Assembly: GCA_963745835.1 (NCBI GenBank)
Contig: CAVUZH010000014.1
Location: 480,001-544,000 of the forward strand
Length of the DNA: 64,000 bases
From: an uncultured delta proteobacterium
GTDB lineage: Bacteria > Desulfobacterota > Binatia > UBA9968
Direction of reading: 5' to 3'
Part shown: positions 1-64,000 of the stretch, one piece after another
Position numbering within the stretch: position 1 is the stretch's first letter
Layout: each line of letters opens with the position of its first letter
The notes under the pieces: generated by a model
What the model saw: the letters and a program-made list of their open reading frames with translations, nothing else
Told to the model about the DNA's origin: nothing
Database searches by the model: none
Program-made: the position numbers and the translations under genes

Positions 1-35
1 TCGGGCGCTTTCTGCCCGACGCTTGGCATCGCCAT
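1..35 (-). CDS. 5' end of a peroxiredoxin (Bcp/AhpC-TSA family), runs off the window edge
   Basis: AGGAGG RBS (cctcct 41-46) then ATG; translates MAMPSVGQKAP, the typical 'xxVGxxAPxF' peroxiredoxin N-terminus. Only 11 codons are visible. Confidence 0.55.
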   Translation of the reverse strand, partial: MAMPSVGQKAP

Positions 36-80
36 ATCAACCTCCTTCTTGCTGTAAAATAAGGCTCGGGTTTAGCAGCT

Positions 81-623
81 CTAAGCTTTCAAGTAAAGCT
101 TAACGTAGTCCTTGAGGGCGTCGCGCGTGCTGTCGAAGGCGAGATCCGGCCAAGGAACCTGGCTGGCGACGAATGTGGCTGCTTCCACCGACTCATCTCC
201 GGCGGCCAGCTCACCGCCTGTGATATGCGCCCGGTAAACAATGATGACATTGGGAGACTTCGGATAGGAATAAACATCGATAAGCCCGTCCAGTTCCACT
301 CGAAGCCGCGACTCCTCAAGCGTCTCTCGCACCGCAGCCTCCTGAACACTCTCGCCGCGATCGACATAACCGCCGGGAAAGACCCATTTACCCATGGCCG
401 GCTCAACGCCGCGCCGGAGCAATACAACACCGCCGTTCAATGTGAAAATCGTGCCGGCAACGACCTTCGGATCCTGATAAAAGATGAAAGAACAAGCTCG
501 GCATACCAGGCGCTTTGGCTCCATCGCTTTGATCGATCTCTTCTCCAGCGCGCCGCCACAGCGAGGACAGAATCGGTATTCAACATGGCCGTGCGCATGA
601 TGCTGATGATCTGCTGATGTCAT
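81..623 (-). CDS. NUDIX hydrolase with N-terminal zinc ribbon
   Basis: FCPRCG...CRAC zinc ribbon; Nudix box GGYVDRGESVQEAAVRETLEES. Confidence 0.92.
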   Translation of the reverse strand: MTSADHQHHAHGHVEYRFCPRCGGALEKRSIKAMEPKRLVCRACSFIFYQDPKVVAGTIFTLNGGVVLLRRGVEPAMGKWVFPGGYVDRGESVQEAAVRETLEESRLRVELDGLIDVYSYPKSPNVIIVYRAHITGGELAAGDESVEAATFVASQVPWPDLAFDSTRDALKDYVKLYLKA

Positions 624-647
624 AGGTTCTTTTTACCGGATATTTAC

Positions 648-676
648 TTGAAGTAAAAGAAAACTTTCGGTACGGT
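648..676 (+). promoter_or_regulatory. Putative sigma70 promoter giving a near-leaderless mRNA for the HAD gene
   Basis: TTGAAG(648-653)-17 nt-TACGGT(671-676), 5 nt before the ATG at 682; no Shine-Dalgarno visible. Confidence 0.35.
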
Positions 677-681
677 CAACG

Positions 682-1365
682 ATGCTTCGCGCTGTCATTT
701 TCGATTTTAACGGGATCATCGTCGACGACGAACCAATCCATTTCGAGCTATTCCAGCGGGTTCTCAAAGAGGAGGGCATCAAGCTCACCGAAGCAGACTA
801 CTATGCTCGCTATCTTGGCTGCGACGATCGTGGCGCATTCACGACCGCGTATCGTGAGCATGGCCGAGCACTTAGCCATTCAAAGCTCGCCCACTTGATT
901 GAACGCAAAGCCGCCTACTACCAGGAAGACATAAAGAGCAAGATGAGGGTCTTCCCTGGGGTCAAAACGCTAGTCCCCCACCTGGCGCGGAAACTACCTC
1001 TCGCCATCGCTTCGGGCGCTTTAAGAAACGAGATCGAGATCATTCTGTCGGGCATCGGACTCTCGGCACATTTCCGCGCGATCGTGAGCGCGGAGGACGT
1101 TACTCGGGGAAAGCCTGAGCCGGAAATTTTTCTAAAAACATTGGCGCAATTAAACGCCGCTCTCAGTAGCGATCATCCCATCAGCGCGGCCGAATGTCTG
1201 GTCATCGAAGATTCCAAGGAAGGAATCCGTGGCGCTCGTCGCGCCGGCATGAAATGTCTGGCTGTGACCAATTCGCATCCGGCGGAACTTCTCGATGAGG
1301 CCGACAGCATCGTCGATAGCTTAGAAGGGATCGGTCAGTCTCAACTTGAAGCCATATGCTCTTAG
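682..1365 (+). CDS. HAD-family phosphatase (beta-PGM/CbbY-like)
   Basis: Motif I FDFNG, GKPEPEIF, motif IV IEDS. Confidence 0.92.
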   Translation: MLRAVIFDFNGIIVDDEPIHFELFQRVLKEEGIKLTEADYYARYLGCDDRGAFTTAYREHGRALSHSKLAHLIERKAAYYQEDIKSKMRVFPGVKTLVPHLARKLPLAIASGALRNEIEIILSGIGLSAHFRAIVSAEDVTRGKPEPEIFLKTLAQLNAALSSDHPISAAECLVIEDSKEGIRGARRAGMKCLAVTNSHPAELLDEADSIVDSLEGIGQSQLEAICS

Positions 1366-1379
1366 CGCCCGACTACGAA

Positions 1380-2099
1380 TTAACGGTAGGGACTTTTTTG
1401 TGGCCGCAGAGTGATTTCCACCGGACAACAGGTCGGCGCTGAGGCCAGGATGTAGTGAACCGTCTGCGCCACGTCCGCGGGTTGAATCATCTTGCTGCGG
1501 TCGAGTTGCCGGTTGGGCGGAATTAGTGGAGTATCGACAAATCCCGGCAAGATTACAGCAACCTTGATCCCGTACTCGCGCACTTCTTCATACAAGGATT
1601 GCGTGAATCCGATCAAGCCGAACTTCGACGCCGAATAGGCAGCGCCATTGGCTTCACCGGTTTTTCCTGAGACCGAACCGATATTGATCACTGCTCCCTC
1701 GCCTTTTTCAATCATGCTGGGGACAAGCGACCGGGCAAGAATCATTGGCGCGCGGAGATTGAGCCGCAACGTCTGATCCAAATCCTCACTTGGTACTTTG
1801 ACAACCGGCGCGCGCTTTCCCCAACCGGCATTGTTGATCAGGATATCGGGCGCTCCCATGCGCTGCTGGCTTTCTTCGACGAGCCGTTGAATCTCATCGT
1901 CGCGGCTCAAGTCTGCCGCGATAGTGATCGTCTCGCCGCCGGATGTCGATATTTCCTGCTGAACTTGTTCGAGCTGGGCCGATGTGCGGGCGGTTAAAAT
2001 GACCCGACAGCCGCCCTCCGCGAGATTGAACGCAACAGCCCTGCCGATGCCGCGGCCGGCACCGGTAACAATGGCTATTTTCCCCGCGAGGCTGTTCAC
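1380..2099 (-). CDS. SDR family NAD(P)-dependent oxidoreductase
   Basis: TGAGRGIG, NNAG, YSASK. Confidence 0.93.
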   Translation of the reverse strand: MNSLAGKIAIVTGAGRGIGRAVAFNLAEGGCRVILTARTSAQLEQVQQEISTSGGETITIAADLSRDDEIQRLVEESQQRMGAPDILINNAGWGKRAPVVKVPSEDLDQTLRLNLRAPMILARSLVPSMIEKGEGAVINIGSVSGKTGEANGAAYSASKFGLIGFTQSLYEEVREYGIKVAVILPGFVDTPLIPPNRQLDRSKMIQPADVAQTVHYILASAPTCCPVEITLRPQKSPYR

Positions 2100-2144
2100 T
2101 GGAATGACTGCGAATCAGGGAATGAGGGTACTGGTTCAGTTTAG

Positions 2145-2272
2145 TCAAGATTTCTTTCCGTTTGAGATAACCGCTCGTGAAGTTCGCTGGAACTGAGGCG
2201 TACGGGCAGTAACGTTGAAGCGAGCCGGGCAAGCGCAAGGACGCATATGAGGCTTTTTCACCAGGTCTGCTA
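2145..2272. repeat. Degenerate copy of an interspersed REP/MITE-like palindromic element
   Basis: GAGGCGTACG..AGTAACGT..AGCGAG.CGG...AGCGCAA..GCA.ATG....TTTTTCACCAG is colinear with 18924-19043; the left boundary is approximate. Confidence 0.6.
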
Positions 2273-2692
2273 ATGAACGGTTGACGGATCGCTTTGCGGC
2301 CCCAAGGGCGCCACCGATGAGCCGTGATGGTGGATCATTCGCCAAGCGCCGGCGTTTTTGAGAAAAACATTCGTAGCCAAAATTGTTACTGAGATGTTCT
2401 GACCCTCAAGGGAACTGGTCAGATTTTCATAGAGCGTCACCCAAGCCACGTTACCGCGGACGTCCACCGAGACATCGGTCAGCATGAACCGCATTGAGGG
2501 TGTGTTCTCAAAAATGCGCCGCCAGCTTTCCATGACGGGTTCCCATCCCCTCAAGATCCGCCACCCCGGATGCCCGCATTGAATGTCGCAATCTTTCGCC
2601 CAAATCCTTTCCATCTCTTTGATGTCAAGGCTTTCGAAAGCACGATAGAAGCTCTCGTTGGCCCTGACAACTTCCAGTTTCTCTTCCTGCAT
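2270..2692 (-). CDS. SnoaL-like / NTF2-family protein
   Basis: MQEEKLEVVRANESFYRAFE...CGHPGW...ATNVF...WRMIHHH. Fused to the upstream cupin in the ORF track only because of a frameshift. Confidence 0.85.
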   Translation of the reverse strand: MQEEKLEVVRANESFYRAFESLDIKEMERIWAKDCDIQCGHPGWRILRGWEPVMESWRRIFENTPSMRFMLTDVSVDVRGNVAWVTLYENLTSSLEGQNISVTILATNVFLKNAGAWRMIHHHGSSVAPLGPQSDPSTVH

Positions 2693-2697
2693 TTGAG

Positions 2698-3019
2698 TCA
2701 ATGCGACGGGTTGGGCGTGATAAACACCAGCACCACCAATTGCTGCTTGGCTGCGATTGCTGACCCCGTGATTTTGTCCTGAAGCAGCCAGCGCCATTTC
2801 TCCCGCGCCTAATTCTTTCTCTTCGTTGCCGACTTGAAACAGACCCCGTCCCTCGACGACGTAGTAAACCTTGTCCTGTCCATCGTGCGTGTGCGGCGCC
2901 TGGGTTTGTCCCGGCTCGAAACAGTAAACATCGCAGACAAACCGATCCGTCCCAAACAGCATATTTTTTTTCATCTTGTCGGCAGCGAACTGCTTTGCCT
3001 CGGCGAGACTTTTGAACAT
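2698..3019 (-). CDS. Cupin domain protein (one extra base near 2750)
   Basis: PHTHDGQDKVYYVVEGRG and NHGV cupin motifs; removing one base restores the typical end KQQLVVLVFITPNPSH-stop (TGA 2698-2700). Confidence 0.8.
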
Positions 3020-3116
3020 AGGTGTGTTTCCTGACTTGGCCTATTGAATAGCTGACCGGATACTACCATAGGGGTAAAAACATGCAAAACCACGCGGAAT
3101 TTGTTATCGCTTAACG

Positions 3117-4291
3117 ATGGATTCGGTACTGATTCGTTATCACGAGATCGCCTTGAAGAAGGGCAATCGCCGGTACTTCATCGAGCTGCTTAAGCGAAAT
3201 CTTATCTCAGCGGTCAAGGATCTCGGCATCAAAGAGATTCGTAGCCTGCCCGCTCGCCTTTTACTGACGTTCAAAGCCGACTACGATACCGAAGTTTTAA
3301 TCGAGCGAATCCGGAGCGTATTCGGCGTAGCAAATTTTTCCATGGTTGAACGAACGCCGAGGGATATCGAAACTCTTCGCGATCGAATCCTCGAATCGCT
3401 TGACGGCAGCCGATTTAGTTCCTTCCGTATCGATACCCAACGCGGCGATAAGACATTCGCTTTGAAGTCGCCGGAGATCAATCGGCAACTTGGCGCCGCG
3501 GTAAAAAATCAAACAGGCGCGCGTGTAGACCTGACCAATGCGGAATTGACGGTGACGGTGGAAATCCTGCCGCGGGACGCTTTCTTTGGTTTCAATAAAA
3601 TTGCCGGACCTGGGGGCTTACCGGTCGGGGCCAGCGGCAGAGTGGTTGCGCTCATTTCGGGAGGCATCGATTCACCGGTCGGCGCTTATCGGATGATGCA
3701 GCGCGGTTGTCGTTTGATCTTCGTTCACTTTCACAGCACTCCGTATCTCGATCAGACGTCTCAGGAGAAAGTGCGCCAGCTCGTCGCGCGAGCTGACCCG
3801 CCGCCAATTCCAATCGCGGCTTTACCTGATCCCATTCGGAGAGATTCAGCGGCAAATCGTTGCCGCTGTCGCCCGACCGCTGCGGGTCATCTTATATCGG
3901 CGAATGATGCTGCGAATTGCCGAGCAGGTCGCGCGTCGCGAAAAATGCCAAGCCCTGGTTACCGGCGAAAGTCTTGCTCAGGTGGCGTCACAAACCTTGG
4001 AGAATATGGCGGTGATTCAACAGGCAGCGCAGCTGCCGATTCTTCGGCCGCTGGTCGGAATGGACAAACAGGAAATCATCGATCAGGCGCGCCGCATCGG
4101 CACTTACGAGATCTCCTCGATTCCAGACCAGGACTGTTGCCAGCTTTTCGTTCCGAAACATCCGGCTACCAAGGCGCGCCTCGCTGACGTCCGGAGAGGA
4201 TGAAAGCAGGCTCGACATAGAGGCACTGATCCGTCTAGGAACTACCAACGCCACCGAGGAACAATTCATTTTTCCCGCACCGGCTCGGTAA
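3117..4291 (+). CDS. thiI: tRNA 4-thiouridine(8) synthase ThiI (two frameshifts, about 3790 and 4196)
   Basis: LIRYHEIALKKGNR N-terminus, THUMP domain, PP-loop LISGGIDSPV, TGESLAQVASQT, DCC; reading continues in other frames to TAA 4289-4291. Confidence 0.92.
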
Positions 4292-4502
4292 TTTGTCCTT
4301 CTCCGCATATTGATGGCCCCGTTGAAGTGAACCGTAATCGGAGAACAACAGCGGCCAAACGATCGCGTCCCGCCGCGGCTATCCTGAGGGGGCGGTATCT
4401 ATGCCAAGAGTATATCTGTCATTGTGCTGACGGTGGGATATGCCGGGCGCGGCCACGCTTAATCTTAACCAGACTCCGGCATGAGGCAGCGAGAACCTTC
4501 GA

Positions 4503-4541
4503 CTCAACTACGGCATAGTTGAGCAGCGATGCCATAGTTGA
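4503..4541. terminator. Hairpin between convergent thiI and the decarboxylase-like gene
   Basis: CTCAACTA-cggca-TAGTTGAG perfect 8-bp stem; a second TAGTTGA copy at 4535-4541 allows alternative pairing. Confidence 0.4.
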
Positions 4542-4545
4542 TTGG

Positions 4546-5517
4546 TTAAATGTATTGTTGAATCCGCTGCAGGCTCGGTGGAAAAAATAACTCCTCCGGC
4601 TCGAGCTTTCGTTTGATCATTCCTTGCTCGTATTCGTATCGGATTGCCGCCTCCAACGTCCTTCGGTTGTCTTCCAGATTGTAGGGCCAAGGGTCGGGAC
4701 CAAAGATCTCGCGTTGTTCTCGGATAAGATCCTGAACCCAGACAAGGGCAAAACTGCGCGGATCGCTATTGCGTTCGTAACAAATCTCTTTCGCTCTCTG
4801 AAACGCCCGCACCAGGCTGACTCCCACCCACGGGTTTTTCTCGAGAATCGTGTTCTTCACAACGACGGTGTGCATGATCGGAAAGTGGCCGCCGTTTTTG
4901 TAGTACTCCATTTCGGCCTTCTTTGGATCGGCAAACAACAAGGCCACTTTAGGCGAGCCCTTTTTTATCGATGGCAACGTCTCCGGATAGAGCGCCGCTT
5001 CGAGTTCGCCATCGAGCAGCATTTGATCGACGTTTTTCCCCGGCGGCACGCGCTTGACGTTCATCCACTTTGCCGGTTCGAAAGCGATGTCCTCTTCCTC
5101 CTGGCACCACCATTCGATGGACTTCAAGTCGACGCCGTAATAGTCCTGAAGGATGCCGCGCATCCACAGCCCGGCGGAGTTCTGTAAGGTATCAAGAGCC
5201 ACTCTCTTGCCGTTTAGGTCCGACGGTTTGTCGATGCCGCAGCCGGTTCTCTTGACCATGTAGGAGTGCCGAAACCGGCGGTGCGGGAAAACCGGAATCG
5301 CGGTGTAGTTGCAGCCGCGATCATGAGACACCAAATAGGCGATCAGTGACAGCTCGCAGACGTCGAATTCTTCATGCCGGAGCATCCGGCCATGCCGCTC
5401 TGGAGAGGGCATGGTGAGTACATTTAAATCAATACCCTGCGGCTGGATTTCGCCATTGATCAATGGCCGCAAGAAATCATAGTCGCCGCAAGCCAGGGTA
5501 AGTTTCAATCTGGACAT
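4546..5517 (-). CDS. 4,5-dihydroxyphthalate decarboxylase-like protein (periplasmic-binding fold, no signal peptide)
   Basis: LTLACGDYD, FDVCELS, IPVFPHRRFRHS, FPIMHTVVVK, DPWPY family motifs. Confidence 0.8.
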   Translation of the reverse strand: MSRLKLTLACGDYDFLRPLINGEIQPQGIDLNVLTMPSPERHGRMLRHEEFDVCELSLIAYLVSHDRGCNYTAIPVFPHRRFRHSYMVKRTGCGIDKPSDLNGKRVALDTLQNSAGLWMRGILQDYYGVDLKSIEWWCQEEEDIAFEPAKWMNVKRVPPGKNVDQMLLDGELEAALYPETLPSIKKGSPKVALLFADPKKAEMEYYKNGGHFPIMHTVVVKNTILEKNPWVGVSLVRAFQRAKEICYERNSDPRSFALVWVQDLIREQREIFGPDPWPYNLEDNRRTLEAAIRYEYEQGMIKRKLEPEELFFPPSLQRIQQYI

Positions 5518-6108
5518 TTATTCTCCTCTAACATGTTGTCGATATAATTCAGGGGTATCGATATCTAAGGTGATGCCCTCATCCTGCCATTCAATCTCCA
5601 GTGTCTCTTGGCGATGCGCATTAACCACCGCCTTGGCGCCCTGATCAAAGGGAGCATTGAGCAACTCTCCGAATAGTTGCCGCGAAAAAATAACCGGGTG
5701 ACCGCGCTTCCCTTTATAGCGCGGCACCACGATCATTTTTTTTGTTTCGAAGAAACTCTCGATCAGCGCGTCCACCAGCGCAACATCGATAAACGGATGA
5801 TCCACTAAATGCACCAGCATGCCATCGCAGCGATCATCGCCACTGATATGACGTATGGCCGCCTGCAAGGACGATAGTTGGCCGCTGCGGTAATCGGGAT
5901 TGATCACGACCTCGACCGGCAAATGCTCGATTTGGCCGCGCAACTGATCGGCATGATGACCCAAGACAACGATGGTTCGACCTACCCTGCTTTGCCCGAT
6001 CACACGGATGATCCGTTCGATAAACTTCTGGCCTTGGATGGGCAGCAGCGCCTTGGGACGGCCCATGCGACTGGACTCGCCCGCGGAAAGAACAACGGCG
6101 ATGATCAT
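5518..6108 (-). CDS. Nucleotidyltransferase, MocA-like (molybdenum cofactor cytidylyltransferase family)
   Basis: VVLSAGESSRMGRPKALL, GQLSSL, GHPVIF, DIDTP; true start MIIAVV at 6108. Confidence 0.88.
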   Translation of the reverse strand: MIIAVVLSAGESSRMGRPKALLPIQGQKFIERIIRVIGQSRVGRTIVVLGHHADQLRGQIEHLPVEVVINPDYRSGQLSSLQAAIRHISGDDRCDGMLVHLVDHPFIDVALVDALIESFFETKKMIVVPRYKGKRGHPVIFSRQLFGELLNAPFDQGAKAVVNAHRQETLEIEWQDEGITLDIDTPELYRQHVRGE

Positions 6109-6124
6109 GCGTATTTTGTGTGAC

Positions 6125-7111
6125 CTACTTGTAGACTTTGTCGATAAACCCGGTCTTCTCCAATTCGCGTACGATGCTGTCGTCGACGATATCCTCGACG
6201 CGCAAAGTAGCGCCCGGCTTTCGCGCCAGCGCCTCTTTGATTTGCACCTCGGTTCCTTCGCGGGTAACCAATGGGACACGATCGTGCAACTTCACGTTGG
6301 CGGCCCAGGATGACTCTAGGAATTGCGGATTGTTCTGACGCGTGTACTTGGCGATAAATTTCATGGTGTCTTGCTTACGAGTCTTAAGGAAATGGGTCGC
6401 TTCGATGAGCGCCATCGTGAGCTTTCTCAAAGTTTCCCGGTTGCTCGCCAGATAACTCTTTGTGGTGGTAGAGCAAATATAGGGAAAATCGAAACGCTTT
6501 TGAAAGTCCGCCGTGCTGATCATGATCCGATGGGGCATACCCTTGGCAAGGTGAATGGTTCCGGGCGGTGACGGAAAGCCGACGATTTTACCCGTTCTAA
6601 ACGCCGCCGCTCGCTCCGACGGGCCACCCACTTGCATGATTGGCACGTCCTTCACCGGCTCCAAACCCAATCCTTTGATCAGTACCCTTGCCGCCACATC
6701 CGAGGCACTTCCCACGCGGCTGATGCCGACGCTTTTCCCCTTCAAATCTTCCACCGATTTCACCGACTCCTGAACCACCAGTTCGTAGGGCAACGTATTG
6801 ATGTAGCATGCGGTCATGATCAGGTTGGCGCCGGCCACGACTGCACTCGCCACCGCGCCCCCGGAGCTGTTGGCAACCTGAATATCGCCTGAAACCAACG
6901 TGGAGACGCTCATTGTCGAGCTTTGGATGAAAACCAGCTCGACATCGAGTCCATGTTTCCTATACAGCCCCGCATCGAGTGCGGTGAACCACACCACATT
7001 GGATGCGTCGGCTGAACTGTAGGCGATTTTGATCCGTTCTTGGCTAAAGGACTGCGCCGTCAGAACTAACAACAAAACAACTGCCAACCATGTCTCTACC
7101 ACGATCCTCAT
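6125..7111 (-). CDS. ABC transporter substrate-binding protein (SsuA/NMT1-like)
   Basis: Signal peptide; KHGLDVELV, DLKGKSVGISRVGS, DIVDDSIVREL...GFIDKVY. Confidence 0.9.
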   Translation of the reverse strand: MRIVVETWLAVVLLLVLTAQSFSQERIKIAYSSADASNVVWFTALDAGLYRKHGLDVELVFIQSSTMSVSTLVSGDIQVANSSGGAVASAVVAGANLIMTACYINTLPYELVVQESVKSVEDLKGKSVGISRVGSASDVAARVLIKGLGLEPVKDVPIMQVGGPSERAAAFRTGKIVGFPSPPGTIHLAKGMPHRIMISTADFQKRFDFPYICSTTTKSYLASNRETLRKLTMALIEATHFLKTRKQDTMKFIAKYTRQNNPQFLESSWAANVKLHDRVPLVTREGTEVQIKEALARKPGATLRVEDIVDDSIVRELEKTGFIDKVYK

Positions 7112-7260
7112 CGTACCTCCGAAACGCGCGATGAAACTTTTCTAGCACACAAGCTTGCGTAGGAAACAATAACGAAAAGTGGGACGATCGAATGATGGGC
7201 AAGGTGGTCAACGAAACGTGGCTGTTCAAGGGAACGGGCCCGTAAAAGAACTACGAAAGA

Positions 7261-8364
7261 TTACTGCTCGGCAGGCAGGGCCATACAGTCGCCCACCGGC
7301 AATTCCACCCAAACAGTGTCGCCGCGGCGCACTCGAAGCGAATGGGGTTGATGAGTCTCTAGGACATTCTTGCCGAGCTCGATTGTGCAATCGACATACT
7401 CGCCGAGAAACATCGCCGCACCGATCTTACCCTCCAAGAGATTGTCTCCCTGCGAGGGCTTCTTTTGATGCAAGACAATGCTTTCCGGGCGCACCACAAC
7501 GACGACCTTGTCGCCGGCTTTCAATTCACTCAAAATCCCGCAGGAGATTTCCCCCTCTTCGGTTCTCACGATGCCGGTTCCATCGCCTCCCCGGTTTGTG
7601 ACTTGCCCGCTGATTTGATTGGTCGAGCCGATGAATTGCGCGACAAATTTGCTCCTGGGCTGAAGATAGATCTCGCGCGGAGTCCCTTCCTGAACAGTCA
7701 CCCCGGCGCTCATCACCGCAATGACATTGGACATCGATAATGCTTCGATCTGATCATGCGTAACATACAAGGTAGTGATGCCCAGGCGCCGCTGCAATTC
7801 GCGAAGCTCCACGCGCATGCGCTCGCGCAGCTTGGCATCGAGATTACTTAGCGGCTCATCCAAGAGCAGGACTTTCGGCTCTCGGACCAGCGCCCGAGCT
7901 AACGCAAGACGTTGCTGCTGGCCGCCGGAAAGCTGCGTCGCCATACGGTCTTCGTAACCTCCCAACTCGACCTGCTCAACGGCGGTCATCACCTTCCTTC
8001 GAATCACGTCGTTGCTCACCTTCTGTTTGCCCACCCTCAGGGGAAAGGCGACATTCTCAAAAACTGTCATGTGCGGCCAAATGGCATAGCTCTGGAAAAC
8101 CATGCCGATAGGCCGGCGATAAGCCGGCACAAACGTGCGCCCAGAGGCGGAAAAAACCTTCTCTCCCGCGACGATGATTTCGCCTTCGTCCGCCTTTTCC
8201 AAGCCGGCGATACATCTAAGCGTCGTCGTCTTGCCACAACCCGAGGGTCCCAAAAGGGTATAGAATCGTCCCTCTTCAACATTGAAGGAGACCCGGTCAA
8301 CCGCCCTTACTCCGGCGTTCTTACCGTCGGCAAAGATCTTAACCAATGACTTAACTTCGATCAC
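7261..8364 (-). CDS. ABC transporter ATP-binding protein (FbpC/PotA type)
   Basis: GPSGCGKT, LSGGQQQR, LLLDEP, C-terminal TOBE-like domain. Confidence 0.95.
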   Translation of the reverse strand: MIEVKSLVKIFADGKNAGVRAVDRVSFNVEEGRFYTLLGPSGCGKTTTLRCIAGLEKADEGEIIVAGEKVFSASGRTFVPAYRRPIGMVFQSYAIWPHMTVFENVAFPLRVGKQKVSNDVIRRKVMTAVEQVELGGYEDRMATQLSGGQQQRLALARALVREPKVLLLDEPLSNLDAKLRERMRVELRELQRRLGITTLYVTHDQIEALSMSNVIAVMSAGVTVQEGTPREIYLQPRSKFVAQFIGSTNQISGQVTNRGGDGTGIVRTEEGEISCGILSELKAGDKVVVVVRPESIVLHQKKPSQGDNLLEGKIGAAMFLGEYVDCTIELGKNVLETHQPHSLRVRRGDTVWVELPVGDCMALPAEQ

Positions 8365-8376
8365 AACTGCTTTCCC

Positions 8377-10107
8377 TTATGTCTGAATGCCAAACCGTCC
8401 AGAGACTTTGTAAAAAACCGCCACTATCGAAAGCAAGACAACAATCATCAAGATCCCGATGGCCGCGACAATCGTCACCTGCCCTTGCTCAAACATGGTA
8501 AACAACAGAATCGATAGCACGCGGCTGTCCCCGGTTGCCAGCAACACTGAAGTCGAAAATTCGCGAAATGAAACGATGCAGATGTAAATCCAACCGGCGG
8601 CAATTCCCGGCCTGAGAAGCGGCAAAGTCACACGCTTGAAGGTCTGCCACCATGACGCTCCTGAAGCGGAGGCTGCCTCTTCCAATTCGCTATGAATCTG
8701 CACAATGGCGCCGGACGCCGAGCGCATGCCATAAGGCATATAACGGGTCACATAGGCGATCAGCAGCAACCAGATCGTTCCATAAATCGGCAAGGGAAAA
8801 GCGACATAAAGAAGAATCAAAGCCATGCCCATGACGATGCCCGGAACGGTAATCGGTATGAAAGCCAAAAAATCCAGCAGCCATGATCCAGGAACCCGGC
8901 TTTTATAGACAACCCAGGCGATCAGGGACGTCAGCATCATCGCAACTGTAGCGGTTAGCGTCGCGAGAATGATGCTATTTTTAAGCGCATCCCAGAACGG
9001 CCTGAATCCCCCGAGGTAGCGATAATTATCGAAGCTTAACTTCTCCACGGCATCCCAGCCGGGAGTGGCGAAGAACGGCAGGAACGACGCCCAGAATAAC
9101 ACCAGAAATGGAAGGAGGACGACGAACACGAAATAGACCATCAGGAAGCTGAAGCCGACCCATTTCCATGGCCCGAGATCGAACTGGCGTGGACGAAAAG
9201 CTTTACCGGTCACGGTTTGAAATTTTTTGCTTTCCCGCGTCGATCGGGTGTACAGCCAAACGCCTATGGCGCTCAGCAAAAGTAAGCCCACTGCCAGCGC
9301 AGCGCCCCTTCCATAATCAGGCGGGTACTCGTTAAAAGCTAAATAAATTTCACTAGTGTAGACGTAAATACGCGCCGGAATACCGATAAGCGCCGGCGTT
9401 TCGAATGATTCCAATGTGCGAACGAATAGAATCAAAAGCACGGAAGCGGTGGTTGGCATAAGCAAGCGAAACGTCACACGACGAAAGGTCTGCCATGTAT
9501 TCGCCCCCGACATCATCGCCGACTCCTCCAGCGAAGGATCCATCGATTTGAACGCCGCGACCATAAGCAGGAATGCCAGCGGCACCTGCCCGACCGAATG
9601 AACCCAGATCATGCCGGGAAGAGAAAACACATTGAAAGGAGGCGATTGCAACCCGAAGAGCCATTGTAGCCAGACGTTGAGATAACCGAACTTGGGGCTC
9701 AGAAGAAATATCCAGGCGATCGACTCGAGCACGCCCGGCAGGATCAGCGGCACGACCGCAATCGGCACGAAAAGACCTCGTAGCGGTGTATTGGTCCTTT
9801 CGGTGAGCCACGCCAGCATCGTCCCCAGCAGAAATGTCAATGTCGCCGATCCCGATGCGAAAATGATGGAATTTACGAAAGTTGAATAGGTATACGGGCT
9901 GGCGTAGGCAGCATAATAATTTTCCAGAGTAACAACAAATTCTCTCGGCGCAATTTCCTTCTCGAAGCTGCCGTAAACCAGCATGAACAACGGCAACACC
10001 GCCAGATAGATCAGGACGGCGGCGCCGATAATGGGAATTATCAGCGCCGGCTCGCGCAATAGTCGAAAGCCCGTCGTCTCGGTTCTTGGCAAAACGTCTG
10101 TCGCCAT
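8377..10107 (-). CDS. Iron(III)-type ABC transporter permease (FbpB-like, double domain)
   Basis: Many TM segments and two EAA loops (LEESAMMSGA, LEEAASASGA). Confidence 0.93.
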   Translation of the reverse strand: MATDVLPRTETTGFRLLREPALIIPIIGAAVLIYLAVLPLFMLVYGSFEKEIAPREFVVTLENYYAAYASPYTYSTFVNSIIFASGSATLTFLLGTMLAWLTERTNTPLRGLFVPIAVVPLILPGVLESIAWIFLLSPKFGYLNVWLQWLFGLQSPPFNVFSLPGMIWVHSVGQVPLAFLLMVAAFKSMDPSLEESAMMSGANTWQTFRRVTFRLLMPTTASVLLILFVRTLESFETPALIGIPARIYVYTSEIYLAFNEYPPDYGRGAALAVGLLLLSAIGVWLYTRSTRESKKFQTVTGKAFRPRQFDLGPWKWVGFSFLMVYFVFVVLLPFLVLFWASFLPFFATPGWDAVEKLSFDNYRYLGGFRPFWDALKNSIILATLTATVAMMLTSLIAWVVYKSRVPGSWLLDFLAFIPITVPGIVMGMALILLYVAFPLPIYGTIWLLLIAYVTRYMPYGMRSASGAIVQIHSELEEAASASGASWWQTFKRVTLPLLRPGIAAGWIYICIVSFREFSTSVLLATGDSRVLSILLFTMFEQGQVTIVAAIGILMIVVLLSIVAVFYKVSGRFGIQT

Positions 10108-10149
10108 GATTAATCAAGCCTCCGGCTTCAGGTTCCTACCATAGACTTG

Positions 10150-11175
10150 TTAGCGGAGTCGAAAAATCTGTTTCCATATCTTTTCGTATTTTGGAAATTC
10201 CTTGAGGTCCGCGACACTGATCGGATAGATCTTTTCAGTCCGGGTTTTGTCCACCGGTTCGACTTTCGGGTGCGCGGGAGTCCGGCCGCCTTGGGCCATA
10301 GCTTTCTGCCCGTCGACACTGGCCATCCAGCGGGAAAATAACAGCGCCGTGTTGGGATGAGGCGCGTCCTTAAAAATTGCCGTGGCATTGATCGAAGCAA
10401 CGCCTTCACTCAGCATATAGTTGAGCGGCGCTCCCTTTTTTATCCTGCTTGGATAATGATGAGAATAACAAGTCAGACAAACGGCAGCTTGGCCGGCGAC
10501 GAGTAACTCCGCCAATTGGGAATGACCGGAATGAAACTCGACGTTGTTGGCGGCGATCTTTTTCCACAAATTGATGGCCTTCTCATCGTCTTTAAACTTG
10601 TACTTGGCAAATCCCAAAAGCATTTCAAGATCCCGGGGCTCGGCAATCAGCCGGTTTTTCCAGCGCGGATCGGCAAAATCTTCATACTGCTTGGGCTCTT
10701 CTTCTTTCTTCACGAGATTGGTGTTCCATGCCGCGATAATGAACTGAAGATCCGAAGCGACCCAGAACGTTCCCTTCATTCCGGCGACATAGTCGGAGGA
10801 TTCAGGAAGGGTTGTTTCCAGCAATAGCTTCTGATCGTGAGCCTGACTGACATTCTCCAGCGGCACCTGTAAGACATCCCCTAGAGTCTTGCCGCCGCGC
10901 GCCTCGGTGACCGCACGAGCAACCAATTTATCGGAAGTTGCATCGACATGATTGACTTTGATTCCCGGGAAGCGTTTTTCAAAAACCGGAAGAATCCTGG
11001 CGGCATTGATTTGCGCCAACGTGGCATAGAAATTGAGCGTGCCGCCTTCCTTCAATGCGCTTTTATGAAGCTCGTCGAGAGTTTGTGACTGTGCGATCCC
11101 GGCGGTTGAGAATAACACCGCCAATACGCCAAAAAGCGCGTGAGTTGCAACCAGCTGCCTAAAAAACCTCTTCAT
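10150..11175 (-). CDS. Extracellular solute-binding protein, paralog 4 of a tandem array
   Basis: Signal peptide; FEKRFPGIKV, AWNTNLV, APHPNTALLF; AGGAGG RBS. Confidence 0.92.
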   Translation of the reverse strand: MKRFFRQLVATHALFGVLAVLFSTAGIAQSQTLDELHKSALKEGGTLNFYATLAQINAARILPVFEKRFPGIKVNHVDATSDKLVARAVTEARGGKTLGDVLQVPLENVSQAHDQKLLLETTLPESSDYVAGMKGTFWVASDLQFIIAAWNTNLVKKEEEPKQYEDFADPRWKNRLIAEPRDLEMLLGFAKYKFKDDEKAINLWKKIAANNVEFHSGHSQLAELLVAGQAAVCLTCYSHHYPSRIKKGAPLNYMLSEGVASINATAIFKDAPHPNTALLFSRWMASVDGQKAMAQGGRTPAHPKVEPVDKTRTEKIYPISVADLKEFPKYEKIWKQIFRLR

Positions 11176-11262
11176 CTAATCGACCTCCTTGCAATCGTGT
11201 ACAAACGTGAATTTTCGCATGGTTGATATCAGGTTAAAATGCGGAGTCAAGTCAAGCAATTG

Positions 11263-12285
11263 TCAACGGAGCTTGAAAATTTCCTTCCAAATTTTTTCGT
11301 ACTTCGGCCATTCTTTTATTTCTTGGGCACCGATGGCGTAGATCGCTTCCGGCCGGGTTTTTTCCGAGGGTTCAACTTCCGGATGCGTTGGCGTGCGGCC
11401 GCCTTCGCTATAGGCTTTCTGTCCTTCCCGGCTCATCGCCCATCTTGCAAATAGCAACGCCGTGTTGGGATGAGGAGCATTTTTGAAGATACCTGTTGCT
11501 GAAATGGTACCGATGCCTTCGGCCAGCAGGTAGCCCACAGGAGCGCCTTTTTTGATACGAGGCGGGAAATGATGCGAGTAACACGTGAAGCATGCGGCGC
11601 CCTGGCCGGAGACTAGGAATTCTGCCAATTCCGAATGCCCCTTATGGAATTCGACGCCATTGGCAGCGATCTTTTTCAACAACGCTACAGCCTTCTCGTC
11701 GCTCTTGTATTTGCGCCGGGCCAAGCCAATGAAGACTTCCACATCCCTCGGTTCCGCGATCAGCTTGCCTTTCCATTTAGGATCGGCAAAGTCTTCAAAG
11801 GATTTGGGCGCATCCTCCTGCTTTACGAGATTGGTGTTCCACGCGGCAATCAGAAAGATGATATCAGTGGCGACCCACGAGCTGCCTTTCAAGCCATCGG
11901 GATACTCCGACGCTTCCGGAGGCAACTTCTCCAATAACAATCCCTGCTCTTGGACTTGCAACAAGTTTTCCAACGCTCCTTGGAAGACATCAGCGAGAGT
12001 TCGGCCGCCGCGGGCCTCCGTGATCGCTCTGGTTGCCAGCGCATTTGCAGTGGCGTCGATATGGTTGACCTTGATCCCCGGAAAGCGTTTTTCAAACACA
12101 GGCAGGATCTTGACGGCATTAATCTGCGCCAGCGTTCCATAAAAGTTTACTGTGCCGCCTTCCTTTAGCGCCTGCTTGTAGAGCTCGTCCAAGCCTTGAG
12201 CGGTTGCCGTTACGCCTGGCATAAACAACCAACCGATTAGAATCAACCACGAAATGATCAAAGAAATTTTTCTGTAGCTCGACAT
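11263..12285 (-). CDS. Extracellular solute-binding protein, paralog 3
   Basis: Same motifs as its neighbours; ends IFKLR. Confidence 0.92.
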   Translation of the reverse strand: MSSYRKISLIISWLILIGWLFMPGVTATAQGLDELYKQALKEGGTVNFYGTLAQINAVKILPVFEKRFPGIKVNHIDATANALATRAITEARGGRTLADVFQGALENLLQVQEQGLLLEKLPPEASEYPDGLKGSSWVATDIIFLIAAWNTNLVKQEDAPKSFEDFADPKWKGKLIAEPRDVEVFIGLARRKYKSDEKAVALLKKIAANGVEFHKGHSELAEFLVSGQGAACFTCYSHHFPPRIKKGAPVGYLLAEGIGTISATGIFKNAPHPNTALLFARWAMSREGQKAYSEGGRTPTHPEVEPSEKTRPEAIYAIGAQEIKEWPKYEKIWKEIFKLR

Positions 12286-12335
12286 GGTGCCTCCGATGAT
12301 AAGTGATGATCTACAGCTTTCTTAATGGATCAAGT

Positions 12336-13346
12336 TTAGCGCAGCTTGAAAATTTCCTTCCAAGCTTTCTCATATTTTGCGTATTGCTTCAGATCCTCAA
12401 CACCCACCGCGTAGATCGCCTGGGGCCGGATCTTTTCCGTGGGTTCGACCTTGGGATGAGCCGGGGTTCTGCCGCCCTGGGCATAGACTTTCTGTCCCTC
12501 TTCCGATGCCGCCCAGCGGTTAAACAGCCAGGCGGTGTTGGGATGCGGCGCATTCTTCATCACCGCAACCGCGATAATGCCGGCGGCGCCTTCTGAGAGC
12601 ATGTAATCGACCGGCGCGCCCTTCTTCTTCCGGGAGGGGTAGTGATGTGAGTAACAGGTGAAACAGGCAGCGGCCTGCCCGGCAACTATAAACTCAGCAA
12701 GCTGCGAGTGCCCTTTGTGAAATTCGACGTTATTAGCGGCAATTTTCGAAAGAATTGCCCGTGCTTTCTCAAAGCTTTTATGCTTGTGCGTCAAGCCGAT
12801 CAAAACTTCGTAATCTCTTGGTTCAGCAATCAGACGGCCTTTCCAGCGCGGATCGGCGAAGTCATCCAGGGTCTTGGGTTCCTCCTCCTTTTTCACCTTT
12901 TCGGTGTTCCAGGCGCCGACAAAAAAGATGAGATTGTTGGCGGTCCAGAATGTCCCTTTCAGATTTGCCGGATACTCTGCGGCTTCCGGCGGCGCCTTTT
13001 CCAAGATCAAGCCCTGAGCGTGGATCTTATTGATGTCTTCGAGCCCGAATTCAACTACGTCGGCGAGAGTTCGGCCGCCTCGTGCTTCGGTGATAGCGCG
13101 GGCTGAAAGCTTGTCGGATGTAGCATCGACGTGGTTGATCCTAATGCCGGGAAAGCGCTTCTCGAAAAGCGGATAGATTTTCTCGGCGTTGATTTGCGCC
13201 AGCGAGCAGTAGCAGTTAAGCACGCCTTCTTCGCTGAGGGCTTTCTTGTAGAGTTCATCAATCGATTCGGTTTGCGCGGCAAAGCCCGGCGAAACCAAGC
13301 CCAACGTTGCCGCTAATAAAATCAATGTGCTAATGGCCGATCGCAT
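12336..13346 (-). CDS. Extracellular solute-binding protein, paralog 2
   Basis: Start MRSAIS after AGGAGG; same motifs; ends IFKLR. Confidence 0.92.
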   Translation of the reverse strand: MRSAISTLILLAATLGLVSPGFAAQTESIDELYKKALSEEGVLNCYCSLAQINAEKIYPLFEKRFPGIRINHVDATSDKLSARAITEARGGRTLADVVEFGLEDINKIHAQGLILEKAPPEAAEYPANLKGTFWTANNLIFFVGAWNTEKVKKEEEPKTLDDFADPRWKGRLIAEPRDYEVLIGLTHKHKSFEKARAILSKIAANNVEFHKGHSQLAEFIVAGQAAACFTCYSHHYPSRKKKGAPVDYMLSEGAAGIIAVAVMKNAPHPNTAWLFNRWAASEEGQKVYAQGGRTPAHPKVEPTEKIRPQAIYAVGVEDLKQYAKYEKAWKEIFKLR

Positions 13347-13443
13347 ATCGCCTCCTCTGCCGCCTTTACGGCCGGCTTTCAAAGTTGCCTGCTATTCAAG
13401 TTCCTGTGAGAACATGGTGTGATCTATAGATGCGAATTCTGAA

Positions 13444-14460
13444 TCACCTTAGCTTAAATATATCTTTCCAGATCTTTTCGTATTTGCTCCAGTTCTTTAG
13501 TTCGTCGGTGCCGATTGGATAGATTTTCGCCGGCCGGATCTTGTCCATGGGCTCGACTTTGGGATGGGGCGGCGTGCGGCCGCCGATGGCGTAGACCTTT
13601 TGCCCTTCCTCGCTGGCGGACCAGCGGGCAAACAACCATGCCGTATTGGGATGGGGACTGTCTTTGGCCACCGCCGTGGCGTTTATTGAAGCGACGCCTT
13701 CGGTCAGCATATATCCTAGAGGCGCGCCTTTTTTGATGCGTGGCGGATAGTGATGGGCATAGCAGGTAAAGCACGCGGCCGCCTGTCCGGCCACCAGAAA
13801 CTCGGCAAGCTGGGAGTGGCCTTTGTGAAACTCTACGTTATTGACGGCGATTTTCTTGAGCAGCGCTATCGCCTTCTCGTCGCTCTTGTACTTGTGATTG
13901 GCAAGACCCATGAGGATCTCAACGTCACGCGGTTCTGCGATGAGCCGGCCCTTCCAGCGCGGATCCGCGAAGTCTTCGAACTGCTTGGGCTCTTCGCCTT
14001 TCTTGACCAGGTTTGTATTCCAGGCTCCCGTAATAAACAACAAATCGGCTGCGATCCAGAAGCTACCCTTCAGATTGTCGGGATAGACCGCCGCTTCGGG
14101 AGGAAGTTTCTCAATAACTAGTTTCTGATCCGCCAGTTGTAAGATATTTTCCAAAGTCATCTGAAAGATATCGGCGGAGACTTTGCCGCCGCGCGCTTCC
14201 GTGATGGCGCGCGCGGCCAGCTTATCGGCAGTGGCGTCAACGTGATTGATCTTCAATCCGGCGAAGCGCTTCTCAAATAAGGGAATGACTTTGGCGGCAT
14301 TGATTTGCGCCAAGGTGCCATAAAAGTTTAGATCCCCGCCTTCTTTGAGCGCCTTCTTGTAGAGGTCATCCAGGCTTTCGGTCTGACCGTTTCCCCAACT
14401 CGGAAAGGCGACGACAACGAAGACTATCCACCAGCTGATTCTATTGAGATTTAAAAACAT
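13444..14460 (-). CDS. Extracellular solute-binding protein, paralog 1
   Basis: Same motifs; ends IFKLR. Confidence 0.92.
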   Translation of the reverse strand: MFLNLNRISWWIVFVVVAFPSWGNGQTESLDDLYKKALKEGGDLNFYGTLAQINAAKVIPLFEKRFAGLKINHVDATADKLAARAITEARGGKVSADIFQMTLENILQLADQKLVIEKLPPEAAVYPDNLKGSFWIAADLLFITGAWNTNLVKKGEEPKQFEDFADPRWKGRLIAEPRDVEILMGLANHKYKSDEKAIALLKKIAVNNVEFHKGHSQLAEFLVAGQAAACFTCYAHHYPPRIKKGAPLGYMLTEGVASINATAVAKDSPHPNTAWLFARWSASEEGQKVYAIGGRTPPHPKVEPMDKIRPAKIYPIGTDELKNWSKYEKIWKDIFKLR

Positions 14461-14510
14461 CGCGCATCCCTCCGTAGTTATCTCTAACGGTACTGGAATA
14501 TCGCCGTGTA

Positions 14511-15587
14511 CTACTTCTTACCGCCCTTCATCGCGGTTTGGAGTTTGCTTTTCAAATCAGGGCTCATACCAAGAAACTCCTGAACCAGTTTGTATATCTC
14601 ATCGCCGAGCATCGGATCGATTTCGAGTTTGCCTTTTTCCGCATCAGCCATGAGTTCTTTGTCCGTGAAAACTTTCGCAAAGGCATTTTCCAGAGCGTGG
14701 GCACGATCGGCGGAGGTTCCTGGCGGAAGAACATACACCTTGCCGAAGTCATTCGGTGTGCTCGTGCCATATTTCATAATCAGCCGTTCTTCATTGGTTT
14801 TGCCGATTTGTGAAATCGTCGGCACGTTGGGAATGATTAGATCCTTGATCGGTTTTTCGGATAACTGCGCCAGCACCAGCCACTCGCCGCTCTTGACCTT
14901 GTCGAATGAAGTTACCTTCGAGGAAGTCCAGGTGTTGAAGAAGCCATCCACCTCGCCGCTGTCAATGGCTAATCTTACGTCGGCGGTTCCTTTGTACCCG
15001 GAAACGACTTTGAGATTCGCGCCTAACACGTCACGGGTCAGTATCGGCGCATGTTCCACGGTCGATCCCGGAATCGCGCCAATACTTACCTGCTTGCTCT
15101 TGGCACCAATCAGATCATCGAATTTAGTGACGCCAGATTTTTTCGTGACGATAAACAAGTAGGTTTCGCTCACCGGCACCGCTAGGTAGCGAAATTTGGC
15201 CATGTCGAACTGGATAGAAGGACTGCCAAAGAGTTGCTCGAGAACAATCGGTCCCGAAATATTGCCGATGACGGTGCCGTCTTTGGGCGCTGCGTTGAAA
15301 GTATGATTCGCCGCGATGATGCTCCCGGCGCCGGGCATATTATCGACGATTACGGCGGGATTCCCGGGAATGTATTTGGACATGTGGCGGGCAATCAGCC
15401 TGGAGTACTGATCGTAGCCGCCGCCGGCGGAAAACCCGACGATGATCCGCACCGTCTTGCCTCGGTAAAAATCGGCAACGGCCTTTTCATCATAGCTTGA
15501 CTTAGCGCCCGGCTGAGCAGCCATAGCGGAACTAGATGAAATCCACAGCGCAAGAAACAGCAGCACAAAAACTTTGGCAAAACTCAT
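14511..15587 (-). CDS. Tripartite tricarboxylate transporter substrate-binding protein (TctC/Bug family)
   Basis: VGFSAGGGYD, NMPGAGS, APKDG, GYKGTAD...GEVDG; alternative start at 15614. Confidence 0.92.
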   Translation of the reverse strand: MSFAKVFVLLFLALWISSSSAMAAQPGAKSSYDEKAVADFYRGKTVRIIVGFSAGGGYDQYSRLIARHMSKYIPGNPAVIVDNMPGAGSIIAANHTFNAAPKDGTVIGNISGPIVLEQLFGSPSIQFDMAKFRYLAVPVSETYLFIVTKKSGVTKFDDLIGAKSKQVSIGAIPGSTVEHAPILTRDVLGANLKVVSGYKGTADVRLAIDSGEVDGFFNTWTSSKVTSFDKVKSGEWLVLAQLSEKPIKDLIIPNVPTISQIGKTNEERLIMKYGTSTPNDFGKVYVLPPGTSADRAHALENAFAKVFTDKELMADAEKGKLEIDPMLGDEIYKLVQEFLGMSPDLKSKLQTAMKGGKK

Positions 15588-15810
15588 GGCAATTTCTTCA
15601 GCCTCCTTCTTCATTCAACCGTTAAATAATTCTTTTCTTCAGTGATTAGACGACAATGGCAGATCCGAGCTTCAGCTTTGGCTTAGCTAAGCTCTTTCTT
15701 TTGTTAAGCGACCGGCCTTTAAGGAGGGTACTTTGAAGCCAAATCTCTTTGCCTGCCGCGCTGATCATAACCCTAAGGCTCCTCTGTAAAACCCGATGAG
15801 TCCAAAACCG

Positions 15811-16779
15811 CTACAGGTGCTCGAGCCGTTTCAGCGTCGCGGCGTAATCAGCAACCGCTTTATCGATCGGATAGTCCGGCTGATACCCGAGCTGTTCTTT
15901 AGATCTCGAGAAATCGCTCGCAAGACGAGATTCGGGGTAAGGCATTGGATTATCGCCTTTGATCAACTCGATCTTGGAGTCGGGAAAATTTTGTTGAATG
16001 GCCGCGATGATCTCCTCACCGCCGACCATCTGACCATTGCCGATGTGAAATAGATCATCCTTGAATTTTCCCTGCGTTACAGCGAGCACTGTTCCCTTAG
16101 CGGCATCCTTACCGTATAAGATTTCGGCAGCGCCATAAGGCCATTTGATTTTCGCCGCTTCACCTTTAAGAGCGGCGCGGATCATTTGCTGAATCGCGAC
16201 TTCTCTGGTCGCTTTGAGGGACACTGGCGACGGACCATAGAGACCGCCGACGTAACGGAGGCAGATGAATTCAAAACCGTATCGTCTGGCGTAAGCCCGG
16301 CCCATGAACTCGCAGCTGGCTTTGGTCGCGGCATAGATCGAGGGCGGGTTTACCGCAATAGATTCATCTATTTTCGCTAAACCTTCGCCGATAGATCCCA
16401 GGTAGACTGTTCCGGAACTTGGGAAGATGATGCGGGAAACCTTTTCCAGGCGCGCCGCTTCGAAGACATTGACCGTTCCCATAAAATTCAGACGCACGCC
16501 GCTATACGGTCGCCGCTGAACTTCCTCGCCTAGAAACGCCGCCAGATGAATAATGCGGTCACAGTCATGGTCGCGCAGCGTGGAGATCAAAGCCGGAAGG
16601 TCCGCCATGTCGCCGCGCACCAAAGTGATTCGGTGGGTATCAACACCGACTGCCGCCAACAGCCGCTCATTGATCGCCACATCAAAAACAACCGGCCGTT
16701 CCCCTCGCTCCAACAACATGCCCACCGCATAGGCTCCCACCAGGCCCGAACCACCGGTGACAAGAATTCCCTTAGCCAT
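15811..16779 (-). CDS. NAD-dependent epimerase/dehydratase
   Basis: TGGSGLVG, IHLAA, YAATK. Confidence 0.9.
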   Translation of the reverse strand: MAKGILVTGGSGLVGAYAVGMLLERGERPVVFDVAINERLLAAVGVDTHRITLVRGDMADLPALISTLRDHDCDRIIHLAAFLGEEVQRRPYSGVRLNFMGTVNVFEAARLEKVSRIIFPSSGTVYLGSIGEGLAKIDESIAVNPPSIYAATKASCEFMGRAYARRYGFEFICLRYVGGLYGPSPVSLKATREVAIQQMIRAALKGEAAKIKWPYGAAEILYGKDAAKGTVLAVTQGKFKDDLFHIGNGQMVGGEEIIAAIQQNFPDSKIELIKGDNPMPYPESRLASDFSRSKEQLGYQPDYPIDKAVADYAATLKRLEHL

Positions 16780-16812
16780 CTTGGCTCCTCCAGGAACTGC
16801 CTCTACTATCTC

Positions 16813-16842
16813 AAACGACTCATTGAGTCAACGTAGTCGTTT
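16813..16842. promoter_or_regulatory. Nested inverted repeats in a divergent intergenic region (possible operator)
   Basis: AAACGACT-N14-AGTCGTTT overlapping GACTCA-T-TGAGTC. Confidence 0.35.
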
Positions 16843-17010
16843 TCGTCAATTTTAACGTCTTTGGTAGCAGTTTTAATAACTTAAAAAGAACCATGAACCG
16901 TCTATGTGCCCCTCATTTCCTAAGACTTTGGTTGGGGAAACCTGGGTGTTTGCTTGATTTCATCAACAGCAAAATGATAGTTATGCGGCGGTTTCAAGGA
17001 GGGTCCAGTC

Positions 17011-18000
17011 ATGGTCACCAAAATGGCTTTGGTTTTAGCCGGATTGCTTTCATTCGTGGTCACGGTTTCGCCCGCCAACGCACAAGAAAAGCTCAGGCTT
17101 GCCTGGGCGGGTTTCAGCCCGACCAATAGCCCGATCTGGGTCATTGAAGATAGGAAGCTTTTACAAAAGATGGGTGTTGAGCCGGAAATCATCGCGATCA
17201 GCGCCAGCCCCACGGTCCTCCAGGCGCTTTTGGCAAACGAGATCGATGCCGCGAGCATTTCTGTTACCACCTTGACCAGCTCACGGCTTCAGGGTGCCGA
17301 CACAGTGATGGTCGTCGGCGTGGTTCCCACTTTTGTCGACCATATTGTTTCACTCTCCAATATCACCAAGGTCGAGCAACTAAAAGGTAAAACCGGCGCG
17401 GTCAATCGTTTAGGCAGCACTTCCGATCTCGGTCTTCGTCTTGCCTTGAGGAAACTCGGCGTCGATCCGGAGAAAGACGTGAAGATCATCCCTGCAGGAG
17501 GCAATCCCGAGCGATTCGCGGCGCTCAGCAAAGGACTGGTTCAGTTTACTATTATGCCGGAGCCGTTCTTAACTCAGGCAGAGAAGCTCGGCTTCCGCAA
17601 CCTTTATAATGTAACCGATCTAAAAATACCCTTCTGGTGGAACGGCATTCTCAGCCGTGAAGCGATCGTTAAGAAAAATCGGCCGCTTCTGCTCAAGCTC
17701 ACCCGGGCCATGGTGGAAGCCATCCACATCATCAAGACCGAGAAGGAGTATGCCAAAGGTCTATTCAAAAAGAATTTAGGCGTTGCCGATCCTGAAGGTT
17801 TGGAAAGAGCCTATCAAGATTACTCCAATGTATTTCCCGAGATTCCGTATCCTCATTCTGAGGGCGTGAAGACCATGCTCGACGATCTCGCGCCGCGCAA
17901 TCCGAAAGCTGCCGCGGCCGATCCCAAGGCATTCGTCGATATGAGTCTGGTCAAAGAGGTGGAGGCGTCTGGTTTGATCAAGCAGCTTTATAAGAAATAA
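17011..18000 (+). CDS. ABC transporter substrate-binding protein (SsuA/NMT1-like)
   Basis: Signal peptide; QLKGKTGAVNRLGSTS, FVDMSLVKEV. Confidence 0.9.
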   Translation: MVTKMALVLAGLLSFVVTVSPANAQEKLRLAWAGFSPTNSPIWVIEDRKLLQKMGVEPEIIAISASPTVLQALLANEIDAASISVTTLTSSRLQGADTVMVVGVVPTFVDHIVSLSNITKVEQLKGKTGAVNRLGSTSDLGLRLALRKLGVDPEKDVKIIPAGGNPERFAALSKGLVQFTIMPEPFLTQAEKLGFRNLYNVTDLKIPFWWNGILSREAIVKKNRPLLLKLTRAMVEAIHIIKTEKEYAKGLFKKNLGVADPEGLERAYQDYSNVFPEIPYPHSEGVKTMLDDLAPRNPKAAAADPKAFVDMSLVKEVEASGLIKQLYKK

Positions 18001-18017
18001 ACCACGGAGGTTGAATC

Positions 18018-18851
18018 ATGGCAGCAGAACCAGAAGTACTCGCGGACGAACATCCACTGATGCGACAAGGAATGGGCCGGCTGCGCGGCAAGATTGCGGT
18101 GATCACCGGAGCAAACAGTGGAATTGGCCGGGCCACCGCTCGGCTCTTCGGGCGCGAAGGCGCAAAGGTTGTTTGCTGCGATATTCAGGAGACGATCACG
18201 CCGCGAATCGACGAGGTGATCAAACGGGAAGGCGGGCAGGCGGTTTTTACTAAGATCGACGTGACCAAGCAGGACGATTGCGAACGCCTGCTCAGCGCCG
18301 CCATAGAAGCGTTTGGCGATCTGGATATTCTCTATAATAATGCCGGCGCCGGTATCCGCAAGAAGCTCCATGAGCACACCGATGACGAATGGAATTTCGT
18401 TCTCAACACCAACTTGAATGCAATGTTTCGAGGCGCCCGCGCGGTGCTGCCGCATTTTATTAAGAAAGGAAGCGGGAACATCGTCACCACCGCTTCCACA
18501 TTCGGCCTTTTAGCTTCAGCGGAGTATCCAGGTTACTGCGCCACTAAAGCGGCGATCGTCAATCTCACCCGCGAGATGGCATTGGACTATGGCCCGCTCG
18601 GGATCAGAGTAAACTGTGTTTGCCCCGGCGCCATCGAGACTCCGCGCTTCAGAGGATTTCCGCCTAAGCCGACCTTGAGCGGCATTACCGAAGAACAGCG
18701 CAAAACCATGGGTTCCAGCAATAAGGCTCTGCTGCGCATGGGTCGTCCGGAAGAGATTGCCTATGGGGTGCTTTTCCTGGTCTCCGATGAAGCTTCCTTC
18801 GTAACCGGTCACGCGCTGGTCATCGATGGCGGTCAAACCATCGACGCATAG
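18018..18851 (+). CDS. SDR family oxidoreductase
   Basis: TGANSGIG, NNAG, YCATK, IDGG. Confidence 0.93.
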   Translation: MAAEPEVLADEHPLMRQGMGRLRGKIAVITGANSGIGRATARLFGREGAKVVCCDIQETITPRIDEVIKREGGQAVFTKIDVTKQDDCERLLSAAIEAFGDLDILYNNAGAGIRKKLHEHTDDEWNFVLNTNLNAMFRGARAVLPHFIKKGSGNIVTTASTFGLLASAEYPGYCATKAAIVNLTREMALDYGPLGIRVNCVCPGAIETPRFRGFPPKPTLSGITEEQRKTMGSSNKALLRMGRPEEIAYGVLFLVSDEASFVTGHALVIDGGQTIDA

Positions 18852-18923
18852 GGGACACGCATTGGAGTAATGGAGTGGTGGGGTTGCTGCACCCTTTACC
18901 ATCCTGAGTGAATGAAATTCTGG

Positions 18924-19043
18924 AGGTGGTCAAAAAGGTTTAGATGCGAGATGCGCGACGGCCGACGAGCGGAGGCGTACGCTGGAGTACGTCGAGCGAG
19001 TCGGACTAGCGCAACGAAGCAGATGAACATTTTTCACCAGCCT
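18924..19043. repeat. Interspersed REP/MITE-like palindromic element (about 120 bp)
   Basis: Imperfect terminal inverted repeats AGGTGGTCAAAAA / TTTTTCACCAGCCT, central CGTAC-N6-GTACG stem; lies between convergent genes; second copy at about 2145-2272. Confidence 0.7.
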
Positions 19044-19047
19044 GAAA

Positions 19048-20139
19048 TTACTTTCGGACGACATACCAGTTGTTCTGTATATCGTGCGCCAACTCATGCT
19101 TCTGCACCGATTTAAACCCGGCTTTTTGCAGATAATCCCGGGTCATCTCTTCGCCCCACATCGCCCCGACCCCTTCACCGCCTTGGGCCAGGGAAACCGT
19201 CATGCAGTGCATGCATGACACTGTATATAAAAACGGGCCGATCGGATGATCGATATTCTTGTGAAGTTGGCTGGAGCCTTTGATGTCCTGCATCAGGTAG
19301 ACTCCGTTGGGGCGCAGAGCGCGATGAACGCCTTTGAGAACGTTCAACGGAAATTTTTGATCGTGAACCGCGTCGAAGGTGGTTATTAGATCGAACGCTT
19401 CGAGTTCCGCGGTTTGATCGAAATTACTCAGATCGGCAACGATAAATTCTACGTTCCTGAGTTTTTTGTCCGCTGCGGTTTTCCAAGCAAACATGACCGC
19501 TTCGCTTGAAAGATCAATCCCGGTAAACCTGCTTTTCGGAAACAGTTCGGCTAGCCGAATCATCGTGAGGCCTCGGCCGCAGCCGGCATCGAGCATTTGA
19601 ATCCCCTCTGCCAGCTGATCCGACAAGCCGGGTACGAGCGGCAGAATATGACTTTCTAGAGAAGAAAGAACGGATTGGCCGCTGTCCTCGGCCATAACCT
19701 CATGGAAGCGCGGGAACCTGGTGTATGGGACGCCGCCGCCTTTGTAAAAGCACTCGACGATTTCATCTTCGACACTGCCCATGACACCGATGTACTGCGC
19801 GAAGACTGACATGTTATTAGCGCCGGCTGCTCGAGTAAGCGCTGCTGCATTTTCTCGGGGCAAGGAAAACTTGTAGGTATTCGGATCCAATTCGACAACA
19901 CTTCCGGTTACCATGGCGCCAAGCCATTCGCGAACGTAGCGCTCGTTGAGACCGGCCTTAGAAGCAATCTCAGCGCACGAGGACGGTTGAAGATTGCTCA
20001 TCGTATCGAAGAGCCCCGTGCGGTGGCCGATGGAAATCATCACGCAAAGCGAGCTTTGATTCAGCATGGTCAAGAGACGGTTGGCGAAATCGTCAGCCTT
20101 TGCTTGGCTAAACGAAGTTGCTGGATGATCGGTAGTCAT
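19048..20139 (-). CDS. Class I SAM-dependent methyltransferase with N-terminal wHTH (Rv2258c-like)
   Basis: GLNERYVREWL, LDAGCGRG, FDAVHD, SCMHCMTVSLAQGGEG.GAMWGE. Confidence 0.9.
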   Translation of the reverse strand: MTTDHPATSFSQAKADDFANRLLTMLNQSSLCVMISIGHRTGLFDTMSNLQPSSCAEIASKAGLNERYVREWLGAMVTGSVVELDPNTYKFSLPRENAAALTRAAGANNMSVFAQYIGVMGSVEDEIVECFYKGGGVPYTRFPRFHEVMAEDSGQSVLSSLESHILPLVPGLSDQLAEGIQMLDAGCGRGLTMIRLAELFPKSRFTGIDLSSEAVMFAWKTAADKKLRNVEFIVADLSNFDQTAELEAFDLITTFDAVHDQKFPLNVLKGVHRALRPNGVYLMQDIKGSSQLHKNIDHPIGPFLYTVSCMHCMTVSLAQGGEGVGAMWGEEMTRDYLQKAGFKSVQKHELAHDIQNNWYVVRK

Positions 20140-20295
20140 GGGCGCACCTCTATCTAGATTACGATTTATTTAGCGAACGCGTTTGAGTGCTCTCGGTTAC
20201 TTCCATCCTTCGCTATGTGAGAATAGCGAGCAGGGAGTAGCAACAATCCTAAGCGCCAAACCAGAGTTTAGAGTAAACGCAATCGCTAAGTACAA

Positions 20296-21153
20296 TCAAG
20301 GTTGCGTTACGATACTTGGTTCCATGCCTTCTAATTTGATCGGCAAGTATTCTTTGGCAAAAACTCGGATTGCAGCAGCGACATCGACGGCGGTTCGATC
20401 GACGTAACTGCGCGCGCGAAGCCGGGTTCCAAACTCCAACTGGATGGCATCAATGCCGGTCGCGCGGTGGCTGCCGTAGGTTTGCGCGGTATGGCCGCCA
20501 CTATAACGTGACTCGCGATCATTGACACTGGCGTCGGGCAGTATTTTGTATCCTCTTAAAGCTAACTGGCCGAGTATGCTATGAGATCCAGTCAGTGCTT
20601 GCCGGCCAAATCTCCGAACCAGGTCCGTCACACTCTTACCATGTCTGGTGCCGCGGAAGATAACGTTTGCCTCCGCGGCCTGTCCATGAATATCGAGCAG
20701 CAAGCCGCGTCCCCAGACCTGACGTATCTGTTTGCACGCTTCATCAACTGCGCTGTGAAAAGCGGCATAATAGGGCTGCGCTTCAAGAGCCTCATAAGCT
20801 TCAATGGGCGGGCGATTGGCATCGATGTATTTGCGGTCGAAGCGGGCGATGACAAGAAACGGCTTGGCTCCGGACATTTGGCCAAGCTTCAGCGCAATGG
20901 CTTCGGCTAATTCTGCTGTATTATGATCGCGCCCGGTTTTGAACTGCGGCACACCATTGCCCTGGCGAATGCCGATCCCCGGGATTACCTCACGGCCGCC
21001 ATGTGGCGCGACCAGAACGAGCGGCAGGTTACCGGTCGTAAGCGTCAGCAGCCGTTCAGCTTCGAATACGCTTTGCGCCAGGGCTTCGGTTTGCAACCAG
21101 CCTGTGAGCGCCAGCAGAGCCGAGCTCAAAACCCGTGTGCACTCGCGGTACAT
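20296..21153 (-). CDS. Secreted N-formylglutamate amidohydrolase-like protein
   Basis: APHGG, YIDANR, LLDIHG, AIQLEFG motifs; signal peptide. Confidence 0.75.
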   Translation of the reverse strand: MYRECTRVLSSALLALTGWLQTEALAQSVFEAERLLTLTTGNLPLVLVAPHGGREVIPGIGIRQGNGVPQFKTGRDHNTAELAEAIALKLGQMSGAKPFLVIARFDRKYIDANRPPIEAYEALEAQPYYAAFHSAVDEACKQIRQVWGRGLLLDIHGQAAEANVIFRGTRHGKSVTDLVRRFGRQALTGSHSILGQLALRGYKILPDASVNDRESRYSGGHTAQTYGSHRATGIDAIQLEFGTRLRARSYVDRTAVDVAAAIRVFAKEYLPIKLEGMEPSIVTQP

Positions 21154-21205
21154 ATTACCTGTTATTCCTTTGGTCTAGGTTCGGCACTTTGACTTACGCC
21201 CGACT

Positions 21206-22045
21206 CTAATCAGATTCCGGCATCTTCTCGCGCAGCCGCTCTAAAAACCCGCTCGGAAACGGCTCGGCTTTAAGATCCAATGCCCGTTTCGCTTTGATCC
21301 AAGCCTCCGAGTACCGCTCCTGTGCATAGAGCGAAATAGCCCAAGCGCGCCAACTCGCTGCATCGTTTTGATCGATCTCGATGCTTTCGGCAAAGCGGTT
21401 ATTTGCAAGAACGAAACGATGCGCCCGACCAAGTTGGTCGGCCGGCGGCATTCGCGTCGCGTATTCGGAATGCAAGATCCCGAGATCAGTGAGCAACTGC
21501 ACTCGTTGAGATGAATCGTCGTTTAGTTCCCGCGCAATCTCTAGCTGTTCAACGGCTTCCTTGATTTTCCCTTGCTCGCTCAAGATCGCGCCGAACCCCC
21601 AGAACGCTTGATAATTTTTCTCATCGAGTTGCCAAGCTCGTATGAAATCCTGGAGCGCCAACTCGCGCTGGTTGTTCCTCACGAGCTTCCAGCCCTGCGC
21701 CGCAAATGCTTTGCTGGCGCTTGTGCGGCTGCCGTATTTCGCTACAGAGGCGCGAACGAAATCTTCGTCCGCGTTTTTCAGTGGTATTGATGGGCTAACT
21801 CCCGGCTCGTTGTAGACCGGCGGGGCTTCCGCAAACGCCAGCACAGATCCGGCTGACGCAAGCCGAAGAGAAAATGAAAAGAACAGAAGCAAAAAAACAA
21901 TCGCTCTTCCGAGCCTGGGCCTTTGTCGCCGATGAAATCTTTGATGGAAGCTTTGAAGCTTTATCGCCCCGTGCCATCGAAAACGGCACCGCCCAACCTG
22001 CGTCTGATTGCACTGATATAGCATCGAGCAATCATAACATGGCAA
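21206..22045 (-). CDS. Tetratricopeptide repeat protein, probably exported; true start likely downstream of 22045
   Basis: AWQLDEKNYQAFWGFGAIL and further TPR-like helices; hydrophobic signal-like stretch. Confidence 0.7.
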   Translation of the reverse strand: MPCYDCSMLYQCNQTQVGRCRFRWHGAIKLQSFHQRFHRRQRPRLGRAIVFLLLFFSFSLRLASAGSVLAFAEAPPVYNEPGVSPSIPLKNADEDFVRASVAKYGSRTSASKAFAAQGWKLVRNNQRELALQDFIRAWQLDEKNYQAFWGFGAILSEQGKIKEAVEQLEIARELNDDSSQRVQLLTDLGILHSEYATRMPPADQLGRAHRFVLANNRFAESIEIDQNDAASWRAWAISLYAQERYSEAWIKAKRALDLKAEPFPSGFLERLREKMPESD

Positions 22046-22191
22046 CCGCTCTCAACAAGATTTATTGCCGTCAAGTGTCAAAGTAATCTTCGGGAGTTTG
22101 TGCCGGCTAAAAATCTGAGCAGCCTTTCAGTTGCTTGACCGTCAGCGGGTCTGAGGATATTTTGACGGGAATCCAAGTCAAGGAGTTTCAG

Positions 22192-22962
22192 ATGATCGAA
22201 GGACTTAAAGATAAAGTCGTTATCGTCACCGGCGGGGGTCATGGGATCGGCCGGGCTTATTGCCTGGGTTTTGGCGGAGCCGGCGCGAAAGTCGTTGTCG
22301 CAGACATTGATGAACCGGCCTCCGTCAAGGTAGCCAAGGAAGTCAATTCTCAAACCGATGCGCAATCGTTGTCGGTGAAGGTCGATGTTGCCAATGAGGC
22401 CTCGACGCAGGAGATGGTCAGGCTCGCTCTCGATCGCTTCGGCAAAGTCGATATTCTGATCAACAACGCTGCGATCTTCGCAACAATTCCCATGAACCGG
22501 GGCGGTATCGATTCCATCGATCCTGACGAGTGGGACCGAATGATGTCGGTGAATCTCAAAGGCCTCTTCTTTTGCTGTCGCGCCGTGCTGCCGATCATGC
22601 GCAAGCAGAAATCCGGCAAGATCGTCAATATTTCGTCGGGCACAGCATTGAACGGCAGCGCCGGGCGTATTCACTATGTAACGTCGAAGGCCGGCGTGAT
22701 TGGTTTCACGCGAACCCTGGCGCGCGAAGTCGGCGAAGACAACATCAATGTCAATGCCCTCGCGCCGGGCTCAACCCTTTCGGAAGAAAATCCCACCGAA
22801 GAGATTATCAAAATGCGCGGCGCGCGTTTGACCGATCGATGTTTAAAACGAGTGCAGCTACCCAAGGACTTGGTCGGAACCGTTTTGTTTCTATCTTCTC
22901 CTTTGAGCGATTTCATGACCGGCCAAACCGTCGCCGTCGATGGCGGCGTGGCGTTTTTGTAG
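22192..22962 (+). CDS. SDR family oxidoreductase
   Basis: TGGGHGIG, NNAA, YVTSK; AAGGAG RBS before ATG 22192. Confidence 0.93.
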   Translation: MIEGLKDKVVIVTGGGHGIGRAYCLGFGGAGAKVVVADIDEPASVKVAKEVNSQTDAQSLSVKVDVANEASTQEMVRLALDRFGKVDILINNAAIFATIPMNRGGIDSIDPDEWDRMMSVNLKGLFFCCRAVLPIMRKQKSGKIVNISSGTALNGSAGRIHYVTSKAGVIGFTRTLAREVGEDNINVNALAPGSTLSEENPTEEIIKMRGARLTDRCLKRVQLPKDLVGTVLFLSSPLSDFMTGQTVAVDGGVAFL

Positions 22963-22974
22963 GTTTCCATCTCC

Positions 22975-23796
22975 ATGGCCGGTTACCAGCATCGAACTAT
23001 CCGTGTCGGTGACGTCAAGACTCACTTTCTTGAAGCCGGGAGCGGCCCGGATCTGCTGTTGCTTCACGGCGGTGAATACGGCGCATCGGCCGAAATCACC
23101 TGGAAATACAGCATCGAATCGCTAGCGCAGCAGTTTCATGTGGTTGCGCCCGACGTTCTCGGTTGGGGCGAGACCGACAAGATTTACAGCTTTTCCGATC
23201 CGGCCGGCTACCGCATCAGCCATATGAAACGATTTCTGGAAACGATCGGCGTCAGCAAGGCCTACTTCGTCGGCAACTCGGCGGGAGGCGGCTTGATCTT
23301 ACGAGCTTCCGTGCTCGATCCGACGCCATTTCAAATCCGCAAGATGGTCACCATCTGCGGCAACGCCAGCGTGTTCAAAACCCAATCGCAAGCTGATCTG
23401 GAAAACTATACGCCCTCATTGGAGAACATGAAGAAGATCGTCGCACTGCTTTACCATGATCCCAAATGGCAGAGCGAAGAAAATATCCGCGAGCGCTATG
23501 AGAGTTCGATTGTCCCTGGCGCGTGGGAAACGCTCTCGGCAGCGCGCCTGAGAAGCCCGGTGCACCAGGCGCGCTCCAGCACGGAAGAGTTCGTCAAGAA
23601 GCTTTCACAGTTGCGCTTGCCATTACTGATCATGTCCTGCGAACACGATCCGCTGAATCAAAGAGATTGGGACATCAATTTTCAAAAGATCGTTCCCGGT
23701 TCCAGAGTTCATCGCTTCAAGCATTCAGCCCATGAGCCGCAAATCGAGGAGGCCGAGGAATTCAATCGGGTGCTAGCTGAATTCTTGCTTGATTAG
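22975..23796 (+). CDS. Alpha/beta-fold hydrolase (meta-cleavage-product hydrolase-like)
   Basis: LLHGG, nucleophile elbow GNSAGG, catalytic His in SAHEPQIE. Confidence 0.88.
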   Translation: MAGYQHRTIRVGDVKTHFLEAGSGPDLLLLHGGEYGASAEITWKYSIESLAQQFHVVAPDVLGWGETDKIYSFSDPAGYRISHMKRFLETIGVSKAYFVGNSAGGGLILRASVLDPTPFQIRKMVTICGNASVFKTQSQADLENYTPSLENMKKIVALLYHDPKWQSEENIRERYESSIVPGAWETLSAARLRSPVHQARSSTEEFVKKLSQLRLPLLIMSCEHDPLNQRDWDINFQKIVPGSRVHRFKHSAHEPQIEEAEEFNRVLAEFLLD

Positions 23797-23999
23797 CGGT
23801 CCTCCCGTTCACCGTCAATTGTCTCCCGTCAGCAATGAATCAGTGCCGCCTAGCGGCATCCGCTGCACTAGAGGTAAGGGCGGACACCGCTGGACGAGCA
23901 TGTCAGGCGTGGTAACCGGTTGCAGTGGGTGGGACGCACGGAGCCATAGAGTTGGTCATCAAACCGAGTGAGTTAGTTGCGCTATCTAAATAGATTTGT

Positions 24000-24560
24000 T
24001 TATTGCTGGTAAATTTTATCTTCCCTCACCACCACGAAACCGTACATTTTGTCTTCTACAAAATGATTCCGTATGGCGCAAATTACTAGGTAAGTTCCGG
24101 GCTTTGAGAAATGAACCACTTCAACCCGGTCGCGTGCTCCAGTTGGAGCGGTTTCATTGGCACCGCGGTAAATTCTTTTATCGGGATCATCTATTACGCC
24201 GCCCGCCGTCGTGATACCAGGGACCAGCATATTTTGATCGATGTCCCCGGGCCGAGTGCCGTCATCATAAATGGCGACGACATGGTTGCCACTGATGATG
24301 AAGTTCACTCCCCCGCTATCGTTTCGTGAGATATTGATATTGGCTACATTAGGTATCATTTCGTGGTGATTGCCCGCACCCATGGCCGGGTTGCCGGCAA
24401 ATCTATCAAGCGGCGGGTCGGTTTGCCAAAGGCCAAAGCTTACAGTCGTATCAGCGCGGCGACCACTCAGTCGATAGTCATCCACAGTTTGCGATCTTGC
24501 GCTCGGGGCTATAACACAGAAACTTAGAATGGTAATGATCAGTACTACGGACCGTTTCAT
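24000..24560 (-). CDS. Secreted cupredoxin (type 1 copper) domain protein
   Basis: Signal peptide; H in GNHVV plus PGTYLVIC-x4-H-x5-M; GGAGG RBS before MKRSVV. Confidence 0.8.
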   Translation of the reverse strand: MKRSVVLIITILSFCVIAPSARSQTVDDYRLSGRRADTTVSFGLWQTDPPLDRFAGNPAMGAGNHHEMIPNVANINISRNDSGGVNFIISGNHVVAIYDDGTRPGDIDQNMLVPGITTAGGVIDDPDKRIYRGANETAPTGARDRVEVVHFSKPGTYLVICAIRNHFVEDKMYGFVVVREDKIYQQ

Positions 24561-24745
24561 TAGTTTTCCTCCCATGTGGTGATGGACTTTGTGATAACCT
24601 CCGTGGCGCGGCCTATCGCCTCCGCGAAGCTTCCACGGAAAGACCCTCGGGAGGCATATTTCAATTCGCATGACCGAGTTTACGGTTGATATGTTAATCT
24701 CGAGTTTCGGCATTTCTTAGCTCCTTCGGATTCTGAACTCGAATG

Positions 24746-25706
24746 CTACTGCGAACGGTTCGCATTAAGCTGCAGCGTCTGTTGCAGCGCTTGCTCCAAC
24801 TCTCGCACGGTCACAAGCCCTTCAAACTTCCCCCGGATGATTCCTTCCCCGTCAACTACAAAAATCCACGGCTCGGAGACGAGGCGCCACTCTTCTACAG
24901 TCGGAAAAACCTTTTTGCTGGCGAAGTCCTGCCAGATTTCCTGATGGATAAAGGCAACTCGCTTGTTGTAAGTGGGAAACAACTGCCGAACGATATCGAC
25001 TACCGGGCCGCACATTCGGCTGGTGCAGAACTGCGGGGTGGCGAAGACGATGAGCTGGGGCTTCCGTTGAGCGATGGCCTCCGCGATTCGTACTTGGTGT
25101 AGTCGAGGATCGGGTTTCTGACTGGTATCAATTTGGCGCAGATCACGCACGTCCGAGGCGATCAAATTGCGACTGCGCGGCGCGAGAGTGCCCAAGCCCG
25201 GCGTTTGCGGCGCGCTGGCCACCGTAACCGTGAGACGCGCCGTTGCCAAAGAGCCATTATCATCCCGCGCCTGCAGCTCGATACCCCAAGGACCAGGATG
25301 CGTGAACGTGAGCCGAGTGACATAAAGACCGCGCACCTCGCTTTCGGCACGATGCACGTGCCGTGTGCCGTCAGCATGACGATGCACGCGCCCGCCACTC
25401 TCGCGCAATTTCGACCGGATGATAAAGAGCGTTGGTTTCCGCTATAAGGTTTGGCTTCGGCCCATCGATTGAATAAATCCGAAGTTGAACATCGGCGTTT
25501 TCCAGAAGCTTGTTTGCCTTTGCGAGTCCAAAGGCAAAGCGATTTTCGCCGACGATCAGTTCCGATGTCGTGATTAGCGGTTGCAGATCGTCATTCGATT
25601 CGGCTGCTAACGCTATCCCGAAGTCCGCCGGGTGGCGGTGAATCAAATGGAGACCAGTCAATAGAAGGAGTAACGCGAGGACGCCAGAAAAAATCTCTTT
25701 CATCAC
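24746..25706 (-). CDS. Exported protein with a His-rich loop and C-terminal thioredoxin-like domain (one frameshift near 25407)
   Basis: Two track ORFs (25371-25706, 24746-25408) join when one base is removed: signal peptide, GENRFAFGL, VHRHADGTRHVH, FATPQFCTSRMCGP, SEPWIFVVD. Confidence 0.75.
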
Positions 25707-25810
25707 TATCCATCCTGTGAATCCAAGAAGTTATGATGAAATTATCTCTGCTAGCCCGGGTGCGTTGATCGAGGAGTAATTTGATCATCTACCCTGCTGC
25801 TGCGGGCATG

Positions 25811-25828
25811 TCAATAAAATTTTATTGA
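25811..25828. promoter_or_regulatory. Perfect 18-bp palindrome overlapping a TTGACA -35 box (operator)
   Basis: TCAATAAAATTTTATTGA; on the minus strand it runs into TTGACA (25809-25814), about 105 bp upstream of the 25706 gene. Confidence 0.6.
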
Positions 25829-26200
25829 GTATTGCACTGCTAATTGTTTGGCGGAATAACTGATCGGATTCGAATACTGGTCCTGAGCTGCGCTTCTCTA
25901 TAGATGCGACAACACTCCTGCCATCTTCTTCTGGCCTGTCGCTGCACTTAATCTGACCAGAAAAGATCCGAGCGGCGCGGTATCTGTAATGAGCCTGCAA
26001 TCGCGCGCTCCAGGAGGGAGGCCTACGAATGGATTACTTCGCTATATCAAAAGTTAGACCGGGATTGTGGTTGCCACGCGAAATAGTCGCTTGCAACTAC
26101 ACTGTAGCAGTTCCTTGCCCACCCATTAGCAGTAGCAGATGCCACCACAACGACCAGTCTCACTTTGGCCCAGATGGAGAATCATCAAGTCGCCGCATGC

Positions 26201-26488
26201 CTAACGGGTTCGATTGTACTCATAGTCTTCACGTTCGCTCGTGCCCACTCTCAGCTCCGGCGGCATAGTCGGACGAACACTGGTCAATGCGTGCACGTCC
26301 AGAGCTGCCTTGTCGATCCATCGTTCCAGCAGCACCAGTTTGTCGGGATTCACAGCACTTTGAAATACCTCAAACTGTTCACAGCCAGGCTCTTTCATCA
26401 CTTCCGTACAGTACGCCCTATACAGTTGTGCGAGCTCCGCGCCTCTTCCCGGTGCCGCTGCGATAGTTACAATCAGCCTAATTGCCAT
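26201..26488 (-). CDS. Antibiotic biosynthesis monooxygenase (ABM) family protein
   Basis: EPGCEQF, LLERWIDKAALDVH; AGGAGAGG RBS before MAIRL. Confidence 0.88.
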   Translation of the reverse strand: MAIRLIVTIAAAPGRGAELAQLYRAYCTEVMKEPGCEQFEVFQSAVNPDKLVLLERWIDKAALDVHALTSVRPTMPPELRVGTSEREDYEYNRTR

Positions 26489-26611
26489 ATCCTCTCCTCT
26501 TTCCCGGCTTGCCGGTGACGTATAATCTCGCACCGGCGCCGTCGAAACAATCTGCGATCGGAGCAGTGCCACACAATCATGCGGCGGGCGCAAACTGCAC
26601 GTCGCCGCTTC

Positions 26612-27295
26612 TTACGTCCGCTTGGTACCGGCGCGTGCGAACTCGTCCCGTCGTGCGACTGTCGCCTTTAGAAGATGAGCCGGGATGTCTTTCGCGCCAC
26701 CCAGCACTTCGGCGAAAATCGCCATCTGGGCAGCCTCCTCGACGATCAAGTTGGCCCGCGCCGCTGCCGCTGGATCCGCGCCAAAGGCGAGCACCCCATG
26801 ATTTTCCAACAGCACTGCTTTGGTATTAGCCGCACTGCTCAGAGCGGCGGCGATATTGTCCACGGATGCCGCGGAACCTCGGGGGCCATAATGCGCCAGC
26901 GGCACACCGTCAGTCATCTCGGCGCGCACTAGGGCCTCATAGGAGCAGGATAGGGACCGGCTGGCGAGCGCGAAACTGGTGGCGTAAGTGGAATGAGTGT
27001 GCACCACAGCGCCTGTCTCGGGGCGTTGCTTGTACACCACCGCGTGCATGTGGACGATTTCAGCGTTGGTCGGATTGATTGCACCTTCGAGGAGTCGTCC
27101 ATCAAGATCGAGGAGCGCGAGATTCTCGGGATTGAGACTGTCGAACGAACTGGTCGCGGTGAGCAGAATAGTATCGGTGTTCGGCACACGCACGCTGAAG
27201 TTGCCATGATGGCTCATCGAAATCGCGCCGACGCGCACCAGCATATTCGCGCCATCGACAACAGCTTGGCGCAAGGCTAGATGTCCGAGTGTCAT
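26612..27295 (-). CDS. Class II aldolase/adducin family protein
   Basis: GNFSVR, MHAVVY..RP, VHTHS, LLENHG; GAGGAG RBS before MTLGH. Confidence 0.9.
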   Translation of the reverse strand: MTLGHLALRQAVVDGANMLVRVGAISMSHHGNFSVRVPNTDTILLTATSSFDSLNPENLALLDLDGRLLEGAINPTNAEIVHMHAVVYKQRPETGAVVHTHSTYATSFALASRSLSCSYEALVRAEMTDGVPLAHYGPRGSAASVDNIAAALSSAANTKAVLLENHGVLAFGADPAAAARANLIVEEAAQMAIFAEVLGGAKDIPAHLLKATVARRDEFARAGTKRT

Positions 27296-27516
27296 AATTC
27301 CTCCTCTGCTGACCGGAGCATCAACGATTGATGTTGCGGACGAACCGCCGAAGAACGACAAAGTCGATTAAAAGCGCACATAGACTCAGGCGCTACACTG
27401 ATCGTAGATGAACCTTACCTTTGCATTTTCATACGACTATCGGCAGATGTATTTTTCCTACCGTATGAGCGACACCGTAAATAACCTCCACCAGTTCGCA
27501 AGTCGTAACACTAGGC

Positions 27517-28074
27517 TCATTTCTTTGGTTCCAGAAAACTCAGCCGTTCGGCCATCGGTGTCTGTGCAAAAACGTATCCGCACACCTGGCAGGTCCGAAT
27601 CTGTTCGTTGTCGTTAAACTCCTGATAGACGGCCGAAACCTGACTCGGAATATTGCCCTGATTCACGACTCGACTGAGGACCAGTTCGTCGCATCTCTCG
27701 CAGAACCAGGCAAACTCTTCCTTTTCTTCATCACGGCGTTTGCGTTCGATAACCAGGCCCCAGGTGTTTTCATAGCGGCGCGGCGAATGCGGCAGATCGC
27801 CGGGACAAACAAAAATCTCTCCCTGCTTGATCGTAACGACCTCTCGCCTTTCGCCCGGCGGCTTCAAGTGCAGCTCCATGTCGCCTTCGATTTGGTAAAA
27901 AAACTCGTCGCCAGGCTCGATGTGAAAATCGAGCCGAGTATTGGGCCCGCGCAGAATCATCACCAAAAAATCTTTGTGATGGACGATGAGTTGATTGGTT
28001 CTGAACGGAGGGTTGAAAAGGTGCTGATTCTCATCGACCCAGCGCTTTAAATTGAATGTCGAAAGCGTTTCCAT
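27517..28074 (-). CDS. nbaC: 3-hydroxyanthranilate 3,4-dioxygenase
   Basis: GPNTRLDFH..GDEFFYQ.EG, PHSPRR, GLVIERKR and rubredoxin-like CERC...CQVC; alternative GTG start at 28080. Confidence 0.88.
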   Translation of the reverse strand: METLSTFNLKRWVDENQHLFNPPFRTNQLIVHHKDFLVMILRGPNTRLDFHIEPGDEFFYQIEGDMELHLKPPGERREVVTIKQGEIFVCPGDLPHSPRRYENTWGLVIERKRRDEEKEEFAWFCERCDELVLSRVVNQGNIPSQVSAVYQEFNDNEQIRTCQVCGYVFAQTPMAERLSFLEPKK

Positions 28075-28122
28075 CACCACTACTCGAACTCAGGCGGGCG
28101 CAACATAGAGGTAAATGCCAAA

Positions 28123-28902
28123 TCAATGCAGATTTCTTCGCGCGCACTCCCGCGCGACGCCGTCAGTTAGTGCCCACCAAATCGATAAGCCCTTATGCAG
28201 GGCCTTGAGCACTCTGACTTGGAGCTCGTTCGTGGTAGCAAACTGTTCGACGAGCTCATAACCGATATTGCTGTGCTCGGTGTCCGCCTCGCCATGTTCG
28301 GCAAAAAATTCGATGTTGTTCGAACTCAATCCGTAGTGGGTCTTGAAGGCTTTGAAGAATCTGCCGCCGGTCAATTGATTGGAAAACTCATTGCAGCAGT
28401 TGGTCGCCGCCACTTGCTCGAGAATATGATTGCTGCGCAACGCGATATCGATCCAGCCGATCCGCGCTAAAACAGTCGTCGGGAGGAAGTCTTCTTCACG
28501 TTCGCAACGCTCCAATTCCTGCGCGGGAATTCCGATGCTCTCTCCGAAACGGAGAAACAACGCCCGATGGCCGGGCACGGGCCGCGGGCTGCCTTCAAAG
28601 TATTTATAGCCCACCTCTGAGTGAATGATGTCGACGAATTTTTTGTGAATTTCCGGATCGTGAATCCCCGATAACTGGCACCGAACTAGTTTCGCGGTAT
28701 TGATCGCCACGTTGCAAGCAAAAATTCCCCAAGCCTCTTTCGCCCAGATCCTGACCGCGTCTAACGGCAATTTTCCATCGTAAAGGTCCGCATAGAACGG
28801 GTGGTGTAGACGGGCATGCCGATTCTTGACCTCATCGATCAGTACATTACAGAAATCTTCAGTCGGTAAAGTTTCGCCACTGAGCACCATTTCGGCTGAC
28901 AT
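28123..28902 (-). CDS. Heme-oxygenase-like diiron protein (TenA/PqqC/CADD superfamily)
   Basis: HPFY...GKL N-terminus; putative ligands E(HSEVG), H(PGHRAL), E(NEF), H-x3-D-x2-H (EHGEADTEH). Confidence 0.85.
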   Translation of the reverse strand: MSAEMVLSGETLPTEDFCNVLIDEVKNRHARLHHPFYADLYDGKLPLDAVRIWAKEAWGIFACNVAINTAKLVRCQLSGIHDPEIHKKFVDIIHSEVGYKYFEGSPRPVPGHRALFLRFGESIGIPAQELERCEREEDFLPTTVLARIGWIDIALRSNHILEQVAATNCCNEFSNQLTGGRFFKAFKTHYGLSSNNIEFFAEHGEADTEHSNIGYELVEQFATTNELQVRVLKALHKGLSIWWALTDGVARECARRNLH

Positions 28903-28952
28903 CATCACCTCGCTTCATACTTGAAATTCATAAGCTTCTTCACCTTGCGCCT

Positions 28953-29396
28953 TCATTTCAGCGCTAGGCCCTTCTCCCGATTATCGTATTTATATTTATT
29001 TGCATTGCAGGCGATCTCTACGCGATTTCCGTCCGGATCCAGAAAACTAATCGAACGGTTGCCGGCAACTTCCAGTGTCTCCGGGCCGCTGACAATCGGG
29101 ATCTTTCGTCTTTTGAGAACCGGATACAGATCATCGATTTCCTTATTGGAGCCGACATAGATGCAGAAGTGGTGGATTTTGGGAACGCCGTTAGCGCTGA
29201 CTGCTCTAGCCCCTTTTGGCAGCTCCATGAGAGCAATGTCATGATGCTCCCGACCGTAGCTCAAGAAAGTCATCTTCGTCCTGAGATTACGCGCCGACAC
29301 TTTGAGCCCGAGCACAGTACGATAGAATCCCTCTGACTTTTTCAGGTCAGCAACATTGAGGACAATATGCCCGAGCACGCCACTCTTGATCGGCAT
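28953..29396 (-). CDS. VOC family protein (glyoxalase / extradiol dioxygenase-like)
   Basis: LGHIVLNV, EHHDIAL, IHHF, DPDGNRVE; start MPIKS after GAGGA. Confidence 0.9.
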   Translation of the reverse strand: MPIKSGVLGHIVLNVADLKKSEGFYRTVLGLKVSARNLRTKMTFLSYGREHHDIALMELPKGARAVSANGVPKIHHFCIYVGSNKEIDDLYPVLKRRKIPIVSGPETLEVAGNRSISFLDPDGNRVEIACNANKYKYDNREKGLALK

Positions 29397-29696
29397 AGAA
29401 ATCCTCATATTAAGCCCGCTCACGTCTGTCAAGGCGAACGGCTCATCGTAGCAGGCGAACTTGATCAAACTTCCGGACAGCAAGACTCCACGAAACATTA
29501 CCTACGTCATGGAATTTGTTTTGGTAGATGTGCAATGAATGAGGCAACGGATTCCACACAAAGTCAGCTGTGTGACGGATGGGTTCCGGCAAACTGACGC
29601 GGAAGCCAAAGACACGCTTCGACTCCCGCATCAGGTAGAGATCATCACTCAATGCCGATCGTCTGTCGGCCCTGAGGATCACGCTGCGTGGGTGAA

Positions 29697-30122
29697 TTAC
29701 CTCGACGAGCCGGAGCCCTTTTCCACCGTCCCCGTCATCGGGCTCTTCTCCGGCAGCGGCGTTCCGCCACTGCTCCGTTCAGACTTCGATCCACCCACTG
29801 ATTCATTCAGGTCTGGATTTATCGTCTGACCATCTTTTGTCCGCGACTGGCTCGTTCCCTTACTGGTGCCACTAGAACTGGAGTCCTTAGTTGACCCAGG
29901 GCCTTTCTCGACTGTCCCTGTCTGCGGGCTCTTCTCCGGGAGCGGAGTCTGACTGTCGTTACCTGTTCTCTCCGACTGCGAAGCACCGACGGATGGATTA
30001 AGGTCCGGATTCACTTTGCTGTCCCTGCTTTTAGTTTGCGCGAGACCCATTCCAGCATCGGCGGTAATCCAAGCTGCGGTGAGAACAGAAGCGGAAATCG
30101 CTAATAGCCTTTTGGCTTTCAT
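29697..30122 (-). CDS. Secreted Ser/Gly/Thr-rich protein with two copies of a roughly 40-aa repeat
   Basis: Signal peptide, AAGGAGG RBS; NPDLNxSVGxSxSER...TPLPEKSPxTGTVEKG occurs twice. Confidence 0.8.
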   Translation of the reverse strand: MKAKRLLAISASVLTAAWITADAGMGLAQTKSRDSKVNPDLNPSVGASQSERTGNDSQTPLPEKSPQTGTVEKGPGSTKDSSSSGTSKGTSQSRTKDGQTINPDLNESVGGSKSERSSGGTPLPEKSPMTGTVEKGSGSSR

Positions 30123-30159
30123 AAATTAAAACCTCCTTCAAAAGATTACTTTAATCAGC

Positions 30160-30174
30160 GCAATGCGTATGCCA
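30160..30174 (-). promoter_or_regulatory. Sigma54 (-24/-12) promoter
   Basis: TGGCAT-ACGCA-TTGC with exact GG-N10-GC spacing, 37 bp upstream of the ATG at 30122. Confidence 0.7.
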
Positions 30175-30314
30175 CATCGCTAACTGCTAGATTCCGTACC
30201 CATACGTAATTTTGTGTCTTAAGTGCGGGACGAGATAGAAGGCGCTAATTCAGATTTGAGATAGACCAGAGGGATCAGCGTAGTCGTAAAACAAGTCAGC
30301 GCTAGCTAGGCGGA

Positions 30315-31889
30315 TTAGTCATTCAAGCTCGGTTGCTTTATCTGATACTTTCCATCGCCGTCCTGATTGATCCTCCCCTGTTCGTGTAAAGCACCCAAGG
30401 CTGCGGCGATGGCTGGGTAATCAATCTGTGGAAACAGCTCTAACAGTTCGGCAAAAAAGCGATGCGAATTTGTGAGCTCGCTGAGAATTTTTTGCGATAC
30501 GGCTTGCATATCGGAAGGTTCGGCTGGCGCCGCCTGTTTCACGCCGCTATCAAGATAATCTTTCAACTGCACCTTGCCTTGATTGTAGTAAACAATCCGA
30601 TTGTACCGGCTAGCCGGCACATTGTCGGGAATGGTTGCATCGATACCCATCTTCGCCGTAGTCGGAATTTTGCCTGTGGTAGAAGGCGGCAACGATGGGT
30701 CAAGAGGTTTGGAACGAGCATTGGAAACGATCAGGACATCACGATCAGCCTGAACACGCGTGGCCACGGCCCATTCAACGTCGATCGCATCGAATACATC
30801 GATATCATCATCGACTATAGTCACATGTTTGATGTCCGCGATTGCCAGGAGCGCCATAATCGCATTTTTACCATCACCCGGCGATTTCTTGATCGCCGCC
30901 ACGATGTGCCAGTGACAGCATCCCCCGGGCGTTACGTTGATGGCAGTGGCGTGAACGCCGGCTTCGTGAAGCACGCGCCAAGCGGCAGCTTCGTAAATCG
31001 GCGCGCTCATCCAGATGTTTTCCCACGGCATATGCAAAGCATAGTAAATCGGATTTTTACGATGCATGACGGCTTTGATGCGCACTCGCGGATTGAGATG
31101 AATGCCGCCCATTAGCCGGTTGAACTCGCAAAACGGCCCTTCAGGATGAATCCAGCCTTCCGGAAGAATTTCTCCTTCCAAAACGATCTCCGCATCGGCG
31201 ATACACGGCACCGGAATGGTTTCGCCATCGGCGAGCATCAGAGGCTCGCTCCGAAGCCCGCCTGCAAAGGTGAGCTCATTGACACCGAGATTGGCTTTGA
31301 ACGTCGATGCCACCAACTCATAAGGATGCGTGCCGATAGAGATCGATATCGGCAGCGGTTTTTTTTGCTGCAGCGATCGCTCGGCAAACTTTCGCAGATT
31401 ATTGGGCGTTACAATGTCGATGCCGGTAATATCTCTTTCCTTCAGCATTAACCGGTATACTCCCGCGTTCATGCCGAATTCCGGGTCCTCACCGATTACA
31501 ACACCGCCCGTGATCATGGGCCCACCGTCCATAATCGAAAACACCGGCACCGGAAGCTGGAACAGGTTGACGTCCGTACCGGTTCGAACCACTTCCTTCA
31601 CAGCTCCGCGCTGTACTCGTTGTGGTGCAATCGGATGCTCCATGGCTGCGCGCAGCTTGCTTTCGATCTTCTCGTACGGAACTCCCATGGCCAGAGCTAA
31701 CCGGTTGCGCGACTGTAATAACCCGGACGCCACCGGCATTGAGTAACCGCGCACGTTTTGAAACAAAATTGCTTGTTCGGACTGCGGCACCAACGCTGCA
31801 ATGTCACGCGCATCGGTGGCCGTGGTAATCTCGAGCAACTCTCCGTTGATCTTCAATGCTTCAAGATAGCTTCTGAAGGTCGCCGTCAT
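30315..31889 (-). CDS. UbiD family (prFMN-dependent) decarboxylase with C-terminal wHTH-like extension
   Basis: NAGVYR, EGPFCE, VDDDIDVFD..DVEWAVATRVQAD, KMGIDAT; extra tail of about 60 aa. Confidence 0.92.
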   Translation of the reverse strand: MTATFRSYLEALKINGELLEITTATDARDIAALVPQSEQAILFQNVRGYSMPVASGLLQSRNRLALAMGVPYEKIESKLRAAMEHPIAPQRVQRGAVKEVVRTGTDVNLFQLPVPVFSIMDGGPMITGGVVIGEDPEFGMNAGVYRLMLKERDITGIDIVTPNNLRKFAERSLQQKKPLPISISIGTHPYELVASTFKANLGVNELTFAGGLRSEPLMLADGETIPVPCIADAEIVLEGEILPEGWIHPEGPFCEFNRLMGGIHLNPRVRIKAVMHRKNPIYYALHMPWENIWMSAPIYEAAAWRVLHEAGVHATAINVTPGGCCHWHIVAAIKKSPGDGKNAIMALLAIADIKHVTIVDDDIDVFDAIDVEWAVATRVQADRDVLIVSNARSKPLDPSLPPSTTGKIPTTAKMGIDATIPDNVPASRYNRIVYYNQGKVQLKDYLDSGVKQAAPAEPSDMQAVSQKILSELTNSHRFFAELLELFPQIDYPAIAAALGALHEQGRINQDGDGKYQIKQPSLND

Positions 31890-32004
31890 TGTTTCCCCTC
31901 CCTTGGAAGTAAGCCAGCATAGCAAAATAATTGCTATCAATCACCGCATTGGTTTCGGAAGGGTGAGGGCATATGCTATGGAAAGTCAGAAGGAGATTCG
32001 GATT

Positions 32005-33003
32005 ATGGCCTCATTCGGTTTAACTCTGGCGAACCGCGGCGTCATTATCGGCGCCGTTACTGTCCCGGAACTTTTCGAAATGGCGAAACGCGGCGAGGAC
32101 TCAGGCGCATTCGATGCTGTATGGGTGGGTGACAGCTTGCTGGCAAAACCTCGATTGGAATCGATTACGCTATTGTCAGCTCTCGCCGTTGTCACGAAAA
32201 GAGTTCGCTTAGCCGTCGGCTGTATGGCGACATTTCCGCAGCGTCATCCGGCTTTGCTTGCGCAGCAATGGGCCAGTTTGGATGTCATTTCAGCCGGCCG
32301 CGCCTGGTTGGCCGTATGTTTGGGCGGTCCCAACGAGCAGAGTCCGGCGCAAGCTCTCGAGCACCGGGTGATGGGGATCAAGGACACTGAGCGCGTTGGC
32401 CGATTAGAGGAGGGCATCACCATCCTGCGCAAGCTCTTCCACGAAGAAAACGCCTCGCACAAGGGGCGGTTCTATGAATTCGAAGGCGTAACGATTCAAC
32501 CGCGCCCGGTGCAAAACCCACTGCCGATCTGGATTGCCAGCAATCCCACCGGCCTGACCTGGAAAGACGGCGCCAGCGCGCCTTCGCCCGCGGTGGAACG
32601 CGGTTTACGGCGCGTGGCAAAATTTGCCGACGGGTGGATGACCAACAAAGTCACCCCCGAAGAATTTAAATCTCAATGGCAGCGAATTCTGGAGATGGCC
32701 AAAGAAGAAGGCCGCGATCCGTCCAAGATCGGCAGCTCGCTATACCATAACATCAACATCAAAGAAGACCGCCAAGTAGCGCTAAATGAAAGCAAAGCCT
32801 TTCTCGACAAGTACTATACGTCGAACTTCAGCATGAAGTTCGTCGAAGGCTTCACCACCGCAGGCACTCCGAAGCAGTGCATCGAAGAGCTTAAAGCTTA
32901 TTTCGCCGCCGGCATTGAGCACATCACCTTGAGAATGACCTCCTGGGACCAGACCGGACAAATGAAGCGTTTCCTTGAAGAAGTAGCGCCGGCCTTTCAT
33001 TAA
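32005..33003 (+). CDS. LLM class flavin-dependent oxidoreductase
   Basis: FDAVWVGDSL, LDVISAGR, PRPVQ..PIWI, ADGW; AAGGAG RBS. Confidence 0.92.
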   Translation: MASFGLTLANRGVIIGAVTVPELFEMAKRGEDSGAFDAVWVGDSLLAKPRLESITLLSALAVVTKRVRLAVGCMATFPQRHPALLAQQWASLDVISAGRAWLAVCLGGPNEQSPAQALEHRVMGIKDTERVGRLEEGITILRKLFHEENASHKGRFYEFEGVTIQPRPVQNPLPIWIASNPTGLTWKDGASAPSPAVERGLRRVAKFADGWMTNKVTPEEFKSQWQRILEMAKEEGRDPSKIGSSLYHNINIKEDRQVALNESKAFLDKYYTSNFSMKFVEGFTTAGTPKQCIEELKAYFAAGIEHITLRMTSWDQTGQMKRFLEEVAPAFH

Positions 33004-33020
33004 TCAGCGAGCTTGAAACT

Positions 33021-33801
33021 ATGTTTCTGGAAATCGATCATCTGGTAATTGTCGTGAAAGATCTTCAGCAGGCGGCCAATGACTACCAACAGTTAGGCTT
33101 CACAGGAGTTCCCGGCGGCAAACATCCTGTGGGCAGCCATAACGTGCTGATCTCGTTTGCCGATGGATCCTATCTCGAGGTGATCGCATTTTATCGTGAG
33201 GCGATCGATCATCGCTGGTGGCAGCCGTTACAAAAAGGCGAACGGTTGGTCGATTATTGCATGCAGACCGATGATCTTCAGGGCGATACTCTGAAACTGC
33301 GCGAAGCCGGAGTTGCGATAAATGACCCGGTGCCCTGGTCGCGTACTCGCCCCGATGGCTACGAATTGAAATGGATACTTTCTCTGGCGACGGGTGCGCA
33401 TCGGGGTGTAGCGCCGTTTCTGATCCAGGACGTAACGCCACGTACCGAGCGCATTCCCCAACAGTTCGACCACAAAAACGGCGCCGTTGGAATCAACACC
33501 GTCACGATAGCCGTCGATGAGCTGTCGCAAGTTGACCGCTGGTATAGCGCGGTGCTGGGGCAGAGTGGCAAGCCGATTGTCCGAACAGAACTTGGAGCCG
33601 AAGGTTTGAGTTTTTCTATCGGTACAACATACCGTAGAATTTCTCAAGCCATCGAATGCATCGAGTCCGCTGATAAACTGGATAAGCACCTATGGACCAT
33701 CCCCCTACTCCGCCACTCTCTGGAGTCGTGTCGCTGAGGCTAAGCCATTGGAGCAAAGTTTAACGCACGGCGCTAATCTATATTTCGACGGCGCAGAATG
33801 A
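33021..33801 (+). CDS. VOC family protein (Glyoxalase_3-like), frameshift near 33627
   Basis: IDHLVIVV, GGKHP.GSHN, YLEVI, RTRPDG..LKW, PFLIQD; removing one A gives HTVEFLKP...FDGAE-stop at 33799-33801. Confidence 0.85.
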
Positions 33802-34187
33802 TCCATCGTACCAAGCCAGCTAACTGAGTTCCATTCGTAGATCAGCGCCACAACTATGAGTACTGAAAGCCCAACAAATTTTTCCTATTCGGTTGATCCT
33901 TCTCTTCGCTCCTTGCCATAATCTCCGTGACATCGTTGAGAGCCCAAGGCTGAAACTCGGGGTTCATTTTTCTTGAGCGTAAAGCAGGGTAGCGGCACTC
34001 GCGCTGGTCTGGCGGCTTCCATGCTCTTGTAGTCACTCAAATGCCTATAACTTCCAAAGAACGCCAAAAGTCTTAACGCTTGACGCCATGTCGGATATTT
34101 TTTCGAGTTTTTTGTGAAAATTTATTGATTCTTCTATGATGAAATGATTTCTTGCGTGTAAGAGGTAATCAATCATAGGAGCTACCT

Positions 34188-34337
34188 ATGAATAAACAAG
34201 AAATTCAGGAGAAAATTAGATACTCGTCGATATCGCATGCCCGCACGCATGGGATCATCTCGAAAGAGGAAGCGGACTTCTTGCTGAATGAATACATGAA
34301 GGAGTATAAGGACGCGCATCCGCGTCCTGAAAAATGA
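34188..34337 (+). CDS. Small hypothetical protein (49 aa, below the ORF-track cutoff)
   Basis: AGGAG RBS then MNKQEIQEKIRYSSISHARTHGIISKEEADFLLNEYMKEYKDAHPRPEK. Confidence 0.45.
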   Translation: MNKQEIQEKIRYSSISHARTHGIISKEEADFLLNEYMKEYKDAHPRPEK

Positions 34338-34895
34338 TTGTTGGATGTGCCTCAATCATCAGCTCTTCTTCAGAGCCTTTTACACTGCGAATCTTTGGTG
34401 CGGTAGTAATATTCCTACACTTGCATAGCCTTATCTGGTTCTAAATTTTACTTTTTCGCATAGTGTAAGCTTACCGCTTCCGCTCTCGCTTTAAATTCCG
34501 GGATTGTTTCCAGGTCATAGGCGGATTTATCCAGATTCGCCCAGACTTCGGCACTACGTTCCTCGCGTCCATCAGCCAGGATGCAACTATTAGGTTTGCT
34601 TGCTAGGTTTGTTTGCGCGAGATTGAGTAAGGCGATGAACGGAATTCCACCTACTTTTTAAGGACCCGCGCAATGCGGTGGTTCCACTAAAAGTGTTTGG
34701 TGTGTTCGTACTCTCCTCTTTCCTCCTTCCAGCGGTTTCCCCATGAAGTTTATTGTCATGTTATTTTGTTAATGATAATTTTTTGTCTCGACGTTTGGTT
34801 GCGGGAGCGATATCAGGTGTCCGCTCCGGCTCTAAGACCTCAAGCGGGAGTGCTCTACTATTTAATTGTCGGCCTTGTGTAAAATCTTGTCAAAA

Positions 34896-35053
34896 TTAGG
34901 TCGGTAGAAAACTCTTGACGGTCAAAGCCACCCAAGCGTGGCTCTGCCGATGAGCTTCCCGACTTCACGTGTAATCAAGCCCGGCTTGTAGAGTTTGCGG
35001 GCTCTGACCTTCAGAGAGGCGAGCTTTTTGAGCCTATACGAAGATTGTTTCAT
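34896..35053 (-). pseudogene. Frameshifted small helix-turn-helix protein (phage-like)
   Basis: MKQSSYRLKKLASLKVRARKLYKPGLITREVGKLIGR then, after a 1-base shift, (S)HAWVALTVK, giving an HTH pattern. Confidence 0.5.
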
Positions 35054-35451
35054 TACTTAAGTTATTGATCATGTGCAAAAATCTGTAGAGGGATAACTGG
35101 ACAGGCGGGAAGATTGCGAGTTAGACAATCTATTTTGACGTTGTTAAAGGCCCAACATCTCTGTCGAGCGTTAGCCTTATATCCTTTTGATCAAATCGCG
35201 GATGATTAACTCTGGTCGAACAGTTTTGCTTTCTCTGTCGCAGGATACGCCCAAAATCCGGTCGCTGTAAATTCGAATGACTGCTATCTCTCGATCATCA
35301 GTGAAGAGAAAAAGCGCTTGCGCAAGCATACTTCCGACAATGGCGACAATTATAAGCGTGTAGAAATGGCCGGAATTGAAGGCGCAAAAAGCTGGGTAGA
35401 TTTAGCCTGTAATTGAGGTGGGTAGTTGTTCGATGCCGATGAAGCATAACA

Positions 35452-35691
35452 TTATGCGACAGATGCAGGTAATTTACATGCTTGTATGAGGTCGTCATCA
35501 ATCCATCTTTTCGCGATCTGAAGGCCGTAACCTTCAGCTTCTTCTCTGCTAGGAAATATTTCGTTTATTTTAAAGGTGTGGAGAATGCCGTGAGCTTTCG
35601 TACTGATGCGAAACTCCGGCGTGAAGCCGTCAGGGTCAAGCCTAGCCCAGGCGCTGATCAGAATACTATGAGCTTTATACTGGTGCTCCAT
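35452..35691 (-). CDS. Small hypothetical protein (79 aa)
   Basis: AAGGAG RBS; C-terminal motif FPSREEAEGYGLQIAKRWID shared with the neighbour. Confidence 0.7.
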   Translation of the reverse strand: MEHQYKAHSILISAWARLDPDGFTPEFRISTKAHGILHTFKINEIFPSREEAEGYGLQIAKRWIDDDLIQACKLPASVA

Positions 35692-35735
35692 TGGCGATGC
35701 TCCTTACTGGTGCAAAAACTTTACGGCCGGGCGTT

Positions 35736-35972
35736 TCAAAGCTTGTCTGCCCAACTCCGGCCTATCAAAAATCCAGCTGAAATGGCTTCTGTTTCAGTTG
35801 AAAAAAGTAAAGTATCAAGTTCGGGGAATCTATGAAACTGAACCATCCCGTGCTCTCGCCAAGCGACAAAGGCATAAGGAACCCACATGTTTGAAACAGA
35901 TTTGGGCTGAGATGTTATCAGGCAGGAACCGTAGAATTCTGTGCTGATATGAACGTTTGTCGCGGCGTACAT
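35736..35972 (-). CDS. Small hypothetical protein (78 aa), paralog of 35452-35691
   Basis: AAGGA then MYAATN; motif FSTETEAISAGFLIGRSWAD. Confidence 0.6.
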   Translation of the reverse strand: MYAATNVHISTEFYGSCLITSQPKSVSNMWVPYAFVAWREHGMVQFHRFPELDTLLFSTETEAISAGFLIGRSWADKL

Positions 35973-36149
35973 ACCAATGGTCCTTTCTTCGGGGTCTATC
36001 CGATGATGACATTTTAGGGTAGTGCGGATGTGCTGTCTGTATAGAATTGAACAATGCTTAAGGCGGAATCTCGACCCTTTTGACCATTTTTGAGCAAACC
36101 TAGGTTTTTGAAGAAGCCAACAAAAACCGCATATCAGAGCGCGGCCTTT

Positions 36150-36287
36150 CACGTAAACCGGAGCGGCGATTATCAGAACTCCTACCACTTCCTCCACGAG
36201 CGGCATGTCCGGCGTAATTCCGTAGCCTCCTAGTACAGCCATAAGGCCGGACATAATGAGGGCGGCGAGAGCTTTAGCGATCGCCAT
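36150..36287 (-). pseudogene. Holin-like two-TM peptide remnant
   Basis: MAIAKALAALIMSGLMAVLGGYGITPDMPLVEEVVGVLIIAAPVYV: two hydrophobic helices, then protein-like character is lost. Confidence 0.3.
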
Positions 36288-36548
36288 TTTTATTTTTTGG
36301 TTGGTAAGCCCTTTAAAGCATTGCCTTGATGATTGTCGTTTTAGGAATGTTTAAATCTTCACAGACTCGGCGAACATAGTTTTCCTTTTCAATTTTTGGC
36401 GAGTTGGAAGCGTAAGTTCGGATGAATTTATCCATCGTCATCTCCGGCATGTAGTGGGGAATCATCCTGCCGTTCATTGCGGATCGAAGTAACCGGAACC
36501 TCCCGCAAGATATTCAAGAAGATGAGGGAGCCGATAATCATCAGCAAT

Positions 36549-36577
36549 TTGACAGAGGAAGATCTCTCTATTAGTTT
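36549..36577 (+). promoter_or_regulatory. Putative sigma70 promoter
   Basis: TTGACA-17 nt-TAGTTT upstream of the aldolase gene. Confidence 0.5.
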
Positions 36578-36610
36578 CGTCGGTTAGGAAATATTTCGCA
36601 CCGGAGTAGA

Positions 36611-37303
36611 TTGATGACCATACAAGAAAACCTCGCTTTGGCGTGCCGGATTTTAGCCATGCACGGGCATAACGATTTTATCTACGGCCATGTATCGGCG
36701 CTGACGGACACTCCCGGGCAATATTGGATCAAGGGGTCCGGGATTGGCTTGGAGGAAGTTACCGAGGACGATCTCGTTCTTATCGATTTCGCAGGCAACA
36801 AGATCTCCGGCAAACGCAAACGGCACAATGAATTTCCGATTCACAGCGAAGTTTATCGGACCAACCCTGAAATCCGCTGCGTCATTCACACGCACCCGGT
36901 CTACTCCACAATTATCGCCTCTTCGGAACACCGTCTCCTGCCGATCACCAATATGAGCTGCGCTTTCTATCCGCCGGCATTGAAAAAGTTCGAGGAATCA
37001 TCCGATCTCATAGTCACGCCCGAGCAAGGGATTGCCGTTGCCGCATTGCTGGGCGAGCACAAGATCGTCCTGCTGCGCAATCATGGGATCGTCGTCGCGG
37101 CTGGCTCCATCGAGGAAGCCTGCGTCCGCGGCGTGCTCCTCGAGCACAGCGCCAAGACACAAGTTGCCGCGGCATCCATGGGGGCTTTCTCCTGGGCGAC
37201 CGACACCGAGGCACTGCTCAAGCGGAAACGCTTTTACCACCCCGATGCGGTGCACAATCTGTGGGAATACTTCGGCAGGCAACTCCGTCGCGAACAAAGA
37301 TAG
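36611..37303 (+). CDS. Class II aldolase/adducin family protein
   Basis: GHVSA, EFPIHSEVY, IHTHP, LLRNHG. Confidence 0.92.
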   Translation: MMTIQENLALACRILAMHGHNDFIYGHVSALTDTPGQYWIKGSGIGLEEVTEDDLVLIDFAGNKISGKRKRHNEFPIHSEVYRTNPEIRCVIHTHPVYSTIIASSEHRLLPITNMSCAFYPPALKKFEESSDLIVTPEQGIAVAALLGEHKIVLLRNHGIVVAAGSIEEACVRGVLLEHSAKTQVAAASMGAFSWATDTEALLKRKRFYHPDAVHNLWEYFGRQLRREQR

Positions 37304-37672
37304 TTCATCTGTCGCAATCTCGTAAGCTGCAGGTCTTCTTAGTATTGAACTCGAAGATTTTCTGACTCTCCTAAAAAACTACGCGGCACCCTCCAGATTC
37401 ATGCGCATGTCGATTGTTCACCGTAGGACGATCTAAATCCGGTGCCTCGGAATTGACCCTGATGCCACGAGACTCGGGCATTTTTCGACACCGTCTCGTA
37501 ACAATTGCGCTGCTTCTTTTCTTGCACCAGGGCTGTCATCCCAACACTCTGCCTCGAAATACCTTGCTATTAATGGCTGGTTCATGTGGGCGAACAGAAC
37601 TGAATGTTGTTGACCACTGCAGCGGGATGAGATAGGCATGATCCGCACGAAAAAAATGTCTAGGAGATCGAC

Positions 37673-39172
37673 ATGCTTGAAGCTTTCGTCAGTGGGTTTT
37701 GGCAAGTCGTAGCGTGGCCGGCTTTCGGCTACATGTTGGTAGGTATCTTCATCGGGTTCTGGGTCGGCTTGCTTCCCGGCATCGGCGGCTTATCGACTCT
37801 TGCACTGATGCTACCCTTCTCCTATTCAATCAAAGACCCGATTTCCGCGTTTGCCTTTCTCCTGGGCATGCTCGCGGTCACCGGCACGACCGGCGATCTT
37901 ACTTCGATTTTATTCGGCATCCCTGGCGAGGGTTCATCCGCCGCGCTGATACTCGACGGTTATCCCATGTCTAAGAACGGCGAAGCCGGACGCGCGCTCG
38001 GAGCCGCGATCACAGCTTCAGTCTTAGGATCCTTGATCGGCGCTTTTTCGCTCGCCATTTCTATTCCGATTATGCGTCCGCTTGTCCTACTCTTCGGTTC
38101 GCCGGAGTTGTTCATAATAGCGATCATGGGTATCACATTCATCGGCACCCTGGCCGGGCCGTCGCTGATCAAGGGTCTGCTGGCCGGCGGTATAGGACTG
38201 ATGCTGGCAGCGATCGGCGTCGATCCGCAGACCGGCTCCCTGCGCTATACCTTCGGCAGTCTCTATTTGTGGGATCGGCTCGATCTCATTCCCGTCGTCG
38301 TTGGCTTGTTTGCCATACCTGAGATCGTCGATCTTGCTGTGCGCGGCACCAGCATCTCCGGTGGCAAAACAGGCAAGTTAACCGGGGTTATGGATGGGGT
38401 CAAAGATACGTTTCGCCATTTTTGGCTGGTGGTTCGTTGCAGCCTGATCGGCGTCTACTTCGGCGTCCTACCGGTTTTGGGCGCCAACGTCGCTCAATGG
38501 ATTTCCTACGCGCATGCGGTACAGGGATTGAAGGATAAATCGCGAGCCGGCAAAGGCGCCATCGAAGGCCTGCTCGGTCCTGGCGCGGCGAACAATTCAA
38601 CCCGCGGCGGCGACCTCATCCCGACAATTGCTTTTGGCATTCCTGGTAGCGGCGCCATGGCGCTGTTACTCGGCGCCATGTTGATCGTCGGACTCAACCC
38701 CGGTCCGGAAATGCTCAAATCACGCCTCGATGTTACCTTTGCGATGGTTTGGGTGTTGATTATCGCCAATCTGATCGTCGCCGGAGTTTGTTTCATCTTT
38801 TTAAATCACCTGGCGTCGCTCACATTCATTCGTGGATCACTGCTGATCCCATTCCTGATGTTCCTGGTCTTTATTGGCTCCTTTACCGCCAATAACGACA
38901 TCACCGATGTGGTATTCACGATTACCTTCGGGATCATCGGCTATTTCATGGTCAAATATGGCTGGCCTCGTCCACCACTGATATTGGGCTTGACCCTAGG
39001 TAAAATAGCAGAGAATTACTTGTGGATTTCCACCGCCGCTTACGGCGCAAAGTGGCTGCTCTTCCCGACGGTTGCAGGGCTCATCGCATTAACAGTGTTC
39101 ACCGTTGCTTATCCGACCATCAAAGAACGGCTGGGTAAAGCGAAATACGAACGGCCTGAGGACGCGGTGTAG
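37673..39172 (+). CDS. Tripartite tricarboxylate transporter permease (TctA family)
   Basis: GLLPGIG, ILFGIPG, DGYPM, AANN, LIPTIAFGIPGS; many TMs. Confidence 0.93.
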   Translation: MLEAFVSGFWQVVAWPAFGYMLVGIFIGFWVGLLPGIGGLSTLALMLPFSYSIKDPISAFAFLLGMLAVTGTTGDLTSILFGIPGEGSSAALILDGYPMSKNGEAGRALGAAITASVLGSLIGAFSLAISIPIMRPLVLLFGSPELFIIAIMGITFIGTLAGPSLIKGLLAGGIGLMLAAIGVDPQTGSLRYTFGSLYLWDRLDLIPVVVGLFAIPEIVDLAVRGTSISGGKTGKLTGVMDGVKDTFRHFWLVVRCSLIGVYFGVLPVLGANVAQWISYAHAVQGLKDKSRAGKGAIEGLLGPGAANNSTRGGDLIPTIAFGIPGSGAMALLLGAMLIVGLNPGPEMLKSRLDVTFAMVWVLIIANLIVAGVCFIFLNHLASLTFIRGSLLIPFLMFLVFIGSFTANNDITDVVFTITFGIIGYFMVKYGWPRPPLILGLTLGKIAENYLWISTAAYGAKWLLFPTVAGLIALTVFTVAYPTIKERLGKAKYERPEDAV

Positions 39173-39185
39173 TCAATCCCTTCTC

Positions 39186-39210
39186 GGCCGAGTAGCGGAT
39201 GTACTCGGCC
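39186..39210. terminator. Hairpin directly after tctA
   Basis: GGCCGAGTA-gcggatg-TACTCGGCC 9-bp stem; no U-tract. Confidence 0.4.
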
Positions 39211-39315
39211 TCGTGCGGGTCACGTCAAGACCGCAGTGACTGGACCACCGCGGTCCGTCAACTGCTCTAATCTTCAGCAAATAACCCTACACCACGGCCA
39301 CTCAGTGCCCTGCGC

Positions 39316-39693
39316 ATGATCAGGTTATTTCCGCTTCTAATCAGCTTCCTAATGCTCCACAGCTGGGTGATACCCGTCTATGGTCAAGATCAACCAAAGA
39401 CAGGGATCAAAGAGATCGCCATCGAGGAATTACCCAGTGAAGCGCGAACGACTCTGCGGTTGATCGAAAAAAGCGGGCCCTTTCCGTATCAACGCGACGG
39501 CGCCGTGTTCGGCAATTTCGAGCGCCGCCTGCCGATCAAAAAACGCGGTTACTATCGAGAATTTACCGTACCGACGCCGGGGCGTCGTGATCGGGGCGCC
39601 AGGCGTATTGTCGCCGGTGAAAACGGTGAATGCTATTATACCGAGGATCATTACCGGACATTCCGCAAAATTCGCAAAGGCTTGTCACCATGA
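39316..39693 (+). CDS. Secreted guanyl-specific ribonuclease (barnase/RNase Sa family)
   Basis: Signal peptide; FGNFERRLP, YYREFTV, RGARRIV, YYTEDHY. Confidence 0.92.
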   Translation: MIRLFPLLISFLMLHSWVIPVYGQDQPKTGIKEIAIEELPSEARTTLRLIEKSGPFPYQRDGAVFGNFERRLPIKKRGYYREFTVPTPGRRDRGARRIVAGENGECYYTEDHYRTFRKIRKGLSP

Positions 39694-40124
39694 GCGAAAG
39701 AAAGCTCGCTAATGTCGAACAATCCGATGTCTGCCAGCTGACCGGCGATCCGGACAAAATCGAGCAAGCGGCCGCAGGTGCCGGGCTTACGGTGATTAGA
39801 ATCGACCTGAAGGGCCTTGCCAGCAAATCAGGCCTTCTCGGCCGCGTAGCACGGGCGCTCAACTTCCCTGACTGGTTTGGCAAGAACTGGGATGCTCTCA
39901 ATGACTGCCTGACCGATCTTTCCTGGCTCGATGGCCGAGGCTGGGTGATCATCTTTGAAAACTCGAAACATCTGGCGGCACGTAAACCTCAAGTATTTCA
40001 CAGCGCCGTAGAGGTGTTCCAATCTGCCAACGATTATTGGCGCCAAGCTGGCAAGCCTTTTTGGGTGTTATTCCACGGCCCGAGCGATTGGGTCACCGGC
40101 CTGGAAAGATTCGACGAATACTGA
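39690..40124 (+). CDS. Barstar family ribonuclease inhibitor
   Basis: LNFPDWFGKNWDALNDCLTDLSW; ATGA overlap with the RNase stop codon. Confidence 0.92.
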   Translation: MSERKLANVEQSDVCQLTGDPDKIEQAAAGAGLTVIRIDLKGLASKSGLLGRVARALNFPDWFGKNWDALNDCLTDLSWLDGRGWVIIFENSKHLAARKPQVFHSAVEVFQSANDYWRQAGKPFWVLFHGPSDWVTGLERFDEY

Positions 40125-40257
40125 TCTTCGCGCGACCCCGGACGAGCTTGTATTAACAGAAGCAGGCCGGATCGGGTATTGCCGGCTCAAAACTGCTGTG
40201 CCATGAAGCCCAATGGAACAACGCCGTTCGCGGGAACGCAAAACAAAGGAGGACAAT

Positions 40258-40700
40258 ATGAGAAAACTGTTACTGGCGTTCGCGATGTGGTTTGCTCTCT
40301 CGGGCCTTGCCATGGCAGCAGTGAATATCAATACGGCGACCAAAGAAGAGCTCACCAGCATAAAAGGATTGGCGAGAAACGCGCGCAGGATATTATCGAT
40401 TACCGAATCAAAAACGGGAATTTCAAATCGGTGGATGATCTGGAAAAAGTTTTGGGATAGGTCCCGGCCTGATGAAACAAATCCGGCCGCAGCTGACTAC
40501 CACCGGCAAGACCGTGATCGATCAACCGGCCAAAAAAGGAGCCAAGAGCAAGGCTTCCGATTCAGGTAAATCAACCAAGAGCTCTGAATCCAAGAAAAGC
40601 GGATCGGCCTAAAACTGAATCACCGAAAGCTGATGCGACCAAGGCCGAGCGCGCGAAGGAGAAGACTGCCGAGAAGTCCAAATCGGCGGAAAAAAGTAAC
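40258..40700 (+). CDS. comEA: ComEA-family helix-hairpin-helix DNA-binding protein (three frameshifts; possibly a pseudogene)
   Basis: Signal peptide, VNINTATKEEL..IKG/IGEKRAQDIIDYR..NG.FKSVDDLEKV/GIG, Lys/Ser-rich tail; shifts near 40367, 40453 and 40597. Confidence 0.78.
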
Positions 40701-40718
40701 TCTTGCGGTTTTTAACCG

Positions 40719-40760
40719 ACAACCCCGTCTCGAGTTGTGTGCTCCGGCGGGGTTGTTTTC
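40719..40760 (+). terminator. Rho-independent terminator after comEA
   Basis: ACAACCCCGTC...GGCGGGGTTGT stem followed by TTT. Confidence 0.65.
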
Positions 40761-40876
40761 TCCCCGCGCGCAATGACCATAATCTGAACGGTTCAACGTT
40801 CAATACTCGTACAAATCTCTACGCGAGAACGGGCTTCCACTGCGATCCGATTCATGGATTGAAAAGTCGTGCTCGG

Positions 40877-43837
40877 CTAACCAGGTATTCCTACAGTATT
40901 GTGGCTACGACGAATAGCTCGATCAGCTGAGCTTGAATGATCCTCAACAGTCGGTACTAAAGTTTCCCACAACAACTCGGCGGGATGCTTCGCCCTGCGA
41001 CCGGTCAAGTGTTCGATTTGCTGCCGGCAAGAGATACCGGGAGCGACGATCTCCACATCCTCCCCTGCCGACTTGACCGCCGGCGCAAGTCGCCGATTGC
41101 CTATGGTAACTGAAAGATCATAGTGTTCTTTTTCAAAGCCAAAGGAACCTGCCATGCCGCAGCAGCCTGAATCCACTTCACTAACCTCGAAACCCGCGGC
41201 TTTCAAAATCGCCACGCTCGGTGCCGTTCCGACCAGAGCTTTCTGGTGGCAGTGACCGTGCAGCAGCGCCTTGCCGCGGGGTCCGGAAGATTCAACTGAA
41301 ATTCCGCCCGCCGCTATCTCGTTGACCAGAAACTCCTCTAGAAGAAAGCTTTGCTGGGCCACTTTCTTCGCCGCGCTGGTTCGCAAAAATTCGGGATATT
41401 CGTCACGCAGGGTTAGCAAGCACGAAGGTTCGAGCCCGATGATCGGAACACCGCGTTCGGCAAATGGCGCAAGCTGATCGGTGTTCCATGCGGCATTGTT
41501 TCTCGCTTCGCCCAACATCCCTTTTGAAATCATCGGGCGGCCGCAGCATCGTTTGTTAGCCAGTAGCACACGATAATTCAAATGTTCGAGCAAACAGGTG
41601 GCGGCGATGGCGACATCCGGCGTGTTAAAGTTATTGAAGGTGTCGTGAAACAGCACGACCTCACCTTTGGAGCCGTCTCCTTCCGGATTGTAATTACCGA
41701 ACCAAGACTCAAAAGTTTGGCCGGCGAATTTTGGCAGGGGCCTGCGGCGATCAATACCGGCAAGCTTCTCCATCAGCCAGCGGTTGAACTTGGAACCGGC
41801 AATGCCGTTGGCGATGGGCGCGAACTCCGCGCCGATTCGATTCAAGCGCGCAATGCCGCCGAACAGGCGGTTGCGGAGCGGCAATCCATTGGCGCGGTGG
41901 TAATGGTCGAGAAACTCGTACTTGAGCTTCGCCATATCGACGTTGGACGGACATTCGGCTTTGCACGCTTTGCATTCCAGACAGAGATCCATGATCTCAT
42001 GAAGCCGCTTGCCGGTAAAATCTTCCTTAGGCACCTTGCCGGAGAGAACGGTTCGCAAAGCATTGGCTCGGCCGCGGGTAGAATGCTCCTCATCCAAGGT
42101 GCCCATGTAAGAAGGACACATGGTGCCTTCGAGTTTTTTTCGGCACTCGCCCATACCGCTGCACATTTCGACTGCTCTTGCGAAACCGCCCTGCGCGCTG
42201 AAATCCAGGGTGGTCTGCGGTATCCAAGTTTGGTACTTCGGATGGATCTTGAGAGACTCGGTCATGGCCGGAGCATCGACAATTTTTCCGGGGTTGAGCC
42301 GATTTTTAGGATCGAAGGCGCGTTTGATCTGACGAAATGCTTCATAGAGAACCGGGCCGAAGAGTTTTTTATTGAAGTGGCTGCGCGCCAGCCCATCACC
42401 GTGCTCACCGGACATGGCGCCATCGAACTCGAGGACCAGATCTGAAATCGCGTTGGAAATGGAAACCATTTTGTCGACTTCGTCTGGCTCTTTTAAATTG
42501 ATCAGCGGCCGTATGTGCATGCAGCCTACCGAACAATGGCCGTAGTAGCCGGCGATGGCGTCATGGCTGCTGATGATTTCTTTGAAACGCTTGATGAACT
42601 CCGGCAGCTTGGCCGGCGCAACTGCGGTATCTTCGACAAATGCGATGGGCTTTTTATCACCTTTGGTGCCGAGCAGTAAACCGAGCCCGGCTTTGCGAAC
42701 TCCCCAAATCGCTTTGACCTCTTCTGGCTTGTAAGCTTGGGTAGCGGCATAGCCGATGCGCTGTGCCGCGCGAAGATCTTCAAGCTTGCTCACCTGCGCT
42801 TTAACCTCGTCCTCGGTTTCACCGGCATACTCCACCATCAGTAACGATTCAGGTTCTCCTTGGATAAATCCCAGCTTGCGCGACTGTTCGATATTGCCGC
42901 GGGCGAGATTGAGGATCATCTTGTCAGTGGATTCCATCGCATAGGGCGCCGTCTGCAAGACCAGCTGAGAACATTCGAGCGCCTCCTGATCGTTATGAAA
43001 ATGTATAACATCCATCGCCGTCCACTTGGGCTTCGCCACTAAGCGCATTTTCGCTTCCACAATCGTGGCAAGTGTTCCCTCGGAGCCGGTGATGATACGC
43101 GCAAGGTTAAACGGCTGCGACTTTATGAACTCATCGAGATTGTACCCGGATACCCGGCGCATGATCTTTGGGTAGCGTGCAAGGATTTCGTTTTTGTGTT
43201 CTTCCGCTAAACGGGAGACCTCCCGGTACAGTTGCCCTTCGAGACCGTCCGCTCGCATCTTGCGATCAAGGGCGTCCGCAGAAACATCCTTGAGCACCAC
43301 CTCACTTCCATCAGACAAAAGCACGGTCAGCTCTACGACATGATCGAGGGTTTTACCATAAGTCAGTGAGTGGGCGCCGGCCGAGTTGTTGCCGATCATC
43401 CCAGCGATGGTGGCGCGATTGGAGGTCGAGGTATCGGGTCCAAACTGGAGACCCATCGAACGCACATGGGCGTTGAGCTCGTCCTGCACCAATCCGGGTT
43501 GCACCCGGCACCAGAGCTCTTCCTTGTTTACCTCCAGGACGTTGCGCATGTACTTGGAGAAGTCCAGCACGATTGCATGGCCCACTGTCTGCCCGGCAAG
43601 CGACGTACCGCCGCCTCTGGAGAGAATCGGAACCTGAAACCGATTCGCGATCTCAATAGCTGCCTGCACGTCACCCTTATGGCGCGGCACGACAACACCG
43701 ATGGGTTCAATCTGGTAAATCGACGCATCGGTTGAATACAGCAGAAGCGTATAACGGTCGAACTTGACCTCTCCTTCAAGCCGCTTGCGCAGTTCGGCCG
43801 CAACATTCTCATATTGGCTTTCTATCGGTGCACCCAT
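40877..43837 (-). CDS. FAD-binding and Fe-S-binding oxidoreductase (GlcD/GlcF fusion, YdiJ-like)
   Basis: RGGGTSLAGQ, SGEHGDG, LNPGK, CLECKACKAECP, CCG domains. Confidence 0.93.
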   Translation of the reverse strand: MGAPIESQYENVAAELRKRLEGEVKFDRYTLLLYSTDASIYQIEPIGVVVPRHKGDVQAAIEIANRFQVPILSRGGGTSLAGQTVGHAIVLDFSKYMRNVLEVNKEELWCRVQPGLVQDELNAHVRSMGLQFGPDTSTSNRATIAGMIGNNSAGAHSLTYGKTLDHVVELTVLLSDGSEVVLKDVSADALDRKMRADGLEGQLYREVSRLAEEHKNEILARYPKIMRRVSGYNLDEFIKSQPFNLARIITGSEGTLATIVEAKMRLVAKPKWTAMDVIHFHNDQEALECSQLVLQTAPYAMESTDKMILNLARGNIEQSRKLGFIQGEPESLLMVEYAGETEDEVKAQVSKLEDLRAAQRIGYAATQAYKPEEVKAIWGVRKAGLGLLLGTKGDKKPIAFVEDTAVAPAKLPEFIKRFKEIISSHDAIAGYYGHCSVGCMHIRPLINLKEPDEVDKMVSISNAISDLVLEFDGAMSGEHGDGLARSHFNKKLFGPVLYEAFRQIKRAFDPKNRLNPGKIVDAPAMTESLKIHPKYQTWIPQTTLDFSAQGGFARAVEMCSGMGECRKKLEGTMCPSYMGTLDEEHSTRGRANALRTVLSGKVPKEDFTGKRLHEIMDLCLECKACKAECPSNVDMAKLKYEFLDHYHRANGLPLRNRLFGGIARLNRIGAEFAPIANGIAGSKFNRWLMEKLAGIDRRRPLPKFAGQTFESWFGNYNPEGDGSKGEVVLFHDTFNNFNTPDVAIAATCLLEHLNYRVLLANKRCCGRPMISKGMLGEARNNAAWNTDQLAPFAERGVPIIGLEPSCLLTLRDEYPEFLRTSAAKKVAQQSFLLEEFLVNEIAAGGISVESSGPRGKALLHGHCHQKALVGTAPSVAILKAAGFEVSEVDSGCCGMAGSFGFEKEHYDLSVTIGNRRLAPAVKSAGEDVEIVAPGISCRQQIEHLTGRRAKHPAELLWETLVPTVEDHSSSADRAIRRSHNTVGIPG

Positions 43838-44057
43838 GGATATCCCTTCGACAATTTTGACCTTTCAGGATTTCGTACACCGTTCCAACGTAACACTAAG
43901 ACACCGGCGGAAACCAGAGCGGCAGGATCGCGCATAGTTGAATTTCGATAGCAATGCCGGTGTCTCTTTGGCAGTAAAGAGTGACGATTCGTTGAATATT
44001 TCAGGTCGGCGCAATCACGGAAGTCGCACGAGACCTTCAGCATGTCGTTATGGAAAT

Positions 44058-44768
44058 TCACAGCAGCGCCTTAGCAAGGTCGAAAACGCTATAGAACATC
44101 GGCTGCGTTAACTTACCAGTGAAAGTATTTTGTTGGCTGGGGTGATAGGAACAGATCAACGTAACGTCACCCGGCAGAGCTGTCGCAATCCCATGTCCGA
44201 ACTTCGGTCGCGGATTTGGAATCATCCTGCCCGCTTCTTTATACGCCTTTAGAAAAGAATCGAAAGCGATTTTTCCAAGAACGACGACCACGCGAACCTG
44301 CTTCATTAAATTTATTTCGTGAACAAGAAAAGGGCGGCACCTTTCAAACTCGATCAACGCAGGCTTATTCAACGGCGGCGCGCAATGAACCGCGGCGGTG
44401 ATATAGCAGTTGGTTAACTCCAGACCGTCATCGCGATGTTCCGATGTCGGCCGGTTGGCAAATCCGAATGCATGGAGCGCGCCGTAAAGCCAGTCACCGC
44501 TTCTGTCTCCGGTAAACATCCGTCCAGTCCGGTTGCCACCGTTGGCTGCGGGGGCAAGCCCGACGATTAAAAGCCGGGCGTGAGGGTCACCGAATCCAGC
44601 AAGCGGTTTGGCCCAATATTTAACTCCATGATAGCGCCGCGGTGGAATCTTAGCACAAGTTTCACGCCAGCGAACCAGCCGCGGACACCTTCGACATTGC
44701 ACAATCCGTGTATTCGATGCATCCAGCGCTTTAGCAAGCTCATCAATAGCCACCGTTCCGACCTCCAC
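44058..44768 (-). CDS. Uracil-DNA glycosylase family 5 (UdgB type)
   Basis: CRRCPRL Fe-S ligands, GLAPAANG.NRTGRMFTGD, HPSQQN. Confidence 0.92.
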   Translation of the reverse strand: MEVGTVAIDELAKALDASNTRIVQCRRCPRLVRWRETCAKIPPRRYHGVKYWAKPLAGFGDPHARLLIVGLAPAANGGNRTGRMFTGDRSGDWLYGALHAFGFANRPTSEHRDDGLELTNCYITAAVHCAPPLNKPALIEFERCRPFLVHEINLMKQVRVVVVLGKIAFDSFLKAYKEAGRMIPNPRPKFGHGIATALPGDVTLICSYHPSQQNTFTGKLTQPMFYSVFDLAKALL

Positions 44769-45073
44769 TAATTGATGAGACGACTATCTCACAACCTGCA
44801 TCGATTCAGTAGCGCACATGAGATGGAGCGGCTGTCCACGGTTGAACAGGTAAGAAGGTTGGCTTGCCTAAAAGTTAATCCTGATTATCGCTCAATAATT
44901 ACAGACGCAATACGCTCAAATCCAAACCTCGCAGATACTTGCCGTAGCGGGTTGGCCCCGTTAGACTATTTTTTGCCATTGACGCGATAGAAAACCAACT
45001 CCAGTCATCGAGTCACTACGGGGGTGGCTTGCTCACCGTGCCCTCCAAAAACACGCCGCCAAAGGGAGAGAAC

Positions 45074-46493
45074 ATGGACACAAATGAGTACCGTATCGAG
45101 CCCGATTCCATGGGTAAGGTGCGGGTGTCGAAGAGCGCCTACGAAGACCGCCTACTATGGAGCGCAGACTCAGCGCGCCGTGGAGAATTTTCCGATCAGC
45201 GGAGTGGTTTTCCCGGCCATCTTCATCCATCGATTAGGTCTGGTTGCATATGCCGCTGCCGTGGCCAATGAGGTTCTGGGCTTGTTAGATAGCCAAATCG
45301 CCGGCGCCAGCCATGATGCTGCCAGGGAAGTTGTCCCAGGAAAACACGACACCGAGTTTGTTGTCGAAATCTTTCAAACCGGATCAGCGACTTCCACCAA
45401 CATGGACGCCAATGAGGTGATTGCCAACCGCGCGCTCGAATTGATTGGAAAAAATCGCGGCGGCAAAGAAATTCACCCGAACGCTCATGTGAATATCGGG
45501 CAATCGAGTAACGATGTCATCCCCACTGCTATTCACATAGCCTCGCTTGAAGCGATCAGCAAAAATCTTTTGCCGGGTCTGATTCGCCTCGAAAGCCCGC
45601 TGCAACAAAAGGCAGAAGTTTTCGAAGATTGTGAAGATCGGCCGGACGCACCTGAATGACGCTACGCCGATTCGATTGGGTCAAGAATTTAGCGGTTATG
45701 GGCGCCAAATTGAGCTTGCGATCGAACGCATCCAAGATGCCGCGAAAGGCCTGCAAGAACTTGCTCTTGGCGGCGCGGCGGTGGGCACCGGCATCAATAC
45801 CCATCCGCAATTTGCTGCGCAAGCAATCAAAAATCATCTCCGCAGAGACCGGCCTCCCCTTTCGCGAGGCGGAGAATCACTTTCAGGCACAGGCGGGACG
45901 GGATGCCTCGGTCCATGTCAGCGGGGCGCTCAAGACTTTGGCGGTGAGTTTGATCAAAATAGCTAATGATCTACGTTGGCTTGCTTCGGGACCGAGCTGC
46001 GCGATCGGCGCGATCGGGTTACCGGACACACAGCCCGGTTCGGCGATCATGCCGGGCAAAGTCAATCCGGTTCTCTGTGAATCGGTCATCCAAGTCGCGG
46101 CTCATGTCGTCGGCTGCGACACGACGAATACGCTTCGCGGCCAAACGGGGAATTTCGAATTGAATGTGACGATGCCAGTTGTTACGCTTAAACTGCTGGA
46201 GGCGATTGAATTTACCGCTAATGCAATCAATGCATTGACTGAAAAATGCGTCATCGGTTCGAGGCGAACGAACCTCGTTGCAGGGAGCTGGTTGAAACAA
46301 GCCTCGCCATGGTAACCGCGCTGGCTCCGTTAATCGGTTATGATGCCATCGCGGCCGTTGCGCATGAAGCGGTTGCGACCGGCAAGACCGTTCGGGAGTG
46401 GCGCAGCTCAAGACTGCGCTTACTCCGGAGCAACTCGACAAAGCTTTGGACCCGTGGAGCATGACCATGCCGGGACGAGAAAAGGAGCAGTAA
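45074..46493 (+). pseudogene. fumC: Class II fumarate hydratase pseudogene
   Basis: YRIE.DSMG, YGAQTQRA, QSSND, KIGRTH, IMPGKVNP spread over three frames; at least 5 frame breaks including a 13-bp tandem duplication (45130-45155). Confidence 0.9.
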
Positions 46494-46672
46494 GTCAGCG
46501 CGTGCAAAGCAGTTTTTTTTCTGTTATAAGCCGAGCTTAATCCATATTATTGAAAGGAGTTTTGAGGTGTCAACGGCCACAGCCGGCTAACACGTAAATT
46601 TATCTTTGCATCAACAACCATAATGGTGAGAGCCCTTTTTGCGGCAAGTGACGGTGCGGACATTGCGTAAGA

Positions 46673-46688
46673 TGTGAAGAAAATCACC
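46673..46688. promoter_or_regulatory. Possible CRP/FNR- or Rex-type site upstream of the sdh operon
   Basis: TGTGA-agaaaa-TCACC, 9/10 match to TGTGA-N6-TCACA. Confidence 0.3.
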
Positions 46689-46974
46689 AGTGATCAAAAG
46701 AATTTTTCCGTAGATCGTTGAAACTTACATGAAACTAGAAGAAGCGGATAACTAAAAGAGGAAACCGCCGCGGCCAAGTAAGTGCCCTTGCGCATCAGCA
46801 GTCGCCTGCCACAGTTCCACTGAAGCGAGAGCCACGGTTTCCTGTTTTCGATTTGAGCTAAACCGCGGCTTAGGATCAATCGAATGTCCTGTTTGAAAAT
46901 CTTCAGCTTGCGCGAGTTTAACGGCAACAGCTACGCCGAATAGAATGAACTAGTAAATTTTAAAGGACGCAAAC

Positions 46975-47739
46975 GTGAGCGATAAAACTCTAACCCTAGA
47001 CCAGTTCCGTACGTTACGAAAAGATACCTGGTGGAAAGAGCCGCTGATGGTGGTTCTAGTGCTCGGCGGTTTCGCCATTTACGCTACCTGGGCGGCCTTG
47101 CAGAATGCCCATTACTATGTGGCGCCTTACTTGTCGCCGTTCTACTCGCCGTGCATCGCGGAAAACTGCGCTCATGTTTCCGTTCCGCTGGTGGGCTCGT
47201 GGTGGAATCTGTCGCCGGCATTCTTGATTTTATGGATTCCGGGCGGATTTCGCGCCACCTGCTACTACTATCGCAAAGCTTATTATCGATCTTTTTTCTT
47301 ATCGCCTCCGGCTTGCGCTGTGCGGGACGCCTCGAAATCCTACAGCGGTGAAACCCGCTTCCCGTTCCTGTTGCAAAATCTTCACCGCTATTTCTTCTAT
47401 TTATCGATCTTGATTTTGGCTTTTCTCTGGTGGGACACGGTTTTGGCATTTCAATTCCCGGATGGTTTCGGCATGGGTTTAGGGACCGTCGTCATCCTCG
47501 TCAATGCTATTCTTCTGACCCTGTTCAGTCTTTCTTGCAACTCATGCCGGCATGTGTGCGGTGGTTACGTCGATTCATTCCATAGCGCGCCAACGCGATA
47601 CAAGGTTTGGAATTTAATAAGCCGGCTTAACGGGCGGCATATGGAGTACGCCTGGGTAAGTTTGATTTGGGTTGCTTTGACTGATCTTTACGTCCGGCTG
47701 CTATCGATGGGCGTCATTCAGGATTTGAGGTTCTTTTAA
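46975..47739 (+). CDS. Succinate dehydrogenase membrane anchor, mycobacterial Sdh1 (Rv0249c) type
   Basis: YLSPFYSPC, FRATCYYYRKAYYR, YSGETRFP, NLHRY, SCNSCRH; stop overlaps the flavoprotein start. Confidence 0.9.
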   Translation: MSDKTLTLDQFRTLRKDTWWKEPLMVVLVLGGFAIYATWAALQNAHYYVAPYLSPFYSPCIAENCAHVSVPLVGSWWNLSPAFLILWIPGGFRATCYYYRKAYYRSFFLSPPACAVRDASKSYSGETRFPFLLQNLHRYFFYLSILILAFLWWDTVLAFQFPDGFGMGLGTVVILVNAILLTLFSLSCNSCRHVCGGYVDSFHSAPTRYKVWNLISRLNGRHMEYAWVSLIWVALTDLYVRLLSMGVIQDLRFF

Positions 47740-49538
47740 TGGCTGAAGAAAAGTATGAAACCCACGACTACGATGTAGTCATTATCGGTGCCGGAGGCGC
47801 CGGCCTGCGCGCCGCGGTAGAGGCTTCGGCACAAGGAGCCAGAACCGCCCTAGTCTGCAAATCACTTTTGGGCAAGGCTCACACCGTTATGGCCGAAGGA
47901 GGCATCGCCGCGGCCATGGGCAACGTTTATCCGGAAGACAACTGGAAGGTTCATTTTCGCGATACCATGCGCGGTGGCAAGCTTCTCAACAACTGGCGGA
48001 TGGCGCAGATCCACGCCCAAGAATCGCCGGATCGCGTACTTGAGCTCGAAGAATGGGGTGCGCTGTTCGACCGGACCCACGATGGTCTGATTTTGCAGCG
48101 CGATTTCGGCGGACACCGTTATGCTCGGCTGGCGCATGTCGGCGACCGCACCGGCCTCGAAATGATCCGCACGCTTCAACAGCACGCGGTTCACAAGGGC
48201 ATTGACGTCTACATGGAGTGCAACCTTCAACGACTACTGATGGACGGCGGAAAGATCAGTGGCGCCTTCGGCTACTGGAGGGAAACCGGCAAATTCATCG
48301 TCTTCAAGTGCAAGGCCGTCGTGCTCGCAACCGGCGGCGGCGGCAAAGCCTGGAAGGTTACGTCCAACTCTTGGGAGTATACCGGCGACGGCGTAACCAT
48401 GGCCATGGATGTAGGTGCTGATTTGATGGACATGGAATTTATGCAATTCCATCCTACCGGCATGGTCTGGCCGCCAAGCGTCCGTGGGATCCTAGTGACA
48501 GAAGGGGTGCGGGGTGATGGGGGCACGCTCAAGAACACCAAGAATGAGCGATTCATGTTCAACTACATCCCGGAGTTTTTTCGCGCCGAAACGGCTGACA
48601 CGGAAAAGGAAGCGGATGCCTGGTATGAAGACAAGAGGAACAACCGGCGAACCCCCGACCTACTGCCCCGCGACGAGGTCGCACGCGCGATCAACTCCGA
48701 AGTCAAAGCCGGCCGCGGCACGCCGCATGGCGGAGTATTTTTAGACATTGCCTCCCGCCGGCCAGCCGACTACATCCAACGCCGCCTCCCGTCGATGTAT
48801 CATCAGTTCAAGGAGCTCGCAGACGTTGACATCACCAAGGAGCCCATGGAAGTGGGCCCGACTTGCCACTACAGCATGGGCGGGGTGAGAGTAGACGCAG
48901 ACAGCACCGCGACTAGTGTCCCTGGCCTGTTCGCTGCAGGTGAAGTTGCCGCGGGATTGCACGGCGCAAACCGTCTCGGCGGCAATTCGCTTTCGGATCT
49001 GTTGGTGTTCGGCCGGCGCGCGGGCCTGTACGCCGCGGAGTATGCCAAGGCCAATCGCGCCGTTAATGTAGATGCCGGCCAAATTGACCTGTATGCCAGA
49101 GAGCTATTGTCACCTTTTGAAAGTAAGGGCAACGAAAACCCGTATTCAGTGCATGCAGACTTACAGGACTGCATGCAGAACTTGGTGGGCATCATTCGCA
49201 CCGAGTCGGAGCTTAAGAAAGCTCTTGATGTCATCGGCCGGCTGAAAGCGCGCGCACGCAATCTTAAAGTGGGGGGCAATCGGCAGTATAACCCAGGCTG
49301 GCATCTCGCGCTGGATCTTCATTCGCTGCTGTCGTTTGCAGAAGCGGCCACCATTGCGGCAATCGAGCGCAAAGAAAGCCGCGGTGGACATACGCGGGAC
49401 GATTATCCGAATACCGACCCGAAGTTCGCCAAAACTAATATCGTCATTCGACGAAAGAACGGCGACCTGACGGCTTCACAAGAACCTCTTCCGGAGATGC
49501 CCGATGAATTGAAAATATTGCTTGAGGAGAAAAAGTAA
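47739..49538 (+). CDS. sdhA: Succinate dehydrogenase/fumarate reductase flavoprotein subunit
   Basis: GAGGAG, AHTVMAEGG (covalent FAD His), QFHPTG, HYSMGG, HGANRLGGNSL, ESRG. Confidence 0.95.
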   Translation: MAEEKYETHDYDVVIIGAGGAGLRAAVEASAQGARTALVCKSLLGKAHTVMAEGGIAAAMGNVYPEDNWKVHFRDTMRGGKLLNNWRMAQIHAQESPDRVLELEEWGALFDRTHDGLILQRDFGGHRYARLAHVGDRTGLEMIRTLQQHAVHKGIDVYMECNLQRLLMDGGKISGAFGYWRETGKFIVFKCKAVVLATGGGGKAWKVTSNSWEYTGDGVTMAMDVGADLMDMEFMQFHPTGMVWPPSVRGILVTEGVRGDGGTLKNTKNERFMFNYIPEFFRAETADTEKEADAWYEDKRNNRRTPDLLPRDEVARAINSEVKAGRGTPHGGVFLDIASRRPADYIQRRLPSMYHQFKELADVDITKEPMEVGPTCHYSMGGVRVDADSTATSVPGLFAAGEVAAGLHGANRLGGNSLSDLLVFGRRAGLYAAEYAKANRAVNVDAGQIDLYARELLSPFESKGNENPYSVHADLQDCMQNLVGIIRTESELKKALDVIGRLKARARNLKVGGNRQYNPGWHLALDLHSLLSFAEAATIAAIERKESRGGHTRDDYPNTDPKFAKTNIVIRRKNGDLTASQEPLPEMPDELKILLEEKK

Positions 49539-50293
49539 TGGCTGCACAACAAGTGCATATGCAAGTGTGGCGAGGCGATGTCAGCGGGGGCGAATTTAGA
49601 GACTACCGGGTGGAGGCCGGCGAAGGCATGGTGGTGCTGGACGTCATCCACGCCATTCAGGCGCAACATGCAAATGATTTGGCGGTTCGCTGGAATTGCA
49701 AAGCCGGGAAGTGCGGCTCCTGTAGCGCCGAGATCAACGGCAAACCGCGGCTGATGTGCATGACTCGAATGAACACGTTTCAGCCCGGCGAGACGATCAC
49801 CGTTTCCCCGATCAAAACGTTTCCGATTATTCGTGACCTAGTCACTGATGTCTCGTACAATTACGAAAAGGCACGGCAGGTCCCAGCCTTCAAGCCAAAA
49901 CCAAAGGAATCCGATGGCACTCGGCGCATGTTTCAAGAAGACATCGATCGCGTACAAGAATTTCATAAATGCATCGAATGTTTTCTATGCCAGAACGTCT
50001 GTCACGTCATTCGCGATCACGAGGATAACAAGAAGAAGTTTGCCGGACCACGGCTCTTTGTGCGGTTGGCGGCTTTGGAGATGCATCCGCTCGATACCAA
50101 TGATCGCATCGATTTAATCAAGCAGAAAGCCGGAATCGGTTTCTGTAATATCACCAAATGCTGTACCGAGGTATGTCCCGAACACATACATATTACGGAC
50201 AATGCTATAATTCCTTTGAAAGAACGCATCGTCGACAGGTACTTTGATCCGATCGCAAAACTGATGGGGCTATTTTCTGAGAAGAAGAGATGA
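49538..50293 (+). CDS. sdhB: Succinate dehydrogenase/fumarate reductase iron-sulfur subunit
   Basis: CKAGKCGSC...C, CIECFLCQNVC, CNITKCCTEVCP. Confidence 0.95.
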   Translation: MAAQQVHMQVWRGDVSGGEFRDYRVEAGEGMVVLDVIHAIQAQHANDLAVRWNCKAGKCGSCSAEINGKPRLMCMTRMNTFQPGETITVSPIKTFPIIRDLVTDVSYNYEKARQVPAFKPKPKESDGTRRMFQEDIDRVQEFHKCIECFLCQNVCHVIRDHEDNKKKFAGPRLFVRLAALEMHPLDTNDRIDLIKQKAGIGFCNITKCCTEVCPEHIHITDNAIIPLKERIVDRYFDPIAKLMGLFSEKKR

Positions 50294-50344
50294 AGGTGGG
50301 CGTCGTCGATCACCCTACTCTGCGCGGCGAGCCGGATCGTCGAA

Positions 50345-50863
50345 TTATCTGCTCTGCTCTAGACGATTACTACGCTTCAAATACATCCGCACCCAGTACT
50401 CGTACAGCGTCGCCACCGTGAAATCCTCTGTTACGGTGCCCTTCTGCGGTGACTCGTATTCGATTTCGATTTTTTCTTCGTCCTTGCGAACCGACAGTAG
50501 CCGCGCTTGTTTCTGATCGACAAGCGCTCCCACAGCGCGAACGATCTGCGAGGCCGAGTGAGCATCGGGGCTGCCAAGATTACCGCGCTTCGATCGTCCC
50601 TCATCGTCCATATGACTTAACTGCTCGGGCGTATAGCGCAGCTCAACCGACTCCCATTCGTCGACCTCGGCAGGTCGATTAGAACGAAATAGTTGCCAAA
50701 ATCCCCGCTGGGACAGGTTATTAACCGCTTGATCTCTGTGCTTGCGCCCCCGAACAATAACCGTGTCGCCTTCCATCGTCAATGAAAAGGATTCCATTTG
50801 GAGTGACTCCAGCGCTTGACCTACCGGACGAAGCAACTGTGTATAACTGTGACTGCTATTCAA
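50345..50863 (-). CDS. Hypothetical protein, paralog of 50968-51492
   Basis: Shared LLRPVGQ.LE.L..ESFSL, HS.SQ..R.VGALVD.K..RLL and LY..WVR.Y. Confidence 0.8.
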   Translation of the reverse strand: MNSSHSYTQLLRPVGQALESLQMESFSLTMEGDTVIVRGRKHRDQAVNNLSQRGFWQLFRSNRPAEVDEWESVELRYTPEQLSHMDDEGRSKRGNLGSPDAHSASQIVRAVGALVDQKQARLLSVRKDEEKIEIEYESPQKGTVTEDFTVATLYEYWVRMYLKRSNRLEQSR

Positions 50864-50967
50864 CGCGAAACCCCTAACTTTATCGAATTCCCTGAAGCGA
50901 TATTCTTCTTGTCGTCGCCTTCGGTTCAGTTTTCAGAATTGAACCGGCTGATCAGTGCTTCGGCTAT

Positions 50968-51492
50968 TTATTTCGGACTCTGTCTTCGATAGATACGGAC
51001 CCATAGATCGTAAAGAGCCGGCACTCCCAATTCTTCCGCGACTTTCTTACCGCTTAAGAGTTCATACTCGAACGTCAGCTTTTGATCTTCCTTGGTAAGC
51101 TGTAACAGCCTTCCGTTCTTATGATCGACGAGCGCGCCGACCACTCGCAGCATTTGCGAGACAGAGTGAATGTCCGGAGTTAGATTAGGGTTGCGCCGGC
51201 GTGATTGCCCTTCTCGCTCGAGCCTGTCAATGTCAGCCGGGGTCATGCGCCACTCCAGAATACCGCTCGCCAACTTCAACGCTCCTTCCTTGTCTTGCGG
51301 TCGAGTATGCGTTACCTGCCATTCAGCGAGAAGAGCTTTCTCACGTGGTGTGATCTGCTTCCGTCCCGGAGTTTTGTCACGCACCACCAAATCCTCGTTC
51401 TCGACGGACAGAGAGAACGATTCAATGCGCAGCGCCTCGAGCAGTTGCCCCACAGGGCGAAGTAAAAGAGCGTAAACTGTTTGGTCAGCCAT
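50968..51492 (-). CDS. Hypothetical protein, paralog of 50345-50863
   Basis: Aligns end to end with its neighbour. Confidence 0.8.
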   Translation of the reverse strand: MADQTVYALLLRPVGQLLEALRIESFSLSVENEDLVVRDKTPGRKQITPREKALLAEWQVTHTRPQDKEGALKLASGILEWRMTPADIDRLEREGQSRRRNPNLTPDIHSVSQMLRVVGALVDHKNGRLLQLTKEDQKLTFEYELLSGKKVAEELGVPALYDLWVRIYRRQSPK

Positions 51493-51654
51493 GGGTACCA
51501 AGTATCATTTCTTAATTGCCATTGCCGGTAGAGAAAAAACTGATTTTTTTGCCTATTCTACAATTATAAACCGACGCATAAACTTGCTTATGTACGTGTG
51601 GCCTTGTTGTAAGTCAAGAAAGATCTGCTCGGATAGCCACTGCATTTGCCGGCG

Positions 51655-52836
51655 CTAGATCCTGCGGAAATTACTGCCCATTCGTTCACTACCTTGAATC
51701 TGCAATCCGCCTTTTGTCGACGAGGCACTTCCCTTTTCTAGCAACTTGTCGAGGGCATCGTCGCCGGTTAGACCCTCCAATTTGATCTTAAGGCGCAGGT
51801 TATTAGCGCTATCTGAATTCATCAAGGCTTGCTGGAGAGTGATTTTGTTTTCCTTGTATAGAGTGAACAGCGCTTGGTCGAACGTTTGGCAACCCTCCTG
51901 AATTCCCTGTTCCATGGCCTCTTTAAGGCTGTCGATGTCTCCTTGCTTAATCAGATCTTTAATCCGTGGGGTATCCATCATAATCTCAATTGCCGCCACC
52001 CGCGCTCCATCCACCGATGGAATTAAACGTTGCGAAATGACGGCGCGTAAACTCAAAGAAAGATGCATGAGAATCTGTGAGTGCCGGTCCGCCGGGTAAA
52101 AATTGAGGATACGTTCGAACGATTGATTGACGTTGGTTGAATGAAGCGTGCCCATACAAAGGTGACCGGTGTCGGCGAAAGTAATCGCCGCCTCCATGGA
52201 ATCATTGTCGCGGATCTCACCGATGAGGATGACATCGGGCGCTTGCCGAACTGCACGCTTGAGCGCGTCTCCAAAGGAATGGGTGTCAAACCCTAACTCT
52301 CTCTGGGTGACGATGCATCTTTTGTGAGGATGAACGAATTCGATCGGGTCTTCCACTGAGATGATGTGTCCCGGAGCGGATGAGTTACGATGATCGATCA
52401 TGGCAGCCAGGCTGGTGGATTTACCGGATCCGGTCGCGCCGACCACCAGGACCAAGCCGGCCTTTCTCATGACGATCTGTTTCAGTATCTGCGGCAGCTT
52501 TAATTCATCGATGGATCTGATCTCGAATCTGATTCTGCGAATTACCAGCGCGACGAAGCCACGCTGCCGCAAAACATTGACACGGAATCGGCTGAGATCA
52601 GGAATTGAAAGGACAAGGACTAAATCCATCTCTAGTTTTGCATTAAACTCCTGCCACTGTTTTTCGCTCATGACCGATTCCGCCAGCTTCTCCAGATCTG
52701 CCGGTGCAAATTCAACGTCCCCTATAGGTTGAACGATCCCCTCAATACGGTACATAGGAGGACTGCCAACGGTGAGATAAACGTCAGAAGCCTCCTTCTC
52801 CACCATCACCTGAAGTAATCTCTTAATCTCCATCAT
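51655..52836 (-). CDS. pilU: Type IV pilus retraction ATPase, PilU-like
   Basis: GATGSGKST, EDPIEF, RQAPDVILIGEIRD, TGHLCMGTLH, DSANNLRLKIKL. Confidence 0.92.
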   Translation of the reverse strand: MMEIKRLLQVMVEKEASDVYLTVGSPPMYRIEGIVQPIGDVEFAPADLEKLAESVMSEKQWQEFNAKLEMDLVLVLSIPDLSRFRVNVLRQRGFVALVIRRIRFEIRSIDELKLPQILKQIVMRKAGLVLVVGATGSGKSTSLAAMIDHRNSSAPGHIISVEDPIEFVHPHKRCIVTQRELGFDTHSFGDALKRAVRQAPDVILIGEIRDNDSMEAAITFADTGHLCMGTLHSTNVNQSFERILNFYPADRHSQILMHLSLSLRAVISQRLIPSVDGARVAAIEIMMDTPRIKDLIKQGDIDSLKEAMEQGIQEGCQTFDQALFTLYKENKITLQQALMNSDSANNLRLKIKLEGLTGDDALDKLLEKGSASSTKGGLQIQGSERMGSNFRRI

Positions 52837-52956
52837 CTTCCTCCAAAGGTCAACTTCTAACTCCTCGGTCAGTCATCGTTACAGACGCATCGGCGATGAG
52901 TGGATTTGCGCGAGGCCGCGAACCTCGCTATCACCGATAGTCATCTCGTTCGCTGT

Positions 52957-54133
52957 CTATCTTCCCTGGAGGCGAAATACATTACTAGCGCCCACGACAT
53001 CAGCTTTTGATTCTCCGCCGGATTCCGGATTTGCCTGCAACGGATTTCCTTCGACTGCGTCATCGGCAACTAGCCCGGCCATCTTAATCTTCAAGCGTAA
53101 ATTATTGGCGCTATCCGCATTGGCCAAAGCTTCCCCGATCGTAATCTTTCCTGCTTGATATAAAACGAGCAGTGCTTGATCGAATGTTTGACAACCTTCG
53201 CGAATTCCCTGCTCCATCGCTTCCTTAAGCGTGTCAATCTCGCCTTTTTTTATTAGATCCTTCATTCGCGGTGTATCCAAAAGAATCTCAATTGCCGCAA
53301 CGCGTCCACCGCCGACCGCGGGGAGTAGCCGTTGAGAAACGATAGCCCGCAAATTCAACGACAGTTGCAAGAGCACCTGCGAGTATCGCTCCGGCGGAAA
53401 AAAATTAAGTATCCGTTCGAATGACTGGTTAGCGTTGTTTGAGTGCAGAGTTCCGAAACATAGATGGCCGGTGTCGGCGAAAGTTATCGCAGCCTCCATA
53501 GTCTCGGAGGTACGAATCTCACCAATTAAGATAACGTCCGGCGCTTGTCGCATGGCATTTTCCAAGGCGCTCTGGAACGAGTTAGTGTCAAAGCCAACCT
53601 CGCGCTGGGTCACTACCGAATTCTTATGTTTGTGAACAAATTCAATCGGATCTTCCACGGTAATGATATGTCCCTCATCATTGCTGTTGCGCAGATCTAT
53701 CAGCGACGCCAAGGTGGTCGACTTACCCGAACCCGTCGCACCGACAACCAGCACCAGACCTCTTTTCAACATCGCTACGTCTCTCAATACTGGGCGGTAA
53801 GCCGAGCGTGTCAAAGGATGGGATGTCGACCTTGATTTTGCGAACAACGATTGCAATGGAGCCACGTTGACGCAAAACATTGACCCGAAAGCGGCTTATT
53901 TTCGGTAAAGATAGAGCGAGATTCAGTTCTTTCTTCTGCCTAAATTCCTCCCACTGTTCCTGATTCATGAACGATTTTGCCAGATCTTCGAGCGATTCAG
54001 GGGTAAAGGGTTCATGCTCGCTCGCCTGAACCTTACCGTTGACCCGATACATCGGAGGTCGAGCCACCGTAAGGTAAAGATCAGAGGAGTCTTTCTCCAC
54101 CATGGCCCTGAAATACTCTTCGAGATTCAACAC
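52957..54133 (-). CDS. pilU: Second PilU-like ATPase (frameshift near 53793)
   Basis: Track ORFs 53723-54133 and 52957-53880 join as GLPP/VLRDVAM when one C is removed; Walker A and Asp/His boxes intact. Confidence 0.88.
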
Positions 54134-54169
54134 TTCCTCACCTCACAAATGTGCGTCTGATTATTAAAC

Positions 54170-55237
54170 TCAGCGCGCCCCGGAAGCCGCGTTGACGGCG
54201 CCAAAAAGATTTGGATTCGAGCTGCGCGATTGAGCTTCATCCTTGGTCACCAGGCCACGAGCCACTATATCCAACAGCGCCATATCCATGGTCTGCATGC
54301 CGTCTTTTTTGCTCACCTGCATGGTCCCCGGCAACTGATGGATTTTACCCTCCCGAATGAGGTTGCGAACTGCCGTGGTGCCAATCATGATCTCCAGCGC
54401 TGGCACCCTGCCGCTGGCGCCCTTCTTCTTCAACAGCGTCTGAGTGATCACCGCCTCTATGGATTCGGCAAATTGCGCGCGGATTTGAGCTTGCTGGTTG
54501 GGCGGAAACACGTCGATGACTCGATCGACGGTTTTGGGCGCGCTGGAGGTGTGCAGAGTGGCAAATACCAAATGACCGGTTTCGGCAGCAGTCAGCGCGA
54601 GTTGAATAGTTTCCAGGTCGCGCAATTCTCCGACTAGGATGATATCGGGATCTTCACGGAGCGCCGCTCTGAGAGCATTAGCAAACGAGTGTGTATGAGG
54701 ACCTAATTCGCGTTGGTTCACGAGACATTTCTTCGATGGGTGCACAAACTCGATAGGATCCTCCACAGTAAGAATATGACCCTCAAAACCGTTATTCAGG
54801 TAGTCGATCATCGCCGCCAGTGTCGTGGATTTTCCGGATCCGGTCGGCCCCGTGACTAGGATCAGCCCTTTCTCCTTCTCACAGAGTTGCTTTAGTATGG
54901 GAGGCATTCCCAATTCTTCCAGAGTGAAAACTTTCGTCGGTATGGTCCGAAAAACCGCTGCTTCTCCTTTTCGCTGTAAGAAGACATTTACGCGGAATCG
55001 CGCGATTTCACGCAGTTCAAAGGAAAAGTCGCACTCTCGAGTTTCCTCAAATTTTTTGCGCTGCGAGTCAGTCATGACGTCGAACACTAGATTGTGCACT
55101 TCCTCTTGCGACAAGGGCGGGTAATCCAGTTTTTTTAAGTCTCCGTGCACGCGAAGCATCGGCGGCTCACCCGCGCTCAGATGGCAATCTGACGCTCCCT
55201 GTTCAACGCCAAAGGCCAAAAGTTGCGTAACATCCAT
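54170..55237 (-). CDS. pilT: Type IV pilus twitching motility ATPase PilT
   Basis: GPTGSGKST, ALREDPDIILVGELRD, AAETGHLVFATLH, AVRNLIRE, GMQT. Confidence 0.96.
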   Translation of the reverse strand: MDVTQLLAFGVEQGASDCHLSAGEPPMLRVHGDLKKLDYPPLSQEEVHNLVFDVMTDSQRKKFEETRECDFSFELREIARFRVNVFLQRKGEAAVFRTIPTKVFTLEELGMPPILKQLCEKEKGLILVTGPTGSGKSTTLAAMIDYLNNGFEGHILTVEDPIEFVHPSKKCLVNQRELGPHTHSFANALRAALREDPDIILVGELRDLETIQLALTAAETGHLVFATLHTSSAPKTVDRVIDVFPPNQQAQIRAQFAESIEAVITQTLLKKKGASGRVPALEIMIGTTAVRNLIREGKIHQLPGTMQVSKKDGMQTMDMALLDIVARGLVTKDEAQSRSSNPNLFGAVNAASGAR

Positions 55238-56103
55238 AAACTATTAACTCCTAGCTCGGCTTTGAAACGCTCGCTAATATCAAGAAGGGCAACTTGAGGT
55301 CCGAGTAAAATCAACTACCGCTGTACTAAGCCGAGCAATAACAATACCAGCTATGGGACAGCGTCGGCCGCGCTTATTCCTTATTTGTGCTTTTTTGTGA
55401 TGATAGGTAGTTATCAGTGACCTTTGGTAGGTCTCTCGCTTATGTTGAACGATACAGTTGCCAGGGCAACTGGCGGCGGCATCGGTATCGGTTAAGCCAT
55501 CGGTGTACAATTTGCCAAAAACGGGTCCAAAGTTGCACTTGCCTTCCGAACCCGGCTCACTTGAATCCGGTCGCAGATTTAAGCGCGGTCGGGATGAAGT
55601 ATCTTTTCGCAGGTGGAAGTCCGAAGCAAAAATGAAATATGAAAAGATATTCTCCTGCTCAGGAATAGGCATGGCGCGGCATCCATATCCTTGTAAACAA
55701 AGCCGCGACTTCGGCTTAAGCATGATCGAAGATGCCGATGATTCAACGGGGTATAAACTGTTGACCTAGCGAATAGTTGTAGCTCGTCACCAAAGAGGTA
55801 CGCATATACCCCATAAATCCGGCGGGCGCATGATCAACATTCCTCGGTGGTAGGAAAATTCGGCCTGCCTGAATACCAGACAGTACCAACACTACCAACA
55901 AGCATAATCGGCCTCACCCGTGCCCGGGCTCAACTGGCCCGTGGCATTACCGTTGAGCCGATCGATATCTGTGGCAGCCAAAAAATTTTGTGAAGAGAAC
56001 CAGCCGTGTCCCGACTAAGACGACCTCGCGCCATTTACAATGCGTTTGTGTTATGGTTTGCAGAAAAGAGGATTTTCTGCTGCCAACCTGTTAGAGATAA
56101 TTC

Positions 56104-57636
56104 GTGAGTAATCAAACAATTCGAGTTCGCAATCCAGCAACTATGGAATTTGTCGGCGAATTGCCGATTGACTCGGCGGCTGAGGTCGCCGCCGCCACTG
56201 CCCGCGCGCGCCAAGCGCAGGCTGAATGGCAGGCCAAAAGTTTCGAAGATAGAGCCAAAGCACTGCGGCGCTTTCGCGACTTACTCATCGACGAACAAGA
56301 GCGACTTGCCGATATCGTTACAGCCGAAACCGGCAAGCCCCGCGGTGACGTGTTTGGCAACGAGCTTTTTTACCTCTGCGATACTATAGGCTTCTGGACC
56401 AAGAGTGCGGAGAAGTGGCTGAAGCAGCGTAAGATCCGGCCACATCTCTTCAAAGTGAAGAAGGTTCTCTCGACCTATCAGCCGTTGGGTTTGATCGGAA
56501 TCATCAGCCCATGGAACTTTCCACTAGTCTTAACCGCCGGCGATGCGGTGCCTGCGTTGATGGCAGGCAACGCGGTGATCATCAAGCCATCAGAGCTAAC
56601 GCCCTTCACCGCTCTATTCGTGGCCGAGTTGGCGCAAAAAACGGGTTTTCCGGACAATCTCCTGCAGGTCGTGATCGGTGGCGCGGAGACAGGTGAAGCC
56701 CTAATCGACAATGCCGACATGATCTCCTTCACCGGCAGCGTGGAGGTCGGTAAACATGTTATGCGTCGCGCCGCCGACCGCTTGATCCCGATCTCGCTGG
56801 AGCTCGGTGGTAAAGATCCGATGATCGTCCTAAAAGACGCCGATCTTGAACGTGCCGCCAATGTCTGTGTCTGGGGCGCTTTGATGAATTGCGGCCAAGT
56901 CTGCACATCCATTGAACGGGTTTACGTCGAGGAGCCGATCTATCAAACGTTTGTGGGGAAAGTCGTCGACCGCGTCAAGCAGTTGCGTCAAGGTTCCAGC
57001 GGTGAAGAAGTCGAACTTGGCAGTATGAGTTCAGAAGAACAACTGAAAAAAGTCGTTGCGCAAGTCGAAGATGCGATCGATAAAGGCGCGACGGTCCTCA
57101 CCGGCGGACGAGCTAATCCGAGTTTTCGGGGCCTTTATTACGAGCCGACTGTGCTGGTCAACGTCACCCACGATATGAGCATCATACAGGATGAAACATT
57201 CGGTCCCGTGATCCCAATCATGAAAGTTGCCAATGCCGATGAGGCCGTCAGGCTCGCTAATGACTCCCGGTACGGGCTGGACGCGATTGTATTTAGTCGC
57301 GACAGAGTTAAAGCCAGGCAAATGGCACAACGTCTTTACACCGGGACGGTGTGTATCAACGACGGTTTGGTCAATTATATCATCCCGGAGGCTCCCATGG
57401 GCGGGGTCAAGGACAGTGGTTTCAGCCGACGTCACGGTCCCGAAGGCATCCGCAAGTACTGCTATCAGAAAACAATCGTGATCGACCGCTTCGGATTGAA
57501 AAAAGAGATGCCCTGGTTTCCATCTAGCCGTAAAAAGACCGCGCAGATGCGTCGCATGATCAGTTTGCTGTGGCGGTCGGGCTGGAGAAAGAAACTTGCT
57601 CGGCCGGGCGACTCCTCCAGTAAACCTAACCCTTGA
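56104..57636 (+). CDS. Aldehyde dehydrogenase family protein
   Basis: ISPWNFP, KPSE, FTGS, LELGGK, GQVC, ETFGP. Confidence 0.95.
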   Translation: MSNQTIRVRNPATMEFVGELPIDSAAEVAAATARARQAQAEWQAKSFEDRAKALRRFRDLLIDEQERLADIVTAETGKPRGDVFGNELFYLCDTIGFWTKSAEKWLKQRKIRPHLFKVKKVLSTYQPLGLIGIISPWNFPLVLTAGDAVPALMAGNAVIIKPSELTPFTALFVAELAQKTGFPDNLLQVVIGGAETGEALIDNADMISFTGSVEVGKHVMRRAADRLIPISLELGGKDPMIVLKDADLERAANVCVWGALMNCGQVCTSIERVYVEEPIYQTFVGKVVDRVKQLRQGSSGEEVELGSMSSEEQLKKVVAQVEDAIDKGATVLTGGRANPSFRGLYYEPTVLVNVTHDMSIIQDETFGPVIPIMKVANADEAVRLANDSRYGLDAIVFSRDRVKARQMAQRLYTGTVCINDGLVNYIIPEAPMGGVKDSGFSRRHGPEGIRKYCYQKTIVIDRFGLKKEMPWFPSSRKKTAQMRRMISLLWRSGWRKKLARPGDSSSKPNP

Positions 57637-57696
57637 AGTACCCCGGCGATTCGACTAAGTAATAGAATATTTCCCAACATAGGACAGGAGAAATGC

Positions 57697-59079
57697 ATGG
57701 CTAAGGATTTACCAAGCTTTATCGCGCAAGAGGGGGCCAAACGTGAAGGGGCCGTCATTCGCGAGAAAAACTTTGTTGACGCCAATAATTATGAAACCGT
57801 CGCCTATCTAAAACACCTTGACGTGCGCAATGAGCCGAAGATGGTTTTGTTTGAAAACGTGCCGGCGCTCAACGGTCAGAAATCTGAGTTCCCGATGTTC
57901 TATAACCCGTGGGTTACGCGCCAATACGTCGCCGACTCGCTGGACATGGGCGACATCGAATCGCCCATGGACGTCAGTCTCGAAGTGGCGAAACTCGAAC
58001 AGCAGCAGGGTAAGGTAGAGATTATCAGCTCGGCTAAGGCGCCGGTCAAAGAAGTTGTTCTAACGGGTGACAAGGCCGATCTGCGCATTCTCCCCATGCC
58101 CATGCATCAAAAAGGTGACGCGGGTCCTTACCACACGATGACCTGCGCGATGAAGGGACTAAATAGCGAGTTTTACGATATCACATTCACAAAGAATAAG
58201 TTTCACGATCCGAAGCATATGAGTTTCTCCGCGCACAAACACCACCACCTAGAAGCGATGGCCTGCGAATATGAGGAGCAAAACCTTCGCGCGCCTGTAA
58301 TCGTTATTTTGGGACATCACCCCGCGTTCTATCTCTCGTCCTGTGCCATGACGGCGATGGGAAATAATGATTACCTCACCGCGTCAGCGTTTTTGCGGGA
58401 GCCGCTACGCCTGACGCCGTCCACAACCTGGGGTGATGAATTTATGGTGCCAGCGGATGCTGAGATCATCATTGAAGGAGAAATCCTTCCTGGCGTGCGA
58501 AAACCACAAAACCCATTTGGCGAAATTCTCGGTTACGCACAACCGAAAATGGACGTACCCGTAATAGAGGTCACCGCAATCACCCACCGGCGCGGCGGTA
58601 TTGTCGAAGACTTCTGGCCTGGGCATATGGACCACTGGAATCTCGGCAGCATTCCCAAAGAAGGCAGCACTTACAACGTCATCAAGAAAAATGTTCCTGG
58701 TATAAAAGCAATCCATCTCGCGGCTTCGGGCTGCGGCCGTTGCATTTGCTACATATCCATCAAGAAAGAGTTCGAGAATGAACCGAACAAGGCCGGCATG
58801 CAGGCATTTGTCGAAATGCCGAACTTGAAACTCGCCGTAATTGTCGACGAAGACATCGACGTCTTTAACGAACGCGAAGTCATGTGGGCCGTCGCCACTC
58901 GCGTGCACTGGGACAAAGATATCGAGATCATCCGTGAGGTCCAAAGTTTTCGTGGCTGGCTGGGCGATGCAGTGGCGATTATCGACGCGACCATACCTTT
59001 TAAACAAAAAGCAGAATGGCCCGTGCGCAACGAAGTGGAACCGGCGGCGTTCGAGCGTGTTGCCAGGTTCTTCAAATAA
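57697..59079 (+). CDS. UbiD family protein with atypical catalytic motif
   Basis: VPADAEIIIEG, PFGE, VDEDIDVF...VMWAVATR, IDAT; EGPFGE appears as QNPFGE. Confidence 0.88.
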   Translation: MAKDLPSFIAQEGAKREGAVIREKNFVDANNYETVAYLKHLDVRNEPKMVLFENVPALNGQKSEFPMFYNPWVTRQYVADSLDMGDIESPMDVSLEVAKLEQQQGKVEIISSAKAPVKEVVLTGDKADLRILPMPMHQKGDAGPYHTMTCAMKGLNSEFYDITFTKNKFHDPKHMSFSAHKHHHLEAMACEYEEQNLRAPVIVILGHHPAFYLSSCAMTAMGNNDYLTASAFLREPLRLTPSTTWGDEFMVPADAEIIIEGEILPGVRKPQNPFGEILGYAQPKMDVPVIEVTAITHRRGGIVEDFWPGHMDHWNLGSIPKEGSTYNVIKKNVPGIKAIHLAASGCGRCICYISIKKEFENEPNKAGMQAFVEMPNLKLAVIVDEDIDVFNEREVMWAVATRVHWDKDIEIIREVQSFRGWLGDAVAIIDATIPFKQKAEWPVRNEVEPAAFERVARFFK

Positions 59080-59094
59080 ACCACGGAATAGATC

Positions 59095-59442
59095 ATGGCC
59101 GAGAAGCTGAGATTCATCTATAAGGCGACCTGAACGACCTGTCGGAAAGCAAGAAGTTTCTTGCAATCAAACAAAGTAGATTTCGAAGAGCGCGAGTACG
59201 GTAAGAACCAGTTCTCTGAGAAGGAATTGCGTGAAATAATCGGAGATGAGCCCGTCGAAAACTTCTTGAACACGCGAACTCCTCTATACCGCGCAAAAAA
59301 CATGAAACAAAAACCTCCGTCCAAGGATGACGCCATCAGACTCATGTTAAAAGACGCAAATCTATTAAAGCGTCCCGTCTTTATAAAAGGAAAAAAGAAG
59401 CTGACCGGCTTCAACGAAACTCAAGTTAAGGAACTTTTGTAG
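59095..59442 (+). CDS. ArsC/Spx family selenoprotein (UxxC; TGA 59131-59133 read as Sec)
   Basis: [25 protein letters not shown]...LLKRPV...GF; TGA occupies the first Cys of the family CxTCRKA motif; hairpin follows. Confidence 0.88.
59134..59164 (+). promoter_or_regulatory. Bacterial SECIS-like element
   Basis: 15 nt after the UGA: GCAAGAA-GT-TTCTTGC stem with apical GU (59149-59164). Confidence 0.75.
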
Positions 59443-59519
59443 CCAGTTTGGGCGACGATGTGACGCCGCTCGGTCCTCATCCTGCGTCTCCGTCCACAAA
59501 AGCGAGTGAGCCTATTTCG

Positions 59520-60392
59520 ATGATCGAAGAAGCTCTTCCCGGTTTGCGTCTGTTCAACAGAGGCAAAGTACGCGACATCTATGACTTAGGCGACAACCTC
59601 TTGTTAGTCGCCACTGATCGCATCTCGGCGTTTGACGTCGTGTTGCCCACATTAATCCCCGGCAAGGGCAAAATTTTGACCGCCCTGTCAGAATTCTGGT
59701 TCGGCATAGTAAAAGACATCACTCCTAATCATCTCATTACGACCTGTGTCGACGAGTTCCCCGCCGCGTGCCTTCCATATCGAGCGACATTGGAGGGCCG
59801 ATCGATGCTGGTCAAAAAGAGCTCGCCGGCTCCGGTAGAATGTATCGTGCGTGGCTACCTGGCAGGATCCGGCTGGAAAGACTACCAGAATACCGGCAGC
59901 GTGTGCGGTATCCGGCTTCCTAAAGGCTTAGTGGAAGCATCGCGCCTGGAGCAACCGATCTTTACGCCATCGACTAAAGCTACGATCGGCGTGCATGATG
60001 TCAATATCGCCTTCGACGACATGCTGACAAAACTCGGTAAAAAAAGAGCAGAGGCGATGCGGGACTTAAGCATTGCGATTTACAATCGGGCGAGCGCGTT
60101 GGCCGAGCAAAAAGGGATCATTATCGCTGATACCAAATTCGAATTCGGCCTCGAAGCCGATCAGGTAATCCTCATTGACGAAGTCCTTACTCCGGACTCG
60201 TCTCGCTTTTGGCCGGCGGGTGGATACCGACCGGGCAAAACGCCTGATAGCTTTGATAAACAATTTGTCCGCGATTATCTGCTCAATCTACCTTGGGACA
60301 TGAAGTCGCCGCCGCCGGAATTACCGCCGGAGATCGTTAAGAAAACTCAGGATAAGTATGCTGAGGCTTTGAAACGGCTTACCGCAGCGTGA
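59520..60392 (+). CDS. purC: Phosphoribosylaminoimidazolesuccinocarboxamide (SAICAR) synthase
   Basis: [48 protein letters not shown]. Confidence 0.96.
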
Positions 60393-60659
60393 CCTGTACG
60401 CCGAATTCGAGCTTCCCTCCTTCGCAACTAACAATACTCGATCGCTTGGCCATCTCACAATTCCCGGCTTGCCATGCTGCGTTATTTTTTCGTAACTAGT
60501 ATCAGGGTTGCGATCTTCTGCGGAAGGAAATTCGCTGCGGCACTTCAACTCTTTACCCGGCGTCCGGAAGCGGAGCGCGTTTCTGAAGGGCTTGCGCCGC
60601 ACTCTTGTCATCGAGCCACAGAAACGATCCGTGATCGGCTCCCAGTGACTGCAGCGAGC

Positions 60660-61190
60660 TTATTTCCGAGATGCTCGTTTCGAGTTGAGCTGAATTTGCG
60701 CGATCGCCTGGGTAACGAGCGCGGTGCCCCTTCCGGAATCAATGTCGTGCGGGATATGTAAAAACCCAAACCTGACGTCCTGTCCGCTGCGGCTGATGTA
60801 TTCCAGCATGACGTACATCGAATAGTTGCAGACGTAGTCGCCGGCAGTATCGGAATGACCAACCTTCGGGCCAAGGTTGATGTCGAGAGTTGTCGGTAGA
60901 AATTCTGCGCCCGATTTACGAATTGGTTTGGCCGGACCCATGTCGCTAGTTTGCTTGCGGTTTATTGCTCTGGATTCGACCTCAATTCGATCTCGTGTGC
61001 ATTGCCCTAGGCCGATGACATGATCGGGTTTATGCAGCTCGAGCACGTCGATAAACTGTTGCCGGTTAAAGCGCACCGGAAAAACCGCCGTTCTGAGTCC
61101 GGGAAAGGGCGACAGAGCTTTGATGATCGTCTCAGTGATGTTGTTGCGGAATTCTCGATAAGGTCCGAAGCCATAGACGAGGACAGGCAT
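60660..61190 (-). CDS. pcp: Pyroglutamyl-peptidase I
   Basis: VLVYGFGPY, VESRAIN, AGDYVCN, FLHIP (Glu-Cys-His triad). Confidence 0.88.
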   Translation of the reverse strand: MPVLVYGFGPYREFRNNITETIIKALSPFPGLRTAVFPVRFNRQQFIDVLELHKPDHVIGLGQCTRDRIEVESRAINRKQTSDMGPAKPIRKSGAEFLPTTLDINLGPKVGHSDTAGDYVCNYSMYVMLEYISRSGQDVRFGFLHIPHDIDSGRGTALVTQAIAQIQLNSKRASRK

Positions 61191-61299
61191 AGCTCAATCC
61201 TATGAGATGCTTTGACAGCGCTCTATACATATCAAGGCCAAAAAAAACTGGCCGGCAATTGGCCGGCCAGTCGTTCGCAACCAATCAAGAGCGTTGTGC

Positions 61300-63291
<1,992 letters not shown>

Positions 63292-63304
63292 CTATAATCG
63301 ATTC

Positions 63305-63874
63305 TCAGACATTGCGGTACGGTTTTACGTATTCTTCGTAGAGGCCTTCCTTGCCTTTTTCCGCCAGATCTCGGGAGCGCTGCATCAGAGTTTCTTTGTC
63401 TTCGACAAAATCCTTCCGGCTAAGCCCCAAGTTGCCCGGATGAGTGCCCGAATCCATCCTGATCGCATCGCACGGACAAGCTTCGACACAGAAGCCGCAA
63501 TAGATGCACCTCAAGGTATCGATCTCATAGCGGATCGGAAATTTTTCCACCGACTTGTCAGGATACTCTCCTGCTTCGATGTAGATACACTCAGCAGGAC
63601 ACGCGGTGGCGCAAAGAAAACAAGCGGTGCATTGCACGGAATCGTCATCTTTCAAAGTCAACCGGTGGCGGCCGCGAAAGGTATCAGGGTAAGGCGATCG
63701 TTCTTCGGGATACTGCACAGTCACAGATGCTTGAATATTCTTTGCTAATCCGAGTGTTTGCAGGGCGTGAACGATCAAGTTACGCCAGAACCGGTAACCG
63801 GTTATTGTCAGGCCTCGAATCACCTCAGGGAAGTACAGGCGCTCCCACAGACTCATTTCTTCGATACGTTTCAT
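63305..63874 (-). CDS. nuoI: NuoI-like 2x[4Fe-4S] subunit, outside a nuo operon
   Basis: TVQYPEE, FRGRHRL, CTACFLCATACP, CIYCGFCVEACP. Confidence 0.9.
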   Translation of the reverse strand: MKRIEEMSLWERLYFPEVIRGLTITGYRFWRNLIVHALQTLGLAKNIQASVTVQYPEERSPYPDTFRGRHRLTLKDDDSVQCTACFLCATACPAECIYIEAGEYPDKSVEKFPIRYEIDTLRCIYCGFCVEACPCDAIRMDSGTHPGNLGLSRKDFVEDKETLMQRSRDLAEKGKEGLYEEYVKPYRNV

Positions 63875-63959
63875 CAGGTATTCCTAACCAGACTGCAGAC
63901 GTGCAGCATGAACCCAAAGATGCGAGAGAGCGGAAGTTAGGCTTTCGCAAGCTCGATTC

Positions 63960-63989
63960 ACTCTACCGAGGTTGACAGAGGGTTGTCAA
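63960..63989 (-). promoter_or_regulatory. Putative sigma70 promoter with a palindrome over the -35 box
   Basis: Minus strand TTGACA-18 nt-TAGAGT; TTGACA-N6-TGTCAA inverted repeat (63972-63989). Confidence 0.5.
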
Positions 63990-64000
63990 GGAACGAAAGC

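Follow-up and report, generated by a model that had tools for sequence, protein, structure and literature searches.

A conserved gene trio of soil Binatia built around 3-hydroxyanthranilate 3,4-dioxygenase, with a heme-oxygenase-like oxidase as candidate supplier of its substrate

3-Hydroxyanthranilate 3,4-dioxygenase (HAO) opens the ring of 3-hydroxyanthranilate (3-HAA) to give 2-amino-3-carboxymuconate semialdehyde (ACMS), which leads either to quinolinate and NAD or into catabolism. A gene for such an enzyme lies in the DNA analysed here, a 64,000-nucleotide stretch (the window) of contig CAVUZH010000014.1 from an uncultured member of the Binatia, directly behind genes for a heme-oxygenase-like dimetal oxidase (HDO) and a metalloprotein of the VOC superfamily. 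The initial annotation saw no kynurenine genes in the window, and for the two enzymes searched this extends to whole genomes: kynureninase scored above its cut-off in none of 41 related genomes (best score 23.7 bits) and TDO in none of five, so that no complete kynurenine route explains HAO. Because the whole order lacks kynureninase, the o-aminophenol substrate of HAO must be of non-kynurenine origin. What, then, supplies this substrate, and what does the cell gain from opening its ring?

The three genes run co-directionally on the minus strand in the order VOC (28953..29396), HDO (28123..28908) and HAO (27517..28080, termed class A), with gaps of 44 bp between VOC and HDO and 42 bp between HDO and HAO, in line with the spacing of about 50 bp first noted. 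The VOC reading frame is open to 29498 (28953..29498), but its orthologues share a start at Met 29396, which gives a protein of 147 amino acids. Relatives share the synteny of the trio: among public loci with at least 1400 bp of room, HAO was co-directional and downstream of HDO in 34 of 35, and where at least 2000 bp of room was available VOC lay upstream of HDO in 33 of 35. The arrangement is therefore not due to chance. The HDO-HAO gap shrinks to 7-13 bp in three loci (L059, L025 and L056). In one relative (G002) the gene of a second HDO subfamily overlaps that of a second class-A-type HAO by 4 bp, and in one locus (L037) both HDO subfamilies precede HAO. At least 10 loci carry a gene for a solute-binding protein within the operon. 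Conservation is strong in all three proteins, and the trio forms an oxygenase module, conserved among soil Binatia, with HAO at its centre. As the initial annotation had supposed, no description of an operon with this composition was found in the literature searched.

Contigs from RNA libraries of soil studies bridge aldolase-HAO-HDO and HAO-HDO-VOC, the aldolase contig covering only part of HDO; they derive from relatives 90-97% similar, DNA carry-over is possible, and they are weak evidence for transcription. A scan for promoters and terminators gave counts no higher than in shuffles. A complex prediction for HAO with HDO returned a score of 0.00, which we count neither for nor against pairing.

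HAO passed the NCBIfam model TIGR03037 (186.3 bits, cut-off 145.95) and Pfam PF06052 (145.5 bits, cut-off 25; E 1.3e-42), fell just below a second equivalog model, NF009763 (200.2 vs 220), and matched solved HAOs with E 1e-34. R49, H53, E59, H98, R102 and E112 were invariant in 13 class-A sequences and aligned with identical residues of the solved enzymes; we take H53/E59/H98 to be the His/Glu/His iron ligands, and R49, R102 and E112 to be the Arg/Arg/Glu substrate contacts. The rubredoxin-like Cys4 site (C127, C130, C164 and C167) was likewise invariant in the class-A orthologues; the initial annotation had noted both the H/E/H ligands and the cysteines. Judged by these residues and model scores, class-A HAO is a canonical, true 3-hydroxyanthranilate 3,4-dioxygenase, predicted to cleave 3-HAA to ACMS.

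HDO matched PF14518 (Haem_oxygenas_2, 1.1e-14) and PF03070 (TENA/THI-4/PQQC, 1.1e-10). The full E..H..E..H-x3-D-x2-H set reported for it at the outset consists of E98, H114, E174, H205, D209 and H212, all six invariant in 14 orthologues; in a wider set of 41 sequences, including relatives of 22-32% identity, H114 and H212 were still invariant, and E98, E174 and H205 were kept in at least 90%. The metal ligands of HDO are accordingly predicted to be three His and three carboxylates. Its AF2 model (pLDDT 94.9, pTM 0.92) has the predicted seven-helix heme-oxygenase-like fold, and Foldseek matched this model with probability 1.00 to PqqC, CADD, UndA, BesC, FlcD and HrmI. At 50% identity the family formed one full-length cluster among 1.84 billion representatives, with 68-98% identity inside the family and at most 36% to the next relatives, and its members come almost only from MAGs labelled Binatia. 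A search of the ESM Atlas returned only generic iron-containing-redox-enzyme and PqqC clusters, and JGI pipelines annotate the family as PqqC. Sequence comparison places HDO in a new, isolated clade of its own, which is not part of CADD, PqqC or TenA and has no characterised close relative, rather than in a characterised family of unrelated function.

Since the nearest solved relatives of HDO are a pABA synthase (E 1.9e-9) and PqqC, and the JGI name is PqqC, the locus might make a cofactor or secondary metabolite, be it a PQQ-like quinone, a pABA-like arylamine formed by self-sacrifice or a natural product derived from hydroxyanthranilate. Characterised HDOs act mostly in natural-product pathways, according to the accessible part of a review (PMC13108848). 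Against this, HDO scored only 51.9 bits on the PqqC model TIGR02111 (cut-off 240) and 48.2 bits on the CADD model TIGR04305 (cut-off 200), no PqqE above cut-off was found in the source genome, and the neighbours scanned included no NRPS, PKS, tailoring or pqq genes. The Tyr of CADD, to which the initial annotation had drawn attention, is present in this protein (Tyr39, in the HPFY motif), but 4 of 14 orthologues have L, V, V or F there, and position 183, the equivalent of the CADD Lys, is Arg in 10 of 14. With a Tyr that varies and mostly Arg in place of the Lys, a CADD-like self-sacrificing reaction is unlikely, and because these sacrificial residues are not kept, HDO would be expected to use a free substrate. 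On these grounds we rejected both a CADD-type 4-aminobenzoate synthase and a PqqC identity for HDO, and a cofactor or secondary metabolite as the product of the locus seems highly improbable.

VOC matched PF00903 (Glyoxalase/VOC, 7.4e-17). Its best NCBIfam match was to the C-terminal half of catechol 2,3-dioxygenase (53.9 bits vs a cut-off of 320), and matches to solved structures were weak and mixed. A search of 5.8 billion proteins returned 1098 clusters for VOC, and 21 of the 41 relatives carry an orthologue. H10, E50-H51-H52-D53, H75-H76 and E127 were invariant in 15 orthologues, and the positions of H10, H51/H52, H75/H76 and E127 presumably fit the extradiol His/His/Glu motif with its second-sphere His. 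From these residues VOC resembles a single-domain extradiol dioxygenase.

The invariant His/His/Glu and EHHD pattern, as expected of extradiol dioxygenases, suits an explanation in which the three genes are neighbours on a catabolic island and do not feed each other. VOC would then join an SDR and an HsaD/BphD-like hydrolase in a bphBCD-like set for meta-cleavage of a catechol, HAO would cleave imported 3-HAA or an analogue, and HDO would oxidise a different intermediate or something formed after the HAO step. The SDR (22135..22962) and the HsaD/BphD-like alpha/beta hydrolase (22975..23796) are indeed the most constant neighbours of HAO loci (18 and 16 loci, respectively), and both are 81-83% identical to their copies in L025. 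In other genera the flanks of the locus hold Mo-hydroxylase, amidase and racemase-like genes, and class-A HAO stands without HDO in 10 relatives, beside VOC alone, an amidohydrolase or a binding protein. However, the SDR-hydrolase pair lies on the opposite (plus) strand, convergent to the trio, and the HDO family was met only beside HAO, which lies downstream in 34 of the 35 loci. The two HDO subfamilies, each tightly coupled to class-A-type HAOs, are also hard to explain without a shared substrate chain. We regard this explanation as unlikely.

Further genes flank the trio. Upstream lies a gene for a UbiD-family (de)carboxylase (30315..31940, minus strand; TIGR00148, 285.5 bits, above cut-off), which is found upstream of the trio in 13 loci. 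Beyond it a divergent pair on the plus strand (31903..33737) encodes a luciferase-like (F420/FMN-type) oxidoreductase (PF00296, 3.6e-47) and a Glyoxalase_3 protein (PF13468, 4.5e-40); UbiD and this pair are conserved together, as a block in 10-11 loci. Between UbiD and VOC, a minus-strand gene (29697..30122) encodes a small protein, repetitive and rich in Ser/Thr/Gly, that has a hydrophobic segment at its N-terminus; it matched no Pfam or NCBIfam family and is limited to same-genus loci. After HAO, and co-directional with it, come genes for a class II aldolase/adducin-family protein (26612..27361, minus strand; PF00596, 1.5e-35) and, 18 bp past it, an ABM-fold (antibiotic biosynthesis monooxygenase-like) protein (26201..26593, minus strand; PF03992, 5.4e-13). 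The aldolase gene follows HAO in same-genus loci and in L045, and the aldolase-HAO link exists at genus level only. In general the sets of neighbours vary by genus, and by family assignment they look catabolic in type (UbiD, luciferase-like oxidoreductase, amidase, Mo-hydroxylase, HsaD-like hydrolase and SDR).

Two more specific pathways were set aside. The L025-type neighbourhood can be read as a complete pathway of the nicotinate/maleamate type (Mo-hydroxylase, hydroxylase, ring cleavage, deformylase, amidase and maleate isomerase); this was rejected as the function of the trio because orthologues of the racemase-like, amidase and DUF1003 genes are absent from the source genome, whose Mo-hydroxylase is on another contig. 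A natural C3N-like route through the isochorismatase-family neighbour, whose gene replaces or joins HDO in some relatives, is not supported because this protein matches other amidases and hydrolases (biuret hydrolase, RutB and carbamoylsarcosine amidases), with no PhzD or EntB among the matches listed.

HDO is present in 17 of the 41 related genomes. The class-A HAOs that lack it are scattered through the HAO tree, and one such relative (G016) has the order UbiD-VOC-HAO. HDO is accessory and dispensable for the HAO locus. Because 10 relatives have class-A HAO without it, HDO cannot be the universal substrate supplier, and another source of substrate must therefore exist in those genomes.

The fate of the ring-opened product depends on the genetic background of the hosts. 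NadC was above cut-off in 30 of 41 genomes, covering all of families f1 and f2 and including the source genome, where nadC sits in a housekeeping context (valS-nadC-birA-coaX-fusA). NadA gave no match in the source genome (97% complete) and was found in 6 of 41 relatives, using a search that matched 12 of 14 reference genomes as a control; NadB was above cut-off in none of five genomes. Class-A HAO was present in 26 of the 30 NadC-bearing genomes (28 with one partial and one split copy) vs none of the 11 NadC-less genomes of family f3. These distributions, the strong conservation of the trio and the lack of an ACMS decarboxylase gene beside HAO speak for a dedicated quinolinate/NAD route that needs neither kynurenine nor aspartate. 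In it, 3-HAA would be made by HDO, alone or together with VOC, from a primary metabolite such as anthranilate, and HAO would convert this 3-HAA through ACMS to quinolinate for NadC, replacing NadA/NadB. Only two natural de novo NAD routes have been described so far, as stated in the accessible part of PMC8097395. A third natural, O2-dependent one may operate in those Binatia that have neither NadA nor the kynurenine pathway, with VOC possibly assisting rearrangement or ring closure to quinolinate; we consider such a route rather doubtful.

Several observations weigh against this dedicated route, which on balance we think somewhat unlikely. Five of the six NadA-bearing genomes retain class-A HAO, and NadA and HAO are both missing from one NadC-bearing relative (G015, 100% complete). 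All five genomes tested for it have a PncB-like NAPRTase, so that salvage is possible. Family f3 has a canonical HAO and no NadC, and HAOs in the order therefore serve other roles too; 8 of 10 ORFs around the f3 HAO matched no family, and the ORF picks there are probably poor. Besides being confined to 17 genomes, HDO occurs in only 15 of the 24 with NadC and without NadA, and phylogeny confounds the joint occurrence of HAO and NadC. None of the retrieved loci that surround the trio or HAO contained nadC, and an Rfam scan of 26000-32500 at E<=1 returned no NAD or other riboswitch, the single sRNA match being at chance level. The neighbours, as described above, are catabolic in type. For the quinolinate/NAD role suggested in the initial annotation, the presence of NadC and the missing NadA of the source genome hold good, while the retention of HAO beside NadA, the gene content of G015, the PncB-like salvage and the type of neighbours count against it.

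The reading that we prefer, tentatively and at somewhat less than even odds, is that HDO supplies HAO with its o-aminophenol substrate, formed from an arylamine of non-kynurenine origin; the purpose would be chiefly assimilation, and NadC could draw on the quinolinate. HDO would take a free aromatic amine or acid, anthranilate being the simplest candidate, and oxygenate it with O2, either by ring C3-hydroxylation or by N-hydroxylation followed by rearrangement, to yield 3-HAA. HAO would open the ring to ACMS, and ACMS would close to quinolinate, since the locus has no gene for an ACMS decarboxylase (in the window, the trio has no Amidohydro_2 gene as a neighbour). VOC would be a metal enzyme in an accessory role, acting as a further ring-cleaving dioxygenase or else as an isomerase. 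The primary role would be assimilation or salvage of aminoaromatic compounds, and quinolinate for NadC a side benefit. Signals of assimilation are the inserted solute-binding-protein gene, the catabolic-type neighbours and the numbers of profile matches in the source genome (94 Amidohydro_2, 19 HDO-family and 5 HAO-family).

What the data show directly are the identities of the genes, their conserved residues, the synteny, the isolation of the HDO family and the lack of kynureninase and NadA. Which substrate is used, in what order the steps run and what the module does for the cell are inferences, as is the view that HDO feeds HAO instead of acting after it or elsewhere. Many Arg/Lys residues are invariant in HDO, and these, with the match to PqqC, whose product is a tricarboxylate, could equally fit a polycarboxylate such as the product of HAO. 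Also speaking against the assimilation scheme, the ACMS decarboxylase and semialdehyde dehydrogenase of classical catabolism are not beside HAO, the neighbour sets differ between genera, and HDO is missing from the 10 relatives mentioned. The proposal made at the start, that HDO feeds HAO independently of kynurenine, thus gains from synteny and from the order-wide lack of kynureninase, but loses generality with the accessory nature of HDO, and the direction of feeding keeps its conditional standing.

An order of abundant uncultured soil Binatia keeps a canonical HAO together with NadC (in two of its three families), without kynureninase and mostly without NadA; something undescribed must therefore supply 3-HAA. 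The new HDO clade is a concrete, clonable candidate for this supply step. If its role is catabolic, it would still bring a reaction of a new type to the HDO superfamily, or else represent a known reaction catalysed by a new type of enzyme. The result would also correct the widespread mis-annotation of the HDO family as PqqC.

How does the trio compare with known systems? CADD builds pABA from its own residues. Among solved structures, CADD/NePabS was the best sequence match to HDO (9pj4, identity about 20%), with the same helical fold (Foldseek E 1e-8), the H-x3-D-x2-H motif and the upstream Glu/His ligands, and both would act in arylamine chemistry. Apart from its low score on the CADD model, HDO differs by a loop of 14 residues that separates the first Glu from the His, and in genomic setting, its gene adjoining that of HAO and not folate genes. 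The sacrificial residues of NePabS are Tyr25 of the HPFY motif and Lys159 (accessible part of PMC11965152), the equivalents of which in HDO are the variable Tyr and the position that is mostly Arg. PqqC was the best structural match to HDO (TM 0.81 over 248 columns, CADD being next by Foldseek) and shares PF03070. PqqC is metal-free, in contrast to HDO, which keeps six metal-ligand residues.

With the bacterial kynurenine pathway the Binatia share the last enzyme and its product, and NadC is there to use that product, but the kynureninase and TDO of that pathway are missing. The classical catabolic 3-HAA pathway has ACMS decarboxylase and semialdehyde dehydrogenase beside HAO. Non-kynurenine sources of 3-HAA are the 2-nitrobenzoate route (NbaA reductase, NbaB mutase and NbaC dioxygenase) and a flavin-dependent anthranilate 3-hydroxylase in Geobacillus. 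An engineered chorismate C3N pathway indicates that such a 3-HAA route can carry all NAD synthesis (accessible part of PMC8097395). Like the scheme preferred here, the nba, Geobacillus and C3N routes deliver 3-HAA to an NbaC-type HAO without tryptophan breakdown; unlike it, they all do without an HDO.

The HDOs named in the accessible part of the review PMC13108848 include no aromatic hydroxylase, a point against the preferred scheme. By Foldseek, HDO is nearer to PqqC and CADD than to the N-oxygenases. The same part of the review describes SznF, in which an HDO and a mononuclear-iron cupin oxidise a single nitrogen-bearing substrate one after the other. SznF carries both as domains of the same polypeptide, whereas here they are separate proteins, and the SznF cupin rearranges an N-hydroxylated arginine, whereas the cupin of the trio is a canonical HAO with all 3-HAA-binding residues. 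The pairing itself is alike, with the HDO gene of the trio placed directly before that of its cupin.

In the window, G000:C14:480001-544000 (G000 being the source genome), the three genes lie on the minus strand with intergenic gaps of 44 and 42 bp, in agreement with the initial annotation, which had placed them about 50 bp apart and co-directional. Pfam and NCBIfam models identify them as a VOC/glyoxalase-fold protein (28953..29498, orthologues starting at the Met at 29396; PF00903, 7.4e-17), a heme-oxygenase-like iron-containing redox enzyme, HDO (28123..28908; PF14518, 1.1e-14; PF03070, 1.1e-10), and a 3-hydroxyanthranilate 3,4-dioxygenase, HAO (27517..28080; PF06052, 1.3e-42; TIGR03037, 186.3 bits against a cut-off of 145.95). 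HAO is followed on the same strand by a class II aldolase-family gene and then an ABM-fold gene. Upstream of the trio are a UbiD-family decarboxylase gene and a small repetitive protein of no family (29697-30122, minus strand; 141 aa), with a hydrophobic N-terminus and two long Ser/Thr/Gly-rich repeat copies; it was found in same-genus loci only, and soil RNA-library contigs cover it in 4 of 4 runs.

An HDO orthologue (at least 74% identity) was present in 16 of 41 related genomes, plus one truncated at a contig edge. In the relatives' loci, HAO followed HDO in 11 of 11 and VOC preceded it in 10, the eleventh locus ending at the contig end. Among 42 further public loci, a co-directional HAO was found downstream of HDO in 34 of the 35 whose sequence continued for at least 1400 bp (exception L033), and VOC upstream in 33 of the 35 with at least 2000 bp (exceptions L054 and L057). 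The trio is therefore syntenic in relatives, a real association far beyond chance. The trio is interrupted in some loci: VOC and HDO may be separated by an NMT1/SsuA-like binding-protein gene, and HDO and HAO by a gene for a 23S-IVP-like protein, an isochorismatase-family hydrolase or a second HDO. In soil metatranscriptomes, contigs from relatives 90-97% similar span aldolase-HAO-HDO and HAO-HDO-VOC, which fits co-transcription of the trio, although a contig is no proof of one transcript and DNA may have been carried over. The genomes G012 and G018, both unpublished, are counted in the HDO, NadA, HAO, NadC, VOC and kynureninase tallies; L012 (synteny loci and HAO tree) is from G012, and L067 and one entry among the HDO-less loci are from G018. 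The conclusions do not rest on either genome alone.

The window HAO is matched by solved HAOs from mammals, yeast and bacteria at E 1e-30 to 1e-34. R49, H53, E59, H98, R102, E112 and four Cys are invariant in 13 class-A (the window type) and related sequences, and presumably comprise the iron ligands, substrate contacts and rubredoxin-like site; the H/E/H ligands and Cys4 site noticed initially are thus retained throughout. It is the most canonical of five HAO-family matches in the source genome, where two further classes no longer have R102 or the EFFYQ motif. Other paralogues there adjoin UbiD, Mo-hydroxylase, Amidohydro_2 and NMT1-like binding-protein genes (L015, L016). In the VOC protein (about 145 aa), H10, E50-H51-H52-D53, H75-H76, E106 and E127 are invariant among orthologues, a pattern consistent with a type I extradiol dioxygenase catalytic domain; both its family-model scores and its matches to solved structures are weak. 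VOC orthologues occur in 21 of 41 genomes and in 1098 protein-database clusters, far more than for HDO.

HDO is accessory to the HAO locus. Loci without it read VOC-HAO (G025, G018, G027), VOC-isochorismatase-HAO (G029), isochorismatase-HAO (G013, G033), VOC-binding protein-HAO (G011), binding protein-HAO (G017), UbiD-VOC-HAO (G016) and HAO-PNPOx (G021). In a maximum-likelihood HAO tree (60 rows, 49 distinct) they are interspersed with HDO-bearing loci in the class-A clade, indicating repeated loss or gain of HDO. An IS481-like transposase (L064 7430-8719, minus strand) lies between a glucose-6-phosphate dehydrogenase gene and the G029 operon. At L017 (G002:C239, 4305-14596) a second HDO, 31% identical, and a second class-A-type HAO share a 4-bp overlap, in a cluster with TctC-TctA-TctB, an ornithine cyclodeaminase/mu-crystallin-family gene and four Amidohydro_2 genes; in L037 a member of this second subfamily separates the first HDO from HAO.

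The genes that recur beside the locus in other genera are Asp/Glu-racemase-family, amidase, DUF1003 and binding-protein genes, a three-subunit xanthine-dehydrogenase-type Mo-hydroxylase, a metallo-beta-lactamase-fold gene, a PNPOx-like flavoprotein, and a convergent HsaD/BphD-like hydrolase and SDR. The source genome retains the hydrolase-SDR pair beside the trio, has its Mo-hydroxylase on a different contig, and has no orthologue of the racemase-like, amidase or DUF1003 genes. Within the window, the trio has no Amidohydro_2 (ACMS-decarboxylase-type) gene nearby; the genome has 94 such matches (E<=1e-20), one of several large paralogue expansions that include the HDO (19) and HAO (5) families. 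Overall, the neighbourhood has a flavour of aromatic catabolism, yet the classical 3-hydroxyanthranilate (3-HAA) catabolic partners are absent beside HAO. That the trio members are simply unlinked catabolic neighbours would suit this flavour and the accessory HDO; set against the synteny, we consider it unlikely. Downstream, window 10150-18000 holds three SBP_bac_1/8, one TctC-like and one NMT1-like solute-binding-protein genes, with no permease or ATPase gene noticed among the ORFs scanned there. Three genes appear split into overlapping ORFs, through either assembly indel errors or real pseudogenization: a thioredoxin-like neighbour (24746-25706, minus strand; about 318 aa, as 111 + 220 aa), a second HAO paralogue (G000:C14:53065-53530) and valS beside nadC (L013 7309-10064).

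The absence of kynU and kynA, first noted for the window, extends genome-wide: kynureninase was over cut-off in none of 41 genomes (best 23.7 bits), and TDO was found in none of five. As to the NAD genes of the host, NadC is present, flanked by valS and birA-coaX-fusA, and NadA had no match (97% complete genome). NadA was found in 6 of 41 genomes, the control matching 12 of 14 reference genomes, and NadB was over cut-off in none of five. NadC was over cut-off in 30 of 41, namely all of families f1 and f2 and none of the 11 f3 genomes; 26 of the 30 have class-A HAO (28 if a partial and a split copy are counted). On these tallies, 3-HAA must arise independently of kynurenine, and a role of the HAO locus in quinolinate supply is plausible. 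A dedicated third route to NAD is possible, though less probable than our leading reading below. Against it, five of the six NadA-bearing genomes keep HAO, a PncB-like NAPRTase, a salvage enzyme, occurs in 5 of 5 genomes tested, nadC is in none of the trio or HAO loci examined, and the HAO-NadC association is confounded by phylogeny. Furthermore, f3 (G026-G040, e.g. L018) lacks class-A HAO and retains other, very canonical HAOs (250-260 bits on TIGR03037) in 11 of 11 genomes, all without NadC, NadA or kynureninase; in at least nine, HAO and an HDO paralogue are separated by a constant 11-15 kb. Finally G015, a 100% complete relative in the same family as the source genome, has NadC and a PncB-like gene and neither NadA nor an HAO-family gene; its NadC is either an orphan using imported quinolinate or served by yet another quinolinate source.

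HDO itself is isolated. A search of 5.8 billion proteins gave 141 relatives, the best 120 being 68-97% identical and from MAGs labelled Binatia, Binatota, Deltaproteobacteria, Zixibacteria or Eisenbacteria. Among 1.84 billion 50%-identity representatives HDO fills one full-length cluster, with some fragments besides; beyond it, the nearest full-length relatives are 36% and 31% identical, and only 234 proteins match at E<=0.001; other HDO paralogues occur in all 41 genomes. HDO scores 52 bits on the PqqC model (cut-off 240) and 48 on CADD (cut-off 200), placing it outside these characterised families. The JGI name PqqC is a mis-annotation, since PqqE is not over cut-off in the source genome. 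The same absence and the low PqqC score speak against a PQQ-type cofactor, and synthesis of a cofactor or natural product by the trio, though compatible with the fold described below, is very improbable.

Our leading, still tentative, reading is that HDO would supply the HAO substrate by converting an arylamine that does not derive from kynurenine, as part of a module for assimilation or salvage; the quinolinate formed could then be used by NadC. The initial proposal, that the diiron enzyme provides an o-aminophenol to HAO by a kynurenine-independent route, is partly supported: it gains from the synteny, the isolation of HDO and the missing kynureninase, and loses from the variable CADD-like Tyr and the accessory nature of HDO. 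The operon composition appears new to the literature searched: no 3-hydroxyanthranilate paper was found in combination with PqqC, HDO or iron-containing-redox-enzyme terms, and no link between Binatia and NAD synthesis was among the matches listed. In a 2026 HDO review (PMC13108848), a term search found no quinolin-, NAD or aminophenol, and anthranil- solely in a reference title on anthranilate 1,2-dioxygenase.

Compared with known systems, the confident, all-helical AlphaFold model of HDO (pLDDT 94.9) is closest in Foldseek to PqqC (TM 0.81) and CADD, then UndA, BesC, FlcD and HrmI; by sequence, the closest solved protein is a 4-aminobenzoate synthase (E 1.9e-9). The full diiron set recognised initially (E98, H114, E174, H205, D209, H212) is invariant in 14 orthologues, as are C77, C171, C172 and many Arg, and is mostly retained in distant relatives. 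pABA synthases are described as sacrificing a Tyr and a Lys (Tyr25 and Lys159 of NePabS; PMC11965152). Alignment with the 4-aminobenzoate synthase maps these to Y39 and approximately R183 of HDO. The CADD-motif Tyr is thus present in the window protein, but four of the 14 orthologues have L, V, V or F in its place, and 10 of 14 carry Arg at position 183. This makes a self-sacrificing synthase of the CADD type unlikely, and, judged from these residues, HDO should act on a free substrate.
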